DNA of 63,853 nucleotides, the filler included, from Reclinomonas americana ATCC 50394 (lineage: Eukaryota), in the NCBI GenBank assembly GCA_048213135.1. It is 20 parts of 20 records of this genome, joined end to end, with 100 filler letters (N's around TTAATTAATTAA, not from the genome) between each part and the next. Parts side by side here need not be neighbours in the genome. Positions count along the whole stretch, not along the records: positions 41,551 to 43,238 come from AFZH01024280.1; 19 more parts are not named here. The stretch is one strand, 5' to 3'. This document shows, piece by piece, positions 1-63,853 of the stretch. The number at the start of each line of letters is the position of its first letter. Positions within the stretch are counted from its first letter, which is position 1. The notes beneath the pieces were generated by a model. The model saw nothing but the letters and a program-made list of their open reading frames with translations. It had not been told where the DNA came from and did no database searches. The position numbers were made by a program, and so were the translations under genes.

Positions 1-3
1 ACC

Positions 4-369
4 ATGTCCTCCGCGACATCATCGTTCACGTCGTCGTCGTCCACGGCATCGTCGTATCGCGAGGGCAAGTACGACAATCTCGTCACCGACCCCGAAGTCC
101 GCGAACGCTTGCGACAACTAGAGAGGTGAGTTCTTGTGCTTATGTGTGTGTGTGTGTGCGTGTGCTTAAATGGAGGAGTCGCTCACTTACTTTTGTGGTG
201 CAGACTGGAGCGCGAAGTGCAGGAGGCGGCCGCACAAGCAGCTGACCAATACCACGCCTCGCTATCACCACCCATTTCCCCTGGCACCGCCGCCAGATAT
301 TCGGTCTCGGCGCGCGCGGCAGCGCCTCCACGGAGCACTGCTGCTGCTGCGGCCAGGCCCCCCTCATAA
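4..369 (+). CDS. Small two-exon eukaryotic protein, unknown function (may be 5'-partial)
   Basis: ATG at 4; phase-compatible GT..AG intron 126-203; spliced MSSATSSFT...EVRERLRQLERLEREVQEAAAQ...RPPS*. Confidence 0.5.
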
Positions 370-472
370 TCCTGTGTAAAACATATTGTTGTTGTTGTGT
401 ATGTGTCTAAAAGTGTGCGGAGATTTTCTGTTGTTGTCCACAAACTCGTTTTTTGTTCTTTGTGATCTCACC

Positions 473-1552
473 ATGCATCGCTTCGTCGTGCTCCTTCTGT
501 GCGTCATCGGCACCGCGTCCATACTTACACTGACTCCACTGCAAGCCAGCGCCGCACAGTGCCCTGTGCCGCCAGGTGAGTGATGCATTGCACGCGTACG
601 CAGAGTCACTGATCTCCATCTCACACACACGTCTCGGGAGGGCAGTGAGCACCAACTACACACGATCGGCATTCATGGGAACGTGGTATGAGATCGGCAA
701 GGTGTGATCATGAGATCTAGAGCGCACTCACTCTCACTCACTCTACTCCTTCTGCATAGATTCAAACCGCGGGTGGCGCATACTTTGAGCGCGACTGCGG
801 TACGCCAAGCTGTTAGTTTTGGCATTTTTGTAGGATGAGCACTCACACGTGGTGGTCTCTGTGCCTGGCAGTGTGCACGCAACTCAACGTCACAGACTCC
901 ACTGACCCCAACCCAAACCCCGGTTTGTTAACCCCCGTCGTTCGACCGCTGTGAGCTGCGCTGTTGACGAAGGCTCGTTTGGTGCGTGCACAGAGGACCT
1001 CAATGCGTTGAATAGCTGCCGCAAGAAGACCCCCGATGGACCTGTCACGTTGAGTTGCTGGGTGGACGCCACGGTGTCTTTCACTCTTGATTTCGTATGT
1101 TCACACACAACTATGTGCTGCGCAGGAACGCTCTGGGCCATTTGCGCGACCCCAACCCACCGGGTCACTGGAAGGAGAAGATCCTCGTGTACACGCCGGC
1201 GGTGGACTACACGGTGTTGTACATGGGCGACGAGCATGCCATCACGTTTGACTGCTCAGCTCCGCTGGGAATCCGAAACTACTGTATCCATGTGCTGTCG
1301 CGTCAGCCGCTGCAGACCAGAGATGTCGTCGACTCACTCCTCGGTACGTGGACCTCACTGTGTATACGTACATGTGCTTGCCTGCGGTGTGTGACACAGT
1401 TGTGTGGCAGAGTATCCGGTCAAAGTGCTTGGCCTCAACGAAGACAACTTGCCGCCATCGGTATGTGTCGTGCTTCGCACTTGCTCTCCTCGATCCCGTC
1501 GCACAACTGACACCCGCCTCCACAGTACACCAAGCAAGAAGGTTGCTGGTAA
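473..1552 (+). CDS. Secreted lipocalin (ApoD/Blc-like), multi-exon
   Basis: Signal peptide MHRFVVLLLCVIGTAS. Exons give FMGTWYEIGK (lipocalin GxWY motif), IQTAGGAYFERDC, DYTVLY, CIHVLSRQP (SCR3-like) and terminal YTKQEGCW*. GT-AG introns. Confidence 0.8.
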
Positions 1553-1635
1553 CTTCATATCTCTCTCTCTCTCTCTCCCTCTCTCTCTCATCAAGAGTGA
1601 AGGAGATGCACTTAAACAATTGCGGTGATTATTAA

Positions 1636-3551
1636 TTATGAGCAGGTGGCCGGCCCTGCATTCGTGAGGCGCTCTGCTTCTCGTAAGGGTGCACGTTTCT
1701 GCAGAAACAAATCGGCCACGGAGTTGGTAGCATGGCAGGCCTCTTGCAGCTGGTGGCAAGCCAGCGCAGAAATGTTGTTCATCCCGAGCGCCACATGCAG
1801 CGGGCGACCTCGATCAGCCCGCTGATACAGTGCACGCGCCAACGCAAGCGCTCCCTCGCCGTCAATGCCACACGCCGTCTGCAAGTGCATCACATGAACA
1901 CCACAACTCATAGCTCATTCACGGCATCCCACGGACACGTACCAGCTGCAGGCACTCGAGTGCGGCGTGCGACTGCACGGTGAGTGCCAGTGCGCTGAGA
2001 CCCTCGTTCCCGATTGGATTGTATGCTCTGTGACGTGGCCATGGTGAGACTCGAGCTCGTCATCGCCACACAGAGAGATATCTACGAGACGAAACAAATC
2101 AATGTGCGACACCGACGTGTTCACGTCGAGTGCTCGCCGCAGATGAAACACGGCGTCGCCACGGATGCCATTGCCTGCACTCATGATGGTCAATGCCACG
2201 CAAGAACTGCACAAGGATCCCCACAGATTGCGGCGCAACTGCCGAGGCGAATGCAGCGCAGGTCGCGGTGATCACGAACCACTGCACTTAGCGCGACCGT
2301 GCCTTCGTAGCCCACCTGACAGCCTGGGAAGACGAAAGAAGGTGTTGTGATTGGTTGGCATACACAACACATCACACCGCTCGACAGGAGGCGCACCAGC
2401 GATACAGAGGACGGTGAGGCCGGCCGACAAGAAGCGCAGCCCGTGACACAACTCGGCGACGCCATCTGGTCCGAGCGGATTGTCTGCATGGAGTCGGCGA
2501 CTGTCAGCTGCTGCAGATCGCGCGCACTAATAAGAATGCGATTGCAACAGAACTGTCAACGGAGAGAAACGACAACGCCGGCAGTGCGCGGAGCGCTTGC
2601 TGCAGCGACTGAACAGCAGCTCGATCCATGCGGTTGTTGGAGAGATCGAGAACACGCAGCTCACTGCAGAACTGCAGGCCGTCCAGTGCCAGCGTCTTGA
2701 GCGCTGCGGCATTCAGCGTACACCCTATTCGCTCCTCGGTCAGCTCACTCCTTCCCCTCACACACACGAGGCACTCATGTTGGATCAACGCAACCACGGA
2801 AGCACAGGCCGTGAACGCGCACTCTCGCCGCCGCAAGCCCCGCCGCGATGGCCTTCCAGCTCCCTTGTGTCGTCAACTGACTGTTTTCTGTGCCTCCGAA
2901 GCGCATGTCAGAGTGCGAGGGCACGCACAGAGGCGCGTGGAGCGCGACGCACCGGAGAAATCGATCTCACGCAGAGTTCGTGATCGGTGTTCACGAAGCA
3001 TGGTGCCCAGCTGCTGTGCGCCCTTACTCGTCACACATTGTGCTGCGTGCACACACACACACAGACGAGTGAGACCCTCATCATCATCACCATCATCACC
3101 ATGATCGCGAAATGTGGAGTCGCGCAACGCTGAAAGGCGATGCGACGGAGTCGCGGGAACAGCGTCGGCAGCAGTCGGATCGCTCGTTGATCCGCCTCTC
3201 GCACCACCTCGTGTGCGTGCGCCGGGTCGTAGTGCAGCGTGATGGGATCGACATCAATCTCCACCAAGTGTCTGCGTGATCGCAGCGAGATGATGAGTCG
3301 CAGAGTGAAGAGCAGACGCTGCGAGCAACGAGAGAGAGTGCCGCCGAGTCGCAACTGAGCAAGCAGGTTCATGAATGCTCGGCTGACTCTGTGCGAGCGT
3401 GACAGTCAGCAGCAATGATCGACGATGCGATGCCAGTCGTCTGTGCTGCACGCAACCGCCACAGTCGACAAAAGTCTTCGCGGGTGCACATGCTGGCCAC
3501 CAGCTCCATCGCGTTGGTCGGCAGGCGCCCAACAGCGTCGGCTTTGCTCAT
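1636..3551 (-). CDS. F-box-like/RNI-type leucine-rich repeat protein, multi-exon
   Basis: N-terminal VGRLPTNAMELVASMC..DFCRL is F-box-like. LRR segments ELRVLDLSNNRMDRAAVQSLQQAL, GNGIRGDAVFHLRRALDVNTSVSHIDL and CGIDGEGALALARAL. Confidence 0.65.
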
Positions 3552-3833
3552 CTGTCACAAATACCGACTGTTCGTGTCCTGTCTCTCGCCGGCAGTCTGC
3601 CGCTGCGGATTGTTACTGCTCGTACGCGTGAACTGTCGTCGCACAGATATTCTTCACAATGAATGCATTATCCAACTCTATTATTCTCTCTATTCAAAGT
3701 CGTATGTTCCGTGATAGTTGAAGTCTGATAACAACGAAGCAGGAAGTGAGTGCGTCAACAAACGAAAAGCATTGTGCGACAACAGCTCTCACACCAGTGC
3801 TGCGAGATACGAGGGAGTCAGCATAGTGGTGGG

Positions 3834-6800
3834 TCACGCGATGATCACAGAAACACTGCGCAACTCAATGGCCACGGTATTCTCGCTGGCATACAGCAGT
3901 CGTTCACGCATGACCTCCTCCGACGTGTACGCTGGGAGAGAATCAGAGGTGGCAATGAGAAAAAACACAGGGGGGAGAAAGAGGGGACAGGAAGGCTGAA
4001 ACTCTGCGCACCGGGAAGCATCAATTGGAAGAAGCACGTTGAACTCGTCGGCAGGCGCTCGTTTGGATCCTGGGCACGCACACATGCAACAGTGACCATC
4101 ACCCGCAGCAGTGGGGAAGAACTGACAGGCACCGGTACACATACCACACCAGGCTCCAGGTTGGACCGGCAAATGACTAGGTTTTCACGGAAGTCCGAGT
4201 CTGCGCACAGACATGTGTCATGCAGTCNNNNNNNNNNNNNNNNNNNNNNNNNNNNNNNNNNNNNNNNNNNNTTAATTAATTAANNNNNNNNNNNNNNNNN
4301 NNNNNNNNNNNNNNNNNNNNNNNNNNNAGCAGGCCGACAAACATCAGATCGGTGCCAATCAGCGACAATGACTGATTGCCAGTGAAAAATTTTTGAGTAC
4401 AGCACACAGTGTTTGAGAGAGCGAAAGAGCGCGCACGGAACTTCACGATACAAGCCGCCACCATCGAAACCACCTTCGCCAAGGAATTCTGCCGTCCACG
4501 CACGATCGTTGCTCCGTAGTCGGAATGCCTGCCGAACCACACACACACACACACACACACATATTGGCACACGTACGCATGACGGGCAGGCACGAGCAGC
4601 AACAGAGGCGCACCGGAAGCGGATGCAGCCGGCGGTACGCTTGCATGAAAATGCAATCACGACTGTACTCTCGAATTTGCTCTGCACTGGCGTTCGGCGA
4701 CAGTGGTATCTGCACGTGCGGTTGCAAACACAAAACAACATCAGCGACGGTGAAGATGGTGTACGTTCAGCAATGACACAGACCCTTCGGCGCAATCGCA
4801 ATGTCGGATGCGCAAAGCGCTCCGTGTCCTCCAACGACTCCTGCAGCAGGGCGTCCTTGGCGATCGGGTCGAGGAACGACCGGAGAGCGACAACTCGAGA
4901 AGCCAGCGAGTTTGGCGAGTGGCGTTCCTGCGCGAGGAAAATATATATAATCAGTCGTAAGCCAGCCAACCAGCATTTTGCCGCCTCACCTTGAAATCGA
5001 TGGCACCCAGACAGTCTCCCACGGTAGTGTGCAGTGCGCAAATGATGACAAATCGAATCCCTATGCGCACGAAAAAACAACATGTGGGTGTGCGGCCGCA
5101 CCACGCACACAACAGACACACTGAAGCACGCAACGCAAGTCGTACGGGGATCGATACTTGAGCGTCTCAAACATGCCGACCTCGTGCTTGTTTGGTGAAA
5201 ACTGCGACACTGGAAGTTCCATGACTGCACCGCGCACACGCACACACATTATTCCTGCATGAACGCAGTAGCAAACGCACACACACACACACATAAAAGT
5301 GGCGCGCACCGTTGCCGACTCCGTCGGTGCGCTTCGCTACCACTTGCATCAAAGAAAGCAAGTCTCGGTCGGCCTCCTCTGTCCACGACGGTGCGTCCTC
5401 CACAAAACGGGAGAACAGTTCAAACCGGAATTGCTCTTCGGCGTTGAGTGCCTTGGGCTCTGCGAGAAGCCAAGGAATGAATTCACAATGAGCGCTGCAG
5501 GCTGCAGCAAACTCGACAACGCAACTGGGCGCAGACGATGCCTTGCCTGCACCACCGCGCTTGCGCGGCGGTGCAACTTCCACTGCCGCCGATGATCCAC
5601 CGCTGCACGTGAGTGACCAATGAGACAAAGAGCAGTATGGAGAAAACGTGAGCGGTGCGGCGACCAACGAAACACATTGGGAAGTGGCACCGTGGACGTG
5701 GAGGAAGACGAGACCGGCGGAGCGTACATGGGCTCGCGAGAGACCTCGAACTGCGACGCCGTAATGTTGTTCACAATCAAGAACTCGGCCACCAGCCGAG
5801 CGTTGCGTGGCGTGCGGTCGGGACCGAGCAGGACCTCGGAGAGGTGCCACAACGAATCCATGGATGCCAGCAAATCGCCCAGATCGCTACTCGACATGTC
5901 CCACACCAGTGGATATATATCCTTCCGCCACAGCTCACACGAGGGACTGTTCAAATCCACAACTCGTCCACTGTCGGTGGTTACCTCGTGCGGCAAGAAC
6001 AATCGCAGCAGCAGCATCACGACAGCGAAGACCTGCATGGCAGTGTTGAGCAGAAAGAGAGAGAGAGAGAGAGCGCAAGCAAGAACAGAACGAACGACAA
6101 CCAACCTTGCGTGCCGGACGGTGCTGGAACATGGACACATCGAACGACGACATGTCTTGCACTCGCATCAACGTTGTCTGCACGCCCTTCCACACAGAGA
6201 CGGCACGGGCGGCGGGAGGCAGTCGCTCGCGATTCTCCAACAGTTGTTTCAGGATGGTGAGTATGGAGGACACTTGCACGGTTTGCGGCTTCAGGAAAAG
6301 AATCGGGAAGCCACGCAGAAGCTTGACAAAGGCACTCCACAGCTGTAAATCCGAGCGCGCAATGAGTGACGCAACGAAAAGAAGAAGAAGATGATGACTG
6401 TGTACGCTACCGAAGGCGACATGAACGACCAGAGTAGCTGGTCGGTGACGTGCTCATCCTGCAACATGGCACCGAGGACGGCGCGAATCACTTGCAGGCC
6501 GGCAGAGTGCCCAGCACTGGCATCAGCCAATACGCTGGCGATGCGCCGACCCTTGGTATCACCACGCGACCAGTCCGCGGCTGCCTTCAAGGCCGCGGAC
6601 AGCGACTCGACGCCCGCATCGTGGAGGCCCACCAATATGTCCTGCAGCAACCCCTGTCGAGACACACCGCGAGAAAGCTTCAGAAAAGTGTGTCACCAGC
6701 TGCGGCGTCAGAGATCGCAGCACACACCTGCTCGCCAGCGGTGCGCAGCAGCGATTCTACTGTCTGCAGAATGGACTGAGTCCCCACACTTGGCGCGCAG

Positions 6801-9017
6801 AAAGCCAGCATGTTGTACACGAGGCGCGGTTGCATCGGGAAACTCTGCGGCCAGTGATCGACCATGTTGCGGACAATGTCACGGAGATGCAGCAGGCACA
6901 CTTGCTCGTGGGCCAGCTGCACTTTTCGCTGGCACATCACGGCCGAGCGGTACGAGAACGCAGTACGCTCGGCAAAGCTGACTGGTGCAGCCAAAGAGCG
7001 CACCTGCATGGAAATCGACCGAGGGTATTACATACACGGACTTTGCTTGTGAATGCACAAGACGTTGACGCAACATCTCGCATGTGGACCACACGCAAGT
7101 GCGTGCGCCGCTCCGACGACGAGACGGCCAGAGTGACTGTCTGAGCCACAGAGTCGACACTCACCACCACTCCAAATTCCTCCAGTTCTGGATGCACGCC
7201 AAAGATCATACCTACAATACAAGAAGAGCACACGCGCATGCACTTCAGTGGTCGGTGTGCTGACGCGAAATAGGTGGTGTTCCACCCACGAACCCGGTTG
7301 CACGGCATTGAGGCGCACGTATCGCAAGTGCTGACGTGCAGCCTCGGCTGCCTGAGCACGCCGCTGTCGCTCTCGGCCCTCGTCCTGCTCCTCTCCTGTT
7401 CCATTTTGCAGTGAGACAAAGTAAGGGCAGTCGACTGGCAAATGAAGCATCCGATGCACCTGAACCGCTGAAAGAGACGTCTTCTCCACTCTCGTCACTG
7501 TTTCCTTCGTCGTCTTCATCTTCCTCGTCGTCGTCCTCATGCTCGTCGTCTTCATCTTCATCCTCCTCCTCCTCCTCATCGTCTTCATCTTCATCTTCAT
7601 CATCGTCATCATCCTCTTCGTCGTCCTCGTCCTCGTCGTCCTCATCCTCGTCATCACCGTCGCTTTCGTGGTCAACTCGGCGACGACCAAGCCGCACCCT
7701 GCCACGGGGGACATCGTCGTCTTCCGACTCATCGTCCTCCTCGTCCTCCTCCTCGTCTTCGTCTTCGTCCTCGTCCTCGTCTTCATCATCCTCATCATCA
7801 TCATGCGCATGGTGTCGCCGACTGGAGGAGGTACGTCTGTTGGCACGCTCCGCACGCATCTGTCGATCCGACTCTTCGTCCGAGTCATGCACGGAATCGG
7901 TATCCTCGCCAACAGCGCGCGCAGCGCGAGAGTGTTGCGCCACAAATCCGTGTCTCGGGTGCAGATCGTCGGCCGAGACGACCTCTTCGAAACTAACGAG
8001 GAAACAATCACTTGCAGCGGTGCTTCTGGCGGCCGCCGGCGACTCGGAACCACCGTTCATCACGAGCAGGAATACCAATTCGCCGCTGTCGCTGTCAACA
8101 CCGACCACGTAAAGCGTGCCTTGTCGGTACTCCGAGTGATGCGCCTGAGCACGTGTTGGTACACACGCACACACATCTACAAGCAGACAAGACAACACAC
8201 CGTAGCACCAAAGGTCAAGCCAGTTGCCTCCAGTCCACGCAGGCTCACACAGCAGGTTCCGAGAGGGCTCTTGTCGCCACCGTTGCAGAAGAGAAGAGGC
8301 GACTGCGACAACGAGTCGGTCGGACGTGCGCTGTCCAACGGCTCAACCAGATTGTCGAGGGCGTCGCGGGAACGGAGTGCGCTGTTGAATATCGCACCGC
8401 GCTCAGTCCACATGTTGAAGTACAATCGACCGTCGCTGACACCAACAAAAACGGCACCGGCATTATCGGCCGTGCCTGCAGCAGACACAGTTTAGTGCGA
8501 CAAGGTGAGGCACAGACAGACACACGACGCACAATCGTCCTCCAACGAGGTCCGGTGGAGCACAACCCGCTGCCCAGGATACAATGCGTGTGGAGACAGT
8601 GCTGAGAGGGACGTGTCCAGCGTAATCCGATGGCCCGACAAGAGCGGGTAGTCCACAAGCGACGAGCCATCGGGAACCACTGCCAACACGTGCCTGGCGA
8701 GCAGGTGTACGATATCCTCGTCGGCACTGCTGTTGACAACGTGCACTGCGGCCAGCACCTTATCCACGTCATTCGCGGCAATCAGCTGCGCACCGTTCCA
8801 TGTCGAGCACTCCTGCTGGCCGTCGACGGCAAAGAACAGTTCGCCACGCGCCACGCCTGCAGAGAGAGACACACACACAACGACCACACATCTTCAACAA
8901 TTGCAAGTGGCTTCTTGACTTGCACACGATACACACGGCTCACCAAACACAGTGGCACGACGACCATCAGGCAGCACCACTCGAGCGTCAGGGCGGAAGC
9001 CGAAAGCCGCCTCACAT
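3834..9017 (-). CDS. Large HECT-domain E3 ubiquitin ligase, multi-exon, spans spacer 4228-4327, 5'-partial
   Basis: C-lobe catalytic motif ERLPTSSTCFFQLMLP/AYTSEEVMRERLLYA (3850-4070). N-lobe motif RAWTAEFLGEGGFDGGGLYRE (~4445-4510). Upstream exons lie on the same strand; assigning all of them to one gene is inferred. Confidence 0.8.
4228..4327. other. Artificial contig spacer (first of 19; others start at 9018, 12420, 15503, 22261, 25320, 27023, 35124, 41451, 43239, 45017, 46313, 48393, 49817, 52494, 53637, 58395, 60554, 62229)
   Basis: Identical 44N-TTAATTAATTAA-44N block giving stops in all six frames. Confidence 0.99.
7505..7802 (-). repeat. Coding trinucleotide low-complexity region encoding long Asp/Glu tracts within the HECT gene
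   Basis: (TCA/TCG/TCC/TCT)n on the + strand reads DDDEDDEDEDE... on the - strand. Confidence 0.85.
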
Positions 9018-9514
9018 NNNNNNNNNNNNNNNNNNNNNNNNNNNNNNNNNNNNNNNNNNNNTTAATTAATTAANNNNNNNNNNNNNNNNNNNNNNNNNNN
9101 NNNNNNNNNNNNNNNNNGAGAGAGAGAGAAGAGAGAAAGAGAGAGAATGAGAAACGGATGAGGGTGTTGATCAATCACGTCACACAAGCGGTGCACTCAC
9201 ACGAGTCAATGACACGCATACATACACGCCGAGGAGGGTGAAGAAAGAGAGAGGAGAGAGCAGAGAGCGCGAGAACGTGACGCAGATGGGCGCGAAAATC
9301 AGTCACATCCAGAATGCAGCGCACACACACAGAGGCAAACAACGAGACGCACATGCACACGCGCACGCGCAACAATGTTCACTCGGAGGAAAAAGAAGAG
9401 AGGGGAGAGAGAGGATAGAGGAGAGAGAAGGATTCATTTCTGCGATCAATGCACACACTGCGCGAAGAATTCTCTCCCTCTCTTTCTCACTCGCTCGCTC
9501 ACTCGCCCTCTCTC

Positions 9515-9558
<44 letters not shown>

Positions 9559-10049
9559 CACACACACATACACCTTGAATGCAACAACGAATCGAACATG
9601 AGTTCTTTTCGCCTCCCGCGTCCCTCTTTCACCCACGCCCTGCACTCTCTTCCTCACTCATCCATGACACATGGCACAGCAGGCGACCATCAAACACGGG
9701 CGTGCTGCACAAAGAAAGATTCGTCGGATGTCCTGCATGACATTGATCTCACGCACAGCACAACGTACACCACCACGAGAACAAGTCGACTGTCTGTGTG
9801 AGACGTGTGTGCAACAAGGTGCATCGTGCTGAAGAGCGAGAAGAGAAGCCAAGAACTGCGACGAGAAGATGTCGGTGAGTTGTATTGATTGAGTGGGGGA
9901 CGCTTGTTGTTCACTTGCTTCTCCCTCTCTTCTCTCTCTCTCGCTCATTGCTTGTCGCTCACTCTCCTTGTGTGTGTCGCAGTTCTCTGTGAATGTGAGT
10001 GTGGCGCATGATTCATCGCTGTCGGTGTGTGGTGGCGGGCGTGTCGAGC

Positions 10050-12100
10050 ATGTCCACTCTGGCGGACTTGCTGCGCGAGGCCACACGCTTGATGCGTAAG
10101 AAGAGTGGAGATGAGGGGGTGGAGATTGTGGGGGTGGAGAAGCCTGCTCCATAGGATGTGGCAGTCGCGGGTGGCGTGCCGCCTGCTGTACTTGACGTCG
10201 ACATCAACTCATCCACTCATCTCGTCCTCCGTCTGACACCTGGCGTGGCTGGCGCTGCAGTCTAGTGGCGCGGGGGAGCGGGAGTGAGAGTGGAAGGTGT
10301 GTTTGTCTACGTGAATCATCTCCCTGTGCACACCATGCAACTCACTGTCTCGTGTCTTCGCACAGCAACTCGGAGCGAATGACTCGGTTTGTTGCTTGTC
10401 GTCATCATCCTCCTCTCGCGATGCGAGTCTGTGCTGACTATATGGGTGTGTGTACGCGCAGCATGATCAACTCACAGCGCATCCACATGGCCGTCGAGGT
10501 GATGGTGGAGGCCGTGCGTTTTCGCTGTCAACGCGGTGCAGGCACGACCACCCCGACTTTGATGTGCGGGCGTGGGTGCCGAGTTTCACGTCTGCTGGCG
10601 TGGATACAGTGACTGTGAAGGCATGGCGTGAGCGACGTGCTCCACTCCACCCCTCTCGAGTCAAGTTGTTCGAGGAGAAGCAGCCGGTTGTGTTGGCCTG
10701 GCGTGCTGCATTCGACGCCGAATCCTCGTCAGACCCTTCGTGTGACGGTTTCGATACGACAGCACTCCACTCAATCATGATGTATAATGGCTTTGTTGAG
10801 GATGACGGTCGCAAGCTGCTGTTGATTGACGATGCTGATGAGCGGAAGGCGGTGGAGGAACTGCGTGACGTGAGAATTGAGATGGTGCACAAGGACCTCG
10901 TGATGACGGAAGCCACTGTACAGCAGTACCTTGGTGACAGTGGTGTATTTCTCCCCATCCTCTCTCGACTGCGGTTGACGGCCGACGAGCGTGCTCGATC
11001 CACCGCCCGTGTCTGCGAGGCACGTCACGCCCGTCACATCGTGGACACATTCGAGGAGCGACTACATCAACTGGCCATGCGTGAACTCTCATTCTACCAA
11101 CGCGACGAGAGTGTGCACAAGGACATGCAGATGTATGTGCCACTGCTGTGCTCACGTGAGCGTGATGTCTCGTCGAGAGACAAGATGACGGATCTGCTGA
11201 CGGTGGTGGATGCTTTCCTCTCCGACGCCAACGCCACGCAGCCTGTGTTGGTGCTGTTTGGCAATAGCGGCGCAGGCAAGACCACCACCATGTCTGTGTT
11301 GGCTGAGCGAGCATGGCGACGGTGGCAGATGAGGGAGAGCAGACGAGTGCCTGTGCGTGTGCCGCTTGGTGCTCTTCGCAATGCCGATGAGCGGCTGTTG
11401 GAGGAGGCACTTGAGCGATTATCGCCCGAGTTGTGATTCAGTGAGTCGGATGCACGGCGGTTGAAGGAGGAGCCGCTGCTGTTGTTGCTTGACGGGTACG
11501 ACGAGTTGTATCGTGGTGTGAATCTGTTTGTCAAGAACCAGCTGGATGCGTGTCGCGACGTGAAGGTGATTATCACCTGTCGAGGCGATTGCGCTCTGAC
11601 GGCACTGGGTGGAGTGACGCAGTATCGACGGTTCTGGATGCACGAGGACAGTTGTGCATGCAGCAGCTGATGGAGCGACACATTTCACCATTCAACATGG
11701 AGCAGATTGAGGAGTACTTTGAGCGGCTGGTGCAGGTGGCTGGTGATGACGGTGAAGTGCATTCGTCGACTACCAAGGAGTACATTCGTGCACTGCAAAG
11801 TGTGCATGGACTTGATGCACTGGTGTCGAATCCATTCCTGCTGGCAGTGGTGGGTGGATCATGTTGTGCAGTTTGTGAAGCGTCATTCGTGATGCAGGTG
11901 TTTTTTATGTTTTTTGCTGATAACATTGTTGTTTGTGTGCGTGTGTGTGTCTTTTATTTGTATTCAGTTACTTGTATGGTGGTGTGGGCACGCCTGTGCA
12001 ATGCGGCAGCACTTCGTTGCCTGTGGCCGCAGCGCAGTCATTTGGCGGAGTGGCGTCAGCTCGCGAGGTCGTCGTGGCGACGACTGTGGAGAGCTCTGTG
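10050..12100 (+). pseudogene. Decayed NACHT-family NTPase (NLR-like) gene
   Basis: Walker A VLFGNSGAGKTT, Walker B LLLLLDGYDE, VIITCR and LVSNPFLL. In-frame TAG 10152-10154, in-frame TGA 11434-11436 between the Walker motifs, and a frameshift near 11635. Confidence 0.75.
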
Positions 12101-12859
12101 CCTGTTGGATCATTCTATATGTGGTGAGACGAGGGGAAGGGAGAGGGGGGAGGGGAACGGGAAGGGAGGGGGAGGAAAGCGAGGAGAGGAGACGGGAGGA
12201 GACGGGGAGGAAGGGAAATGGGTGAAGGGAAGGGAGGAGAGGAGAAAGAGGCGACTGGAGGAGAGGAGACGGGAGGAGACGGGAAGGAAGGGAAATGGGT
12301 GAAGGGAAGAGAGGAGAGGAGAAGGAGGAGGAGACGGGAGGGGAAGGGAGGAGACGGGAGGGTAAGGGAAGGGAGGAGAGGAGAAGTGAAGAGAGGAGAA
12401 GGGAAGAGAAGAGGAAGGGNNNNNNNNNNNNNNNNNNNNNNNNNNNNNNNNNNNNNNNNNNNNTTAATTAATTAANNNNNNNNNNNNNNNNNNNNNNNNN
12501 NNNNNNNNNNNNNNNNNNNAAAGAGGGAAGGGGTAAAGAGGGAAGGGAGGTGAAATGGGGGAAAAGAGGGGATGGGAATCAAGGAAGAGGGAGTTAAGAG
12601 GGAATAGGAGGAGGGAAGGAGGTGAAGAGGGAAGGGGAGAAAGAGTGAAGAGGGTAAAGAGGGAAGGGGGTAAAGAGGGAAGGGGGTAAAGACGGAATGG
12701 GAGGAGGGAGCTTCGACAAGGAGAAGGGAGATAATGGGCATTGTGGAAGTATGTGAGACGAGGAGAAGAGAGCTTAGGTGGGAAGGTGGAGGGAGGGAGG
12801 TGAGGCAAGGAGAAGAGAGTTCTTGATGACATTTTCCGTTTAAGAGAGAGTGGGTGGCA

Positions 12860-13950
12860 GTGTGTTGATGAGAAAGTAAGGGAGAGAGAAACAGACTGAA
12901 GAATGTCTGTTGAGTTTGCGTGCATGGCGAGAGAGGAAGAGGCACAACGGAGAAAGGGAACAGGTTAGCTTTGGAAGTGTGTGGATGGGAACGCGTTGGG
13001 GAGTGTAACAAAAAGAAATGTGTCTGTGGAGTGTTTGTGGCGCAAGAGAGGACCGTCAGGGGATGGATGGGTTGTGGCATTGTGTAGATGTGGATGCAAA
13101 CGATTAAAGGAGAACGAGGGAAAGGAGACGGATAGGTTGTGGCAGTGAGTGCGTTGATGGGGATGTGAAGGAGAGAGAAACAGAGAGAAGTGTGGCGGTG
13201 GAGATTGGATGGCAAGAGAGGATCGTCAGAGGGGGGATGTAAGGATGAGTCGTGGTCGACAGTGTGTGCATGGATGCAAGGAAGAGAGAATCAAAGGAAA
13301 GTCAGTTCGAGGAGATTGCGTGTGGCATGCAAAGAAATGCAGAGGGGGGGGGAGGGAAACGAGTTGTCGTGGTAGATAATGTGTGGATGGATGCAAGGGA
13401 GAGGAGAAGAATGTCTGTGTAAATGTGTGTGTGACAGAGAGAATCGTCCGATGGGGAAGAAAATGATACGTTGTTAAAGTATGTGGATGGATGGATGCAA
13501 GGGAGAGGAGAAGACTGTCTGTGGAAATATGTGCGTGTGACATAGAGAATCGACAGAGGAGGGATGGAGCGGATTGGTTGCGGTTGAGGGTGTGCACATG
13601 GGAATGCATTGGAGAGAGAAACAAAAGAGGAGAATGTCTGGGGAGGCTGCTTGTGTGTGGTAAGGGAGGATCGTCAGAGGTGGGAAGGGAAATGATACCC
13701 TATTATGTTAGTGTGATGAGAATGCATTGTAGAGATAGTAACAATAAGAAGTGTTCCGTGGAGGCAGTGCGTGTGGTAAGAGAGGATCGTCAGAGGTGGA
13801 AAGGGAATTGATACTTTGTGGCAGTGTGGATGAGAATGCATTGTAGAGATAGTAACAAAAAGAAGTGTGCCGTGGAGGCTGTGTGTGTGTGGCAAGTCAG
13901 AGGGGAAAGGGATAGCATACGTTGTGGTAGTGTGTGGATTGGATGCCATT
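12860..13950. repeat. Degenerate ~105-120 bp tandem repeat array
   Basis: Recurring core (a/g)gaggatcgtcagagg near 13048, 13217, 13439, 13545, 13666, 13781; gtgga/gatgagaatgcattgtagagatagtaaca duplicated at ~13713 and ~13826. Confidence 0.7.
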
Positions 13951-14519
13951 GAGAGGGTTACAAAGCGAGCGTTGTTAATGGAGGTTGATTCTGTATGCAA
14001 GGGAAATGTTGGAGGGAGAAGAGAGGAAGGACAGTTTGTCAATATTTGCGGTATTGTGTGACGACGGTAAGAAGGAGAGAGTGAGATAGGAGGAGGGCAT
14101 CAGTGGAGATTGTTCTTGTCATACGAGAGTGAGAGACCGACTGGGGGGAGAGAAAGATTAGGTGTTCCCCTGTGTGATGTGAATGGACCGCATGAGAGGA
14201 CGGGTTGTGGGTGACGGGAGTGGAAGACTTGAGGCGGGGGAATGACTGAGACTTTTGGGAGTGTGTGCTTGGGGATTCAACAGATGAGTGACATAAGAGG
14301 AGGTTGACTTTGAAGGTCAACTGTGCGTGCGAAGAGAGGAGGTGGGGATAGAAAGGAAATGTTGAGGTGCTGTTGATGAGATAAATAACAACAAGTGAGT
14401 GAATCAGAGAGTTTATGTGTGAAACAGAGAGGAGCGACAGAGGAGTGGGTTGGAGCGTGGCATTTTCGATCGTATGGTGTCCACGGCTTGCATGCTGACG
14501 TTTGCTTTCTGGTTGTACG

Positions 14520-15502
14520 ACAGATGAGCTCTGGCACTGGCACTCGCTCCGTGGAGATCACGCACCGCTTTGTGCAATCGTTCCCGGCGATTCCCACTGT
14601 GCTCTTTGGCATCTCCGCTCTCTCCAATACGATTGAGGGCGACACTGACATTCGCTGCGCGAGGCCGTCGGTCACCAAGTTTATGCTGACGGTACAGTGC
14701 TCGGCACTCGGCACTGCGCAGTTCGACTCGCCCATTACCAGTTTCGTGAGATCGATTAAGTTTTCGTGCACACTTGCATGAAACTCACGAGCTACGTCGC
14801 AGATTTCATCGCCATGTACGCGGACTCTGCAGCGACGTACACACACGACAACGAATTGCCGCGTCAGAAAGCTGCCAATGAGTGGCTGAGCCTGGCCACC
14901 GACAAGAATTTCACCAAGGTTTGTTGATGCAAACAGACCTGTGCATGGTCCCTGGACTCATTCATCGCAACTACGCGGCTGTGTGTGCAGGAGGTGGTGA
15001 ATGCCCACGCGTTTGGGTTTGATGAAATCCCTCGATTGCGCTGGCGCTGACGGGCGTGTGGTCCATTCGACTCCATCCGAGTGGCACGGCACGCAGCGAC
15101 AACTTTGAGGTGGCTGTCGGTGAGGCGGCCGCTGCTACCTCGCAGGTGTTGATGACGGTGCGCGGCGATAGTCGCGTGCAGGCGTTGGAGCTGCGTTCCA
15201 TGCTGGTGGGATCGCGGCTGGTGCCGCGTGACAATTCCAGTGGCTACGTGATGGTTTCGGGCGGTGAGTTTGTCTGCGAAGATTTGCAGGCAGTTGTGCA
15301 CGATTACTGACATGGATCACCATCATGTTGCACAGAGAGCACGCTGGTGGGCAACACACCGGTGGTGGTCACCCTCATCAGCCGTCAGTCAACCCGCGGG
15401 TTGAAACAGACTGATTTCCACACCGCCGCATTCTTGCGCGGATGGAAGGCGACCGGCACTGGTGCATCGCAGGTCAATCCGGAGTGGAGCGTACGGGCAG
15501 CT
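14520..15502 (+). CDS. Partial multi-exon protein, possibly with H-type-lectin-like beta repeats
   Basis: Exon SVEITHRFVQSFPAIPTVLFGISALSNTIEGDTDIRCARPSVTKFMLTV resembles the H-type lectin pattern F..PF...P.V..G...L; GT-AG introns. Confidence 0.35.
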
Positions 15503-15699
15503 NNNNNNNNNNNNNNNNNNNNNNNNNNNNNNNNNNNNNNNNNNNNTTAATTAATTAANNNNNNNNNNNNNNNNNNNNNNNNNNNNNNNNNNNNNNNNNN
15601 NNAACACGAGTAGCCTGCGCGAGAGCATCGCTGATTGATTGTGCAGGACTTGTTGCAATCGATGATCGACGTTCTCAGCTGCTGTTTTGTTTACTCCTA

Positions 15700-16530
15700 T
15701 TATTGTTGAGGCTGCGCAGCTGGTGGTTGTGGTGGCCGCAGAGGTCTCTGCTGCTCTGACGACGGCACATGACCAAAGATCGGCTCCTCGTACCGATCAT
15801 GCGCAAACTGCAACGGAGCCAGGTGTCGCACCATGAGATCCGCATGCTGCGCCGACAGTCGATAGTCGCCTACAACTCGCTAGAGTAATACAAGTCAGCA
15901 CGCGCGCGTCCACGTGGAGCACACAACAACGAAGCAAAGAACACCTGCAAGCTGTACGCGACTGGATCCTTCGCGCGTGCACTCAGCAGCCGCGACAGCT
16001 GCACATCAGAGATGCGACCTACAGGCTACCTCGGCGCGCATACACCCACGTCAGGCAACACGCTCACACGCCAGACAAAGCAAGGCACAGACCACTCCGG
16101 GCGTCACAGTCTCCACGCGCCCACGCAATGCCTCTCTGCGCACTCGTGCATTCTCCATGACTCGATCGTAGGCGAACTCGGGCTTGGCAGCCGCCACAGA
16201 CGACGACGCATCCTGCAGTCAGTGAGCGACAGTGTGTGTGTGCGCGTGCGCAAGAGTGGAGGTCCGCACCATTGACTGAATGCTACTCGACAAGCGCTTC
16301 AACACATCATCAAAGCGCTGCCTCTCCTCCGCCGATGGCACCTGCGCGCTATCAATGGCCTCCTGGAGCATGCGACGTTGCGCCCAGTCGCGCTCACGCA
16401 GCTTCATTGTGGCCTCGTGTTGCGCCTGTGCCGCCGATTGGTCCACTGTCACGCCTGCCTCGACGGACTTGGCGCGCGCTACAGTGTCGCTGGTGGTGGC
16501 GCCGAGTGTGCGGGATGCGCGGCCGCCCAT
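15700..16530 (-). CDS. NDUFAF4-like (complex I assembly factor-like) protein, multi-exon
   Basis: MG start (myristoylation-type). Spliced C-terminal GRISDVQLSRLLSARAKDPVAYSLQ/RVVGDYRLSAQHADLMVRHLAP resembles the NDUFAF4 C-terminal helical motif. Confidence 0.45.
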
Positions 16531-16598
16531 TGCTGTGTTGATTGATTGCGGTGAGTCACACGTGCAACCGTTGTCTGCGATCGTGTGAGAGAAGAGAG

Positions 16599-17544
16599 AT
16601 GGACTCGCCACTGGGCATGAGTGCGCTGAGTGGTAGCAGTGGAGGCGGTCGATGCACGCTGCGTGATCTGTGCGCCGAGGTGAGACGACTGCGTTGTTTC
16701 CCGCGCACAATGGATGACTGAGATGCGTGCGAGTGTGCAGGATAAGCAAAAGGTGGCCAAGCTGGTGATGGAGCTGGCGGCGGTGACGCGAGAGCGAGAC
16801 GCGGCAGTGGCAGCGCGTGATGATGCGACAGAGCAGGCTGAGCAGCGGCTGCACAAGCTGCGCGCGCAGAATGGCGAGTTGGCGCGGGAAGTCGGGCGAG
16901 TTGCGTTGGCGCTCGCCACAACAGCTCCTCGCGCGCGCGTGGGTCACTGATGGTTACAGTAGTTGCGGCAGCGGCTGCGGCAGGCGATCGCAGTGGCCAA
17001 GGCGTTACAGGCGCAGTCGCACACGCTGGAGGTGGAGAACTCGCGGTTACAGGCGTCGCTGCTGCAGGCGGCACAGCATGCGCCGCGAATGCCTGCGGCG
17101 CCAGTGTCGCCCGGCGGCGCGTTGTCTGTGCGCGATTCGATGAGCTCGACGCTGTCGCTGCCGCCGCAGCCGCCACTGAGCGGCAGCGACGATGATACGG
17201 AGATTGAGCGGTTGCTTGGCTTGTTCATGTCGGGAGCGTATGTGGGACCCACGTCCACAGTGGATGTGCCGCCGCTGGCATCACTGGCACGCGAACAACA
17301 GCAGCCAGCTCATGCTGATGGCGACGACGATGATGATGATGACTCCACGTGCATCGTGAGCCCGATTAGCTCGTTCAGTTCCAGCAGCAGCAGTGCGAAT
17401 CGTTTCCGACCACTCAGCGATGACGACGATGACGACGACGATGACCATGGTGGCCGAGGGAGCAGTCGAGGGGAAGATGATGAGTGGATGGCCGAGCTGG
17501 ATGTGCTCGTGCGCCGGTTGCAGCATCACGAAGTAAAGAGGTGA
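16599..17544 (+). CDS. Coiled-coil protein with a hinderin/KIAA1328-like motif
   Basis: Spliced TLRDLCAE/DKQKVAKLVMELA followed by coiled coil and acidic tail; introns ~16680-16740 and ~16940-16960. Confidence 0.6.
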
Positions 17545-17712
17545 TTGCAGGGCTTGACATCCACCAGCTAGCAGGAAACGACACAGAAACGCACGACGGG
17601 AATAGCTGCATTGCCGGCCGTCGACATCGACCGCGAGCAACCCGCGCGCTCTTTCTTTTTGTCTCGCTCGATTTTTTTTTGTGTTTCCCACATTGAGCAC
17701 GGACAACTCCAC

Positions 17713-20700
17713 ATGCGCGGCACCATCATTCAATTCCTGCCCTCCGCGCATCTCCCCTGTGATGGGTGGTTTGAGGAGGCGCAGATGTTTGCCTCGGCTG
17801 AGAGTCGGTGTGACGCACAGCCTGTGTTGGCCTTTCACGCGCTCATCAGTGGCATCGAGTATGGTGTCATTGTGCTCGACAATCGTGCGTGTGCTCTCTC
17901 TCTCTCTCTCACACACACGCCTCTCTCTCTCTCTCTCTCTTCTTGTGTGTGTCACATCATGAGTGTGATCATCTCTTCCCGCCGGTTTCGGTGTCATCAT
18001 CATCATCATCTCATCACGAAATGCCATGGCAAACTCCAGCAACGGTCACCCCACATACTATTCTCCCCTTCTGACTGTCTCTTTTTGCCTCTCATCGCCA
18101 CACACACACCACTGCCCCCTCGCTGCGCCCTCACCTCGTGCGTGCCTGCTGCACAGACACGCTGTCGATCTGGCAGCTGACATCGGCACACGATGCGCAC
18201 CACTGCGCCACGATTCATGCTGGCGAGTGTCTGTTGAGCTCGGCCGGTACCCATACGTGTACCGTTGCGTGGGCCGATGCAGAATTTGAGGTGCCCGACG
18301 AGGTGAGTCTCCTCACTCCCACCACGAGCACGACCACTGTCAACTCATGCAATATCGCCGCATTGTGTTCACTCCCGTTGCACGTCGTGCAGTTGTTCTA
18401 CGTGCTGGTCGACCGCCTCGGCAGTCTGCACGGCACCACCAGCTCGATCGACGAGACGCAGTCGCAGGAGCTGATGGAGTCAGGCGAGGCGATAGAGGAC
18501 TCGCAAATGTCGGATGAGGACTCGGGCGACATTTGCTTGGGCGATGGCGACATGCCGGTGGTGCCTGTGGCCAGCATGCCAGCGACGGGCCTGCCACTGC
18601 GATCGGCGATGAAGAAGCGCACGTCGGCCAGCGACTTGCCCCCGTTCAGGCAGGTCCGGGTGATGCACATGCAAGACCCGGTGCGCTTTGGCCACGAGGT
18701 GGTGCACACGATCGATCCCAATGCGCCGGCCAATTATCACTGGTCGCAGGAAGGTGCGAAGAGGGGGAAGGGGGGAAAGAGAAGGGATAGGAAAGGGAGA
18801 AGGGAGAGGAGAAGGGAGAAGAGAGAGAGAGGTGGAGAGAAAAACAGAGATACAGAAATCACCGAGAAAGGAGAAAGAGTGACTTTCGTCTTCCCCCTTC
18901 TGGTTTTCTACTTCGCTTCCCTTCGCTTCCCCCTTCGCTTCCCCCTTCACTTCGCTTCTCTCTTCGCTTCCCCGTTGCTTCCCCTTTGCTTCCCCTTGCT
19001 TTCCTTTTGCTTCCCCTTCGCCTCCCCTTTGCTTCCCCTTTGCTTCCCCTTTGCTTCCCCTTTGCTTGCCCTTTGCTTCCCCTTGGCTTCCCCTTTGCTT
19101 CCCCTTTGCGTCCCCTTCTCTTCCCCTTTCCGTCTTCCCGACTGGCCGTTGGTGGTGAGACACACGAAAGAGCACAAGCAACGAAGAAGGCAGTGAGGTG
19201 GGAGTGCGAGAAGATGAGAGATGTGGTATGCAGTACCATTTTCTCGAAAGAGCAGAATGACTGCAATAGGGCTGTCGGTGCGCACACCTTCCTAACGGCT
19301 ACTTTGCTTTAAATCTTGCTTCTCTCTCTCTCCTTTCACTGTCTTCGTCGCTGATCGATTACTTGTTGCCCGCAGGTGACTTTACCACACGGCGATCGAT
19401 CCCCCTGCGCCCCGCCAGTCGGTGGATGATGGTGAGGCCGGATGGACTGTACGAGTCGCGCTACTACCACACCGTGAACTATGTGGACGGGCACGGCTTT
19501 GTGGTGGTCGGTGGCATCAACATTGACGGCGCCCTCTGCCCCGATATCACCGTCATTCGCAACGATGGCAAGGTACCACACAAACACCGATATCCCCTTC
19601 CCGCTTTCGATCTCATCGCCTCCACCAACGCAGGCGGATCGCATCGGCCAACTGCAAAGACCACGTCGTGCACACGCAGCAGTGACTGTCGACAAGACCG
19701 TGGCCATTGTCGCCGGTGGTCACTTCTACAACCAGGCGCTGGACATGTTTTACGACGATCTGGTGTTTCTCGACTTGAGTTGCGTGCACAATAGTAAGCA
19801 GCGTGCATGCGATGTGCTCCCGTCTCATGTGTGCAACAGAGTCCAAGAAGCAACGAGAGCACAACAAGAGTCGATTCTGCCCACCGCCCAGACGCCATCA
19901 CACGGCCGTGCTCATGGGCAAGCAGATTGTCGTCTTTGGTGGTTGCTACAAGAAGGACCGACGGAACGATGTGCACCTGTTCGACATTGAGACGGAGCAG
20001 TGGAGCACCGTGTTTGTGGCCGGCGAGGTTTGCTTCTTCTCGATGCTTGCTTCTGCAGACGGTGGTGATCTCACTTACTGTCGACAGGCTCCTTGTGGTC
20101 GCATGTCGCACGTCGCAGTACGGCTGACCGATAATCTCATGCTGGTCGGTGGAGGCAACGAGCGCGGCGGTCGTATTCTCGACGATTTTTACGTGCTGCA
20201 CTTGCAGACCACGAATCGTCCTCGTTGCGTCGTCCACGCCCTCATTTCTTCTCTTTATTTGCGCTCACGCCTATCACAGCACTCGGTGTGTGGCACCACG
20301 TGCGACTGCAGGGCGAGGTGCCGCGAGTGATGCACGCCACGGCGTGCGAGTTCAACTCGTATGTTATTCTCTTTGGCGGCTACGACGGGGAGAAGTCGGT
20401 CAACGACATTTTCGTGCTCGACTTTCGCGAGTTTGTGCACATGGTGACGCACACGGCGGCGGGTGGCAGCCTGGAGACGGACGTGACGGTCGACTGCGCA
20501 CGATACGAGTTCCCCACGCCACTGCCAGAGAACCGACACACCATCATACCACCGCGTTTCGGTCACACGGCGCTGGTGTTGCCGGGCGAGCCGCACTTGT
20601 GGGTGTTTGGAGGGCGCGACAAGAGGAGGTGAGTGAGTGGGAGCTGCAGAGGGGCGCACGACCAGCTCGTTGCTGACATGCTGCGTGCGCAGAGCGTTTG

Positions 20701-20753
20701 GCGACTGCTGGCGAATCGACCTCGAGCTTGTCACCCAGACGCCGAGAGCATGA
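17713..20753 (+). CDS. Kelch-repeat beta-propeller protein, multi-exon (5' end uncertain)
   Basis: About six Kelch blades: RYYHT..FVVVGG, RRAHAA..IVAGG, RRHHTA..IVVFGG, RMSHVA..LVGGG, HATA..ILFGG, RFGHTA..WVFGG. Confidence 0.8.
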
Positions 20754-20852
20754 TGAGACTCCCGGACACCTATGAATACTTGTACATCTTGTTGAGGCAT
20801 TGTGTAATAGAATTCTGTTATTGTTGTTGTTGTTGTTGTTGTTGTTATCGCG

Positions 20853-22476
20853 TCATGCTCGTCCGTCCTCGATCATGTACATGCGAACAGCAAAGAGCTC
20901 GGCCGGCCAGTTGCGCTGCTGCGAGTCGGCCACCAACCGCACCTCGGCGCGCTCAAACAGCTTGCGCATGTACTCGTCACTGCGCGTCACCGATGTGTCC
21001 TCGCGGTCGAACACAAAGCCGGCGGTGCAGTTGTTCTCTTTCAGTACCACGGCGCCGCCGGGTCGCAGCGAGGTCACGCAGCGGCGGAGGAAGGTGATGA
21101 GGTCGTCGTCGGGGAGGTGACCGATGACCCATTGGATCCATATCTGATGGAGGGGGAATAGTGGGGGAAGGGGGAGGGGAGGGAAAGGAGGAGGGGGAAG
21201 GGAAGAAGGGAAGAAGGGGGATGAGTAACTTGCAGACAACGACGATAGAGTGAAGCACAACGATAGGAATAGAACAGAGCGGAAAGAAAGGGATAAACAG
21301 CAGGAAGTCGAACAGATTGGGATGCGAAGCATGCAGATGTGAACGAAGGTACAATGGCAGAATGAAAGGAATAGAACTGAGTGGAAAGGAAGGGATGAAA
21401 CAGCAGGAAGAACGATGGTGGAAGATTAGCGGAGAGATGAGCACAACGTAGACAACCGACAAGGGATAGAACTGAGTGGAAAGGAGACGGGATGGATAAC
21501 AGCAGGAACGAGGACGCTGGAAGACAACCTGCAGAGTGACATGAAGGAGTGCGATGGAATACAGCCAGCAAACAAGCACTGCACCACATAAGAACAACGA
21601 GAGGAGAGAACGCTCGCATGGAAGGATGGACCAAGAGTGGCACAGCATAGTAAAGAACGAGAATCACGCGATGAGAGGTGCCACGCATCAGAGCGACGCG
21701 ACAATTGCACAGAGCAGCGAGGAGAACATGACACGCGAAGATGAGAGGAGAATGAAGATGAAGTGCAACAAACAGATCAACAGCAAGTGCCGTAGCAGAG
21801 AGAACTGCAAGCGAATGACAGACATGCGAAGCAGACCCATTACAACCGGCAGAGATATGACTTCTCCTTTCCCCCACTCTTCTCCTCGTCCTCACCACAT
21901 CATACTCCCCCGGCGGCGCCTCAAACTCCTGCAATCCTTTGTTCATGTAGTGCCGCGCCCGGTCGCCCAGCGTCGCCCGCGCCTGCTCCAAAAAGTGCGC
22001 ATCCTGCTCAATCAGGTCCACCTCGTCAAAGTAATCGCACAGCAGATCGCGACTGATGCGCCCAATGCCAGCTCCACAATCTGCATGCATCCAACTCACT
22101 CACTCAGCAAGCCCAGCGTGAGTGTATGACAAGAGTGAGAGTGATACCTAGTGCACGCGTCTTGGGAGACTGCAGGCGTGGTTTCACATGAATGTCGAGG
22201 AAGATGCGACTAAAGGCCACGTCCTTGGCCGACAAGTGCCCAAACCCGCCCAACACACCANNNNNNNNNNNNNNNNNNNNNNNNNNNNNNNNNNNNNNNN
22301 NNNNTTAATTAATTAANNNNNNNNNNNNNNNNNNNNNNNNNNNNNNNNNNNNNNNNNNNNTCGCTCGTCGAGCACTCACCGCCCTTGGCATACCACCGCT
22401 CATCGAGCTCCTTCTCCCACAACTCCTGTGCGTTCTTGTACTCCAACGAGTCACCATCCCATCCCTCCTGATCCAT
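20853..22476 (-). CDS. NTM1: Alpha N-terminal protein methyltransferase, spans spacer 22261-22360
   Basis: MDQEGWDGDSLEYKNAQELWEKELDERWYAKG, GVLGGFGHLS, DCGAGIGRISRDLL, IWIQWVIGHLPDDD, LKEN, DTSVTRS, WPAELFAVRMY. Confidence 0.92.
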
Positions 22477-22514
22477 TCTGTTGCTTTACTCTCTCAGACT
22501 CGTGCTTGCAACAA

Positions 22515-24419
22515 TCAAACCGCGTCCAGCAGCTGTCCCGTCGACGACGACTGCACCATCGATCCGCTACTTCTCGGGTGGTGCAGCAGGTCGAGGCTGG
22601 TGCGTGCGCTGCCAGTGGAGCGTGGTGGTGTGCGCGTGCCGTCGTCGTGATGTCTGTCGGCCAGACTGCTCAGGGCAATCGCTGCACCACCACCGGTGCT
22701 GTTGCGGTTCGCCACGCTCGGCGTGATTTCCGTGTCGGTGCCGTCCCAGTAGGCGCTGTTGCTGTGGCCGCCGTGGACGGGCGAAGGGGCGGGGATGTCG
22801 TATAGGTCGCCGCGCACGCGTCGGCGTGTGACGCTGCTGCCGCCACTGCTGCTGCTGGAGGAGCTGCCGGCGCAGCGCAGCCAGCGTTCGTGTGGCAGCT
22901 CGCCCTCGCGGAACGCATGTGCGGTGCTGATGCGCGACGGCAACGTAAAGTTCCACACGCGAGCCAGGCCCTCGGTGGGCGTGCGACGGAGCGCTGTGGT
23001 GCCCGACAGCCAGCCGCCGAGATAGAGTATGCCGACGGCGGCGTCGAATGCGGCAACCAGCGCGGCGACCAAAAAGCTATGCAGCAGCAGCAGGGGTACC
23101 ACGACAAAGACCACCACCAACACCTTGCTGGTCGGTCCTAATGAGCAGTGCAGCTCCAGCACGCGCGATGCTCGTCGGAAGCCACCAATCATCGTCACCA
23201 CCATGAACATCACCACCGTCACCGGCACAATCACCAACGAGAACTGCACAATGCCGGCGATACCCACGAGAATGGCTGCGGAGGGGGAAAGGAGGGGAGG
23301 AATAATTGTCAGTCAAGTCAGTGAGTGAATGGAAGGTGGGAGAGAGGGAGAGGATCTCCCCGCACACCGACTCCGAGGAGGGCCAGTGGCGCCGCCCACT
23401 GCATCAGTTGCACCATGGAGAGTGCGTGCGTACAAACACAACAGGTACACGCGGAGGAGAGCACAACAGAATCGGTGTGTCGACGGAAAGGAACGACAGC
23501 AGAAGCCAGCGAGAGCAGTGGAGTGAAGAGAGAGGAAATGATCAAATACACACTTTCTCTTCTCTCCCCTTCTTCGCCCTCATTGGCCGCCTCCCCAACT
23601 GCCCACTGGCCAACAAACGAACCTGGAAGCAGACACGCCCACCGCGGTGGCGGCTCAAACGACACACTGCCCCCCGAACCCGGCACCGCACTCCCCACCA
23701 GCACCTCGGGCGGCACAAACCCATTCGACGACGACGGCGCCACAGGCGGCCGCACCGCCACACCTTTGACACGCCCCGCTCGCTTGGCCGCAAACGCCGC
23801 CAGCGACTGCCGCCGCGTCGAAATCGCCGGCGGCGTGAACGCCTCAGCATCCTCACGCAACTCCAAATCATCGTCGTCCGAGTCACCATCGCCACGCTCG
23901 TGATTCCGTTGATGCCGATGCGATGAAGGCTGCAGGCGATGATGCGAGCGATCGACTGCAACGCAAACGATCCTCATAAGCGATACACAGCAGCTGTTTT
24001 GTTGTTATATATCGCTTACCGGCAGTGGTCAGCGGAATTGTGACGGCCGATCGCACGGGCGATCGCAGCACGGAGAAGCTGAGGCGTCCCTTGCTCGCCT
24101 GCTGCTCACCGCTCTCCACAGTGGCCGCAACGACCGCCGCAGATACCGCTTCGCCATCATCATCGCCGTCATCATCGTCTTCTTCTGGTGGCGGTCGATC
24201 GATCAGTTGCCGCACACGAGGAGTAGTCGATGTCGACGAGGCAGGCGCAGTGGTGCCGGGTGGTGGCGGTGTGTCGTACTTGCGCTGCTCGCTGTTCAAT
24301 GTGAGCATGGCGACGGCGGGAGTCAGCGCGAGCGGCTCTGGCGGCTGCGTGCGCGGGAAGCCGGGCAGCGAGGTCGGCGCCGGTGAGTCGGGGGCGGGGA
24401 GGAGCACGTTCGTGGCCAT
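22515..24419 (-). CDS. Hypothetical membrane protein with low-complexity N-terminus, multi-exon
   Basis: Long - strand exons; hydrophobic segments GIAGIVQFSLVIVPVTVVMFMVV and VLVVVFVVVPLLLLHSFLVAALVAA. Confidence 0.5.
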
Positions 24420-25419
24420 TCGATGATTGATAAGAGTGAGAGCCAGCCGTCGATCGTTCAGTGGATTGGCCAGTCGACGGAGCATTCGATCGTTCGCAAG
24501 GTGTGTGGAGCGCGCGTTGTGGCCTCTGTGCATGTGAGAGAGAGAGAGAGTGTGTGTGTGAGTGTGTGTGTGTGTGTGTGTCGCGGGACCGAGAGGCAAC
24601 GAGTGACTTGTTATGCATTGAGTACATTGTGTGTGTGAAAGAGACAGACATGTGATTGCTTGTGTGTGCAGTGAGGCGCCAGTGGAGAGAGCGCGCGCGC
24701 ATGTGTGTAAGATAGGCACAGCAGTGCATTGTGTGTGCATTGTGAGTGTGCATTGTGTCGTGGAATGTGCGACTGCGAGAATTCTTCGCGCAATGCGTTC
24801 TCACACTCTCTCTCACACACAGTCTCACAGAAGCAAACCATGGGCCAGCAGCAGTCATACCACGTCTCCGCCACCGCCATGGGCACCGACAACGATGTTT
24901 CGTAACAAGAAAACAAAGAAAGAGAGAGACACACACAAATCAGTGTTTTGCTTACTGACTGTGTGTGCGCGTAGGTGCAAGTGCACTCGACAGGCGAGAA
25001 CGTCAACGCCACTGCCATGGGCACTGTTGCGCATACACACACACGCGCACGCACGCAGGGAGAAAGAGACAGACACACTCATTGCTCTCATTTCAACAGG
25101 ACAACAGCGTTGCTGTGGACCGTGAGCAGCCCGAGGTGGAGAGCGGCTTGCCTTCTCTCTAATAAGCACACGCGCACGAGTGTGTGTGTGTATGTGTGCC
25201 TCTCTCGCTTGAGAAGAGTGAAAGCGTTTTGTTCGACATAATAACACGAAGGCGTCTCTCTGTCTCTGTGAAGGTCAAGCACGCACAGTGGTGCCTCTCT
25301 CTCTCTCTCTCTCTTCTCTNNNNNNNNNNNNNNNNNNNNNNNNNNNNNNNNNNNNNNNNNNNNTTAATTAATTAANNNNNNNNNNNNNNNNNNNNNNNNN
25401 NNNNNNNNNNNNNNNNNNN

Positions 25420-26049
25420 CATGTTGTGAGTGGGAGCTTTGACAGCACAGTGCGTGTGTGGTCACTGGCGAGTGGAAAGGAAGTGCGACGGTTTCTGAGT
25501 CACCCGTGGGTAATCATTGCAGTCGCGTTCACTCCCGATGGACAGCACTTGGTAGGTGGGAGCACTGACCCGACTGCGCGAGTGTGGTCGCTGTCGAGCG
25601 GCGAGGAGTTGCGACGATTTATGGGGCACGCTCGCGCAGTGTTTACAGTCATCGTCACTCCCGATGGTCAGTATGTGGTCAGTGGCGGTAATGACAACGT
25701 TGTGCGAGTGTGGTCACTGGCGACTGGCGAGGAAGTGCGACGATTGGAAGGGCACACCGATCGTGTCTCTTCGGTTACGCTCACTCCCGACGGCGAGCAC
25801 ATTGTGAGCGGCAGTTACGACAAGACTATCCGCGTGTGGTCAACACCGCGTGGTCTTGCACGGCAGGAACTTCAGTGTGCACGACTGGCCATGCAGGCTG
25901 TGCGGGAAATGCAGCGAGAGATTGACGACGAGAAGGAGGAGGAGGATCCACGCTGCTTGGTGGAGATTGTGCTGCGGTGTTTCTTGGTGGAAGATGCACG
26001 AGTCATTCTTTATCGATGCTGTGCCGGCGACAATCCCCTGCTGTGGTAA
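25420..26049 (+). CDS. WD40-repeat protein C-terminus (HET-E/NWD-like repeats), 5'-partial, intronless here
   Basis: About 3.5 repeats of 42 aa, e.g. EEVRRLEGHTDRVSSVTLTPDGEHIVSGSYDKTIRVW. Confidence 0.9.
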   Translation, partial: HVVSGSFDSTVRVWSLASGKEVRRFLSHPWVIIAVAFTPDGQHLVGGSTDPTARVWSLSSGEELRRFMGHARAVFTVIVTPDGQYVVSGGNDNVVRVWSLATGEEVRRLEGHTDRVSSVTLTPDGEHIVSGSYDKTIRVWSTPRGLARQELQCARLAMQAVREMQREIDDEKEEEDPRCLVEIVLRCFLVEDARVILYRCCAGDNPLLW

Positions 26050-26214
26050 AGACATTGTCGGCAAGGGATTTGTGGGCGTGAATGAAGTGTCTTGGTTTTT
26101 TTTTTTGGCGAGAGCAATGCTCCCAAGGACGTGTCCCTCTCTCTCTCCTGTTCTCCACCTTCGTTGTTTCCTGCATTTTACGCAAGAATAGTCCATTCGC
26201 CATTGCGTTGTCCA

Positions 26215-29200
26215 TCACCGCGATGAGCTGCTACCACCCCCGCCCAGAGCAGACGAATCCGACAGCGAGTTCAGCTGATCCATGACATCGCGCAGAATGC
26301 GCACTCGGTTGGCCGCCTCCTCTCGTTGCGCCAGTACCGCCGGATCCTCGGCCAGCAGCGAATCGTACAACGACTCCTGCACCCCACCCCCACTTGAGAA
26401 CAGACACCCGGGCATTCGTTCACGCAGAATAGCGCACTTGCCTTGTGTAGCGTGGCGATAATGTGCGCGCTCAGCTGCTCACGCAGCGGGCGGACGATAA
26501 AGTGGAAAATGGCCTTGGGTACGGAATCCTGCAGGCATAAGTGTGAGAGAGAGGTGGCTCTTTTCAACATGCCTCCACACCCCACGCAACTTGCATGGCG
26601 GCGCGCACAAGCAAGAAATACGACTGGAGCAGCTCGCCTGTGCACATAACAGAATATGTACGTAAGTAGAATGGTTGTGTCGTGATCGCACGCGCGACAA
26701 CGCAACGAGTAATCATCAACTCGGCGGCCTCGTCTTCACGCAGCTCGTCGACCTTGTGCTCGCCTCCCGACCCAGATGCGGAGGAGTTTGGCGGTGAGCG
26801 CGAGCCAGCGCGCTGTGCCCCACCAAAGAAATTGTCGAGGAGGCCCTGCGGGGGTGATATTCGATAAGATGATGATAGACAGCAATAGCAGCAAGAAAAA
26901 AGTAAAGATAGAAGGCGAGGACAGAACGCGAGACAGGGGGGGGCGGGGGAGACGGAGTGGGGGGGAGACGGAGTGGGGGGGAGACGGCAGTGGGGAGACG
27001 CAGTGGGGAGACGCAGTGGGGGNNNNNNNNNNNNNNNNNNNNNNNNNNNNNNNNNNNNNNNNNNNNTTAATTAATTAANNNNNNNNNNNNNNNNNNNNNN
27101 NNNNNNNNNNNNNNNNNNNNNNGCAGTGGGGGGAGACGCAGTGGGGGGAAACGCAGTGGGGGGAGACGCAGTGGGGGGAGACGCAGTGGGGGGAGACGCA
27201 GTGGGGGGAGACACAAGTGGGAGATGAAGTGAGGAAAGACGGAGTGGGGGGAGACGGAGTGGGAGGAGATGTAGTGGCGAGAGACTCTCCTTGCCCAAGT
27301 CAACATGCTTCCGCTTCTTTCATCCTCTGCCATCCACCAACCCTCTCGCCCCACGCAACATCATCGCTCTTCGCTCCACGCTTCCCACCACCTCTGTCAG
27401 TCTGCACGCGAATCCGTTAACAACCGCAAGAACAATCACACTCATGGGAATACGAACCGAGGAGTCGACCATCACGAAATCGCTGGAGGCAGCGGAAGTC
27501 CCCACACTGCGCCCTGCACCCGCGGCATCTCCCCCCGCTCCCGCCGCCGCCGCCGCTGCTGCCGTCGCCGCCGTTGGGACGCGGCGCACCTGGCTGGTGG
27601 ACGCCGAGTTGCAGAGGTCGCGGTAAAAGTCGTGGAACGTCTGCCCGCGGTCGGCGTACACAAAATCAAAGTTGATAAAGTCGGACTGAATGGCCAGCGT
27701 CTGCTGAATGTACTCGCGACACGCCGGTGCCTTCTCGTCCACAATCTCGCGCACGCACTTTAGCACGTGCTCACGCAGCAGCGGGTAGCGATTGAGCGGT
27801 GGGCGCTGTGCGATGTGCGTTGAGAAAAAGGCGAGGCGGAGCCGCACACACACAAAATCTCCTCCCCCACACACGCACCTCTGCACACCGCGACGCGATG
27901 CGCAACAGCGCCTCCACCACTCGTTCCAAACAGCGCATCGCCGGCGGTTCCAGTCGACGCAACTCGGTGCGAATGAGACGCACAAACACGCGGGTGTTCG
28001 GCAGCGCCTCGGACGCCAGACCCGGTGCGTGCGTGTTGCGAATGACGGCCACGATCTCGGCCTCGGAGGGTGACTGGTCGCAGTTCATGCGCCGGTACTG
28101 CGACACCAACTCGCTCTGGAAGATTTCGTGGACGAGAGCGGCGCCGCACCTGGACAGTAAGGGGAAGGGTGAGATAGAAGGGAAAGGCGGACGAGGGGGA
28201 AGGAGGAGGGGAGGAGGAGGAGGAGGAGGAGGAGGAGGAGGAGGAGGAGGAGGAGGAGGAGGAGGAGGAGGAGGAGGAGGAGAGGTGGTGGTGGAAGAGG
28301 AGGAGGAGGAGGAGGTGGTGGAAGAGAAGGAGGAGAAGGAGAAGGAGAACAGAGAGAAGAAACATATAAATAGAGAGAAGAGAAACAGGAAGGAGATGAG
28401 ACGGAAGAGGGGAACGTGAAATAGGGAAGGAGGAGAAGTGGAGAAAGAAACGGAGGAGGAAAATAAGAAGACGAAAGTAGAGGTGTATAGAGAGGAACAA
28501 CTGGCGGAGAAGGTGGGAAGAAAACGCGGACGAGGCATGACGAGAACATGATGAGAGCCGAGAAACAGACAGAGGAAATCGGGCACGAGTAGAGAGCGGA
28601 TGCGACGGCGAAGCGTCACACACAGGAGGAGAGAGAAAGGATCACGAAGGATTAGGAACACGGGATGAGGGCAACGATGCACTCCTCGTGCAGGAGACAG
28701 AGAGAAACACTGAGAATTGCAAGGGGAAAAAAGACATTGCAGCGTGCTAACGAAGGCATGCAGTGTGCCTGAAAGCCAGAGGACAAAGACGATGACACGA
28801 AAAGGAGGGATGCATAAAACACAACTTTTCCGTCAGCACGTCTTGACCTGTGCCCTCGTAGACGCTCTTGAATGAGTCCGAGAACGACTGCAGCCGGTAC
28901 AACAGCAGGGCGCTCTGCAATCAAAATAGTCGTCAGTTGTCGCTTGCAATTGCCCCCTTCTTCTCGTCGCTTGCGTGTCTGTCTGCGTGTCTATCTGTCA
29001 ACGTTTGTCTGTCTGTCTGTCTGTCTATCCGTACATCTCTATTTATTTCTCTCTCTCTCGCCACTCTCCCGTCGCACATACGAAGCGACACGCTTCTGAT
29101 ACACGTTATCCTACTCTCACTCCTTCCTCTCTTGCGAGAGAGATTGGTAAGTTGGTCGAGCGAGGCAGGCTCATGGAGATCAGGCGTTCATCCTGCATCC

Positions 29201-31120
29201 AGTTTTTCTCTCTCTATCTCTCTTCCTTCCATGTCCTCCCTTATCTCTTTTACCTCTCCTTCTTCATGCCCTTCGCCGTCTCCTTCCATTCTTAGTCCTC
29301 CCATACCCTTGCTCCTCCTTTCCTGTCATCCTCTCTTCCCCTTCATGTCCTTCCCTGTCTCCTTCCACTCTCGCTCCTCCCATACCTTGCTCCTCCTTTT
29401 CCTCTCATCCTCTCTTCCCCATGTCCTCCTCACTACCCATCCTTCCTTCTACCATACCTTTTTTCGCACCCCCTTCCCCTTTACCCTCCCTTTTCCCTCT
29501 CTATCCCCTCCCCCTTTCCCTCATCACCTTCTCCCTCGGCACATACACATCCACCTCCTCGGCGACCGCGCGCAACGCCTCCTGTGCCGACAACAACATG
29601 AAATGCGCCGTCTGCCGCACCTCCGGCAACTCCTCGCAGATGCGCTTGAAGAGATGCTCGCTCAGCTTGCGCGCCAAGTACGGCACGCCCATCTGGTCGG
29701 CCATAGGGGCGTACTTTTCGTGGCGTCGAAAGTAATCGCGCTCCGCCGCCAGCGCCTCCGCAATGCTCGTGCCACGCTGAATATCCAACTGCGACCGATT
29801 GATGACGCCCACGTAGCCGTGTCGCAGCGGCACCACCTCACCGCGCAGCATACGCAGCGCGTCGACTCCACGATCCATCAGATCCAGCTTCGTAATCACG
29901 CCAATGGTGCGCTCGCCCTCCGGATCGAATTTTTTCGACACGGCCAGCGCGTCGGCCGTGGCCAAATCGGCATTGCCGGGACACACCGCCAGAATGAGGT
30001 TGTTTTTGCGACGCACATAGTCCTTCACAATCTCGTAGATCTGCCGGTCAATGTCCTCCGGCTGCCCGGTGGTCGCCACGCGCGTGAGACCCGGCAAGTC
30101 GACCAGTGTCAGTGGGATGACTCTGTGGCGCGCGCGCGGTCAACAAAGGAGAATAGAGAGAGGGGAATGGGATGTAAGGGTACCTGGAGGAGTAAATCGT
30201 CAGTCGAATGGGCTCTCCAGAGACCACTTGCCGCGTGGCAGTCAGGTGGCGTTCGGTCTCGGCCTGGATCTCATCGCGAACGCGCGAAAAATCCGTGAAT
30301 CGCCGACTCGGATCGTGCTCAAACATCGCCCAGTCGTCCTCTAGGAAGGCAGTGAGAGTGAGTGAGAGAGGGACAGAGTGAGGGAGAGAGACAGAAGAGC
30401 ACTCACCGCCCTCGCGACATCGCAGCAGCTGCAGAACCAACGGTCGTCGCGTGACAATCTCAGTGCCTTTGCATGAGAGAGAGAGAGAGAGAGAGATGCA
30501 CAAGGTTAGCGATCGCTCTCTCACTCACAGAGAGACACAGAGAGAAGGAGTAAGCGATCTCTATGACACAAAGACAGATCTCGAGGGAGAAGGAGTATAA
30601 GCGACCTATTCTCTCACACTCACAGAGAGACAGAGGGCGAAGGAGGAAGCGATCACACACAGCGATCTCTCTCTCTCTCTCTCTCTCACTCACAGAGAGA
30701 CAGAGGGAGAAGGTATAAGCGAATTCACTGACACAAAGAGACCGATCTCGAGGGAGGAGAAAGCGATCGCTCACAGTTCTCGCTCACTCTCTCACTAACA
30801 GGGAGACAGAGGGAGAAGGAGCAAGCGAACACAACAGCGATCTCACTAACACAGAGACACAGAGGGAGCGGGAGCAAGCGATCACTCACAGCGATCTCTC
30901 TCTCTATGTCGCTCTCTCTCCTCTCACTCTCACACTTTGACTGACCTCGCGGGAGAAAGTCGCGCCCAACAATCGCCTCCAACACTGAGCTCTTGCCTGA
31001 GGTCTGCGAGCCCACGACAACGATTCCCGGCAATCGCACTTGCTCCTCGAAGCTGTGGCCCATGCCCAGTGTCTCCAACAGAGATTGCACATTGTTGACA
31101 ACGGGAAGAAGCGCGTCCAT
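26215..31120 (-). CDS. Dynamin-related GTPase (Drp1/Vps1-like), multi-exon, spans spacer 27023-27122
   Basis: [58 protein letters not shown]; middle domain [21 protein letters not shown]...LLAEDP. Confidence 0.93.
26935..27270. repeat. G-rich ~15-16 bp intronic minisatellite (ggggggagacgcagt) flanking a gap
   Basis: Unit repeated on both sides of spacer 27023-27122. Confidence 0.85.
30500..30910. repeat. Degenerate ~50-60 bp tandem repeat in dynamin intron 1
   Basis: Recurring agcgatctct..cactcacagagagacagagggagaaggag. Confidence 0.7.
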
Positions 31121-31289
31121 TGTGTGTGAGAGATAGAGGGAGAGAGGGAGACAGCGAGGAAGTAAGAGAGAGAGCTCTGACAGGACTTGTCGGGTTTCAT
31201 TTCGCGTGGTTTCTCTTTGTTTCTGCCTTTGTTGTTGTTCTCAGCTAGGCGAGTGGTGTGAATGTGAGTGGAGTGAGTGAGGAAGGTGA

Positions 31290-31790
31290 ATGCGATGCAG
31301 CTGGTGCAGAGCAAGAGTTGTAAGACGTCTCGACGTTGACTTCGCGGTTCTTGTCTCTCATGTTGTCGCTGCTGGTGTTTGAGTGTGAGTGATGCGAATG
31401 TGAGGCTGTGAGTGAGGTCAGGCAGTGGAGAGTTGCAATGCATCTGCTGCAGAGAGCAAGAGTTGTCATGATCGCGACTTCGACTTCGCGGTTCTTGTCT
31501 CTCTCTCTTCTCGCTGGTACTTGCCTGTGTGAGTGGTGAGAGCGCGAGGTTGTGAGTGAGGCAAGGCAGTGGAGAGTTGCAATGCAGCTGGTGCAGAGCA
31601 AGTTGTCAGACCGCGACTTCGACTTCGCGGTTCTTGTCTCTCTCTCTTCTCGCTGGTACTTGCCTGTGTGAGTGGTGAGAGCGCGAGGTTGTGAGTGAGG
31701 CAAGGCAGTTGAGCACTGCGAAGCAGCTGCTGCAGAGCAAGAGTTGTCAGACGTCTCGACGTTGACTTCGCGGTTCTTGTCTCTCTCATG
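31290..31790. repeat. ~140-144 bp tandem repeat, ~3.5-4 copies
   Basis: gacttcgcggttcttgtctctc at 31338, 31482, 31621, 31764; copies 2 and 3 nearly identical. Confidence 0.9.
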
Positions 31791-31917
31791 TTGTTTTCCT
31801 CAGAGCAGCTTTCCTCTGTGCTGCATTACGCCGGTGTACATGCATCTCCTTTTTTGCTTTGTTGCATGTGGGCTGTCCTGATGTCGCGTTCGTGGTCATT
31901 TGTTTGTGTGTTTTTGA

Positions 31918-32051
31918 ATGAGTGAGGAGACAAAGGCGACAGTGCCGCTCGAGTACTGTGGATTGTGGCAGCGATTGCAGTTGTTTGAGCCTCCTGAGGT
32001 GCACATACACAAAGAGAGAGATGAGGGAAAAGGGAGAGAGGAGGAGGAGAC

Positions 32052-32082
<31 letters not shown>

Positions 32083-32294
32083 GCTTGCAACAGCTCAGCC
32101 TTCTCTCTGTTCGCACACACACACACACACTCTCTCTCTTTCTTTCTCTATGAAGCCAACATCTCTGTCTGCACCTGAGTGTCCCTTATCCTTCATTGTC
32201 TTCCCTGTCTCTGCTCATGTCGGCGAGGCAAGAGAGGAGAGAGAAAGAGAAGAGGAAGATGGAGCTCTTCCATCTCTCTTCTGCTCTCCTTCTT

Positions 32295-32330
<36 letters not shown>

Positions 32331-32943
32331 GCCAACATCTCTGTCTGCGCCTGAGTGTCCCTTATCCTGCTGTCTGTTTCCTTCTCCCGGCTGCAAGGGA
32401 GACTGAGAGAGACATTCAGTGAGACGAGATGTCTTCCCTTTCCTCTCACACTTCCCCCGTTTCTCCCAGCTCCTCCTCGACGACTCCACCCGCGACTCCT
32501 CCCTCGTCTTCTGGCTGCAATCTCCCTCCGGCGCCTTTGTCGACATTCGCCGCGTGCGGCACGAAGCGAACCGCGTGCGTGGATTTGCCGGCCACACCGT
32601 GTACAGCAGCGTGCAGGCCGACTCCACCACCACCACCACACACATGCTCACCTGGCGTCGTCGACTCGACACCAACCCCGAGTGCGTTGGCCCGTCGGGC
32701 ATTGACCAGGCGGGCGTGCGATTCCTCGACGATGGGCTGTTGGAGGAGTTTTCGTTGTCGGGCGAGTATGTGGAGGTGTGGCGGCAGGTGGGCGATGCGG
32801 AGAGTGTGGTGGTGCTGGAGGAGGGAGAGGAGTGCTTCCGGTTGAAGTGCGGTGAGGTGGTGATGGTGGCTGAGCGGAGGGACGGTGCAGTGAGAGTGCA
32901 GAGGTGGGAGGGTGGGGAGTGTGTGTTGTCGACAGGGCAGTGA
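31918..32943 (+). CDS. HRI1-like protein, two exons
   Basis: Exon 1 31918-31998 (VPLEYCGLWQRLQL), phase-0 intron 31999-32469, exon 2 with VFWLQSPSGAFVDIR, GFAG, TWRRRLD, EYVEVWRQ. Confidence 0.6.
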
Positions 32944-33134
32944 AGGAGGAAACAAGAAGTGATGACTTGCATGTCAAGTGTGGCTTGAAAATCTGCATCG
33001 GCGTGCGCGATACACGCGTGGCGTATGCAATTGCCAAGGGTTGACAACCTGCTTCACTGATTGATCCCGAAGAGATGGTCACATCTGTTCTCTACCCTTC
33101 AGCCGTGGTCCACCTTCGACACCCGAGGATACGC

Positions 33135-33690
33135 ACTTGTACGTAAAGAATACGGCAGTGCTCACAGCAAAGGGTACAGAGACCAGCGGCGGTGACTCTG
33201 CAGCTGCGATATCAATATTGATATCGAAGCAACGGTCCTCTGTTCTCTTTCGTCGCCGTGATCGATCAGCGACAGGAGGACTTGGTGTACTTGTTCGTGG
33301 ATAATACTTTGTGCAGTGCTCACAGTAGTCAACGGTCCAGGAACAATCTGCGGTGACTGCAGCTGCAGTTGCAGCTGGGATTCGAAGCATTGGTTCTCTG
33401 TTCTCATTCGACGCAGTGATGGATCAGCGACAGGAGGACTTGGGCTTTTACGTAGAGAATGCGGTAACGCACACAGTCAACGGTCCAGGAACAAGCGGTG
33501 GTGACTCTGCAGCTGCGAATTCGAAATCGATGTCAATACGAAGCAACGGTCCTCCTATCTCCTTCAACCGTGATCAATCAGCGACAAGAGGACTTGGACT
33601 TCTGGAGTTCTATGAAGAAAGTACGGCAGCGCACACAGTCAAGAGTCTCGAGGCCAGCTGCAGGTGCAGTGAATTCAAATTCGAATTCGA
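33135..33690. repeat. Degenerate ~154-158 bp tandem repeat, ~3.5 copies
   Basis: (g/a)atcagcgaca(g/a)gaggacttgg at 33264, 33422, 33576; ggtgactctgcagctgcga and cgaagcaacggtcctc also recur. Confidence 0.8.
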
Positions 33691-34214
33691 AGGTGTCAAC
33701 GGTCAAGGGCGAAGGGTCCAGAGACCGCATCCTTGCCACAAGGTGTATACTACCAAGGCGCGGAGTATACAAGAAGGTCGAGACAAGCCAGCGAAACCCG
33801 AAACGTTCGATACATGCATTGATTGACCGTTGCGCGAAAAACCCGTCACGATATCGTCGGGATTTGTGGCAGTCGACGAGAAAAGACACCCACCACTGTG
33901 TCGCCTGTCAACACACACGCACACACACGACAACGGTCACACGCACACACACACACAACTCGCAAGCGCGCGCGTGTGTGTGTGTGAGCGCAAGTCAGTG
34001 CCTCTTTCAAGTTGCAATTCACTTGCTCTCTCTCATTCACTATCGCCGAGTTGTCTCTTACTTTTGCGAGGAAGAGGCAAACGCAGTTGACTTGTCCGTT
34101 TGAGGCACGCTCGCCTCTCACCGACACACACGCACCAACACTTGCAACGAGGAAGGCGACGCTGTGAGTGACCGTTTCTCTCCATTGTTTGCATCATTAT
34201 CGATCGCTGCGAGC

Positions 34215-35123
34215 ATGGGCAACACGCACTCGCGCAAGTCGCGTTCTCTTGCGCCTCTGTTGGTGGCCACACGTGATGGAAGCTCTTCGTCTTCTTCGTC
34301 TTCTCAGTCGAGTGGAGGTGATTTCACGTCGCCTTTGTCGAGCTCGGCGGCTGCGGATTCGCCGGCGTCGGTGTTGATGCAGGCGGAGGTGTCGCCGAGG
34401 GTGATGGCGAGTGGTGCGTGTAGTGTGGTGGATGGTGAGGAGGGGTGTAAAGGGGAGGGGAATGGGAGGGGAATGGGAGGGGAATAGGAGGAGAAGGTGA
34501 AGCGGATACGAGTGGATCCGGAGAAGAGTTGCATTTCCTTTGCATTTTTTCGGATCTCGTTGTTGTTGCTGTTGTTGTTGTTCTTGTTCTTCTTCTTCTT
34601 CTTCTTCTTCTCCGTCTTCTTCTTCTTCTTTCCCTTTCTCTCCTCCCCTTCATTTTCTCACTCACGCCACGCAGCACAACGAGCCATACGACGCCTGATG
34701 GAGCCCATCTCGCAACTCATGAGCTGCATCACCTCGGAGGCACCGACGTGCTCCGACGCGCAGGCGGTGATGCCGGTGCTGGTCAGCATGCGCGATGTAC
34801 TGGCGTGTCTCGATGCGGAGGCCATGCATGTTGCGTCTCGCACTGGAAGGGGAGGGTAGTGCCTGTCATCTGCCTTCCGTGCTCTTCTGAAATGCAACGA
34901 GGTCACGGGAGAGACACTGCGGGAGAAAGAAGGGACCTGACACCCTCTCCCTTATCCTCTCCACTCATCCTCTCCCTCGTCTTCCCCCTTCGTCTTCCCC
35001 CATCGTCTTCCCCGTCCCTCACCCTTCCCCCTTTGCCTCCCCCTTTGCCTTCACCCTTTTCTCTTCCTCTTCCTCTCCCCCATCCTCTCCCCACCTCCCC
35101 CTATTCTCCCTTTGCCTCCCCCC
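34215..35123 (+). CDS. Hypothetical protein, 3'-partial, possible N-myristoylation
   Basis: MGNTHSRK start; Ser-rich exon; second exon AQRAIRRLMEPISQLMSC. Confidence 0.45.
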
Positions 35124-36042
35124 NNNNNNNNNNNNNNNNNNNNNNNNNNNNNNNNNNNNNNNNNNNNTTAATTAATTAANNNNNNNNNNNNNNNNNNNNN
35201 NNNNNNNNNNNNNNNNNNNNNNNTGGATGGCGATTCACACAAAGAAAAGAGAAGAGAAGAGAGAAAGGAGATGCACTTTGCAACTGACACAACCTCTCAC
35301 ACACACGAGGGGTAGCTTGTGAGTGATGAGGTGGACACGCAGTGGCGGAGAGACACAGAAAGGCGGGAGAGGTGGGGACGGCAGCGCGTGCGGCGTGCAT
35401 TTCCCCGATGTCGCGCGCGCGCGCCAAACAGGCACACTCTCTCCCACTCACTCGCTCGCCGCAGCACATGCACACACTCACACAACAGACGAGAGTGAAG
35501 ACACACACACACTGCACCCTCAAGAGCCCACTCGCAGAGACACAAAACCATGCGTGCGCGCGAAAAAACAGTGTGTGCACGCACCAACAGTGGCGAGTCG
35601 ACTGCTGCCGCCTTCACAGCAGCTGGTGGCGTGCGCTGCTGCGCAGCTGCTGCAGCTGCTGCAGCTGCTGCAGCTGCTGCTGCAGGTGGTGGTGGAGGAG
35701 GTGGACTGCCAACCGGCGACGAGGCAGTTGTCATGCCGCGCGGAGAGGCCATGATTGAAAGAACGAAATTGTGTTGGTGCACGTTTTTTTCCGTTCCTAA
35801 CGCGCGTCACCGCAACGGCTAGGCCGCTGAGTTGCATTCACAAGTCACGCACACTTTGCATGGGGTGACACTCGCACAATTGTTTTTCCTCTCTTTCCCG
35901 CTCGCGCCACCACCGCATGCATGCATGCGTGCAGTACACAGCGCGTGCGTGGCACGTGCGTCCTCTTTCCACCGCGCGCGTGCCTCTCTCCATTCACTAT
36001 TTAAACATCATCATCGTACTCGGGTATGCGACACAGCGTGTG

Positions 36043-37432
36043 TTATACCCGGTTGGGCAGCAGCTCCTCAAACACACCCGGTATGCTGGCAATCATGTGC
36101 GATGCGGTCATCCCTCTGCAATCAAATCAATCAATTCACATGCATGCACACCAATCCACGAGCAGGCCGAGGAGGCACATACCGCTTGCGCTGTGCATAG
36201 GCCACCTTGGCACATGTCCGGGTGATGACACAGGCGCCAATGCAGGCGCGCACCACAGCGGGACACTCGGCACTGTCGATTTGTGACTCGGGGGCGGCGT
36301 GCGCCCACGAGAGGAACGTGCCGAGTACGCCACTCAGCACATCGCCCTGCCCGCCACACCTCCGGCGACACACATCAGGCGACGCATCCACAATCTCCCA
36401 TGCTGCTCGGCGAGGATTGAGCAACGCAGCAAGGGAGGAAGCAAACAATGACAGCGCAACTCTGCCGACTTGGTCCGTGGGCAATGATATCGGTGGCGCC
36501 CTTGGAGAGCACCGTGCACCCACCAAGCCGCTCACTCAAGTCAAGCGCCGCAGCGGCACGCGAGAAGGCCGGATGCTCGCCCTCGGGACCCTCCGGTTGC
36601 TGCCCGGTGGCCTCGCACAAATACCTAAACTCGTTGACATTGGGCGTGAGCACCACCCACTCGTTGCGCACCGCCGCCGACAGCGTGCTCTCCAGGTTAC
36701 GCGACGTCATGTAGATGCCATCGCCGTCAATCACCACCGGTATACCGCGTCCATCGTTAACCTCGGTCCGTGCCACGCCAATCATGTCGGCCGCGCAGGC
36801 AAACGTCGGAGCATCTTCGCAATGCAGTGAGGCATGCGAGGGGGGGACAGCAAGTGAGAGCGTGCGCGTACCTCGACCGAGTCCCGGGCCGACCACCATG
36901 GCAGTCAGGCGACCGATCTGCTGCGTCGCATGCAAGCGGAACTCACTTGTCCACGAGTCGGGCGGATTGCCACCACTGTAAAAGAGCAAATGAGCAGCAG
37001 TGTTGGAGGGAGCTGTACAGGCAAGGCGAGCAGCGCACCGCTCATCAGCCAGCACCGGGTGCACAATGAGATCGGGCGAGTAGCCGCGAATGACATTGGC
37101 CAGTTCGCGACAGCAGAACACGTGACTGAGATCGGCGCCCTGTTTTTTTTTGGTAAAGGAATCAGCTCACAGTGACTGATTGAGCATGCTCAATCATAGG
37201 CGCAACAGTGGCCAGTGCAGCAGCTGCGGCGTAGTATGGTGCGCCTGTGTACATGAACGATCCACCGACAGTGCCGACCTTGCCTGTGCGCGCGCGCGCG
37301 AAACACACATTGTAATCGCGTGTGTGTGTGCAGAGAAAGACAGAGGTGGGGACACACACCGAGCTGTCCCTTGTGCAGCTGAGGAGCCAGTGTGGGCACC
37401 ACATCGCGTGCCAGAGCAAACGTCGCCAACAT
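36043..37432 (-). CDS. NAXD: ATP-dependent (S)-NAD(P)H-hydrate dehydratase
   Basis: HKGQLG/KVGTVGGSFMYTGAPY, GADLSHVFC, YSPDLIVHP, VVGPGLGR, VIDGDG, LTPNVNEF, RRCGGQGDVLSG. Confidence 0.93.
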
Positions 37433-37498
37433 TGATGCGCGAGAGTGGGCAACGAAAGCAGAGAGGACACAGACGGAGGACAGGTGATCACTGAAGAG

Positions 37499-40400
37499 AT
37501 GGAGCAGGCGAGTGGTGGCGCTGTCAAGTCGCGCTTTGCGCAGTTGATGGAGATGTTGCAGGCGGCGGGGCTGCGTGGACTGGACGCCATTCATCCTGCG
37601 CATCGTGTGCCACAGACCAAGTGTGCGTTCTCTCACTCTCTCACTCTCACACACACTCTCTATGTGGTGCTTGCTTGTGTGCGTGTGTGTTGTGTGCTCT
37701 GGGGCACTCACTCGCGCAACGTGCAGTCTTGGTCGACTGCTTCACCGCGCGGAGATTGGCGATGGAGGGCGGATGTCAATCGTACTTTCTCAGGTCCGCT
37801 CGTGCGTCTTCTCTCGCCCTGCACTTGTGTTTCACTCACTCGTGCTGACACAGTCACTTTCATGCGGATCACTATGGTGTGGTGTGGAGTGTGCTCTCTG
37901 TCTTTCAGTCTTTGCCTGCTCATCGCTCGGAGCACAGGTGGATTGGATCGCAACTTTAATCGCGGAACGATCTGTTGCGTGCCTGCCACAGCTGTCTCAC
38001 TGATGTATGACACACCGCTCACTGCCTCGGCAGATTGCTCCGAGGTCGGCACCGTCGATGAGTTGTCATTGTTGACTGTCAACTGACTCTTTTATGACAG
38101 GAGACGGCCAGTCTGTGCAGGCTGAAGCTGGGCGTAGACGAGGCGTTTCTGTTTCCGATGAAAAGTTTTGTGTGCTGCGTGGTGGCTGCGTCGTTGTTGT
38201 GATGTGCTGCTGCTCACGGCCGCGTGTGCAGTTGGAGGCGTGTACACGGTGGATGGCGTGCGTGGTACGTCGGTGTTGTCTTGCATGGTGGATGACAACA
38301 ATGGTGTGACGCTTTGCCTCCGGCACACACAGTGGAGCTGCTCGATGCGAATCATTGCCCCGGCAGTGTCATGTTTCTGTTCACCTTGGCCGATGGAACC
38401 ACGGTTCTGCACTCTGGTTGCGTCTGTGTTGCATGTTGTGTGCAGCACTCTCTCCCGTCCGCGCTGATGCTGCTGTCCCCCACCACAGGCGATTGTCGTT
38501 TCCACGAGCGCATGAAGTCTTTCGAGGCGTTGAAGAGACCACTGGATTGTTGCGTTGTGTATGCTGCAATAGCAAGAGAAACCATGTTCTGCCTTGATTT
38601 TATCTCGCCACACATGGCGGTCTTGATTGAAGATGATGCTGTTCTTCGTCGCTGACACGCTGTCGCCGTGCAGATCTGTACCTCGACACCACGTACTGTT
38701 CTCCGCGGTGAGTGATTATCGATGTCTCGCGTGACACCTCGCTGTCGATCTCTCACGCAGGGTTGAGAGCAGATACAAGTTCCCGTTGCAGGAGGAGGTC
38801 GTCGAGTTCATTGCTCGCATCGTGCACGATGAGGTGATTTGTGTTGCTATCTGTGAACGAACACGGTGACAACCGTGCTCACGATGTGCGTTGGCTGCAG
38901 TTGAGAAGGAGCGACAAGACATTGGTGCTGGTCGGCACATACCAGGTACATTCTTGAGTGATGTGTGTCGTCTCGATCCAGCCTCTCACCTCACCTTCCC
39001 CGCAAGATTGGCAAGGAGCGAGTTCTGGAGGCAGTGGCGCGCCGCTGCAACACTCTGGTGTACGTGGAACCGAAAAAGTCGCGTTCTTTGAGAGTTTGTG
39101 CACTCATACAGACTCCGTTGCTGACACGCTTATTGGCGTCCAGGTACCTCTCGTTCGCTCGCATGGTGAGCGTCACCAATGCTACACTTCCCACGACGAT
39201 GACTCGCCTCACTCGCCCTCCGTGTCGCAGGAGTTGCCATACTTGGAGATCTTCACCACCGACCCAACCAAGTCGCGCGTGCACATGTGCACGCTGTGGG
39301 AGATTGGCGTAGACAGTTGCGCGAATGCGCTGACTGCGTGGAAAGGGGAGGCTGCTGTACTCACACCGCATTTTGTCGCAGAGTTGGGAGAGACACTGCG
39401 TGAGCGATACGCCAAGTTGGGTTTCGAGAGGATTGTCGGCTTCCGGCCCACGGGGTGGACGTTTCGCGCCAATCGGGATCACACACGAACCGACCGTGGT
39501 CCGTGCACGGTCTATCTGGTGCCCTACAGTGAACATTCGAGCTTTGTCGAGCTGCAGGAGTTTGTGCGACATGTGCGACCGCGGTACCTGGTGCCCACCG
39601 TCGGCTGCAAGTCGGTGAACAATCTCAAAGTTGCGCCTTTGTGAGATAGGGAGAAGGAGGGTAAATGGTGTCGCTGACGGTCGATTCGCAGAATATCTTG
39701 AAGCACTTTCGCGACTGCGTTGGTGAGCAGTCGATTCGGAACAATCCGAGCTACTCGTGGCTGTTTGCCGCCGAGCCCAAGGAGACGGGTGGCAGCAAGA
39801 AGATCTTTTCGTTCTTCAAGGTGACGATGCCAAAAAGCAGCTTCTGACAGACAGACTCTCTCACCTTCCTCTCCACGCCACGCAGCCTGACCACAGCGCG
39901 GCGGTGAAAACGGAAAAAAAGCTGGAGCGAGTGGTCGACGACGAGGAGATCGAACTGGGTGTGGGGCGGCTGGCGGAAGTGGGGGACGTGGACGAGGAGG
40001 CGTTTTGTGCGCGGCGTTTCGACTTGTTTGACGAGGGCGACGGCGATGATGACTGGGTGCTGGACATGGGGGCTGATGATGATGACGAGACGCCACGTGA
40101 ACGAGCGGGAGTGAGCACCACCACCACCACAACCACCACCACCACCACAATGACGACGGGGACGACACCATCGCCAACCATTTGCCTCGATGAGGATGAC
40201 GACGACGACGAGCTTGAAGTGGTGGCTGTGACGACGGCGACGGTGGCGAGGAGGAGTAGTGGTGGATTGCAGCATCATTCGCAACCGGCCGACGACCAGG
40301 ATGCGACGACAGTTGCTGCGGCGGAGGTGGAGGTGGACTTGGACGGAGTGGACGTGGAGGAGCAGCGACGCATGTGGCGACAGCTGGTCGGATCCGGCTC

Positions 40401-40548
40401 GCGCAAGAGACAAGCCGATTCGCCACTGGCCTCACCCACCGCCGACGAGCCCGTGCTCAAACGCTCACGGAGCGCTCCATTACCGGGCGCCACGACGGTG
40501 CAAACCAACGTGCTGCAGTTCTTTGGACGGCCGCGAAGGAAAAAATGA
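37499..40548 (+). CDS. DCLRE1A: DNA cross-link repair SNM1/PSO2-family metallo-beta-lactamase/beta-CASP nuclease
   Basis: SHFHADHY, DANHCPGS, GDCR, YLDTTY, IGKER, FRPTGW, VPYSEHSSF, LVPTV; acidic C-terminal tail. Confidence 0.9.
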
Positions 40549-41970
40549 ACGAGAACTATGTCGACTGTCAGTCAACGGCATTCCGACAAATATGGAAAGC
40601 AGAAATGGCGGGAAAACCAGTCAGCAACGGTCGTCAAACAAAGCAAAACATGAACAAGGCACCAGAGAACAACAAAGGAGAGAGAAGAGAGAGAGAGTTG
40701 CTCTGCCCGTTCCCAAGCTCACCTTTCACCTGCAGGCATACAGTGCGTCGAACAAGAATTCGAAACAACACGATTGAGAACATGCGTGAGTATTGGTCAA
40801 ACTCGGAGACGGAGATCGTGGCCGCGCAACTTTTTTCCTATGAAAGAGAAACAGAGAGCACGTGAGTCACATGATGTATCAAAACGTCAAACCCCACGAA
40901 GACGTACATAAGTCTGGAGACACTTCGTGGTAAAAACCCTGCACGAGAAATTTCAGTGCAGGGCGGTCAACGCTCGCACGCGACCTTGACTTTTCGCCGC
41001 CAGTGTGTGACAGTCGGAACAAAACCCGCAGGCGAGGACTCGTGCTCGGCACTTGCTGCATGCAAGAGGATCGAGTGGGAGGGAAAAACAAAGGACAACA
41101 CAGATCATCAATTTTAGCATTGACAACGTACAGCGAAACACGCACAACCACTCACCAATGTGCCGGCCGGCCACTGCCGCTGCGTCACAAAAATAAAACA
41201 CACCGGCGTCGACGATTACTACCCCGAAAAGGCCGCCCTGCTCAAGGGAGCAGAGAGACGTCCGGAACAGCAGTGTCATAAAACCCAAACCCATAACAAG
41301 CGAAAGAAGAACACCGAGCACCACTCAAAAAGCAAACATAAAAGCTGGTGGTGCCACGGGGAGACTCACGTCGCACTTGCCACAGAAAACAATCAGGAGG
41401 TCAAGAGCATGTGCGGAAAGAGTCCAAGGCAATCAAACACACGCAAACACNNNNNNNNNNNNNNNNNNNNNNNNNNNNNNNNNNNNNNNNNNNNTTAATT
41501 AATTAANNNNNNNNNNNNNNNNNNNNNNNNNNNNNNNNNNNNNNNNNNNNTCTCTCTCTCTCACGCACCTCAGCACACAGTCGTAGCGCGCCGCCATGGT
41601 GATGGTGCTCGAGCAAGTCGCGCGCGCGGGACGGACTGCATTCGAGCGTGTCGTTGATGTGTCCAACGACGATTGACGCGAGTGGCCGCGGGCCGCGCGA
41701 ACACAGCTGGTGACCTACTACACCACATTCGCAGCGAGAGAGCCACGCGCACAGGGCACAATACATGAACCTGTGGAAAACACGCAACAAAAGGGACTTG
41801 GTACAAATGACAGGGTGCCACCACACGGTCAACACGAGTCGTACCTGCAGCACACCAAGCGGCGGCGGCGGCGGCGGCGACGCTCGCGCGTTGCGGCACG
41901 ACATTGGCAAAGCAGCAGGCCTGCATCACGTCGCCATCCATCACACCCGCAACAACATCTACCTCGTGTG

Positions 41971-43120
41971 TCACTTGTTCTTCCGCGGCCGCTTTTGCGG
42001 CGGTGCTCCTTCGACCGGAGCAGATCGGGGGTGCTTTCCACCCTGTCGGGGCGGAGTGCTAGCACGTGCCGATGCTGCAGCGCAACTTCCACCCTGCAGC
42101 TGGCGACGATTTCGGGGCGGAGCACGTTCCGATGCTGCAGCTGGTGCTGCCGGTGGCGGTGGAGGGGGAGGACTCATGGAGCCGTCCAGCATCTGATTCG
42201 CTGCTGCATCATCCCGCCGACTGCGCACACGAAGAGTGAGACGCAACGAATTATTCAGCATCGCAAGATCGCTCGACAGATAATTACAATATATAACTCA
42301 CCCAGGTGACAGTTGTCGATCGGCGTCGCCCATGGCCAGCAGAGACAGCTCCAGATCCATGGCCAGAGGCGAGAAGAAATCGAAGTCGGGGAAGGGTCGA
42401 TCGGCGTCGCTCGGCAGAGGCAAGGAGACGGGGAGTGGACGACGAGCTCGAGGGAGCGAGGAATCAATCTCCATGGCGGCGCTCCCAGCTGCTGCGGGCG
42501 CCGGCGGTGATGATTCCGATGTACGCTCAATGGCGACACAAGCGATGTTCTTCGTGGAGGAATCATCGCGCGCCACTTCGACATCGAAGAGCGGGCAGGC
42601 CGTGTTCAAGCACTTCATCTTCTTGGCACCGCCAGGGGCCGGGAAAAATGGTTCGCCACAGCTGCACAGGCGAGTTGTGTGCGCCTCAGAGCACTCCACA
42701 ATGACGATGGGGGCGATGCCCAACAGGGCGCGCTTCGCGTTGATCTTGTCAATCTGTGGAGAGTGTGGAGAGAAACACAACAACGGAGGGTTACTGACAT
42801 AGGGTAGAATTTCATACTACCTCGCAGTAACCCCACACAAACACAAACAAGTTCTCTCTCTCCCCTCTCTCTCTTCTCTCTAGATCTCTGTCTCTCTCTC
42901 TCTCATACACGCACGCACAAAACGTACCGCTTGTCGCAGACGATCAGCAAATCTGCCAAACGCGCCAAGAAGCAGAGACTTGGTCGTACCAGAGGTGAGA
43001 ACGCGAGTCCTCTCCTCGCAGGAGCCATCGTCGAACACTCGCAATGTGTGACGAGCCGCCATCGACTGTGTCGAGTCCGAGAAAGGCGGCAAGATGATGC
43101 ATGTGAAATGGGTCACCAGG
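41971..43120 (-). CDS. Fanzor2/TnpB-like RNA-guided nuclease homolog, last three exons (43120-42928, 42753-42302, 42220-41971), 5'-partial
   Basis: LVTHFTCIILPPF...VLTSGTTKSLLLGAFGRFADRL/...VECSEAHTTRLCSCG...CLNTAC...ARDDSSTKNI; canonical phase-compatible GT-AG introns. Confidence 0.75.
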
Positions 43121-43157
43121 CTGCAGCGTGCAAATAGTCAGCGCACACAACGAGAGG

Positions 43158-43202
<45 letters not shown>

Positions 43203-43338
43203 ACAATTGGATGAGCGAGGCATGATAGCTGTCTCTAANNNNNNNNNNNNNNNNNNNNNNNNNNNNNNNNNNNNNNNNNNNNTTAATTAATTAANNNNNN
43301 NNNNNNNNNNNNNNNNNNNNNNNNNNNNNNNNNNNNNN

Positions 43339-44800
43339 GCGCGCCGACCGGGGCCGGCCGGCCGGGAGCCTTGGTTGGTCGTGCCTTGCTCTTGGTAGGC
43401 GCAGGAGCGGGGGTCGTCTCGTTCTTCTCCTTCGGGAACATGGCACCGGAGAGAGTGCGATCCTCATTCTCTGCACGCAGCGAGCGGCAAAATGAGCCAT
43501 GACATTCCCGCAGCGGGCCCCGGGTGGTTGTCGTGGATCGATCACGCAACTTACGCTGTCGAGGGCGCGAAAAAGGCGGTCAGTGATGGCCACCAACGCA
43601 GTCTGCATGCGTTTGGCCTCTGTTGCGAAATCGGCGGCGGGGAGCCGTTGAATACGCGGTCGCCCAAACTCTGTGCGCGGAGTGTGAGATCAGAGTGTGA
43701 GCAGAAAATCAAAATGCAAGGCACAACGCACCAGTCTGAACCAACAATGCATCGCCTATCACGTCCAAGAGAAGACGAAACGAGTTGTGAGCGCGTGTGA
43801 AAGCCGCCACTGCTTTGCGTACTCTAGCATGCTCCGCGATGCCGGGGATTGCACGCAAGAATTGTCCAATCGCGGCCTCGTGATCGAGCTCGTCGTCGCC
43901 GTCGTCGACGCCACCATCTACGTAGCAGACAGCGAAAGCGAGGAAGAGAGCATTTCGCTGTGCGTTTCGCAGTAGTGCATCTAAAGAGTTCATGCATGAA
44001 TTCAAGATCTTAGAACGCGCACCGATCAGGAGGGGGGGGGAAAAAACAACACACCTCGCTCTGCTTGGTCGCCCGCTGAGAATGATCGCGAAGCAGCCGC
44101 AGTACGGTTGCCACTGAGGACGCTGAACACTCCGCATCGCCCAGAACCTGCAGGCGTGTGGAGAGCGAGAGTAAGAATCAGAGATTGAGACTGCCACGTC
44201 GACTACACTCTCCCCTCCTCATGCATGAGCTCACCGAGTCCGACCAACGTCGTGCGAAACTGAGCCAACGCATCGTCGATGTTGTCTGGTGTGCATTGTG
44301 GCTCTAGATCTCGCGCAGCAGCAGCGGCCCCAGCCTGCGGCGGCGCACCGCTGTCCGTACCGTTGATATGCTTGCGTAGGGACACAACAAGCTGGTCGGT
44401 GGCATCCGTGGCAGCACTCCAGATCGCTGGTGAAAGCACAAAAGTCGACGGTGGAGTGAGAGTGAGAACAAACGAGGCAAATAAATAAAAAAACACCGTG
44501 CTATGCGACATACGCTTCTCCTCGCTCTTCAATTGCGAGAACACAGCCTTGGCTGCGAGCAACTTGGTCACCTTGTGCACTGCCTTTGCACAATAGTTGG
44601 TGCAAGTAAAGCACCGCTCCAAGACCTGCGACGATCGCGGGGTGAAGTTCGTAAGTCATTTAATTTGTCCCTCACTTGTCACAAACAAGGCAAACAAATC
44701 CAGACTTCAGCCGCCAAGCACAAGGCCTTACGAGGCTGCAGCAGCTGGCCATGGCGTGCTCTGACTTCTCCTGCTGCATGTCTCCCAGTGCATGTGCGCG
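43339..44800 (-). CDS. Fragments of a multi-exon hypothetical eukaryotic gene
   Basis: Several - strand exons with GT-AG boundaries; no recognisable domain. Confidence 0.3.
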
Positions 44801-45116
44801 TATCTTTTCACCCATTTCTTTGTGCGCATGCGCGCTTGCGTTCTCTGTTGTGTGTGCATGTGTGTGCCCCTCTTGATTCAAACAGTTCATCACTCCTGAC
44901 AGGTTGTGTGGGAGTGTGTGCGTGAGACAGAGAGAGAGAGAGAGAGCAACGACAAAGAACGAGAAAGTTTGAAGACATTTCGAGCGTGCCATGTCCCAAC
45001 CCCCCTCTGATGTCTCNNNNNNNNNNNNNNNNNNNNNNNNNNNNNNNNNNNNNNNNNNNNTTAATTAATTAANNNNNNNNNNNNNNNNNNNNNNNNNNNN
45101 NNNNNNNNNNNNNNNN

Positions 45117-45470
45117 GCCACGCTCCCGTAGCCGCTCGGCGACGATGTCGTCGCGGGTCGGGACGCTGTCGAAGACTTTCGACCCCATAGAGGTGCGGAT
45201 GCCCGCCGTGGCGGTCAGGTCCTTCAGCGTATAGGGCACGCCATGCAAGGGGCGGAGATCGTCGCCGCGCGCCACCGCCTCGTCCGCGGCCTTGGCCTGT
45301 TTGCGCGCCAGCTCGGCCGTCACGGTCACGACTGCATTGATGCCGGGATTCAGCTGCTCGATCCGGGCCAGCGCCGCTTCGGTCGCCTCGCGGGAGCTGA
45401 TCAGCTTGCTGCGGATGCCCGCCGCCAACTCCCGGGCGCTCCACGAGCACAGATCGTTCCGATCGGTCAT
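45117..45470 (-). CDS. Amidase signature family protein, 3'-partial (bacterial)
   Basis: SARELAAGIRSKLISSREAT...INAVV...PLHGVPYTLKDL..TAGIRTSMGS; GGAG Shine-Dalgarno. Confidence 0.9.
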
Positions 45471-45538
45471 CCGAATAGTCTCCACTGCTCTACCCATTCC
45501 GAGCCGCCGGCATCTGAGATCCAGGCACCGGCGCTTCG

Positions 45539-45552
45539 CACAATCGATTGCA
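45539..45552. promoter_or_regulatory. LacI-family operator (CACAATCGATTGCA)
   Basis: Palindrome with central CG upstream of the amidase; matches sites at 47129, 47237, 48781. Confidence 0.7.
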
Positions 45553-45575
45553 GAAATAAACTCAAATCAGGCAAT

Positions 45576-46652
45576 TCATGCGGCGACGCGCACATCCTCC
45601 TCAGCCCCCCGGCGCTGGGGCTCGATGCCGAGCGTCCCGACGACGAGGATCATGATCATCAGCGCGCTCGCCATCAGCGCCAGCACGCCGCCGACCCCGT
45701 ATTGGCTGAACAACGGGCCGATGAAGAGCGGTACCACGATGCTGGCGCTGCGCCCCGCGGCATTGCACAGGCCGACCCCGCGCAGGCGGAAGGCGGTCGG
45801 GAACAGCTCCGGCACATAGATCGCGAACAGCGCGGCAACCAGCACATAGATCGGAATCGTGAGCAGGAAGCCGATGACAGCGGCCATTGTGGAGCTGGCC
45901 GACAGCCCGAACAGGACGCTGAGCACGATGGCGATGGCCGATGCGCCGATGATGGTGGGTTTGCGCCCGAAAGCATCCGCCGAGACTGCTCCGAGCGACG
46001 CCCCGATCGGGCCGCCAAGGGCCATCACCAGCGCAAAGCCGGTGCTGCGCGCGATGCTCTCGCCCTGCCCGACGAAGAAGGTCGGCAGCCAGGTGATGAA
46101 GCCGTAGATCAGCGTGTTCACCACCATCAGCGCGATGCAGCCGACGATGAGGCGCGTCAGATAGGGCCGGCGGAAGAGCTGGCCGGCACCGAGCGGGACC
46201 TCGTCCGTGGTTGATGCCTGCACCGGCGGCAGCGGTCCCATGGCGCTGGCGGACTGCTCGAGCTTCGCGACCAGCGCCTCGGCCTCCGCCTCGCGGCCGG
46301 CGGCGGCGAGCCNNNNNNNNNNNNNNNNNNNNNNNNNNNNNNNNNNNNNNNNNNNNTTAATTAATTAANNNNNNNNNNNNNNNNNNNNNNNNNNNNNNNN
46401 NNNNNNNNNNNNGCCCCAGAAACCGGTGAGGAGCGCGCCGAGCGTCATGCCGACGAAGGTCGCCGAAATGAACAGCCCGTTCTGCGCCAGTGTCGAGAAA
46501 CCCGATTTGTAGGCGGCGCCGAGCACGCTGGCCGCGATATAGATGTCGAAGCCTTCGAAGAACATGCCGACCGCGACGAGCCCGAAGATCTTGCGATGCA
46601 ACGGCGTGATCGGCAGCCGATCGAGCCTCGCCCCGATGGTGTTGACCGACAT
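45576..46652 (-). CDS. MFS transporter (sugar-porter/AAHS-like), spans spacer 46313-46412
   Basis: MSVNTIGARLDRLP, FFEGFD, DAFGRKP, YVPELFPTAFRLRGVG. Confidence 0.9.
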
Positions 46653-46714
46653 TGGCCTCCCTCCCTGTTATCTGGTGACGGGCGCCGGCCCGATGCTGGG
46701 GCCGGTCACGCGCG

Positions 46715-47101
46715 TCAGTCGACGACGGCGACGCCCTGGATTTCGATGAGCATGGTCGGGTCAGCGAAGCCGGTGACCGTGATCGCGGCGCTGGCCGGGA
46801 AGTCGGAGCCGAAGATCTCGGCGCGGATCTCGGTCATCCGCGTGGTGTGGCGCGGATCGGTCAGGAAGACCGTGACGGTGACGATGTCCTTCAGCGTGGC
46901 GCCGGCTTCCTTCAGCGTCGCCTCGATATTGCGGAAGGTCTGATAGGTCTGGGCCTCGAAATCGCCGGCGAGCGACTTGCCCTCGCTGTCCTTCTGGCCG
47001 GTATGGCCGGCGAACCAGACGGTGCGGCCGCCCTGCGTGATCACCGCCGGCGAGAAGGCGCGCGACTGCTGCCAGGTGCCGCGAACATAGGTCTTGGTCA
47101 T
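46715..47101 (-). CDS. RidA/YjgF/YER057c/UK114 family protein
   Basis: FSPAV, AGHTG, QTFRNIEATLKEAGATLKDIV, FPASA, IEIQGVAV; GAGG Shine-Dalgarno. Confidence 0.9.
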   Translation of the reverse strand: MTKTYVRGTWQQSRAFSPAVITQGGRTVWFAGHTGQKDSEGKSLAGDFEAQTYQTFRNIEATLKEAGATLKDIVTVTVFLTDPRHTTRMTEIRAEIFGSDFPASAAITVTGFADPTMLIEIQGVAVVD

Positions 47102-47128
47102 GATGTCCTCACTGTGGCTTTCGCTTCT

Positions 47129-47250
47129 TACAAACGATTGCAGAAGCATTTCTCATCGTCAAGCCCCTCTGCCGCTCCACAGCATGCACCTGCCTCAGGC
47201 CAGGCATGGACAGCACACAATCGGTGATGGCATAGTCGCAACCGATTGTA
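47129..47250. promoter_or_regulatory. Two LacI-family operators in the divergent ridA-lacI intergenic region
   Basis: TACAAACGATTGCA 47129-47142 and CGCAACCGATTGTA 47237-47250. Confidence 0.65.
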
Positions 47251-47317
47251 GAAAAATTGCAATCGCAGGCAGCTTCGGCTGCGCTGGTCTGCAACGCGAA
47301 TTCGGGCCGGTTCATCG

Positions 47318-48391
47318 GTGAAAGCGAAATTGTCCCAGCAGAGCCGCGGCGGCGGCCGGCGCCCGGTCACCATGAAGCAGGTGGCGGAGCTCGCAGGCGT
47401 CCACGTCTCCACCGTATCGCGCGCGCTCAATCCGGCAACGCGGCCGATGGTTGTGGCGGAGGCGGTCGCGCGCGTGATGAAGGCGGCCAACACCTTGGGT
47501 TATCGTCTCGACCCGGTCGCGGCCTCCTTGCGTACCGGGCGCTCGCGGCTCGTCGGTGTGCTGGTGCCGGATATCGCGACAAGCGTCTTCACGCCGATCC
47601 TCACCGGCGCGACGGCCCGGCTCTCGACTCATGGCTATTCGGCGATGGTGGCCTATGTCGGTGCCGATGCGAGACAGCAGCTCGATCTCGCTGGCGACCT
47701 GATCGCCCGCCGCGTCGACGGCCTGATCCTGGCCACGGTCAGCCTCGACGACCCGCTGGTCGGCTTCTGCCTCGCCGAAAAACTGCCGGCCGTGCTGGTC
47801 AACCGCGCCGAGAAGGAGGCCCGGGTGCCGGCCGTGGTCTCCGACGAGATGCGCGGCATGCAGCTCGCCATCGACCACCTCGTGGCGCTCGGGCACAGCC
47901 GGATCGGACATCTCGCCGGCCCGCAGCAGCATTCGACCGGCCTGCTGCGGCGGCAGGGCTTCCTGCAGGCGCTGGCCGCACACGGCCTTAAAGCGCATGG
48001 CCTGATCGAAGCCGGCACCTATACCCGCGAGGAAGGCGCACAGGCGGCGCAGCAGCTGATCGGCGGCCATCCCGAGATCACCGCCATCGTCGCCGCGAAC
48101 GACCTGCTCGCGCTCGGCGCCTACGATACGGTGCGCGAGCATGGGCTGACCTGCCCCGACGACATCGCCATCATCGGCCACAACGACATGCCCCTTGTCG
48201 ACCTCGTCCAGCCGCCGCTGACCACGATCCGCATCAGCCATGAGGAAATGGGCCGCCAGGCCGCCGATCTCCTGCAGCAGACCATCGAGTCCGCCGACAG
48301 CCCGGTCCGCAATGTCGTGCTGCCGCCGCGGCTGATCGTGCGGGGCTCGACCGCCGCACCGCGCAAGGGGCGCATCAAGAGCAAAGCCTGA
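47318..48391 (+). CDS. LacI-family transcriptional regulator
   Basis: VTMKQVAELAGVHVSTVSRALN HTH; ANDLLALG; PPLTTIR; LIVRGST. Confidence 0.95.
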   Translation: MKAKLSQQSRGGGRRPVTMKQVAELAGVHVSTVSRALNPATRPMVVAEAVARVMKAANTLGYRLDPVAASLRTGRSRLVGVLVPDIATSVFTPILTGATARLSTHGYSAMVAYVGADARQQLDLAGDLIARRVDGLILATVSLDDPLVGFCLAEKLPAVLVNRAEKEARVPAVVSDEMRGMQLAIDHLVALGHSRIGHLAGPQQHSTGLLRRQGFLQALAAHGLKAHGLIEAGTYTREEGAQAAQQLIGGHPEITAIVAANDLLALGAYDTVREHGLTCPDDIAIIGHNDMPLVDLVQPPLTTIRISHEEMGRQAADLLQQTIESADSPVRNVVLPPRLIVRGSTAAPRKGRIKSKA

Positions 48392-48492
48392 TNNNNNNNN
48401 NNNNNNNNNNNNNNNNNNNNNNNNNNNNNNNNNNNNTTAATTAATTAANNNNNNNNNNNNNNNNNNNNNNNNNNNNNNNNNNNNNNNNNNNN

Positions 48493-48720
48493 GCCGAGAG
48501 GCTCCTCGCCCTGCCCGCTGGCATAGGCGATCACATTGTCGATCGAGGAAAGCGCGATCGCAGCCGTTCCGGAATGCAGCGCGCGCGCCATGTGCCGCGA
48601 GTTCGGCGTCAAGGTCAGCGTCAGCTCCAGGCCCTGCTCCGCGAAGAAGCCGCGTGCCTGCCCCGCCCAGACCGGCCAGTTGGAAGCGCCGGCGAAGGCG
48701 ATGATGTCGAGCTTGGTCAT
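48493..48720 (-). CDS. ABC transporter substrate-binding protein (NMT1/TauA-like), 3'-partial
   Basis: NWPVWAGQARGFFAEQGLEL. Confidence 0.75.
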
Positions 48721-48780
48721 GATCTCCCGCCTTGGGCCACCAGTGGCCATGCGCTCGACGGCCGAGCACAAGACTCTTTC

Positions 48781-48794
48781 TGCAATCGATTGTA
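48781..48794. promoter_or_regulatory. LacI-family operator (TGCAATCGATTGTA)
   Basis: Near-perfect palindrome ~60 bp upstream of the SBP start codon. Confidence 0.7.
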
Positions 48795-48895
48795 AGAAAA
48801 ATCAAGCGAAGGGCCGCCGCCCATGCCCGGCAGGTCAAGGAGGAGCGCCCTCGCCTGGCCCGGCGCAGAAGGCGCAGCCTCGCCAGGCCATCGTT

Positions 48896-49450
48896 TCAGG
48901 CGCCGAGGATCGTCAGAATGATGCGTACCGGCTGGTCGCCGATATTTCTGAACCAGTGCTCGGTATCGACCAGCACCGTCGCGGTGTCACCGGCGCCCAG
49001 TGTGATCGTCTCCTGCCCGGCGTGGATCTCGAGACGGCCGGTGAGAACGTGGAAAATCTCGCGCGTTCCCGGCTTATGCGGTGCGAAGCGGTTCGATGTC
49101 GCTCCCGGCGGGACGCTGTAGGACAGGAGCTCCAGATCCGGCGTCGGGCGCGCCAGTGTCAGCCGCTCGATTCCCGTCACATCGTCGAAGAAGCGCAGAT
49201 TCTCGCCGTCGCGGGTGATCTTGGCATTGTCGCGCTCCACCAGCTCGGAGAGCTCGAGGCCGAGGCCGCGCGCAATGGCGATCGCGTTGCGCAATGTCGG
49301 GCTGAGCAGCCCGCGCTCGACCCGGGACAGCGCGGCCGCCGAAACGCCGCTCGTCCCGGCGAGCTGATCGAGCGTCACGCCGAGCTGCGTGCGACGCGTG
49401 CGCACTGCGTTCCCGAACCGGACATCCTGATCCTGCGACTCTAACTCCAC
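48896..49450 (-). CDS. XRE-family HTH + cupin transcriptional regulator
   Basis: TLDQLAGTSGVSAAALSRVERGLLSPT; cupin EIFHVLTGRL...LGAGD...HWFRN. Confidence 0.9.
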   Translation of the reverse strand: MELESQDQDVRFGNAVRTRRTQLGVTLDQLAGTSGVSAAALSRVERGLLSPTLRNAIAIARGLGLELSELVERDNAKITRDGENLRFFDDVTGIERLTLARPTPDLELLSYSVPPGATSNRFAPHKPGTREIFHVLTGRLEIHAGQETITLGAGDTATVLVDTEHWFRNIGDQPVRIILTILGA

Positions 49451-49465
49451 GTGAAACCCCTGAGC

Positions 49466-49494
49466 TTGACAAATTGCATATTAGCAAAAATAAT
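49466..49494 (+). promoter_or_regulatory. Sigma70-like promoter overlapped by an inverted repeat (probable XRE operator)
   Basis: TTGACA 49466-49471, 17-bp spacer, AATAAT 49489-49494; TTGC-N6-GCAA at 49474-49487. Confidence 0.55.
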
Positions 49495-49521
49495 TTCTGA
49501 TCTGCAAATCGAAGGCATCCG

Positions 49522-49816
49522 ATGTCCACCCTCCTCAGCGCATTGCCGGCGCTGTCCACCATCCTCGCCCTCGCGGTCGGGGCGCGCTCGCTGCACGCCG
49601 CCCTTCTGGGCGTGGGAACGGCAGCGCTCGCCATCCTGCTGGCCTTTCCGCTTCCTCCGGACAGCATACTGCCCCACCACCTTGCGCTGGACCCCCATCC
49701 TGATGGAAGTCCTGCTGATCGTCGCAGGCGGGCTGCTGCTGTCGGAGGTGCTGCGGCAGGCCGGCGGGCAGGCTGCGCTGGCGAGCTGGATCAGCGGACG
49801 CGCCGGCCAGGGCGTC
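49522..49816 (+). CDS. L-lactate permease-like membrane protein, 3'-partial, apparent frameshift near 49672
   Basis: Hydrophobic N-terminus continues in another frame as PTTLRWTPILMEVLLIVAGGLLLSEVL; the shift falls in a C run. Confidence 0.55.
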
Positions 49817-49928
49817 NNNNNNNNNNNNNNNNNNNNNNNNNNNNNNNNNNNNNNNNNNNNTTAATTAATTAANNNNNNNNNNNNNNNNNNNNNNNNNNNN
49901 NNNNNNNNNNNNNNNNAAAACAATTTCC

Positions 49929-50221
49929 CTCACCCATAAAAGAACAAACAAATACTTGCAGAAAAACAGAGAAAGGCATGCCTGTATCGATTTATCATTT
50001 GTGTTTGGAGCGATGGCAAGGCGACACACACTCTTGTCGCACTGTGTGTGTGCAAGAAACGGAAAGACTCCCTCTCCCAACCTCACCCCATAAAAGATCA
50101 AACAAGAACCTGCAGAGAAAAAGGTATGCATGTATCGATTTATGATTTGTGTTTGGAGCGATGGCAAGGTGAAGCACACACTCTTGCCGCATTGTGCGTG
50201 TGTGTAAGGAACGGAAAAGAC
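49929..50221. repeat. ~152 bp imperfect direct duplication
   Basis: cctcaccc(c)ataaaaga...tgtatcgatttat.atttgtgtttggagcgatggcaagg at ~49929 and ~50081. Confidence 0.85.
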
Positions 50222-50241
50222 AACAACACATGGTGGCGCTC

Positions 50242-51546
50242 TTACTCCGCAGCGATCTCAGCGGCCGGAGCAGGAGCAGCAGCAGCCGCCGGAGCGATGT
50301 GCCTCATCTCCTGCGCCTCGCGAGCGTAGCGCGCCTGGGCGATCGAGTGGATGACCTCCACGATGAACCAGGCGACCGCCAGAGCCAGCAGACCGGTCCA
50401 AGCCAGCCCGGCGTAGCGGGCGAAGTCGGTCTGTGATGTGGGGAAGGGGATCAGTGAGAGTTGAAGGAAAGGGAGGGGAGAAGAAGAAGGAGAAGCATTT
50501 TGTCATGCAACATGAAAACAAGCTATCGCTTCACGTGTTTTCTCTCTCAAAAGCCCCCTTTCCCTCGTATCCATTTCACGCACCTCGGTGCCCTCATTGC
50601 GCGACAGCAAGACCAGGTTCTCGGCAAACGAGCCCGCAGTCGGGTGAATGTTACGCATGTACGCCAGCGCGCTGTCAATCACCGCCGGAGTCGACGACAG
50701 CATGGCGGTGAACGCCTGCAAACGACACGGTCAGGCGCCTGATGTCGACACGAAGTCCAAGACATTGGCCCTTACCAAAATGTGCGCCTTCAGCAGGCCC
50801 TTGCCAATCAGCACGGCGATGAAAAACGTGGGGAACGAAATCAGAGCGCTGCCGCAGAGCAGGCCACTGAGGTCGAACAGCGGGTTGGGCGTCTGTGTGT
50901 TGAGGAGGAGAAGTCAATATGCAGAGAGGAAGAAAGCAGATGCATAAGGATAATTGACACGAGATGAGCATTCTCTGCGTATAGTTAACGCTCATGCACT
51001 CTCTCACTCATGGCAAATACTTCTCCATCAAATTCACTATTTCTCTCTCGCTCACGCACTGTACGTCTCCACTTTTTCATTCTCTCCCGTGCACACGTAC
51101 ACTCACAGACACTCGCTTTCTCATCACAAGTTCACTCAGTTCTGTCACTCTTTCTCCGTCACATACACACTCGCTTTCCATCTTTCCCTCTCTCTCGCTC
51201 TCTCGTTCATTCATTCACAATCTCTCATTCACAATGTGCTCACAGACAACCTCATTCTAACATTCAGACTTTCTATTCATTCTCTCTCTTTTACGTCCTC
51301 TCTCTCTCGCTCATTTATTCGCTCTTTCTCTCTATCTCACTGACAGCCCTTCATTCTCATTCCTAATGCACTCACTCTCTCTCAACACACTCTTTGTCTC
51401 CCTTTCTTTGTCGCTCACATTTGCACTCACTGACATTCTCTCTTTTCTCATCACTAATTCACTCTCTCTGTTTCGGCTCACGCTCATTGTCTCTCACTCA
51501 CATTTGTGCTCACTCACTCCTCTCTCTCTCTCTCTCTTTACCCCGC

Positions 51547-51585
<39 letters not shown>

Positions 51586-52493
51586 CGGCTCACGCTCATT
51601 GCCTCTCACTCACATTGGTGCTCACTCACTCCTCTCCTCCCTTTCCCTCTCCCTCTCCTTCCCCTTTCCCTTCCCCTCTTAAACTCACCGCCGCCACCGC
51701 GCTGATCACAATGAACCGCACCAGCCAGTTGCTATTGGCGACACTCTCAAACAAATCGCGCGTCCAGCGGATGCTGCGCGCCGCCACCCCACTCTCCACA
51801 TTCTCCTCGCCCACAATGGCCGACAGTTCGTCACCGGCCTGGCGCGAGGCTCGCGCAATAAAGTACGACGGCAGCTCACCGAGCGCCGTGCCAAAGCCCC
51901 ACGCGAGGATCTCGCAGCGCACGAGATTGTACTGCGGTGTGAGCTGCTCCACCAGGGCGGCCCACGATTCGGGGTTGCCGGCGGGAGGGTGCTGCTGCAT
52001 GGTTTGCAGGATCAGCGGGATGAGGTACAGGGCGCCAGTGTGCAGTCCGAAGCCTGTGTGTGTGGGGAAGGGGATGGGCAAGAAGTAAGAAAGGGAGAGA
52101 AATGGATGGGATGTGGGGGAGAGGCGTACCGAGACCGCACGATGAGAGGAAGCCGAGGAGGACCCACCAGCCGTACTTGATGATTGCGTCGTGCGATTGG
52201 TTGGCGAACTGACGGAGGGGGAAGGAGGGTGAGATGAGGGGAGGGAAGGGGAAGGGGAGGGAGAAGGGAGGGGAAAAGAGGGGGAAAGGAGGGGGAAGGA
52301 GGGCGAAGGAGGGGGAAAGGGGAAGGGATGAGGAAGAAGGGGAATGGAGGGGAATGGAGGGGAATGGAGGGGAAGAGAGGGACAAGGTGAATGCAGGCGA
52401 GCACGCGAATTATGAGCAACCAATCATGTAGTACCAACTCAACTCCAATTCCCACTCCAATAGACAGCAGTGCCACGAGAAGCACGCTGTTGC
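50242..52493 (-). CDS. VMP1: Vacuole membrane protein 1, multi-exon, 5'-partial
   Basis: [67 protein letters not shown]. Confidence 0.92.
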
Positions 52494-52976
52494 NNNNNNN
52501 NNNNNNNNNNNNNNNNNNNNNNNNNNNNNNNNNNNNNTTAATTAATTAANNNNNNNNNNNNNNNNNNNNNNNNNNNNNNNNNNNNNNNNNNNNGTCGTGA
52601 CTGCAATGGAGGTGAGTGGGAAGATGACTGAAGGGAGTAACGAGGGAAAACGCAACGACGCAGTAATGGCTCCACGAGCGGGAGAACGGCTGCGCGTGCG
52701 CAAAGCGGGCGGCGAGCGATTGATCAGAATGTCGGCCGGCCTGCAGTAGCACAATAGTCGGATCAGACGAGAGGCAAGTATATCACACTGTTTTCAATCA
52801 GGCCATGCATCGCTTCCTCTTTTCTGCCTGTCTCTCTCACTGTTGAAATGTCTCAATCTCGCAGGCTCTCTGTTTGCTCTCTCCCGCTCTCTATCTGCCT
52901 GCTCTTCCTCCACACGCACAGTTCATCTGTCTGCATGACAATGTCTTTCCCGCTCTCTCAGTCTCATTGCTCAGCT

Positions 52977-53012
<36 letters not shown>

Positions 53013-53736
53013 CTCACTGTGCACGTGTGTGATTGAGACAAACCGTGACGGAACGGAGAGAGAGAGGAGACAAAGAGAGATTGAGAGAGCAGAGTAGAGA
53101 CAAGACAGACAGAGAGGGGAAGCGAGACAGACATACAAAACAGAGACTGACAGAGCGGGAGAAACAGACACATACACACACACCTCCACAGAGAGAGAAT
53201 AGCAGCCTCGTGTCAGCTTCTCTAGCCGTCAATCCCTCTTCTCTTCACTTTTTCTCTCTCTCTTTGGCACAAACCTGGCAATCGAGCTGCGGGAGCGACG
53301 CACCGCCGACGAGCGATCCTTGCTGTCGGTGCTGCTCTGCGACTGCTTCTCGAAATCGGCATGCCTGCCGTGTCGGTTTGTGTGAGAGGGAGAAAGGAGA
53401 GACCACAGAGCCCCCACAGTGAGCTCAACGCAACTCGGCGAGGGGCAACGTGCTCGAGCGGCGCACGCTGGACTCCGGCGGCAGCACGAATTCAATAGAC
53501 GGGTCGGCCTTCTCCAGTTGGTGCATGAAGCCGGGGTTTTGTATGATGTCGCGGATGGAGTCCAGCGCCTTGGCCTTCTGCTCGACGAGGAAGGGGGAGG
53601 GTGAGAGAGAAGACGGAGAGGGAGAGGGGGAGGGAANNNNNNNNNNNNNNNNNNNNNNNNNNNNNNNNNNNNNNNNNNNNTTAATTAATTAANNNNNNNN
53701 NNNNNNNNNNNNNNNNNNNNNNNNNNNNNNNNNNNN

Positions 53737-53787
<51 letters not shown>

Positions 53788-54706
53788 AGAGGAGAGGAGT
53801 GAAGTGTGTGTGTGTGAGAGAGGATGAGGAAGAATGCAACGAAGGAAGAATTTATTGAGACACAACCAGAGGTGTGTGCAAGCAACGGAGCAGAACTCCG
53901 AGGTAGCATGATGCAGGCAAAGAGAGAGAGAGAGAGAGAGAGAGGTGGAGAGAGAGAGAGAGAGAAGAAAGAGAAGCGAGTAAAAGCTGGAATAGAGGCA
54001 GTGACTGAAGACTGAGTGAATGTGTGTGAGGGAGGGACTTGGAGAGCAAGTCGACGAGTGACAGAGGGGCACGGAGAATGCGAGGTGGAGGCAGTGTGTG
54101 AGGTGGGACTGAAAGAGTGTGAGAGCGAGAGGTGACAGAGATGGAAGGAGAGGAAGAGACAAAGTGGGCAGAGAGGAAGAAGAACAGAGAGTAACAAGAG
54201 GGAGAGTGATAGAAGACTGAGGAAGATGGCAAGACTGAGAGCAGGCACCTCTCCCACTGTCGCAGCCTCCGCTTGCTTTCTTTCCCCCTCTCTCATCCAC
54301 TTGCTCTCGTCTCATGATTCTCCGTTCGTGTGCAAACGGCAATGCTGTCTGTTTCTTTCAACAAACACAGCGCGTACTCTTGTGTCGTCAGTCGTTTCTG
54401 TTTCGCTCTCCTATCCCCTCACTTCTCTCTGCTTCTCTCCCTCTCTTCCTTCTATGCTTTCCCTTTTCTCTTCCTCGTCTCTCCCTTCCCTTCCTTCGTT
54501 CCCATTCCGTTCATCCTGTTTTTTCTGCTAACTCTTCTAATTCTCTCTCTCGCTTCTCCCCTTGCTCTCTCTCCCCATTCTTCCCATTGTTCCCCTCCTA
54601 TCCCCTTATTTTTCCTTCTCCCTTCCCCTTCCCCCTTTCCTTCCCCGTTTCCCCTTCCCCCTTTCCTTCCCCCCTTTCCCTCACCCTTCCCCGTCCCCCT
54701 CTACAG

Positions 54707-55150
54707 ACACAATGCATCCAAACCAAACTCGCCATCACGCACGCCCGCAAGCGCACCGAAACCCTCCGCCAATTCCACCAACGCCTCTTCTCGCACACCC
54801 AAAAGACGCACGAGCGAGCGGCCTCACTGCGCGCCCGCAACGAGGCCCTGCGGCGCGAACTGGAGCAAGTCGACGCCGACGTGGAGCAACTGGAGGCGCA
54901 ACGCGACAAGCTGCAGTGGGACATGGACTTGGCGCGGAAGCAGCTGGAGGCGGAGCAGACGGCGGCGGTGGTGGCCTCGCAGCGGCGCGACAATGCCGTG
55001 CACTTGTTGCACGATTTGCAAAAGAGGGAGCACGATGCGAGGAGGCAAATGTTTGACGCAGAGAGGGATATGGAGGCGGCGCGCAGTCGGTTGGAGGAGA
55101 GTATTACGAAGAGGGCGGATTTGGAAAAGGTGGTGTTGGCGGCCATGTAA
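54707..55150 (+). CDS. Terminal exon of a coiled-coil protein
   Basis: AG acceptor after a pyrimidine tract; heptad-rich LRARNEALRRELEQVDADVEQLEAQRDKL. Confidence 0.55.
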   Translation, partial: TQCIQTKLAITHARKRTETLRQFHQRLFSHTQKTHERAASLRARNEALRRELEQVDADVEQLEAQRDKLQWDMDLARKQLEAEQTAAVVASQRRDNAVHLLHDLQKREHDARRQMFDAERDMEAARSRLEESITKRADLEKVVLAAM

Positions 55151-55683
55151 GTGTATCGTTGTTGGAGGAGAAGGGGGAGACCAGGGAAAGGGGGAAGTTG
55201 GGGAAGATATGGTAGAGGGAGGCCGTACAGCGACCTGGAGTCTCTCGTTGTGCTGCACGCACCCTTCTCCTTCTCGGCCCCATCGGTTGAATGGATTGCG
55301 GCACGTAGAGCAGCTGGAGTACGAGATATGGTGAGTTGTCGAGCGTTACTGGTTGAGGTGTATGTAATCTTGTTATACCCGTCCATTCGAGCTGCATGTA
55401 TGATCAGGTGGAGTGCGAAGTATGGGGAAGTTGCCGTGAATGCATGACCTGTCTAGCGACCACACAATAGTTCACTGCGTCCCTTCTGTTTGCAAAAGCC
55501 GGATGACGCCACTGTCGATTACCTTCGTTACACACTGTGTTCATATGACTCTGGCCCTGCTCACCGAGACGAGAACCCGCAATTACTGCAAACGACTCTG
55601 CGCTGCCAATCAGCCCGCTCTTGCCCCAATTCCCACTTTTTTTCGCAAAGAATTCTATTTACACACTGTGCTACTAGCATCAT

Positions 55684-58394
55684 CTACTGGTGGTGCGCGT
55701 GCGACTGCCGCCTCTGCTGCTGCGCCACGTGGTGCATGAGGAAGCGGTAGGCATCGCGTGGTCTCCGCGTGGCCGGTGACACGCGCAGCAGTCGCAGCAC
55801 AATCAAAATCGAGAAGCCGAGATACGAGGCCAGCCCGAGGTAGGCGTACGAAAAGTTGCCGTGGAAGACCTTTTCCACCAGCAGCAGCATGGCTGTGCAG
55901 CGGAGAGATGAGCGAAGGGCGAGACAGAGGGAAGAGGCGACTTGTAACACACCGATTTGCAAGTACGATGTGACGGCCAGCGTGCAGTTGGTAATGCCGG
56001 TGAGTCGACCAAAGGCCGTTGTCGGGAATCTGCGCAACATCCCGTGTGAGCACACGCAGGCTATGTGGATGTCGCGGTTATGTGACGTAACAGATCGGCA
56101 ATGTACGCCGTGAAAATGGCCGAGTACTGGCCACGCACGAGGATGAGGAAGAAAATGGCGGCGTACATCAAGTACGGCACAATGTTGGCGGCCGCCACGC
56201 AGAGGCAGTGGCAGATGCCGAGGAGGAGGATGCTGATGAGGGTGGCGCCCATGCCGAATTGTTTCAGGGTCCACTCGGCTAAAGAGGGGAAGGAGGGGGT
56301 GAGGGGAAAGGGAAGGGGAAGGGAAAGAGAGAGACAAATAGTGCCAAGGCAAGGAGGTGGACAGTGAAAACCAGATGACCATGAGTGTAGGGCAGACTGA
56401 AGGTGAGAAGGAAACGGCGACAGACATGAGGACTAGATGACCAAGCGCGCCATGTGAAGGTGGTGACGGCTGGACCATGATGGAAGTGAGAACGTGAAAC
56501 GGAAGGCGAGAGTGAGAAAACGGACGAGATGACGACTTGAGACGATGATGGGAAAGAAAATGAAGGATCGAGAGGGGAGAAAAGGTGAAGGAAACTGAGA
56601 GGGAAGAGTGGGAGAGGAACGAAGAATGAGGGGAGAGGAAGAGGGAGAGAGAGAGTGAGAGGCAGAATGGGAGAGAGAGAGGCGGAATTGGAGGAAAACT
56701 GAGAGGCGAAGACGAAGGATAAGAGTGAACTAAGCAAGCTGTTGGCGTGAGAGAACATAGGCAACAATACAGTTACAACGCCCTCACTTCTATGCCCCGT
56801 ATCTTCTCATTGTCTCTTTCTCTCTCGCGGCATTCTCCACATTCTGTTTCGCATTCTCTTCTCCTTCTTTCTCTGTCCCCTCTCCGCCACGCAACAAATG
56901 ATGACACTAAACGCCGTGGTCGGATAAACAATCGAGAACACAAAGAGAAACACCGTGGCCTGCTCCGGCGTGCCGACCGAATTAAAGCTGCACCACGAAT
57001 GTGTTAGCGTCCATCAACACAAGGCGAAGGAAAGGGAGGACAAAGGCGGAAGACAGAGAAAGGTAACAGAGCAAAGAGAGTCCCACACACCTTGCGGTGG
57101 GGAAGGACAGAGAGGAAGAGAAGAGGCAAACACACAATTACAGCCCCATCACCCGCTGCGCGACTGAGAGGAGGAGAAAGAGAAAGGACGAAAGCACGTT
57201 GAGAGCCCACACATAGTTCGCTTGTCACACGAGAGAGAGGAGATGGAGAGAGCGAGAGAAACACGAGAGCCCCCCTTCATCCTGCGTGAGTTATGAGTCG
57301 AGGGGAAGACAGAGGAGGAAGAGAAGAGAGAAGACGACAACAGACTAATCGTATGTCATGCGAGTTCAGAATGGCGGGGAGGACAGAGGAGGGAGAGAGG
57401 AGAGAAGACTGAGCGTGAGTAACGCGAGCTATGAATGGTGTGGGAGGACAAGGGAGAGAGAAATTAAACCGACAGCAGTCAGAGACCTGCGCATCCTGCC
57501 TAAGTCGAGAAGGGAGGGCAGGGGACAAACATTCACTAAAGACAAGAGCACGCGTAGAGCCCACACATCCTGCGTGAGTCAAGACGGGGGGACAAGAGAG
57601 AAAGAGACGAACAGCGACAGCAGATTAAGAGCCCTACACATCCTCACGAGTCGTGCAGGATGCGAAGAGAACGAGAGACAGTGCGAGAGCATGAATCCTT
57701 TCATCTGCGCGAGCCAAGAAGAGTGGCAGCGATGAATGAGAACGAAAGAGACGAGAGTTGACTGCGGGCCCCTCAGATCTGTCCGCATTGAGCAAGAGCG
57801 AAAGATCTAGATTCTCCTTCCATCCCACCCCGTCGCTTCTTCTCCCCACGCCGCCCCCTTCCCCTTCTTCCCCGCACCCCTCCCCTTCCCCTTCTCTTGG
57901 TACCCAGGGACTCACATGAGCGTGGCATTGCCGACGAAGAAATGCGTGAGAATGGAGATGCCCATCGAGAACATGATGAGCGTGAAAAAGTCGTATGACA
58001 TGAAGTTTTGGCAGAGAGTGAAGGTTTGGCCCGGCGTCTCAATCTGCAGCAAGGAAATGAGCAAAGAGTCCTCAATCAATTGTTGAGAACAATACTCACC
58101 ACGCCAGAGTGCTTCAGGTGCCACGAGGTCAGATTGCTGAGCGCCAGCGACTTGGAAATGAGTAGTCTGCGCAGCTCCACCATATTCTTCACGTCCTCAT
58201 TGACGGTGGCGCCTGGCAGGTTGCCCGCCTCCACATCATCATCGTCGTCATCGATATCAGAGTCCGAGTCGTGCGTGGGACCCGAAATCTGCTCCAGCAA
58301 GCTCGGCCGGCGCCGGTCATCCTTGCTGATCAGCGACTCGCCGTGTTGATCGTCGCCGTCGTCGGCGTGCCCGTCGTTCTCATAGGCCGCGGCA
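55684..58394 (-). CDS. Eukaryotic MFS transporter (SLC43/FMP42-like), multi-exon, 5'-partial
   Basis: Multiple hydrophobic exons; YSAIFTAYIAD..FPTTAFGRLTG; acidic central loop. Confidence 0.55.
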
Positions 58395-58644
58395 NNNNNN
58401 NNNNNNNNNNNNNNNNNNNNNNNNNNNNNNNNNNNNNNTTAATTAATTAANNNNNNNNNNNNNNNNNNNNNNNNNNNNNNNNNNNNNNNNNNNNGAGGAT
58501 TGCTATCGCGACCTGCGTCCTCGCTCCGGGTGACGTGAGAATGGGGCGCGCTTGGCAACCAGTAATTGAATCTTGCGCTGGAAGCGCTTGACGCTGCAGT
58601 GACTTGAGAAGAGTCTAGCAACCGAATCCAGACAACGGCAAAGC

Positions 58645-60553
58645 ATGACGGTGCATACCCAGGTTCCAGTTGTCGCGATTGAGGATGAGAAAGCGGCCGA
58701 GTTCGCCGATATCCTGCGCGAGCAGGTTCGCGAAAGGGCCGAAAGCGAACCGGGCGAGGGGATAGTTCTCGATGCGCACTTGCTCGCCGTGTCGATGGAT
58801 TATCTCGAAGACCAGGGCGGCGTTGCGACCGACGTCGGCGAAGGAGCGGTCGGCGCCGACGATTTCGTCCGAATGCCTTTCAAGGCCAAGATCAAGAACA
58901 CGAATGTCCTGATCCTCGGCTATCTACCAATCGGCTCGGACGGCCAGCTTACGCTGTTCACCGCCCGCTACGGCGACGATCCGGCCGACCGCACCCTGAG
59001 CGTCGGCGAGTTCCGGAGCAGGATCGAACAGGCGCGCAGGTTCTTCATCCTGGCCTACAACGAGCCCGACCTGTTCGCCGACCATGCGCAGGTTCGTCCG
59101 CTCGTCGACCACATCACCGATCAGGGCGACCGGATTTCCGAACTCCGCATCGTCTTCGTGACCAACCTGAAGCTGGGCACCAGCAAGTACGACCGCGAAG
59201 TCAGCCTCGGCGACATCGACGTCGTCTATGACGTCTACGACGTCGAGCGCCTGCACAAGCTGTCGGACGAAACGTTCAGCGCCTCCGACATCGTCGTCGA
59301 CTTCAACGAGGTCCTGAAGAGGCCCGTGCCGTGCCTGGAAGCGACGGGCCGGGACGAGCCCTATAAGAGCTACCTGCTCATCCTGGACGGGACGACTATC
59401 CACTGGCTGTTCAAGAGGTATGGGCCCAGGCTCTACGACACGAACCTCCGTTCCTATCTCGACAACAAGACGAAGGTGAACAAGGACATCATCAAGACGG
59501 CGAGGGAGCAGCCCGACCGCTTCCTCGCCTACAACAACGGGCTGACGGCGACCGCGCAGGAGATCGAGGTCTCGACCTACCACGGCCAGCCCAGCATCTC
59601 GCGCATCGTCGGCCTACAGATCGTCAACGGGGCCCAGACGACCGGTTCGATATTCAAGGCCATCGAGGGGCTGCCGAAGAGCAAGCGCGGCGAGGTGGAC
59701 CTGTCCCAGCTCTCTGTCTCGGTGAAACTGACCAAGGTCACCGGCGACGACCTGAAGGAGTTCGTCCCGCGCATCACGCGCTATGCCAACACCCAGAACC
59801 CGATCCAGGCCGCCGACCTCGAAGCGAACGAGGAGCTCCACCGGCGCCTGGAGCAGCTCGCCAACGAGTCCTGGACGCCGGGAACGTCGACGCGCTGGTT
59901 CTACGAGCGGACCCGCGGATCGTATCAGGCCGCCATGAACCGCGAGGGAACGACACCCAAGCGAAAGGCCGACTTCAAGGCTCAGATCCCCAAGGAGCAG
60001 CGCCTCGGGAAGACGGACCTCGCGAGGTTCTGGATGTCGTGGAACCGCCATCCGCACCTGGTCAGCAAGGGTGCCCAGAAGAACTTCGACGCCTTCAAGA
60101 AGATGGTGTCTGATCCGTCCGGCGGCATCCCGATGGAGAAGGTCGACGAAAAGTTCTTCCGGGACGTCGTGTCGATGGCGATCCTTTTCCGCGCCGCCAG
60201 CGCCGCGGTGACGTCGGCGGGGATCGGCGGCGGCATCGGCTCGATGGTGAAGGCCTACGTCACGTCCTACCTCGCCTACCGCCTCGGCGAACGTATCAAC
60301 CTGGATATGGTCTGGCAGAACCAGGACGTCTCCGACGCCATGAAGGCGCTTCTCGACAAGTGGACGCCGCTCGTCCTGGAGCGGATGAAGCTGAATGCCG
60401 GCGACCACACGACCGAGTGGTTCAAGAAGGAGAACTGCTGGCTCGACGTTCAGGGGCTCGAAGCCGCACTACCGACCCCGCTTCCGCCGGAATGCGGCGT
60501 CCCGGAGGCACCCAAGACGTCGCCCGCGGCAGCCACCGAGCCCAAAGCAGCGG
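58645..60553 (+). CDS. AIPR (abortive infection phage resistance) family protein, long form, 3'-partial
   Basis: NLRSYL, FLAYNNGLTATA, LQIVNGAQTT, YANTQN, WFYERTRGSY, PHLVSKGAQKNF. Confidence 0.92.
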
Positions 60554-60653
60554 NNNNNNNNNNNNNNNNNNNNNNNNNNNNNNNNNNNNNNNNNNNNTTA
60601 ATTAATTAANNNNNNNNNNNNNNNNNNNNNNNNNNNNNNNNNNNNNNNNNNNN

Positions 60654-61172
60654 CTTGTTCGCTTGCAGCGACACCTCGACATCCTGCCGCCCGATCAGGC
60701 TTCCGAGATGCAGCTTGGCCTTGGCGATCCTGTCGTCCTCCCCGGTCAGCAGGACGCGGATGACCTCCGCCGGCGGCGTGTAGACGCCGGCCGCCGGCTT
60801 CACCGGGTAAGTGACCGGCGACATCTTCAGGTTCGTCGCGTCGGAGGTCCTCGTGGCGCCCAGGATCAGCACCTCGGCCTGCAGGTAGTCGCGGGTGGTA
60901 GACAAGACGGTATCGAGAAGACTGGTGTCCTGCTCCGCCAGTTCCTGGGCGGCCTCGGCCGGGAAGAACGGGTTCACCCGGTTGATCGAGGTGACGCGTC
61001 CCCAGATGATCGCACCGTAATTGCCTTCGTGCCCCGGTACGTCGGTCGGCGTGGCGACTATATCGCCGAGCTTGGCACCGTAGCTTTTCAGTATGAAGCC
61101 GTAGGTGTCGGTCGAGGCGTCGCCCACGACGGTCCCGATCCTGCGGTCCTTGTTCTTGATCCAGTCGGCCAT
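60654..61172 (-). CDS. HerA-like ATPase N-terminus (HAS barrel), 3'-partial
   Basis: IGTVVG, WGRVTSINRVNPFFP, P..P...VY, LHLGSL; directly downstream of a NurA gene; truncated before Walker A. Confidence 0.75.
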
Positions 61173-61187
61173 TGTCGTTCCCGGAAA

Positions 61188-62228
61188 TCAGAGCTTGGGG
61201 CGGTAGAGCCAGTCACGGCCGGTGGCGGAGAGCATTCTGACCGCATAGTCCCGGACCTTCGGATCGTCGGTGGCGAAGGCCTTCCGGAGCAGGTTCACCT
61301 TGTGGCCGGTCGCGATCTGCCGACCCATCCAGTTAGGCACCTTCGCGAACCTGTCGACGACGTCGAGCCCGACCGGGAAGGCATAGCGCGGCAGCAGCCT
61401 GCTGGTGTGAAGAACGAGCGACAGGAGATCCTCGACCGCCGTGCCCTCGAACGTCTCGACCCGCAGGGGCTGGGCGCGCTCGGAAGGCTTGACGAAGGAG
61501 GTCAGGGCGAGAGGAAACCGCTCGATCCAGGTCTTCCAGTCGGCCGGCCACTTGTTCTGTTCGTTCCGGTCACCCTGCCGGTTCACCGGGATCGGCACTA
61601 CGTATTCGCCTTCCAGAAGGATGAGGTCGAGCAGCTGGGTGTCGGAAAGCCCGTAGCGCTTCAGGAACTTCTCCGTCTTCACCCGCCGTGCGTTGTCGAG
61701 TTTCCCGCGCTCGATCATGCGGTCGAGGATGTTCTTGATGAACCGCCGGCCGCCGCCATCCCTCTCGACAACACCGGCGACCGTCGTTCCTGACTGCTTC
61801 ATCCGTTCGAGGATTTCGAGATAGAGCGGAATGAAGTGCCGTTCCTTCTCGGCGTGACCCGTTCGACCCGACAGCTTCCTGGCCTTATCGGACGTGTATG
61901 CTGGGAAGCCCGGTGTACCGTACGGAGAGACCGGATTGATGAGCGGTCCCTGCACCAGAAGTGCGTCGAGTTCGGTGCGTTCGAGGATGCTGCGGCAGGC
62001 GCCTGCCTCCGCGATGATGCGGGCGGCGTCTCGCAGCTTGGTGACGTCCTCGAAGACGTCATCGTAGATGTCCTGGGAAGGATCGTAGAGATCGTCCACC
62101 ATGTGCATGTCGATGGCGAACTCTTCCCGCTTCTCGTCCTCCGTTTCCTCGACGCCGGGACGGACAAGGTAGGAGCCGACACGGACCGCGAGAGGCGCGG
62201 CTCCGGGAAGTGCCACGTTCGCGACGCC
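61188..62228 (-). CDS. NurA-domain nuclease, 5'-partial
   Basis: KLRDAARIIAE, LLVQGPL, VAGVVER, D..LL..IL.EGEY, PLRVE, YAFPVGLDVVDRFAKV. Confidence 0.75.
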   Translation of the reverse strand, partial: GVANVALPGAAPLAVRVGSYLVRPGVEETEDEKREEFAIDMHMVDDLYDPSQDIYDDVFEDVTKLRDAARIIAEAGACRSILERTELDALLVQGPLINPVSPYGTPGFPAYTSDKARKLSGRTGHAEKERHFIPLYLEILERMKQSGTTVAGVVERDGGGRRFIKNILDRMIERGKLDNARRVKTEKFLKRYGLSDTQLLDLILLEGEYVVPIPVNRQGDRNEQNKWPADWKTWIERFPLALTSFVKPSERAQPLRVETFEGTAVEDLLSLVLHTSRLLPRYAFPVGLDVVDRFAKVPNWMGRQIATGHKVNLLRKAFATDDPKVRDYAVRMLSATGRDWLYRPKL

Positions 62229-62328
62229 NNNNNNNNNNNNNNNNNNNNNNNNNNNNNNNNNNNNNNNNNNNNTTAATTAATTAANNNNNNNNNNNNNNNN
62301 NNNNNNNNNNNNNNNNNNNNNNNNNNNN

Positions 62329-62483
62329 AAGACGAGGCCGCTCTCATGCGGCTCCTTGGTGTGTTGACGGAAGCGCAGGTCCACACGGTGCGCGCCCTCG
62401 TCGAAACGCTCAACAAGCAGCACTGGGGTGTCGAGGTCGCACGTGTTCGTCGTCGATCCACGTCCGATGGGGCTGGCTCATAG
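62329..62483 (+). CDS. 3' end of an unknown bacterial ORF
   Basis: Open frame DEAALMRLLGVLTEAQVHTVRALVETLNKQHW...GAGS* from the contig edge. Confidence 0.45.
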
Positions 62484-62787
62484 TCCAGAGCGCAGAGCGG
62501 AGGCAGCGCTGCCGTGACACTGTTGCGTTAAAAGCACGCCCCGCCATGAATTGCTTCTAGTCTGACAACGCCTGACTATAACGATGATGATAGATCGTGA
62601 GAGCCGCGTTTGCCGCTCGCCTTGCGTCCGGCTGTGCAGTCCTACCCGCCATCTTTGCAACCGGGTTCAAAAATCCTTCGCTCGTGAATGCACGCAGCGA
62701 ACGCATTGGCTCATGCTTCCTTGCTGAATTCATTGAGCTTTCTTCCGCTCACACCGTCACTGCAAGCGCACGACGTAAAAACAGACA

Positions 62788-63030
62788 GCTACTCGCTTGG
62801 GTGGCGTAGCAGGCTTCGCGCTCAAATTTTGCACCCAGGTGCAAAAGGCGCTGCACGGTTCGGTCGGCTCCCCGGCCGGACGGGGAGGTTAGCGCCCCTA
62901 ACGAGCCTACTAGGCCGGCTTTTGCAGCCGCTCTTGTTCCCTCAACAACCCGCTTGCACGCCGCCGTGAACCGATGTTCCTCGTGAGCATCAAGCGGGTG
63001 TCGTGTGGCAGCCGCGCTTCTCCGAGCAAG
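62788..63030 (+). ncRNA. Candidate structured RNA directly upstream of the reverse transcriptase
   Basis: Dense stems: 62788-92/62806-10, 62827-34/62839-46, 62868-74/62881-87, 62888-92/62898-902, 62916-20/62926-30, 62948-56/62991-99. Confidence 0.6.
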
Positions 63031-63038
63031 GGAATGGT

Positions 63039-63853
63039 ATGGCGGATAACGAGAGCGAAACGGTAGAAAGGGCACGCGTCCAGGTCAGTAAGATGCGCAA
63101 GCGCATCCGAGAGGCGATCGAGGCGGGGCGCACATACGACGCCAAGGACCTTGCCCGAAAACTGTTCCGCTCCCATGCCGTGAAGGTAGTGGCTTGCCAC
63201 GAAGCGCTGGCGAGCCGGTCGGCGTATGAACGCGGCAGGCTGCCGAGCTTGGATACGCTTGTCAGCCGCATCGGAGATTTCGAGGGCGACGATCAGGCAG
63301 TTCGGGTCATCCGGCAGCCCAAGGGCGGCGGGCGGTTCCGGGACACGTTCGACTACGCAGTCCTCGACCGGGCGAGACAGCAATGGGTGAAGCTGAGCGT
63401 CGAATTGCTGACGCGCCCTCACCCGAACCAATCCGGCGTCACTGGCTCCGGTCCCGCGGCGATTATGGACCGCATCCGGGAACTCGTGAAGTCCGGCACA
63501 TACCGTTACGCAGCAGAGTTCGACATCAAGAACTGCTTCCAGAGCATCCAGAACGTGGATGCGATCAGGGCGGAGTGGAACCTGCCGAACTGGGCGATCC
63601 AGAAGATCGTGACCCTCAAGGAAAAAGGAGGACAAGGGACTGATCATCGACAGGAAGGGAAGGGCTCCCACGAGCTCGTCTTCTTCTATGGGGACTTTGA
63701 CGACGCGGGGCCTTCCGCAGGGAGCGTCCACCTCTCCGCTCTTCGCCTACAGCTTGAACCGGCCGGTGCTGGAGGCTTTGGAGCGCGAGCACGGGCACGA
63801 GGCCGTGGTGTTCAATCACTGCGACAACTTCCTCGTCCTGGGCATTTCACGGG
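63039..63853 (+). CDS. Group II-like reverse transcriptase, 3'-partial, +1 frameshift at an A5 run (63622-63626)
   Basis: AAGGGA SD and ATG 63039. RVT_N-like VSKMRKRIREAIEAG...LARKLFRSHAVKVVA; IRQPKGGGRFR; HPNQSG; AEFDIKNCFQSI; GLPQGASTSP (63709-); HCDNFLV (63817-63828). Confidence 0.88.
   Translation, partial: MADNESETVERARVQVSKMRKRIREAIEAGRTYDAKDLARKLFRSHAVKVVACHEALASRSAYERGRLPSLDTLVSRIGDFEGDDQAVRVIRQPKGGGRFRDTFDYAVLDRARQQWVKLSVELLTRPHPNQSGVTGSGPAAIMDRIRELVKSGTYRYAAEFDIKNCFQSIQNVDAIRAEWNLPNWAIQKIVTLKEKGGQGTDHRQEGKGSHELVFFYGDFDDAGPSAGSVHLSALRLQLEPAGAGGFGARARARGRGVQSLRQLPRPGHFT

What the first reader, a model, noticed from the sequence alone, without database searches (positions are those of the whole stretch)
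41971..43120. Spliced eukaryotic Fanzor2/TnpB-like gene with intact RuvC-II/III and zinc-finger motifs
Seen: joining exons 43120-42928 and 42753-42302 through a canonical phase-0 intron gives LVTHFTCIILPPF...TKSLLLGAFGRFADRLRQA/IDK...VIVECSEAHTTRLCSCG...KCLNTAC...ARDDSSTKNI. Known: Fanzor2 and related TnpBs have an ILLPxF segment where the usual RuvC-II Glu is lost, a relocated Glu in ExxTSxxCxxCG, a second Cys pair, and RuvC-III RDxNAAxNI. Here the Glu (42685-87) and Asp (42565-67) are retained. Inference: a nuclear, intron-containing RNA-guided nuclease homologue in a protist, invisible as a single ORF. RuvC-I lies beyond the contig edge, so activity cannot be judged.
Basis: partly seen in the sequence, partly recalled or inferred. 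Interest (0 to 1): 0.82.

Follow-up and report, generated by a model that had tools for sequence, protein, structure and literature searches.

The report
Partial intron-split Fanzor2-like nuclease gene
A short contig from an unidentified eukaryote carries the rear part of a gene related to the Fanzor2/TnpB RNA-guided DNA cutters, interrupted by host-type introns; it is a real but incomplete and very divergent new member of an already known family.

Summary
On the minus strand of a 1,688-base contig (41551-43238), exon A (43120-42928), exon B (42753-42302) and exon C (42220-41971) are separated by GT..AG segments of 174 and 81 bases.

Single-sequence searches found almost nothing. Pfam PF07282 scored only E 0.22, and phmmer against 1.84 billion proteins gave 0 hits.

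Profiles built here from giant-virus Fanzor2-type genes recognise both conserved exons separately and in the right order. By hhalign, exon A gives P 1.5e-6 and exon B P 1.9e-5. They rank 1 and 2 of the 837 window ORFs scored (of 866); the best decoy is 3.8e-4. The computed spliced peptide gives one HMM domain at E 1.9e-6.

The same profile's best solved structure is mimivirus Fanzor2. Its catalytic E467 and D501 fall in the columns holding the window's Glu (42687-42685) and Asp (42567-42565). The old RuvC-II site reads IILPPF, the proline type seen in published Fanzor2 sequences.

RuvC-I lies beyond the contig edge, no RNA data were available, and the organism is unidentified.

Verdict: a new, divergent member of a known kind. 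Homology confidence is about 0.85; activity is unknown.

The parts
43121..43238 (-). 3' end of an upstream intron: (GT)n run, pyrimidine tract and CAG acceptor at 43123-43121. The contig ends at 43238 inside it.
   Evidence: Sequence and linker map. Profile homology begins only at the first residues after the acceptor, although the profile has about 35 more positions upstream.
42928..43120 (-). Exon A (64 full codons from 43119). It holds the former RuvC-II strand IILPPF (43098-43081), where the canonical Glu is replaced by Pro, and the helix ...TKSLLLGAFGRFADRLRQA.
   Evidence: Translation. hhalign against 43 giant-virus Fanzor2-type sequences: P 1.5e-6, probability 90%, columns 41-88. Rank 1 of 837 window ORFs scored. 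HMM E 0.021 on its own.
42754..42927 (-). Intron 1, 174 bases: GTACGT donor, (GA)n-rich body, pyrimidine tract, CAG acceptor. It has two in-frame TAG codons.
   Evidence: It has no counterpart in any of the 43 family sequences and forms part of a 68-column insertion. pLDDT is below 50 for read-through residues 89-122. It has the same style as the introns of the dynamin gene in this window. No transcript evidence.
42302..42753 (-). Exon B. Relocated RuvC-II Glu at 42687-42685. Zinc-finger Cys codons at 42666-42664, 42660-42658, 42612-42610 and 42597-42595. RuvC-III Arg-Asp with Asp at 42567-42565. A low-complexity tail follows.
   Evidence: Translation. hhalign P 1.9e-5, probability 78%, columns 95-154. 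Rank 2 of 837. HMM E 0.002. E, T, four C, G, R and D are invariant across all 44 aligned sequences. They are in register with E467 and D501 of PDB 9b0l_P. Pfam PF07282 is only E 0.22.
42221..42301 (-). Intron 2, 81 bases: GTGAGT donor and CAG acceptor, phase 2.
   Evidence: Sequence; joining keeps the frame of ORF 41971-42297. No transcript evidence and no homology on either side.
41971..42220 (-). Exon C: a Pro/Ala-rich tail with internal 60-66-base repeats, ending KRPRKNK (41994-41974) and TGA (41973-41971).
   Evidence: No Pfam family. Reading KRPRK as a nuclear localisation signal is by eye and from general knowledge.

Best explanation
This is the rear roughly 40% (RuvC-II region, zinc finger, RuvC-III, then a tail) of a Fanzor2-like gene. 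Fanzor2 is a eukaryotic relative of the TnpB RNA-guided DNA endonucleases, of the class in which the RuvC-II glutamate has moved to just before the zinc finger. The gene sits in host-like eukaryotic DNA and is split by at least three spliceosomal-type introns. The front part (WED, REC, RuvC-I) lies beyond an assembly break in a (GT)n run. SHOWN: collinear, statistically supported profile homology of two separate exons to Fanzor2-type proteins; retention of the Glu, the Asp and four zinc-binding Cys in register with the solved mimivirus Fanzor2; and GT..AG-bounded insertions exactly where homology is interrupted. INFERRED: if the missing front is intact, the protein would bind a guide RNA made from its own locus and cut matching DNA with a RuvC site built from RuvC-I Asp, this Glu and this Asp, after nuclear import through the basic C-terminal end. 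Whether it is still mobile, domesticated or decaying cannot be told from 1.7 kb.
For: (1) An HMM of 78 non-redundant giant-virus shifted-Glu TnpB/Fanzor2-type regions was run against 1,209 sequences (the window's six-frame ORFs plus the computed spliced peptide). The spliced peptide scored E 1.9e-6 as one domain over HMM positions 37-147, exon B ORF E 0.002, exon A ORF E 0.021, and the next hit E 3.3. (2) hhalign against alignment A2 (43 sequences): exon A P 1.5e-6 on columns 41-88 and exon B P 1.9e-5 on columns 95-154, so they are collinear. The null from 837 of 866 window ORFs puts the best decoy at 3.8e-4. (3) A2 is a genuine Fanzor2-type family: 43 of 43 members match PF07282, and its best solved structure is 9b0l_P, mimivirus 'TnpB-like protein L79' (Fanzor2), at E 5.6e-39, with E467 and D501 in the invariant columns (catalytic triad from passages of PMC11832414). 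(4) The joint alignment keeps E, T, C, C, G, C, C, R and D invariant in all 44 sequences including this one. (5) The motif type matches print. Fanzor2 'family5' entries read IILPVF / ILLPEF and VVCSEMYSSQTC. Family 5 is Fanzor2, and Glu is replaced by Pro or Gly (PMC10312701 passages). The Glu lies six residues before the zinc finger. (6) 62 of 87 viral ORFs carry the hydrophobic-P-x-F strand upstream. (7) ESM Atlas on exon B residues 1-80: first hits score 0.93, and 24 of 30 hits fall in the set of clusters that carry PF07282 (49% and 43% of members in the top two clusters). (8) Introns resemble those of the dynamin gene in the same window. Intron-bearing Fanzors with NLS are documented (PMC10530073 passages).
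Against: Single-sequence and general-model searches are negative or weak. Pfam PF07282 scores 12.2 bits against a cut-off of 26.3, E 0.22. NCBIfam, PHROGs and PADLOC give nothing. phmmer against PDB finds no TnpB/Fanzor at E up to 10. phmmer against 1.84 billion representatives gives 0 hits at E up to 0.001. The word-indexed searches give none. A canonical TnpB HMM (20 Chloroflexota sequences) gives no hit in the window, and hhalign against canonical TnpB gives only P 0.0063, probability 5.9%. A search of 301 Chloroflexota genomes with exon B gave 32 genomes at E up to 0.1, about what chance predicts. ESM Atlas on exon A found nothing usable. The zinc finger has unusual spacing (CxC and CxxxxC instead of CxxC twice), and RuvC-III reads RDDSSTKNI instead of RDxNGARNI, so function may be impaired. 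The viral sequences used for the profiles were picked with a motif resembling exon B's. That motif does not touch exon A, whose score is therefore independent. There is no transcript support for any junction, and no second copy, element end or guide RNA was seen.
Confidence: 0.85

Rival explanations
1. It is a dead or decaying Fanzor2-derived relic. On this view the in-frame stops in 42927-42754 and the frame change at 42301 are decay or microsatellite insertions rather than introns, and no protein is made.
For: An earlier case in this scan (e1-553185) was a decayed Fanzor1 copy first misread as intron-bearing. The zinc-finger spacing and RuvC-III motif are degenerate here. The 174-base segment is largely (GA)n-like. 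Long open frames are common in this window, with 119 ORFs of at least 170 aa, so open frames prove little. There is no RNA evidence.
Against: All 143 residues aligned to the profile are free of stops and frameshifts. The only stops lie in a segment with no counterpart in 43 relatives, bounded by GTACGT and pyrimidine-tract CAG exactly like this organism's dynamin introns. Homology also starts precisely at another CAG acceptor. The catalytic Glu and Asp and all four Cys are kept.
Confidence: 0.1
2. The contig is not host nuclear DNA but comes from a giant virus or a recently integrated giant-virus fragment, since Fanzor2 is enriched in such viruses.
For: All profile relatives found here come from IMG/VR viral contigs, many of them giant-virus MAGs. 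Fanzor2 is enriched in viruses (PMC10530073 passages). The Bosea-like bacterial contigs in the window are recalled, not tested, as typical companions of amoeba cultures, where giant viruses also occur.
Against: The contig's GC (0.586) and its (GT)n/(GA)n runs match the other eukaryotic contigs (0.52-0.60). It has three host-style introns and a likely host-style neighbouring gene start downstream. Identity to the viral sequences is only 16-36%, and direct searches of viral contigs found no close relative.
Confidence: 0.07
3. It is a chance resemblance: an unrelated Cys-rich eukaryotic gene that happens to carry TnpB-like motifs.
For: No homologue was found by any single-sequence search.
Against: Two separate exons each score far beyond 835 decoy ORFs, in the correct order and spacing on one strand. 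Exon A lies outside the motif used to collect the profile sequences. ESM features point independently to the same Pfam family.
Confidence: 0.03

Closest known systems
Acanthamoeba polyphaga mimivirus Fanzor2 (ApmFz2, 'TnpB-like protein L79', PDB 9B0L)
   Same: Shifted RuvC-II Glu directly before the zinc finger, a four-Cys zinc finger and a RuvC-III Arg-Asp. Its E467 and D501 fall in the same alignment columns as the window's Glu and Asp. It is Foldseek's first-ranked chain for the model.
   Different: ApmFz2 has Gly at the old RuvC-II site (ICIGKL's alignment), whereas this gene has Pro (IILPPF). ApmFz2 has no introns (PMC10530073 passages), an N-terminal NLS and an IS607 context. This gene has three introns, a C-terminal basic end, a tail of about 150 residues, and no visible element.
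Fanzor2 'family5' entries Fanzor50_0619, _0616 and _3603 in Data S1 of Jiang et al. 2023 (PMC10530073)
   Same: By eye, from the supplement passages: HY-DT-IILPVF against HF-TC-IILPPF; RLLLGLKHFQFRKLLQA against SLLLGAFGRFADRLRQA; VVCSEMYSSQTC against VECSEAHTTRLC; GRDVNAAFNV against ARDDSSTKNI.
   Different: Those entries have regular CxxC pairs and end soon after RuvC-III. No alignment score could be computed, because these printed sequences could not be passed to the tools. Their species are not given in the file. _3603 is labelled 'unclassified'.
Giant-virus MAG TnpB/Fanzor2-type ORFs from IMG/VR (loci L075-L194)
   Same: Best profile relatives: 16-36% identity over the aligned region. 62 of 87 share the hydrophobic-P-x-F strand.
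   Different: They are uninterrupted ORFs in AT-richer viral contigs. This gene carries 17- and 10-residue insertions, introns and the tail.
Canonical TnpB (ISDra2, PDB 8H1J/8BF8) and Cas12f
   Same: Same superfamily and zinc-finger/RuvC-III layout. hhalign places exon B in the right register.
   Different: The canonical Glu sits about 50 residues upstream of the zinc finger. A profile of 20 canonical TnpBs does not detect this gene.
Intron-containing Fanzor1c of Chlamydomonas reinhardtii (CrFNuc; PMC10530073)
   Same: It is a precedent for a Fanzor gene with host introns (passages).
   Different: It belongs to Fanzor1. The family 1-4 entries seen in Data S1 have Gly-type sites such as VAYGAGRW or VGFGDW, not the Pro type found here.

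Membership tests
TnpB/Cas12 superfamily (Pfam PF07282, Cas12f1-like TNB domain) | Match to the Pfam model at or above its gathering score | tested here: inconclusive
   12.2 bits against a cut-off of 26.3, E 0.22, on exon B residues 16-70 and profile positions 17-60. This is the right place but sub-threshold. All 43 profile relatives pass.
Fanzor2 / shifted-Glu TnpB class | Profile-level similarity of the RuvC-II to RuvC-III region | tested here: met
   HMM E 1.9e-6 for the spliced peptide. hhalign P 1.5e-6 and 1.9e-5 for the two exons. Ranks 1 and 2 of 837 ORFs scored.
Fanzor2 / shifted-Glu TnpB class | Catalytic Glu relocated to six residues before the first zinc-finger Cys | tested here: met
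   E-A-H-T-T-R-L-C. The Glu at 42687-42685 is in the invariant column aligned with ApmFz2 E467. The rule comes from 10.1101/2023.08.09.552727.
Fanzor2 / shifted-Glu TnpB class | Canonical RuvC-II Glu replaced by Pro or Gly | tested here: met
   IILPPF aligns with the IilP-f strand of the family. The Pro/Gly statement comes from PMC10312701. The distance to the new Glu is 76 residues here against about 45-50 in print, because of insertions.
Fanzor2 / shifted-Glu TnpB class | Four-Cys zinc finger between RuvC-II and RuvC-III | tested here: met
   All four Cys are in invariant columns. The spacing is atypical, CxC and CxxxxC.
Fanzor2 / shifted-Glu TnpB class | RuvC-III Asp in the R-D...N-I motif | tested here: met
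   R and D are invariant, and the Asp at 42567-42565 aligns with ApmFz2 D501. The middle of the motif is degenerate (DSSTK).
Fanzor (both classes) | RuvC-I Asp within a D-P-G motif | not testable with these tools
   It lies upstream of the contig edge at 43238. No genome is held and no runs were listed.
Fanzor (both classes) | N-terminal WED and REC domains | not testable with these tools
   Same reason. The neighbouring contig in the file shows nothing TnpB-like by eye.
Fanzor (both classes) | Guide (omega/f) RNA encoded at the 3' end of the locus | tested here: inconclusive
   The downstream 393 nt fold no better than shuffles (z +0.77). No Rfam match reaches the gathering score. There are no paralogues to show conservation.
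Fanzor (both classes) | Residence in a transposon (IS607 TnpA, terminal repeats, multiple copies) | tested here: inconclusive
   There is no second copy in the window and no terminal-repeat-like pair in the contig. 1.7 kb is too little to judge.
Fanzor (both classes) | Eukaryotic host: spliceosomal introns and NLS | tested here: inconclusive
   Intron signals and host-like intron style are present and the protein ends in KRPRKNK. No transcript evidence was available and no NLS predictor was run.
Fanzor2 fold (RuvC C-terminal half plus zinc finger) | Predicted structure superposes on solved Fanzor/Cas12 RuvC-zinc-finger modules | tested here: inconclusive
   The model built with the family alignment has pLDDT 72.8. 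Foldseek's top hit is 9b0l_P at E 0.15, with none at E up to 0.001. VIA-align gives Z 6.9 (Cas12p, rmsd 3.1 over 102 residues) and Z 4.9 (9b0l_P, 111 aligned). This is below the tool's caution line of Z 8, and the model leans on the family alignment.

The most novel reading that the evidence does not exclude
This may be a long-resident, possibly single-copy and host-domesticated Fanzor2 lineage in a poorly sampled eukaryote, whose dynamin is at most 56% identical to anything in 5.8 billion proteins. The lineage is so divergent that no protein in 1.84 billion representatives matches it. It has a remodelled zinc finger (CxC / CxxxxC), a C-terminal rather than N-terminal nuclear import signal and a long disordered tail, and it may still be catalytically competent. 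That would make it a distinct branch of eukaryotic RNA-guided nucleases, or an exapted derivative with a host function.
Probability: 0.2. Interest if true: 0.55.

Novelty: new member of a known kind. Interest (0 to 1): 0.35.

Why it matters
Fanzors are the eukaryotic RNA-guided nucleases and are of interest for genome editing and for the history of TnpB in eukaryotes. This locus adds a very divergent, intron-split Fanzor2-type gene that standard annotation would miss: Pfam is sub-threshold and no protein-level homologue was found. It shows that family-specific profiles applied to separate exons can recover such genes. It changes no concept, since intron capture, NLS acquisition and the shifted glutamate are all published. 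Only the rear part of the gene is available.

Tried and rejected
- **Whole genome:** none is held.
- **Sequencing runs:** none was listed and no RNA holder was listed, so the junctions could not be tested.
- **Paralogues in the window:** none by tblastn or blastn.
- **Family libraries:** NCBIfam, PHROGs and PADLOC gave no family for exon A, exon B or the read-through.
- **PDB by sequence:** phmmer with exon B found only an unrelated epimerase at E 1.
- **Word-indexed protein searches:** 35 and 1,348 candidates, none at E up to 1 or 10.
- **phmmer against 1.84 billion representatives:** 0 hits with the intron read-through peptide.
- **Close relatives of exon B in contig collections:** none in viral, metagenome or genome contigs.
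- **Chloroflexota genomes with exon B:** 32 of 301 at E up to 0.1, with a best E of 0.0018, as chance predicts.
- **Canonical TnpB HMM:** no hit.
- **ESM Atlas on exon A:** no usable hit.
- **AlphaFold without an alignment:** pLDDT 38, unusable.
- **Fold search on the alignment-based model:** Foldseek gave no match at E up to 0.001, and VIA-align stayed below Z 8.
- **Guide RNA:** the fold z-score was +0.77. Rfam gave nothing at gathering score; its three sub-threshold hits lie on low-complexity DNA.
- **Repeats:** no element-end-like inverted repeat.
- **Other ORFs:** plus-strand ORFs, exon C and the downstream ORF have no Pfam family.
- **Neighbouring contig 43339-45016:** nothing TnpB-like by eye.
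- **Organism identity:** the dynamin fragment gave hits of only 45-56% identity across animals, plants, fungi and kinetoplastids, so no assignment was made.
- **Open-frame length as evidence for coding:** rejected, because the window has 119 ORFs of at least 170 aa.
- **Scoring against the printed Fanzor sequences of Data S1:** left out, because those sequences could not be passed to the tools. That comparison is by eye only.
Full report
**Setting**

The window is not one molecule. It is 20 contigs of 1.0-8.0 kb joined by 100-base linkers of N around TTAATTAATTAA. The finding lies on a 1,688-base contig, 41551-43238, with GC 0.586. Most contigs look eukaryotic: GC 0.52-0.60, many (GT)n and (GA)n runs, and split genes. 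Three contigs (45117-49816, GC about 0.66) are bacterial. A LacI-type gene there is 99% identical to Bosea vestrisii. The three contigs at 58495-63853 (GC 0.61-0.64) also look bacterial but were not examined. No whole genome is held.

**The observation**

- After a pyrimidine tract and CAG (43123-43121), exon A runs 43120-42928. Its first full codon is at 43119. It encodes LVTHFTCIILPPF...TKSLLLGAFGRFADRLRQA and is followed by GTACGT.
- The next 174 bases (42927-42754) are (GA)n-rich, end in a pyrimidine tract plus CAG, and hold two in-frame TAG codons.
- Exon B (42753-42302) encodes IDKINAKR...IVIVECSEAHTTRLCSCG...KCLNTAC...ARDDSSTKNIACVAI, followed by a low-complexity stretch.
- A second GTGAGT...CAG segment (42301-42221, 81 bases) joins in frame to exon C (42220-41971). 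Exon C is Pro/Ala-rich with internal repeats and ends ...PPQKRPRKNK-TGA.

**Is it TnpB/Fanzor? Negative or weak results first**

- Pfam gives PF07282 (Cas12f1-like TNB) only 12.2 bits, E 0.22, against a cut-off of 26.3, although in the right place.
- NCBIfam, PHROGs and PADLOC give nothing.
- phmmer against PDB sequences gives no relevant chain.
- The intron read-through peptide against 1.84 billion representative proteins gives 0 hits at E up to 0.001.
- Two word-indexed searches of 5.8 billion proteins give none.
- No close relative appears in viral, metagenome or prokaryote contigs.
- Exon B against 301 Chloroflexota genomes gives 32 genomes at E up to 0.1, which is what chance predicts.
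- An HMM of 20 canonical TnpB proteins taken from those genomes does not find the locus.
- hhalign against that alignment gives only P 0.0063, though in the correct register.
- ESM Atlas features of exon B point to PF07282-bearing clusters (score 0.93; 24 of 30 hits fall in that set; the family is on 49% and 43% of members in the top two). This is a lead only. Exon A gave nothing.

Passages of Jiang et al. 2023 and its preprint make three statements.
- All Fanzors, and the TnpBs that have lost the canonical glutamate, have it replaced by Pro or Gly.
- They use another Glu about 45 residues downstream.
- Family 5 of the dataset is Fanzor2 (PMC10530073; PMC10312701).

Yoon et al. place that Glu six residues before the zinc finger (10.1101/2023.08.09.552727). 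Passages of the ApmFz2 structure paper give the triad as D324, E467 and D501 (PMC11832414).

I read part 1 of 139 of Data S1 of PMC10530073, plus passages found by word search. Cells longer than 400 characters are cut. Family5 entries there read ...HYDTIILPVFNS...RLLLGLKHFQFRKLLQAK...LVVCSEMYSSQTCGRC...AGRDVNAAFNV, and ...TILLPEF...EEYTSKTCGRCG...GRDVNGARNV. The family 1-4 entries I saw have Gly-type sites such as VAYGAGRW or VGFGDW. By eye the window's peptide follows the family5 pattern closely. This is a small sample, and no score could be computed on those printed sequences.

**A family-specific test**

I scanned IMG/VR viral contigs for a back-translated E-x-YTSKTC-xx-CG pattern.
- The scan returned 122 stretches, many from giant-virus MAGs.
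- 87 ORFs of at least 150 aa hold the motif, and 62 of them have a hydrophobic-P-x-F strand upstream.

An HMM of 78 non-redundant regions was run against the window's 1,208 six-frame ORFs plus the computed spliced peptide.
- The spliced peptide scored E 1.9e-6 (24 bits) as one domain across the junction, HMM positions 37-147 of 151.
- Exon B's ORF scored E 0.002 (positions 91-147).
- Exon A's ORF scored E 0.021 (positions 36-85).
- The next hit was E 3.3.

With the tool's hhalign against 43 of these sequences (A2):
- Exon A gives P 1.5e-6, probability 90%, columns 41-88.
- Exon B gives P 1.9e-5, probability 78%, columns 95-154.

As a null, I ran the same comparison on 837 of the 866 window ORFs of at least 40 aa; 29 were not reached. 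The two exon ORFs rank first and second, and the best decoy is 3.8e-4 over seven columns. Exon A lies outside the motif used to collect the viral sequences, so its score is independent of that choice.

**Anchoring to a solved Fanzor2**

All 43 A2 members match PF07282. The A2 profile's best PDB chain is 9b0l_P, mimivirus 'TnpB-like protein L79' (Fanzor2), at E 5.6e-39. In the printed alignment E467 and D501 occupy the invariant E and D columns.

In the joint alignment of the window peptide with the 43 sequences, nine residues are invariant in all 44: E, T, C, C, G, C, C, R and D. The window's Glu (42687-42685) and Asp (42567-42565) are therefore the counterparts of the catalytic residues, and four zinc ligands are present.

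There are also differences.
- The first knuckle is CxC and the second CxxxxC.
- The RuvC-III motif is RDDSSTKNI.
- There are insertions of 17 and 10 residues.

**Introns or decay?**

An earlier case in this scan was a decayed Fanzor1 copy misread as spliced (e1-553185), so I weighed that reading. Four points favour introns here.
- All 143 profile-aligned residues are free of stops.
- The only stops lie in a segment with no counterpart in any relative.
- That segment is bounded by GTACGT and a pyrimidine-tract CAG.
- Homology also begins exactly at another CAG acceptor, although the profile has about 35 more positions upstream.

The dynamin-related gene in this window, mapped with four homologues, has introns of the same style: GTCAGT, GTGAGT and GTGCGT donors, CT-rich or microsatellite bodies, and AG acceptors. 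I therefore favour introns. No sequencing run could be listed, so there is no transcript proof.

**Fold**

Without an alignment the model is useless (pLDDT 38). With the family alignment it reaches pLDDT 72.8, and the intron-coded residues 89-122 stay below 50. Foldseek ranks 9b0l_P first but only at E 0.15, with no match at E up to 0.001. VIA-align gives Z 6.9 to Cas12p (rmsd 3.1 Å, 102 aligned) and Z 4.9 to 9b0l_P (111 aligned, 27% identity). This is consistent, but it is below the tool's caution line and it is not independent of the alignment.

**Context**

There is no second copy in the window and no terminal-repeat-like pair in the contig. The 393 nt downstream show no excess RNA structure (z +0.77), and no Rfam family reaches threshold. 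Other ORFs on either strand have no Pfam family. About 370 bases downstream of the stop, an ATG followed by a GTGCGT donor looks like the start of the next gene (by eye).

The organism is unknown. Its dynamin fragment is at most 56% identical to any listed hit in a 5.8-billion-protein collection.

**Verdict**

This is a real, very divergent Fanzor2-like gene, seen only from the former RuvC-II strand to the stop codon. It is split by host-type introns and ends in a basic motif that may be a nuclear import signal.

If the missing front is intact, the most likely mechanism is the published one. A guide RNA from the locus would direct a RuvC site made of RuvC-I Asp, the relocated Glu and the RuvC-III Asp to cut matching DNA. 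This step is inferred, and the odd zinc finger and degenerate RuvC-III motif leave activity open.

Intron capture, NLS acquisition and the shifted glutamate are all in print for thousands of loci, so this is a new member of a known kind. No claim here rests on the unpublished genome G043 flagged.

Noticed in passing
window 1-63853: The window is a chain of 20 separate contigs (1.0-8.0 kb) joined by 100-base linkers of N around TTAATTAATTAA. Neighbouring contigs need not be neighbours in the genome.
   Followed up: yes
window 45117-49816: Three contigs with GC about 0.66 carry bacterial-type genes. A LacI-family regulator (47360-48388, + strand) is 99% identical to Bosea vestrisii and 96% identical to a Bosea MAG. 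The assembly therefore includes an associated or contaminating alphaproteobacterium.
   Followed up: partly
window 58495-63853: Three more contigs with GC 0.61-0.64 hold long uninterrupted ORFs, for example 58603-60609 (668 aa) and 61188-62276. They look prokaryotic or phage-like. Not examined.
   Followed up: no
window 27671-31165 (- strand): A dynamin-related GTPase gene is split by introns of about 70 to 1,400 bases. Its best matches in a 5.8-billion-protein collection are only 45-56% identical and are spread over animals, plants, fungi and kinetoplastids. The eukaryote therefore seems poorly sampled.
   Followed up: partly
window 25420-26049 (+ strand): An open frame running in from the contig edge encodes WD40-like repeats (...VRVWSLASGKEVRRF... 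repeated). This was seen by eye in the ORF list only.
   Followed up: no
window 41551-41600 (- strand): An ATG GCG GCG... followed by a GTGCGT donor and a (GA)n run at the contig end looks like the first exon of the next gene, about 370 bases downstream of the Fanzor-like stop codon (by eye).
   Followed up: no
window 41771-41848 (- strand): A GTACGA...pyrimidine-tract CACAG segment in the region after the stop codon looks like a further small intron, possibly in the 3' untranslated region. A 13-residue chance-level similarity to exon A (E 0.65) falls on its acceptor.
   Followed up: no
L075-L194 (IMG/VR viral contigs): Many giant-virus MAG contigs carry uninterrupted Fanzor2-type ORFs of 430-670 aa with the shifted glutamate. 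62 of 87 have the Pro-type strand, and the rest show Gly-type strands such as IIGRL or YIGDM.
   Followed up: partly

Follow-up and report, generated by a model that had tools for sequence, protein, structure and literature searches.

The reverse transcriptase (RT) gene that begins at position 63039 is one of the backbone genes in a genomic island with varying cargo that has inserted at tRNA-Ala. Judging from its sequence and modelled fold, the product is a real, free-standing, group II intron-like (G2L) enzyme of 470 amino acids from Alphaproteobacteria, and it would represent a rare "DN" subtype of the G2L lineage, in which the second Asp of the YxDD motif is replaced by Asn (HCDN). The evidence supports a so far uncharacterised G2L RT of the DN type with linkage to integrases. 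In the explanation that we favor, and consider somewhat probable, this DN-subtype RT belongs to the backbone of an island at tRNA-Ala, is preceded by an operator-bearing regulatory spacer and polymerizes without a dedicated RNA. Apart from G2L4, we know of no function for the group II-like RTs, and to our knowledge a change from DD to DN in the active site was noted once before, for G2L5 in 2008.

The window, by which we mean the whole 63,853-nucleotide stretch of DNA analysed, is a pseudo-molecule whose contigs are joined by linkers that read N44-TTAATTAATTAA-N44. Its sole stretch belonging with the RT is 62329-63853; the neighbouring pieces are unrelated contigs, and adjacency across assembly linkers should not be taken for synteny. 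This piece holds the 5' 58% of the RT gene (63039..63853, plus strand; roughly the first 271 of 470 residues), which matches P0003 at 100% across a frameshift and includes an RVT_N-like N-terminus, PK..G..R, the motif A residue D162 (63522-63524) and LPQG. The initial annotation had described an RT open reading frame from 63039 with an upstream Shine-Dalgarno sequence and several RT motifs. The ATG was confirmed, as was the Shine-Dalgarno AAGGGA (63028..63033, plus strand), which lies 5 nt before it and has the counterpart GAAGGA at the equivalent place in Bosea sp. CS1GBMeth4 (L002); PKGGG, FDIKNCF and GLPQGASTSP are all encoded. The single frame did not hold, owing to an extra A in an A5 run (63622-63626, plus strand; +1 frameshift). 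The reading frame set by 63039 contains FDIKNCF, and the +1 frame contains GLPQGASTSP and the motif C sequence HCDN, which replaces YxDD (63817..63828, plus strand). The intact gene is present in L003, a 274-kb metagenome contig otherwise identical to the window piece, where the run is A4; the two sequences first diverge at this run. The frameshift is confined to the window assembly, and an RNA-library contig of run X7 carries the A4 form, with 0 differences over L003 4049-6500.

Searches with the RT returned Pfam RVT_1 (9.2e-9) and RVT_N (9.1e-4); at E<=0.1 the only other match was a weak one to DeaD_dimer, with neither GIIM nor HNH. Among solved structures, the top sequence match was the group II maturase 6me0_C (8.5e-31, from the N-terminus through the thumb), and the GsI-IIC RT also matched (3.6e-16). 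The AlphaFold model (pLDDT 86.7) gave as Foldseek leaders the G2L4 RT 9d4s (3.9e-14), 6me0_C and the GsI-IIC RT, and the top 10 were all G2L4 or group II RTs. These matches agree with the earlier proposal of a stand-alone group II-like RT, and the further suggestion of an uncharacterised class was borne out by class-specific models. TIGR04416 matched at 1e-15 with 57.8 bits, as compared to a cut-off of 300 bits, and no PADLOC RT model exceeded 39 bits. The best of the UG/Abi class models, RT_UG17 (35.4 bits, 1.3e-9) and RT_UG4 (28.8 bits), both scored below the generic RT model (38.7 bits), and the PADLOC retron RT models gave E>=0.0077 for P0003 (RT_VI) and E>=0.0011 for P0005 (RT_II-A). A template repeat-variable repeat (TR/VR) pair of a diversity-generating retroelement was not found, direct repeats of >=30 nt in 11.4 kb of L003 amounting to one weak family of 66-72% identity. 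On these sequence comparisons, the RT is placed outside every characterised class.

Since the nearest relatives in sequence and fold are group II intron RTs, the gene might be the open reading frame of a group II intron, either ordinary or decayed, and lie amid degenerate ribozyme domains. This reading is largely refuted, and we consider it hardly credible. No Intron_gpII or D1-D4 match was obtained in the window or, at E<=0.1, in any of seven DN-type loci (L003 and six others), although the same Rfam search detected introns at two control loci (L014, RF00029, 55.8 bits; L011, RF02012). An earlier claim that intron RNA is absent around the RT is thus upheld, and the downstream DNA, recovered in L003, contains no domain V or VI: the stop codon of a convergent integrase gene overlaps that of the RT by 4 nt, leaving no space for these domains. 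In addition, two islands show synteny of the RT together with its flanks, and the initial annotation reported no GUGYG-type 5' end. While the intron RT/maturase of T.el4h (PDB 6me0) is the best sequence match, from the N-terminus to palm and thumb, and shares the fold (TM 0.57-0.64), the present RT differs from it in having no ribozyme domains, no GIIM and no endonuclease domain, in its HCDN in place of YADD, and in its TIGR04416 score below the cut-off.

The island has the same gene order in L003 and in Bosea sp. CS1GBMeth4, consisting of a gene for a 263- or 238-aa protein, an XRE repressor gene, a spacer of 454-555 nt, the RT gene, a convergent DUF6538-type tyrosine integrase gene and tRNA-Ala. 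Between the two islands, both of which lie beside tRNA-Ala, the 263/238-aa protein is 69% identical, the XRE protein 49% and the integrase 74%. Cargo outside this backbone differs, being a DrmMII-like methylase and Vsr in L003 and a UzuA-like protein in L002. In the window, only the 3' end of the gene for the XRE-family HTH repressor is present (62329..62484, plus strand; TAG stop at 62482-62484), because the start of the piece cuts the gene; this end is identical to L003 4291-4445. In L003 the gene is complete (4041-4445) and encodes 134 aa that match Pfam HTH_3 (3.8e-16) and PADLOC capH (7.1e-9). No att repeats of the tRNA end were found within the fetched island DNA, and no Cas domains were among the Pfam matches of neighbours within ~5 kb (L003, L021 and L017-L020).

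Linkage to a tyrosine integrase extends beyond these two islands. An integrase lies within ~1.1 kb of the RT in 7 of the 8 DN-type loci with enough flanking sequence, which represent 5 of 6 independent lineages. In the few loci with context, the DN-type RT gene adjoins tyrosine integrases at tRNA genes. Against our preferred reading, a cargo hotspot alone could explain this adjacency. The integrases are of two kinds, DUF6538-type and Arm-DNA-bind_3/P4-type. Open reading frames of ~207 aa lie between integrase and RT in L017 and L018, without similarity to each other. In the parts available to us of the literature on G2L and G2L5 RTs, YxDN motifs and islands, we found no description of an integrase-linked family of DN RTs.

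The DN active site is not peculiar to this gene. All 20 sequences of alignment A2 have D262 and N263, and among 132 aligned RTs, for which relatives were sampled at 50% clustering, motif C reads DN in 101, DD in 30 (two of them intron outgroups) and otherwise in one. The excess of DN was not built into the collection, because the query with which it was collected ended upstream of motif C. The set of DN-bearing RTs is now much larger, and its other catalytic and dNTP-binding residues are near-invariant: K95 is kept in 131 of 132 sequences, D262 likewise in 131, and R101, D162 and F/Y167 in all 132. On the tree of these RTs, well-supported branches show at least 8 switches between D and N, suggesting that both states are functional.

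These observations bear on whether the enzyme is active. Its second catalytic Asp is Asn, and the same DD-to-DN change in G2L5 was taken as a sign of lost polymerase activity (Simon and Zimmerly 2008, PMC2602772). This speaks against our explanation and favors a catalytically dead, RT-like nucleic-acid binder that serves as an integrase directionality or targeting factor or as an RNA chaperone; the proximity of integrases and, in the Bosea clade, the overlap of the RT and integrase stop codons are consistent with such a role. We nevertheless regard a dead enzyme as decidedly unlikely. Without nucleotide binding and catalysis, it would be difficult to account for the near-invariance of the triphosphate-binding Lys and Arg, the motif A Asp, the first Asp of motif C and the aromatic steric gate; the repeated alternation between D and N points to function in both states, and the two kinds of integrase argue against a specific protein partnership. 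From the retained residues, we infer that the RT may still polymerize dNTPs. Activity of these enzymes, if real, would broaden the notion of a working RT active site and would add a new island-borne RT function.

Two other group II-like RTs offer the closest comparisons. G2L4 RT, the top Foldseek match, is similarly free-standing, of similar size, without intron RNA and altered in its YxDD motif. It differs in that its motif, YIDD, retains both Asp residues, in contrast to HCDN here, and the sequence match to 9d4s reaches only 3e-7; an integrase-linked island context is not stated for G2L4 in the part of the source available to us. A preprint describes G2L4 RT as acting in DNA repair without a dedicated ncRNA (bioRxiv 10.1101/2022.03.14.484287). 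By analogy, the present RT might also function in the absence of a dedicated RNA encoded next to it; a repair role for it is only an analogy. G2L5, compared here by its published description (PMC2602772), likewise is group II-like, has no intron RNA and shows a conserved DD-to-DN change in domain 5. In contrast to the present protein of 470 aa from Alphaproteobacteria, G2L5 is found in Planctomycetes and has ~500 additional aa at its N-terminus. Such an extension is absent here, as the RT domain begins near residue 10.

The RNAs of DRT2 and DRT9 are located just 5' of the RT gene, and the ~250 nt before the present ATG were previously proposed to form such an RNA. In this alternative, they would be transcribed into a structured RNA that the RT binds as scaffold or template in an anti-phage system, as in retrons, DRT2 or DRT9-like systems. 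Retrons, DRT2/UG2 and DRT9/UG28 share with our locus a lone RT gene on a mobile island and a long non-coding stretch in front. The existence of solved RT-ncRNA complexes (DRT2, 9c0i; retrons) and the defence-type cargo of both islands also favor this view, as does the upstream stretch of 300-570 nt in all seven family loci examined, which provides room for an RNA element.

The proposed stems are all present in the sequence (62788/62806, 62827/62839, 62868/62881, 62888/62898, 62916/62926 and 62948/62991), and so is the 62811/62902 pairing, with one bulge. The description of the region as almost entirely pairable proved to be a base-composition effect: compared with 200 dinucleotide shuffles, its paired fraction is 0.67 vs 0.65 +/- 0.03 (reached by 45/200), and it has 4 local perfect hairpins vs 2.3 +/- 1.3 (34/200). 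Dense hairpins in DNA of 63% G+C are thus no evidence of an ncRNA. The fold nonetheless is somewhat above chance. The longest perfect stem, 9 bp vs 6.9 +/- 0.9, is longer than in 191 of the shuffles (9/200 reach it), and the minimum free energy (MFE) of -113.2 vs -102.3 +/- 5.0 kcal/mol corresponds to a marginal z of -2.17 (6/200 as good), with -1.41 for the minus strand.

In contrast to the window, the orthologous L002 spacer folds with a z of only -0.07. Of the 39 proposed pairs, 16 were kept in an anchored global alignment of the two orthologous spacers (window/L003 and L002), 2 compensatory changes included; of the 84 MFE pairs, 33 were kept, with 1 compensatory change, compared to 21-29 when partners were slid by 1-3 columns. 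The stems 62868/62881 and 62888/62898 sit in an insertion absent from L002. Sense-strand z values over seven family loci were -2.21, -0.48, -1.29, -0.15, -0.50, -2.34 (L019) and -0.37, the L019 value being a further point against our reading. Rfam yielded 0 matches at E<=1 in window positions 58000-63853, group II and RT-associated RNAs included. Thus, the fold is not conserved, and the comparison, which covers only two orthologous spacers, gives no support for an ncRNA before the RT; with so few spacers, a rapidly co-evolving ncRNA is conceivable. The present locus departs from retrons, DRT2/UG2 and DRT9/UG28 in this unconserved upstream fold, in its DN motif, in the absence of an Rfam RNA and in its low PADLOC scores, and we regard an RT-ncRNA system as unlikely. 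A defence role for the RT, as the initial annotation suggested, is possible.

The XRE-RT spacer (62485..63038, plus strand; 554 nt) shows the lowest conservation within the locus. Its identity to L002 is 0.52 of the longer sequence; shuffles give 0.465 +/- 0.018 and the RT gene 0.79. Its small open reading frames are not conserved, the 93-aa frame of the window and the 92-aa frame of L002 lacking similarity. We best read the spacer as a fast-evolving regulatory region with a 5' leader, rather than as a conserved ncRNA. It contains two copies of a palindrome with the consensus TTTGCAMCCnGGTKCAAA, as does the L002 locus. Copy 1, TTTGCAACCGGGTTCAAAA, lies at 62653..62673, with 2 mismatches to TGCACCCNGGTGCA, and copy 2, TTTTGCACCCAGGTGCAAAAG, at 62827..62847, where it coincides with the best hairpin of the initial annotation. 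The core of copy 2 is kept in L002 as a perfect 14-nt palindrome (5834-5847), and it is the sole proposed stem so conserved. The motif also occurs at L002 4495, with another HTH gene ~100 nt downstream. As a DNA palindrome present twice per locus, the element is operator-like.

These palindromes suggest how the gene might be controlled in our preferred explanation. The XRE-type repressor of the island would bind them and would keep the RT off until a signal comes, whereupon the RT might act on nucleic acids of the cell or of invaders, in a defence or repair process that benefits the island. A short conserved block, CGAGCCTACTAGGCCGGCTTTTG (62902..62924, plus strand), lies ~115 nt before the ATG and aligns to CGAGCATATAGGCGGTCGTTTG in L002 at a similar distance from the ATG; it could belong to a promoter or a leader. 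A promoter was not convincingly located, which weighs against this explanation, as the promoter scan gave one weak site in the window (62562-62591) and none in L002. A candidate terminator at 62916-62930 was rejected, since one site was found vs 1.1 expected. Among the RNA libraries, run X7 gave one 5,080-nt contig that spans everything in L003 4000-6500 and may be DNA. Runs X17, X18 and X19 gave five pieces of 151-231 nt at depth 3-4, over the XRE gene, over spacer positions 4495-4725 and over 4889-5043 of L003; they convey no starts, ends, strand or abundance and so speak neither for nor against an RNA.

Elements of these explanations could be combined. DN-type RTs might be active polymerases with a conserved, repressor-controlled island function beside the integrase, and the fast-evolving 5' leader might serve as a lineage-specific RNA partner, a combination that we think highly unlikely. 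If true, it would mean that bacteria pair an RT and a tyrosine recombinase, and RNA- or DNA-templated synthesis could then serve island maintenance, transfer or defence.

Relatives of the RT are sparse among the sampled genomes. RT matches were obtained in 2 of 111 genomes sampled from the genus, 1 of 301 from the family and, at E<=1e-25, 1 of 401 from the class. One related protein, P0004, shows 93% identity. The order sample yielded 6 of 401 genomes, five with xDN RTs (G001 included) and one with YADD introns only, and the phylum sample also yielded 6 of 401, in which the five other than G001 had YADD introns only. No fused long relatives were seen among proteins of 1009-2880 aa, which is weak evidence. 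A scan of viral contigs found 0 loci, and the only matches among plasmids and phages were ~26% identical, the former annotated as a group II intron RT (ltrA) and the latter unannotated in its phage record. Scans of genome contigs found two loci, one with a 5'-truncated RT, and those of metagenomes three, two of them distant and one identical to the window.

The window holds 40 N-runs of 44 bases, which make up 20 linkers of the pattern N44-TTAATTAATTAA-N44 (first, 4228-4327; last, 62229-62328) joining about 21 contig pieces. The window is therefore a chain of contigs, a pseudo-molecule rather than one molecule, and gene neighbourhoods across the joins are artificial. The reverse transcriptase (RT) gene is borne by the last piece, 62329-63853; the genes before 62228, for a NurA-domain protein and an AIPR protein, sit on other contigs and are uninformative on the RT. 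The AIPR abortive-infection protein (58645-60553, plus strand; Pfam AIPR 2.6e-79, AIPR_N 5.7e-18) occupies one short piece and is cut by a linker. A separate piece, 60654-62228, carries on the minus strand a 188-aa ORF unmatched in Pfam and then the NurA-domain protein (61188-62216; Pfam NurA 7.7e-6), which may belong to a defence module of the nuclease type.

The ATG at 63039 and the AAGGGA at 63028-63033 were both found as first annotated. The RT motifs reported there are indeed encoded, but not in a single frame: FDIKNCF shares the frame of the ATG at 63039, and GLPQGASTSP lies in the +1 frame. L003, a locus on a 274-kb metagenome contig, is identical to window positions 62329-63853 except that it has A4 where the window has A5 (63622-63626), and it encodes an intact RT of 470 aa, P0003. 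Because L003 and an RNA-library contig from an independent run both have the A4 form, the frameshift is read as a probable artefact, of assembly or of the strain, in the window's copy.

P0003 matched Pfam RVT_1 (9.2e-9), with RVT_N below threshold, and the group II RT/maturase model TIGR04416 at 1e-15 (57.8 bits, against a model cut-off of 300); every PADLOC RT model scored 39 bits or less. A 20-member family profile matched the T.el4h group II maturase best (6me0_C, 8.5e-31; alignment spanning N-terminus to thumb), then Cas6-RT-Cas1 and the GsI-IIC RT, with G2L4 at 3e-7 only. An AlphaFold model (pLDDT 86.7, pTM 0.79) gave G2L4 RT, 6me0 and GsI-IIC RT as best fold matches. No intron RNA was found in any of the seven DN-type loci searched (DN-type denoting asparagine for the second aspartate of motif C, YxDD), while two true introns from the same searches were detected, and in L003 the RT stop overlaps that of a convergent integrase gene. 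The gene thus encodes a free-standing group II-like RT, as initially proposed. The RT is real. Its branch among the group II-like RTs, the DN-type, is uncharacterised; a name for this clade could stand in the supplements (trees and tables) to papers classifying RTs. A short motif, P-x-G/S-F-x-[IV]-R, with a helix after it, is common to the C-termini of this clade (P0003 ~430-470; L003 ~6290-6410; columns ~575-600 of the 20-sequence alignment A2), is preceded in P0003 by a low-confidence linker (residues 429-442, pLDDT <50) and occurs twice in the relatives P0004 and P0005 (510 aa). It resembles a peptide for docking to some partner.

Motif C reads HCDN in the window (63817-63828), and D262 and N263 are invariant in all 20 family sequences, including those of just 23-30% identity. 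A search of 1.84 billion representative proteins with residues 1-197, a query that stops short of motif C, gave 169 matches at E<=0.001, of which 32 reached E<=1e-10. Matches of 340-600 aa, five locus RTs (two of which duplicate P0022 and P0147) and two intron outgroups were aligned, 132 RTs altogether; shorter and longer matches and P0001, P0002, P0007, P0103 and P0132 were left out. Motif C was DN in 101, DD in 30 (two being the outgroups) and other in one, with at least eight alternations of D and N on well-supported branches. R101, D162 and an aromatic residue at 167 were kept in 132/132, and K95 and D262 in 131/132. In RTs, residues at these positions contact the triphosphate of the dNTP, hold the metals and exclude the 2'-OH. 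From this retention and these roles, we infer that the DN-type RT still works as an enzyme on dNTPs, with a changed ligand for the second metal. Simon and Zimmerly (PMC2602772) took the DD-to-DN change in G2L5 as loss of activity; G2L5 is extended by about 500 aa at its N-terminus, and P0003 has no such extension.

The gene order in L003 is Vsr, DrmMII-like cytosine methylase, serine recombinase, 263-aa protein, XRE HTH protein (134 aa; capH-like, 7.1e-9), 555-nt spacer, RT, convergent integrase (DUF6538 and Phage_integrase, 571 aa) and tRNA-Ala. The same backbone stands beside another tRNA-Ala in Bosea sp. CS1GBMeth4 (L002/L021), ordered 238-aa protein, extra HTH gene, XRE, 454-nt spacer, RT and integrase; the 238-aa protein, XRE and integrase are 69%, 49% and 74% identical to their L003 counterparts. 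The cargo differs, the Bosea island carrying a UzuA-like protein. This 578-aa protein (L021 14603-16336; DUF3427, PADLOC UzuA 5.9e-20) lies where L003 has other cargo; in L003, the Vsr endonuclease and the cytosine methylase span 7-1553, the methylase matching the DISARM DrmMII model at 2.2e-81, and the remainder of a possible DISARM system would fall outside the L003 DNA examined. Arm-DNA-bind_3-type tyrosine integrases also lie 365 to 1030 nt from the distant DN-type RTs of L004, L017, L018 and L019; in L020 none is near the RT, and L005 lacks enough flank. Overall, an integrase lies within about 1.1 kb of the RT at 7/8 loci, or 5/6 lineages, and the RT is part of the island backbone beside the integrase. 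It is dispensable for holding the island in place, as a Bosea MAG locus, L001, keeps the integrase with an RT whose 5' half is gone. There (5159-6108), that half and the XRE/spacer region are replaced by unrelated DNA, whose products are a 276-aa protein and an HTH protein of 440 aa that bears an HExxH motif. The DN-type RT with no near integrase (VDN motif, L012/L020) has two tRNA genes ~300 nt away (L012 549-898). The family is rare, being present in 2/111 Bosea genomes, 1/301 of a family sample and 5/401 of an order sample, with no member beyond genome G001 in 401 class or 401 phylum genomes.

The initial annotation placed a structured ncRNA of ~250 nt, "almost entirely pairable", before the RT, as part of an RT-ncRNA system. 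All its listed stems were found at the positions given for them. The 251-nt fold reached -113.2 kcal/mol vs -102.3 +/- 5.0 for 200 dinucleotide shuffles (z -2.17; 6 shuffles as good; minus strand z -1.41), with a longest perfect stem of 9 bp vs 6.9 +/- 0.9 (reached by 9/200) and 4 local perfect hairpins vs 2.3 +/- 1.3 (reached by 34/200), so that it exceeds chance only marginally. The paired fraction was 0.67 vs 0.65 +/- 0.03 in shuffles; high pairability thus comes with sequence of 63% G+C. Rfam gave no match at E<=1 in 58000-63853. The L002 spacer folded at z -0.07, and the stems at 62868/62881 and 62888/62898 fall in an insertion absent from it. In an anchored alignment, L002 kept 16/39 of the annotated pairs (two compensatory changes) and 33/84 MFE pairs (one compensatory change), with 21-29 kept when partners were slid by 1-3 columns. 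In seven family loci, the 250 nt ahead of the RT gave sense-strand z values of -2.21, -0.48, -1.29, -0.15, -0.50, -2.34 and -0.37. With the two orthologous spacers compared, an upstream structured ncRNA appears unlikely.

Nucleotide identity between the window and L002, as a share of the longer sequence, was 0.79 for the RT gene and 0.52 for the spacer (shuffled spacers, 0.465 +/- 0.018); the integrase and XRE scored 0.74 and 0.59. Conserved in the spacer are the Shine-Dalgarno region, a block of 23 nt some 115 nt ahead of the ATG, and the palindrome TGCACCCnGGTGCA, present at 62653-62673 and 62827-62847 and also twice in L002, where one copy precedes the extra HTH gene by about 100 nt. This repeated 14-nt palindrome adjoining HTH genes is best read as a candidate operator. 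We lean slightly towards a repressor-controlled RT that would retain polymerase activity and need no dedicated RNA encoded alongside, for which G2L4, as its available description has it, would be an analogue. Another repeated motif, CTATAA..TTATAG-like, is found both ahead of the XRE gene (L003 3943-3988) and in the spacer (window 62575-62593), where it adjoins the only sigma-70-like site found (62562-62591).
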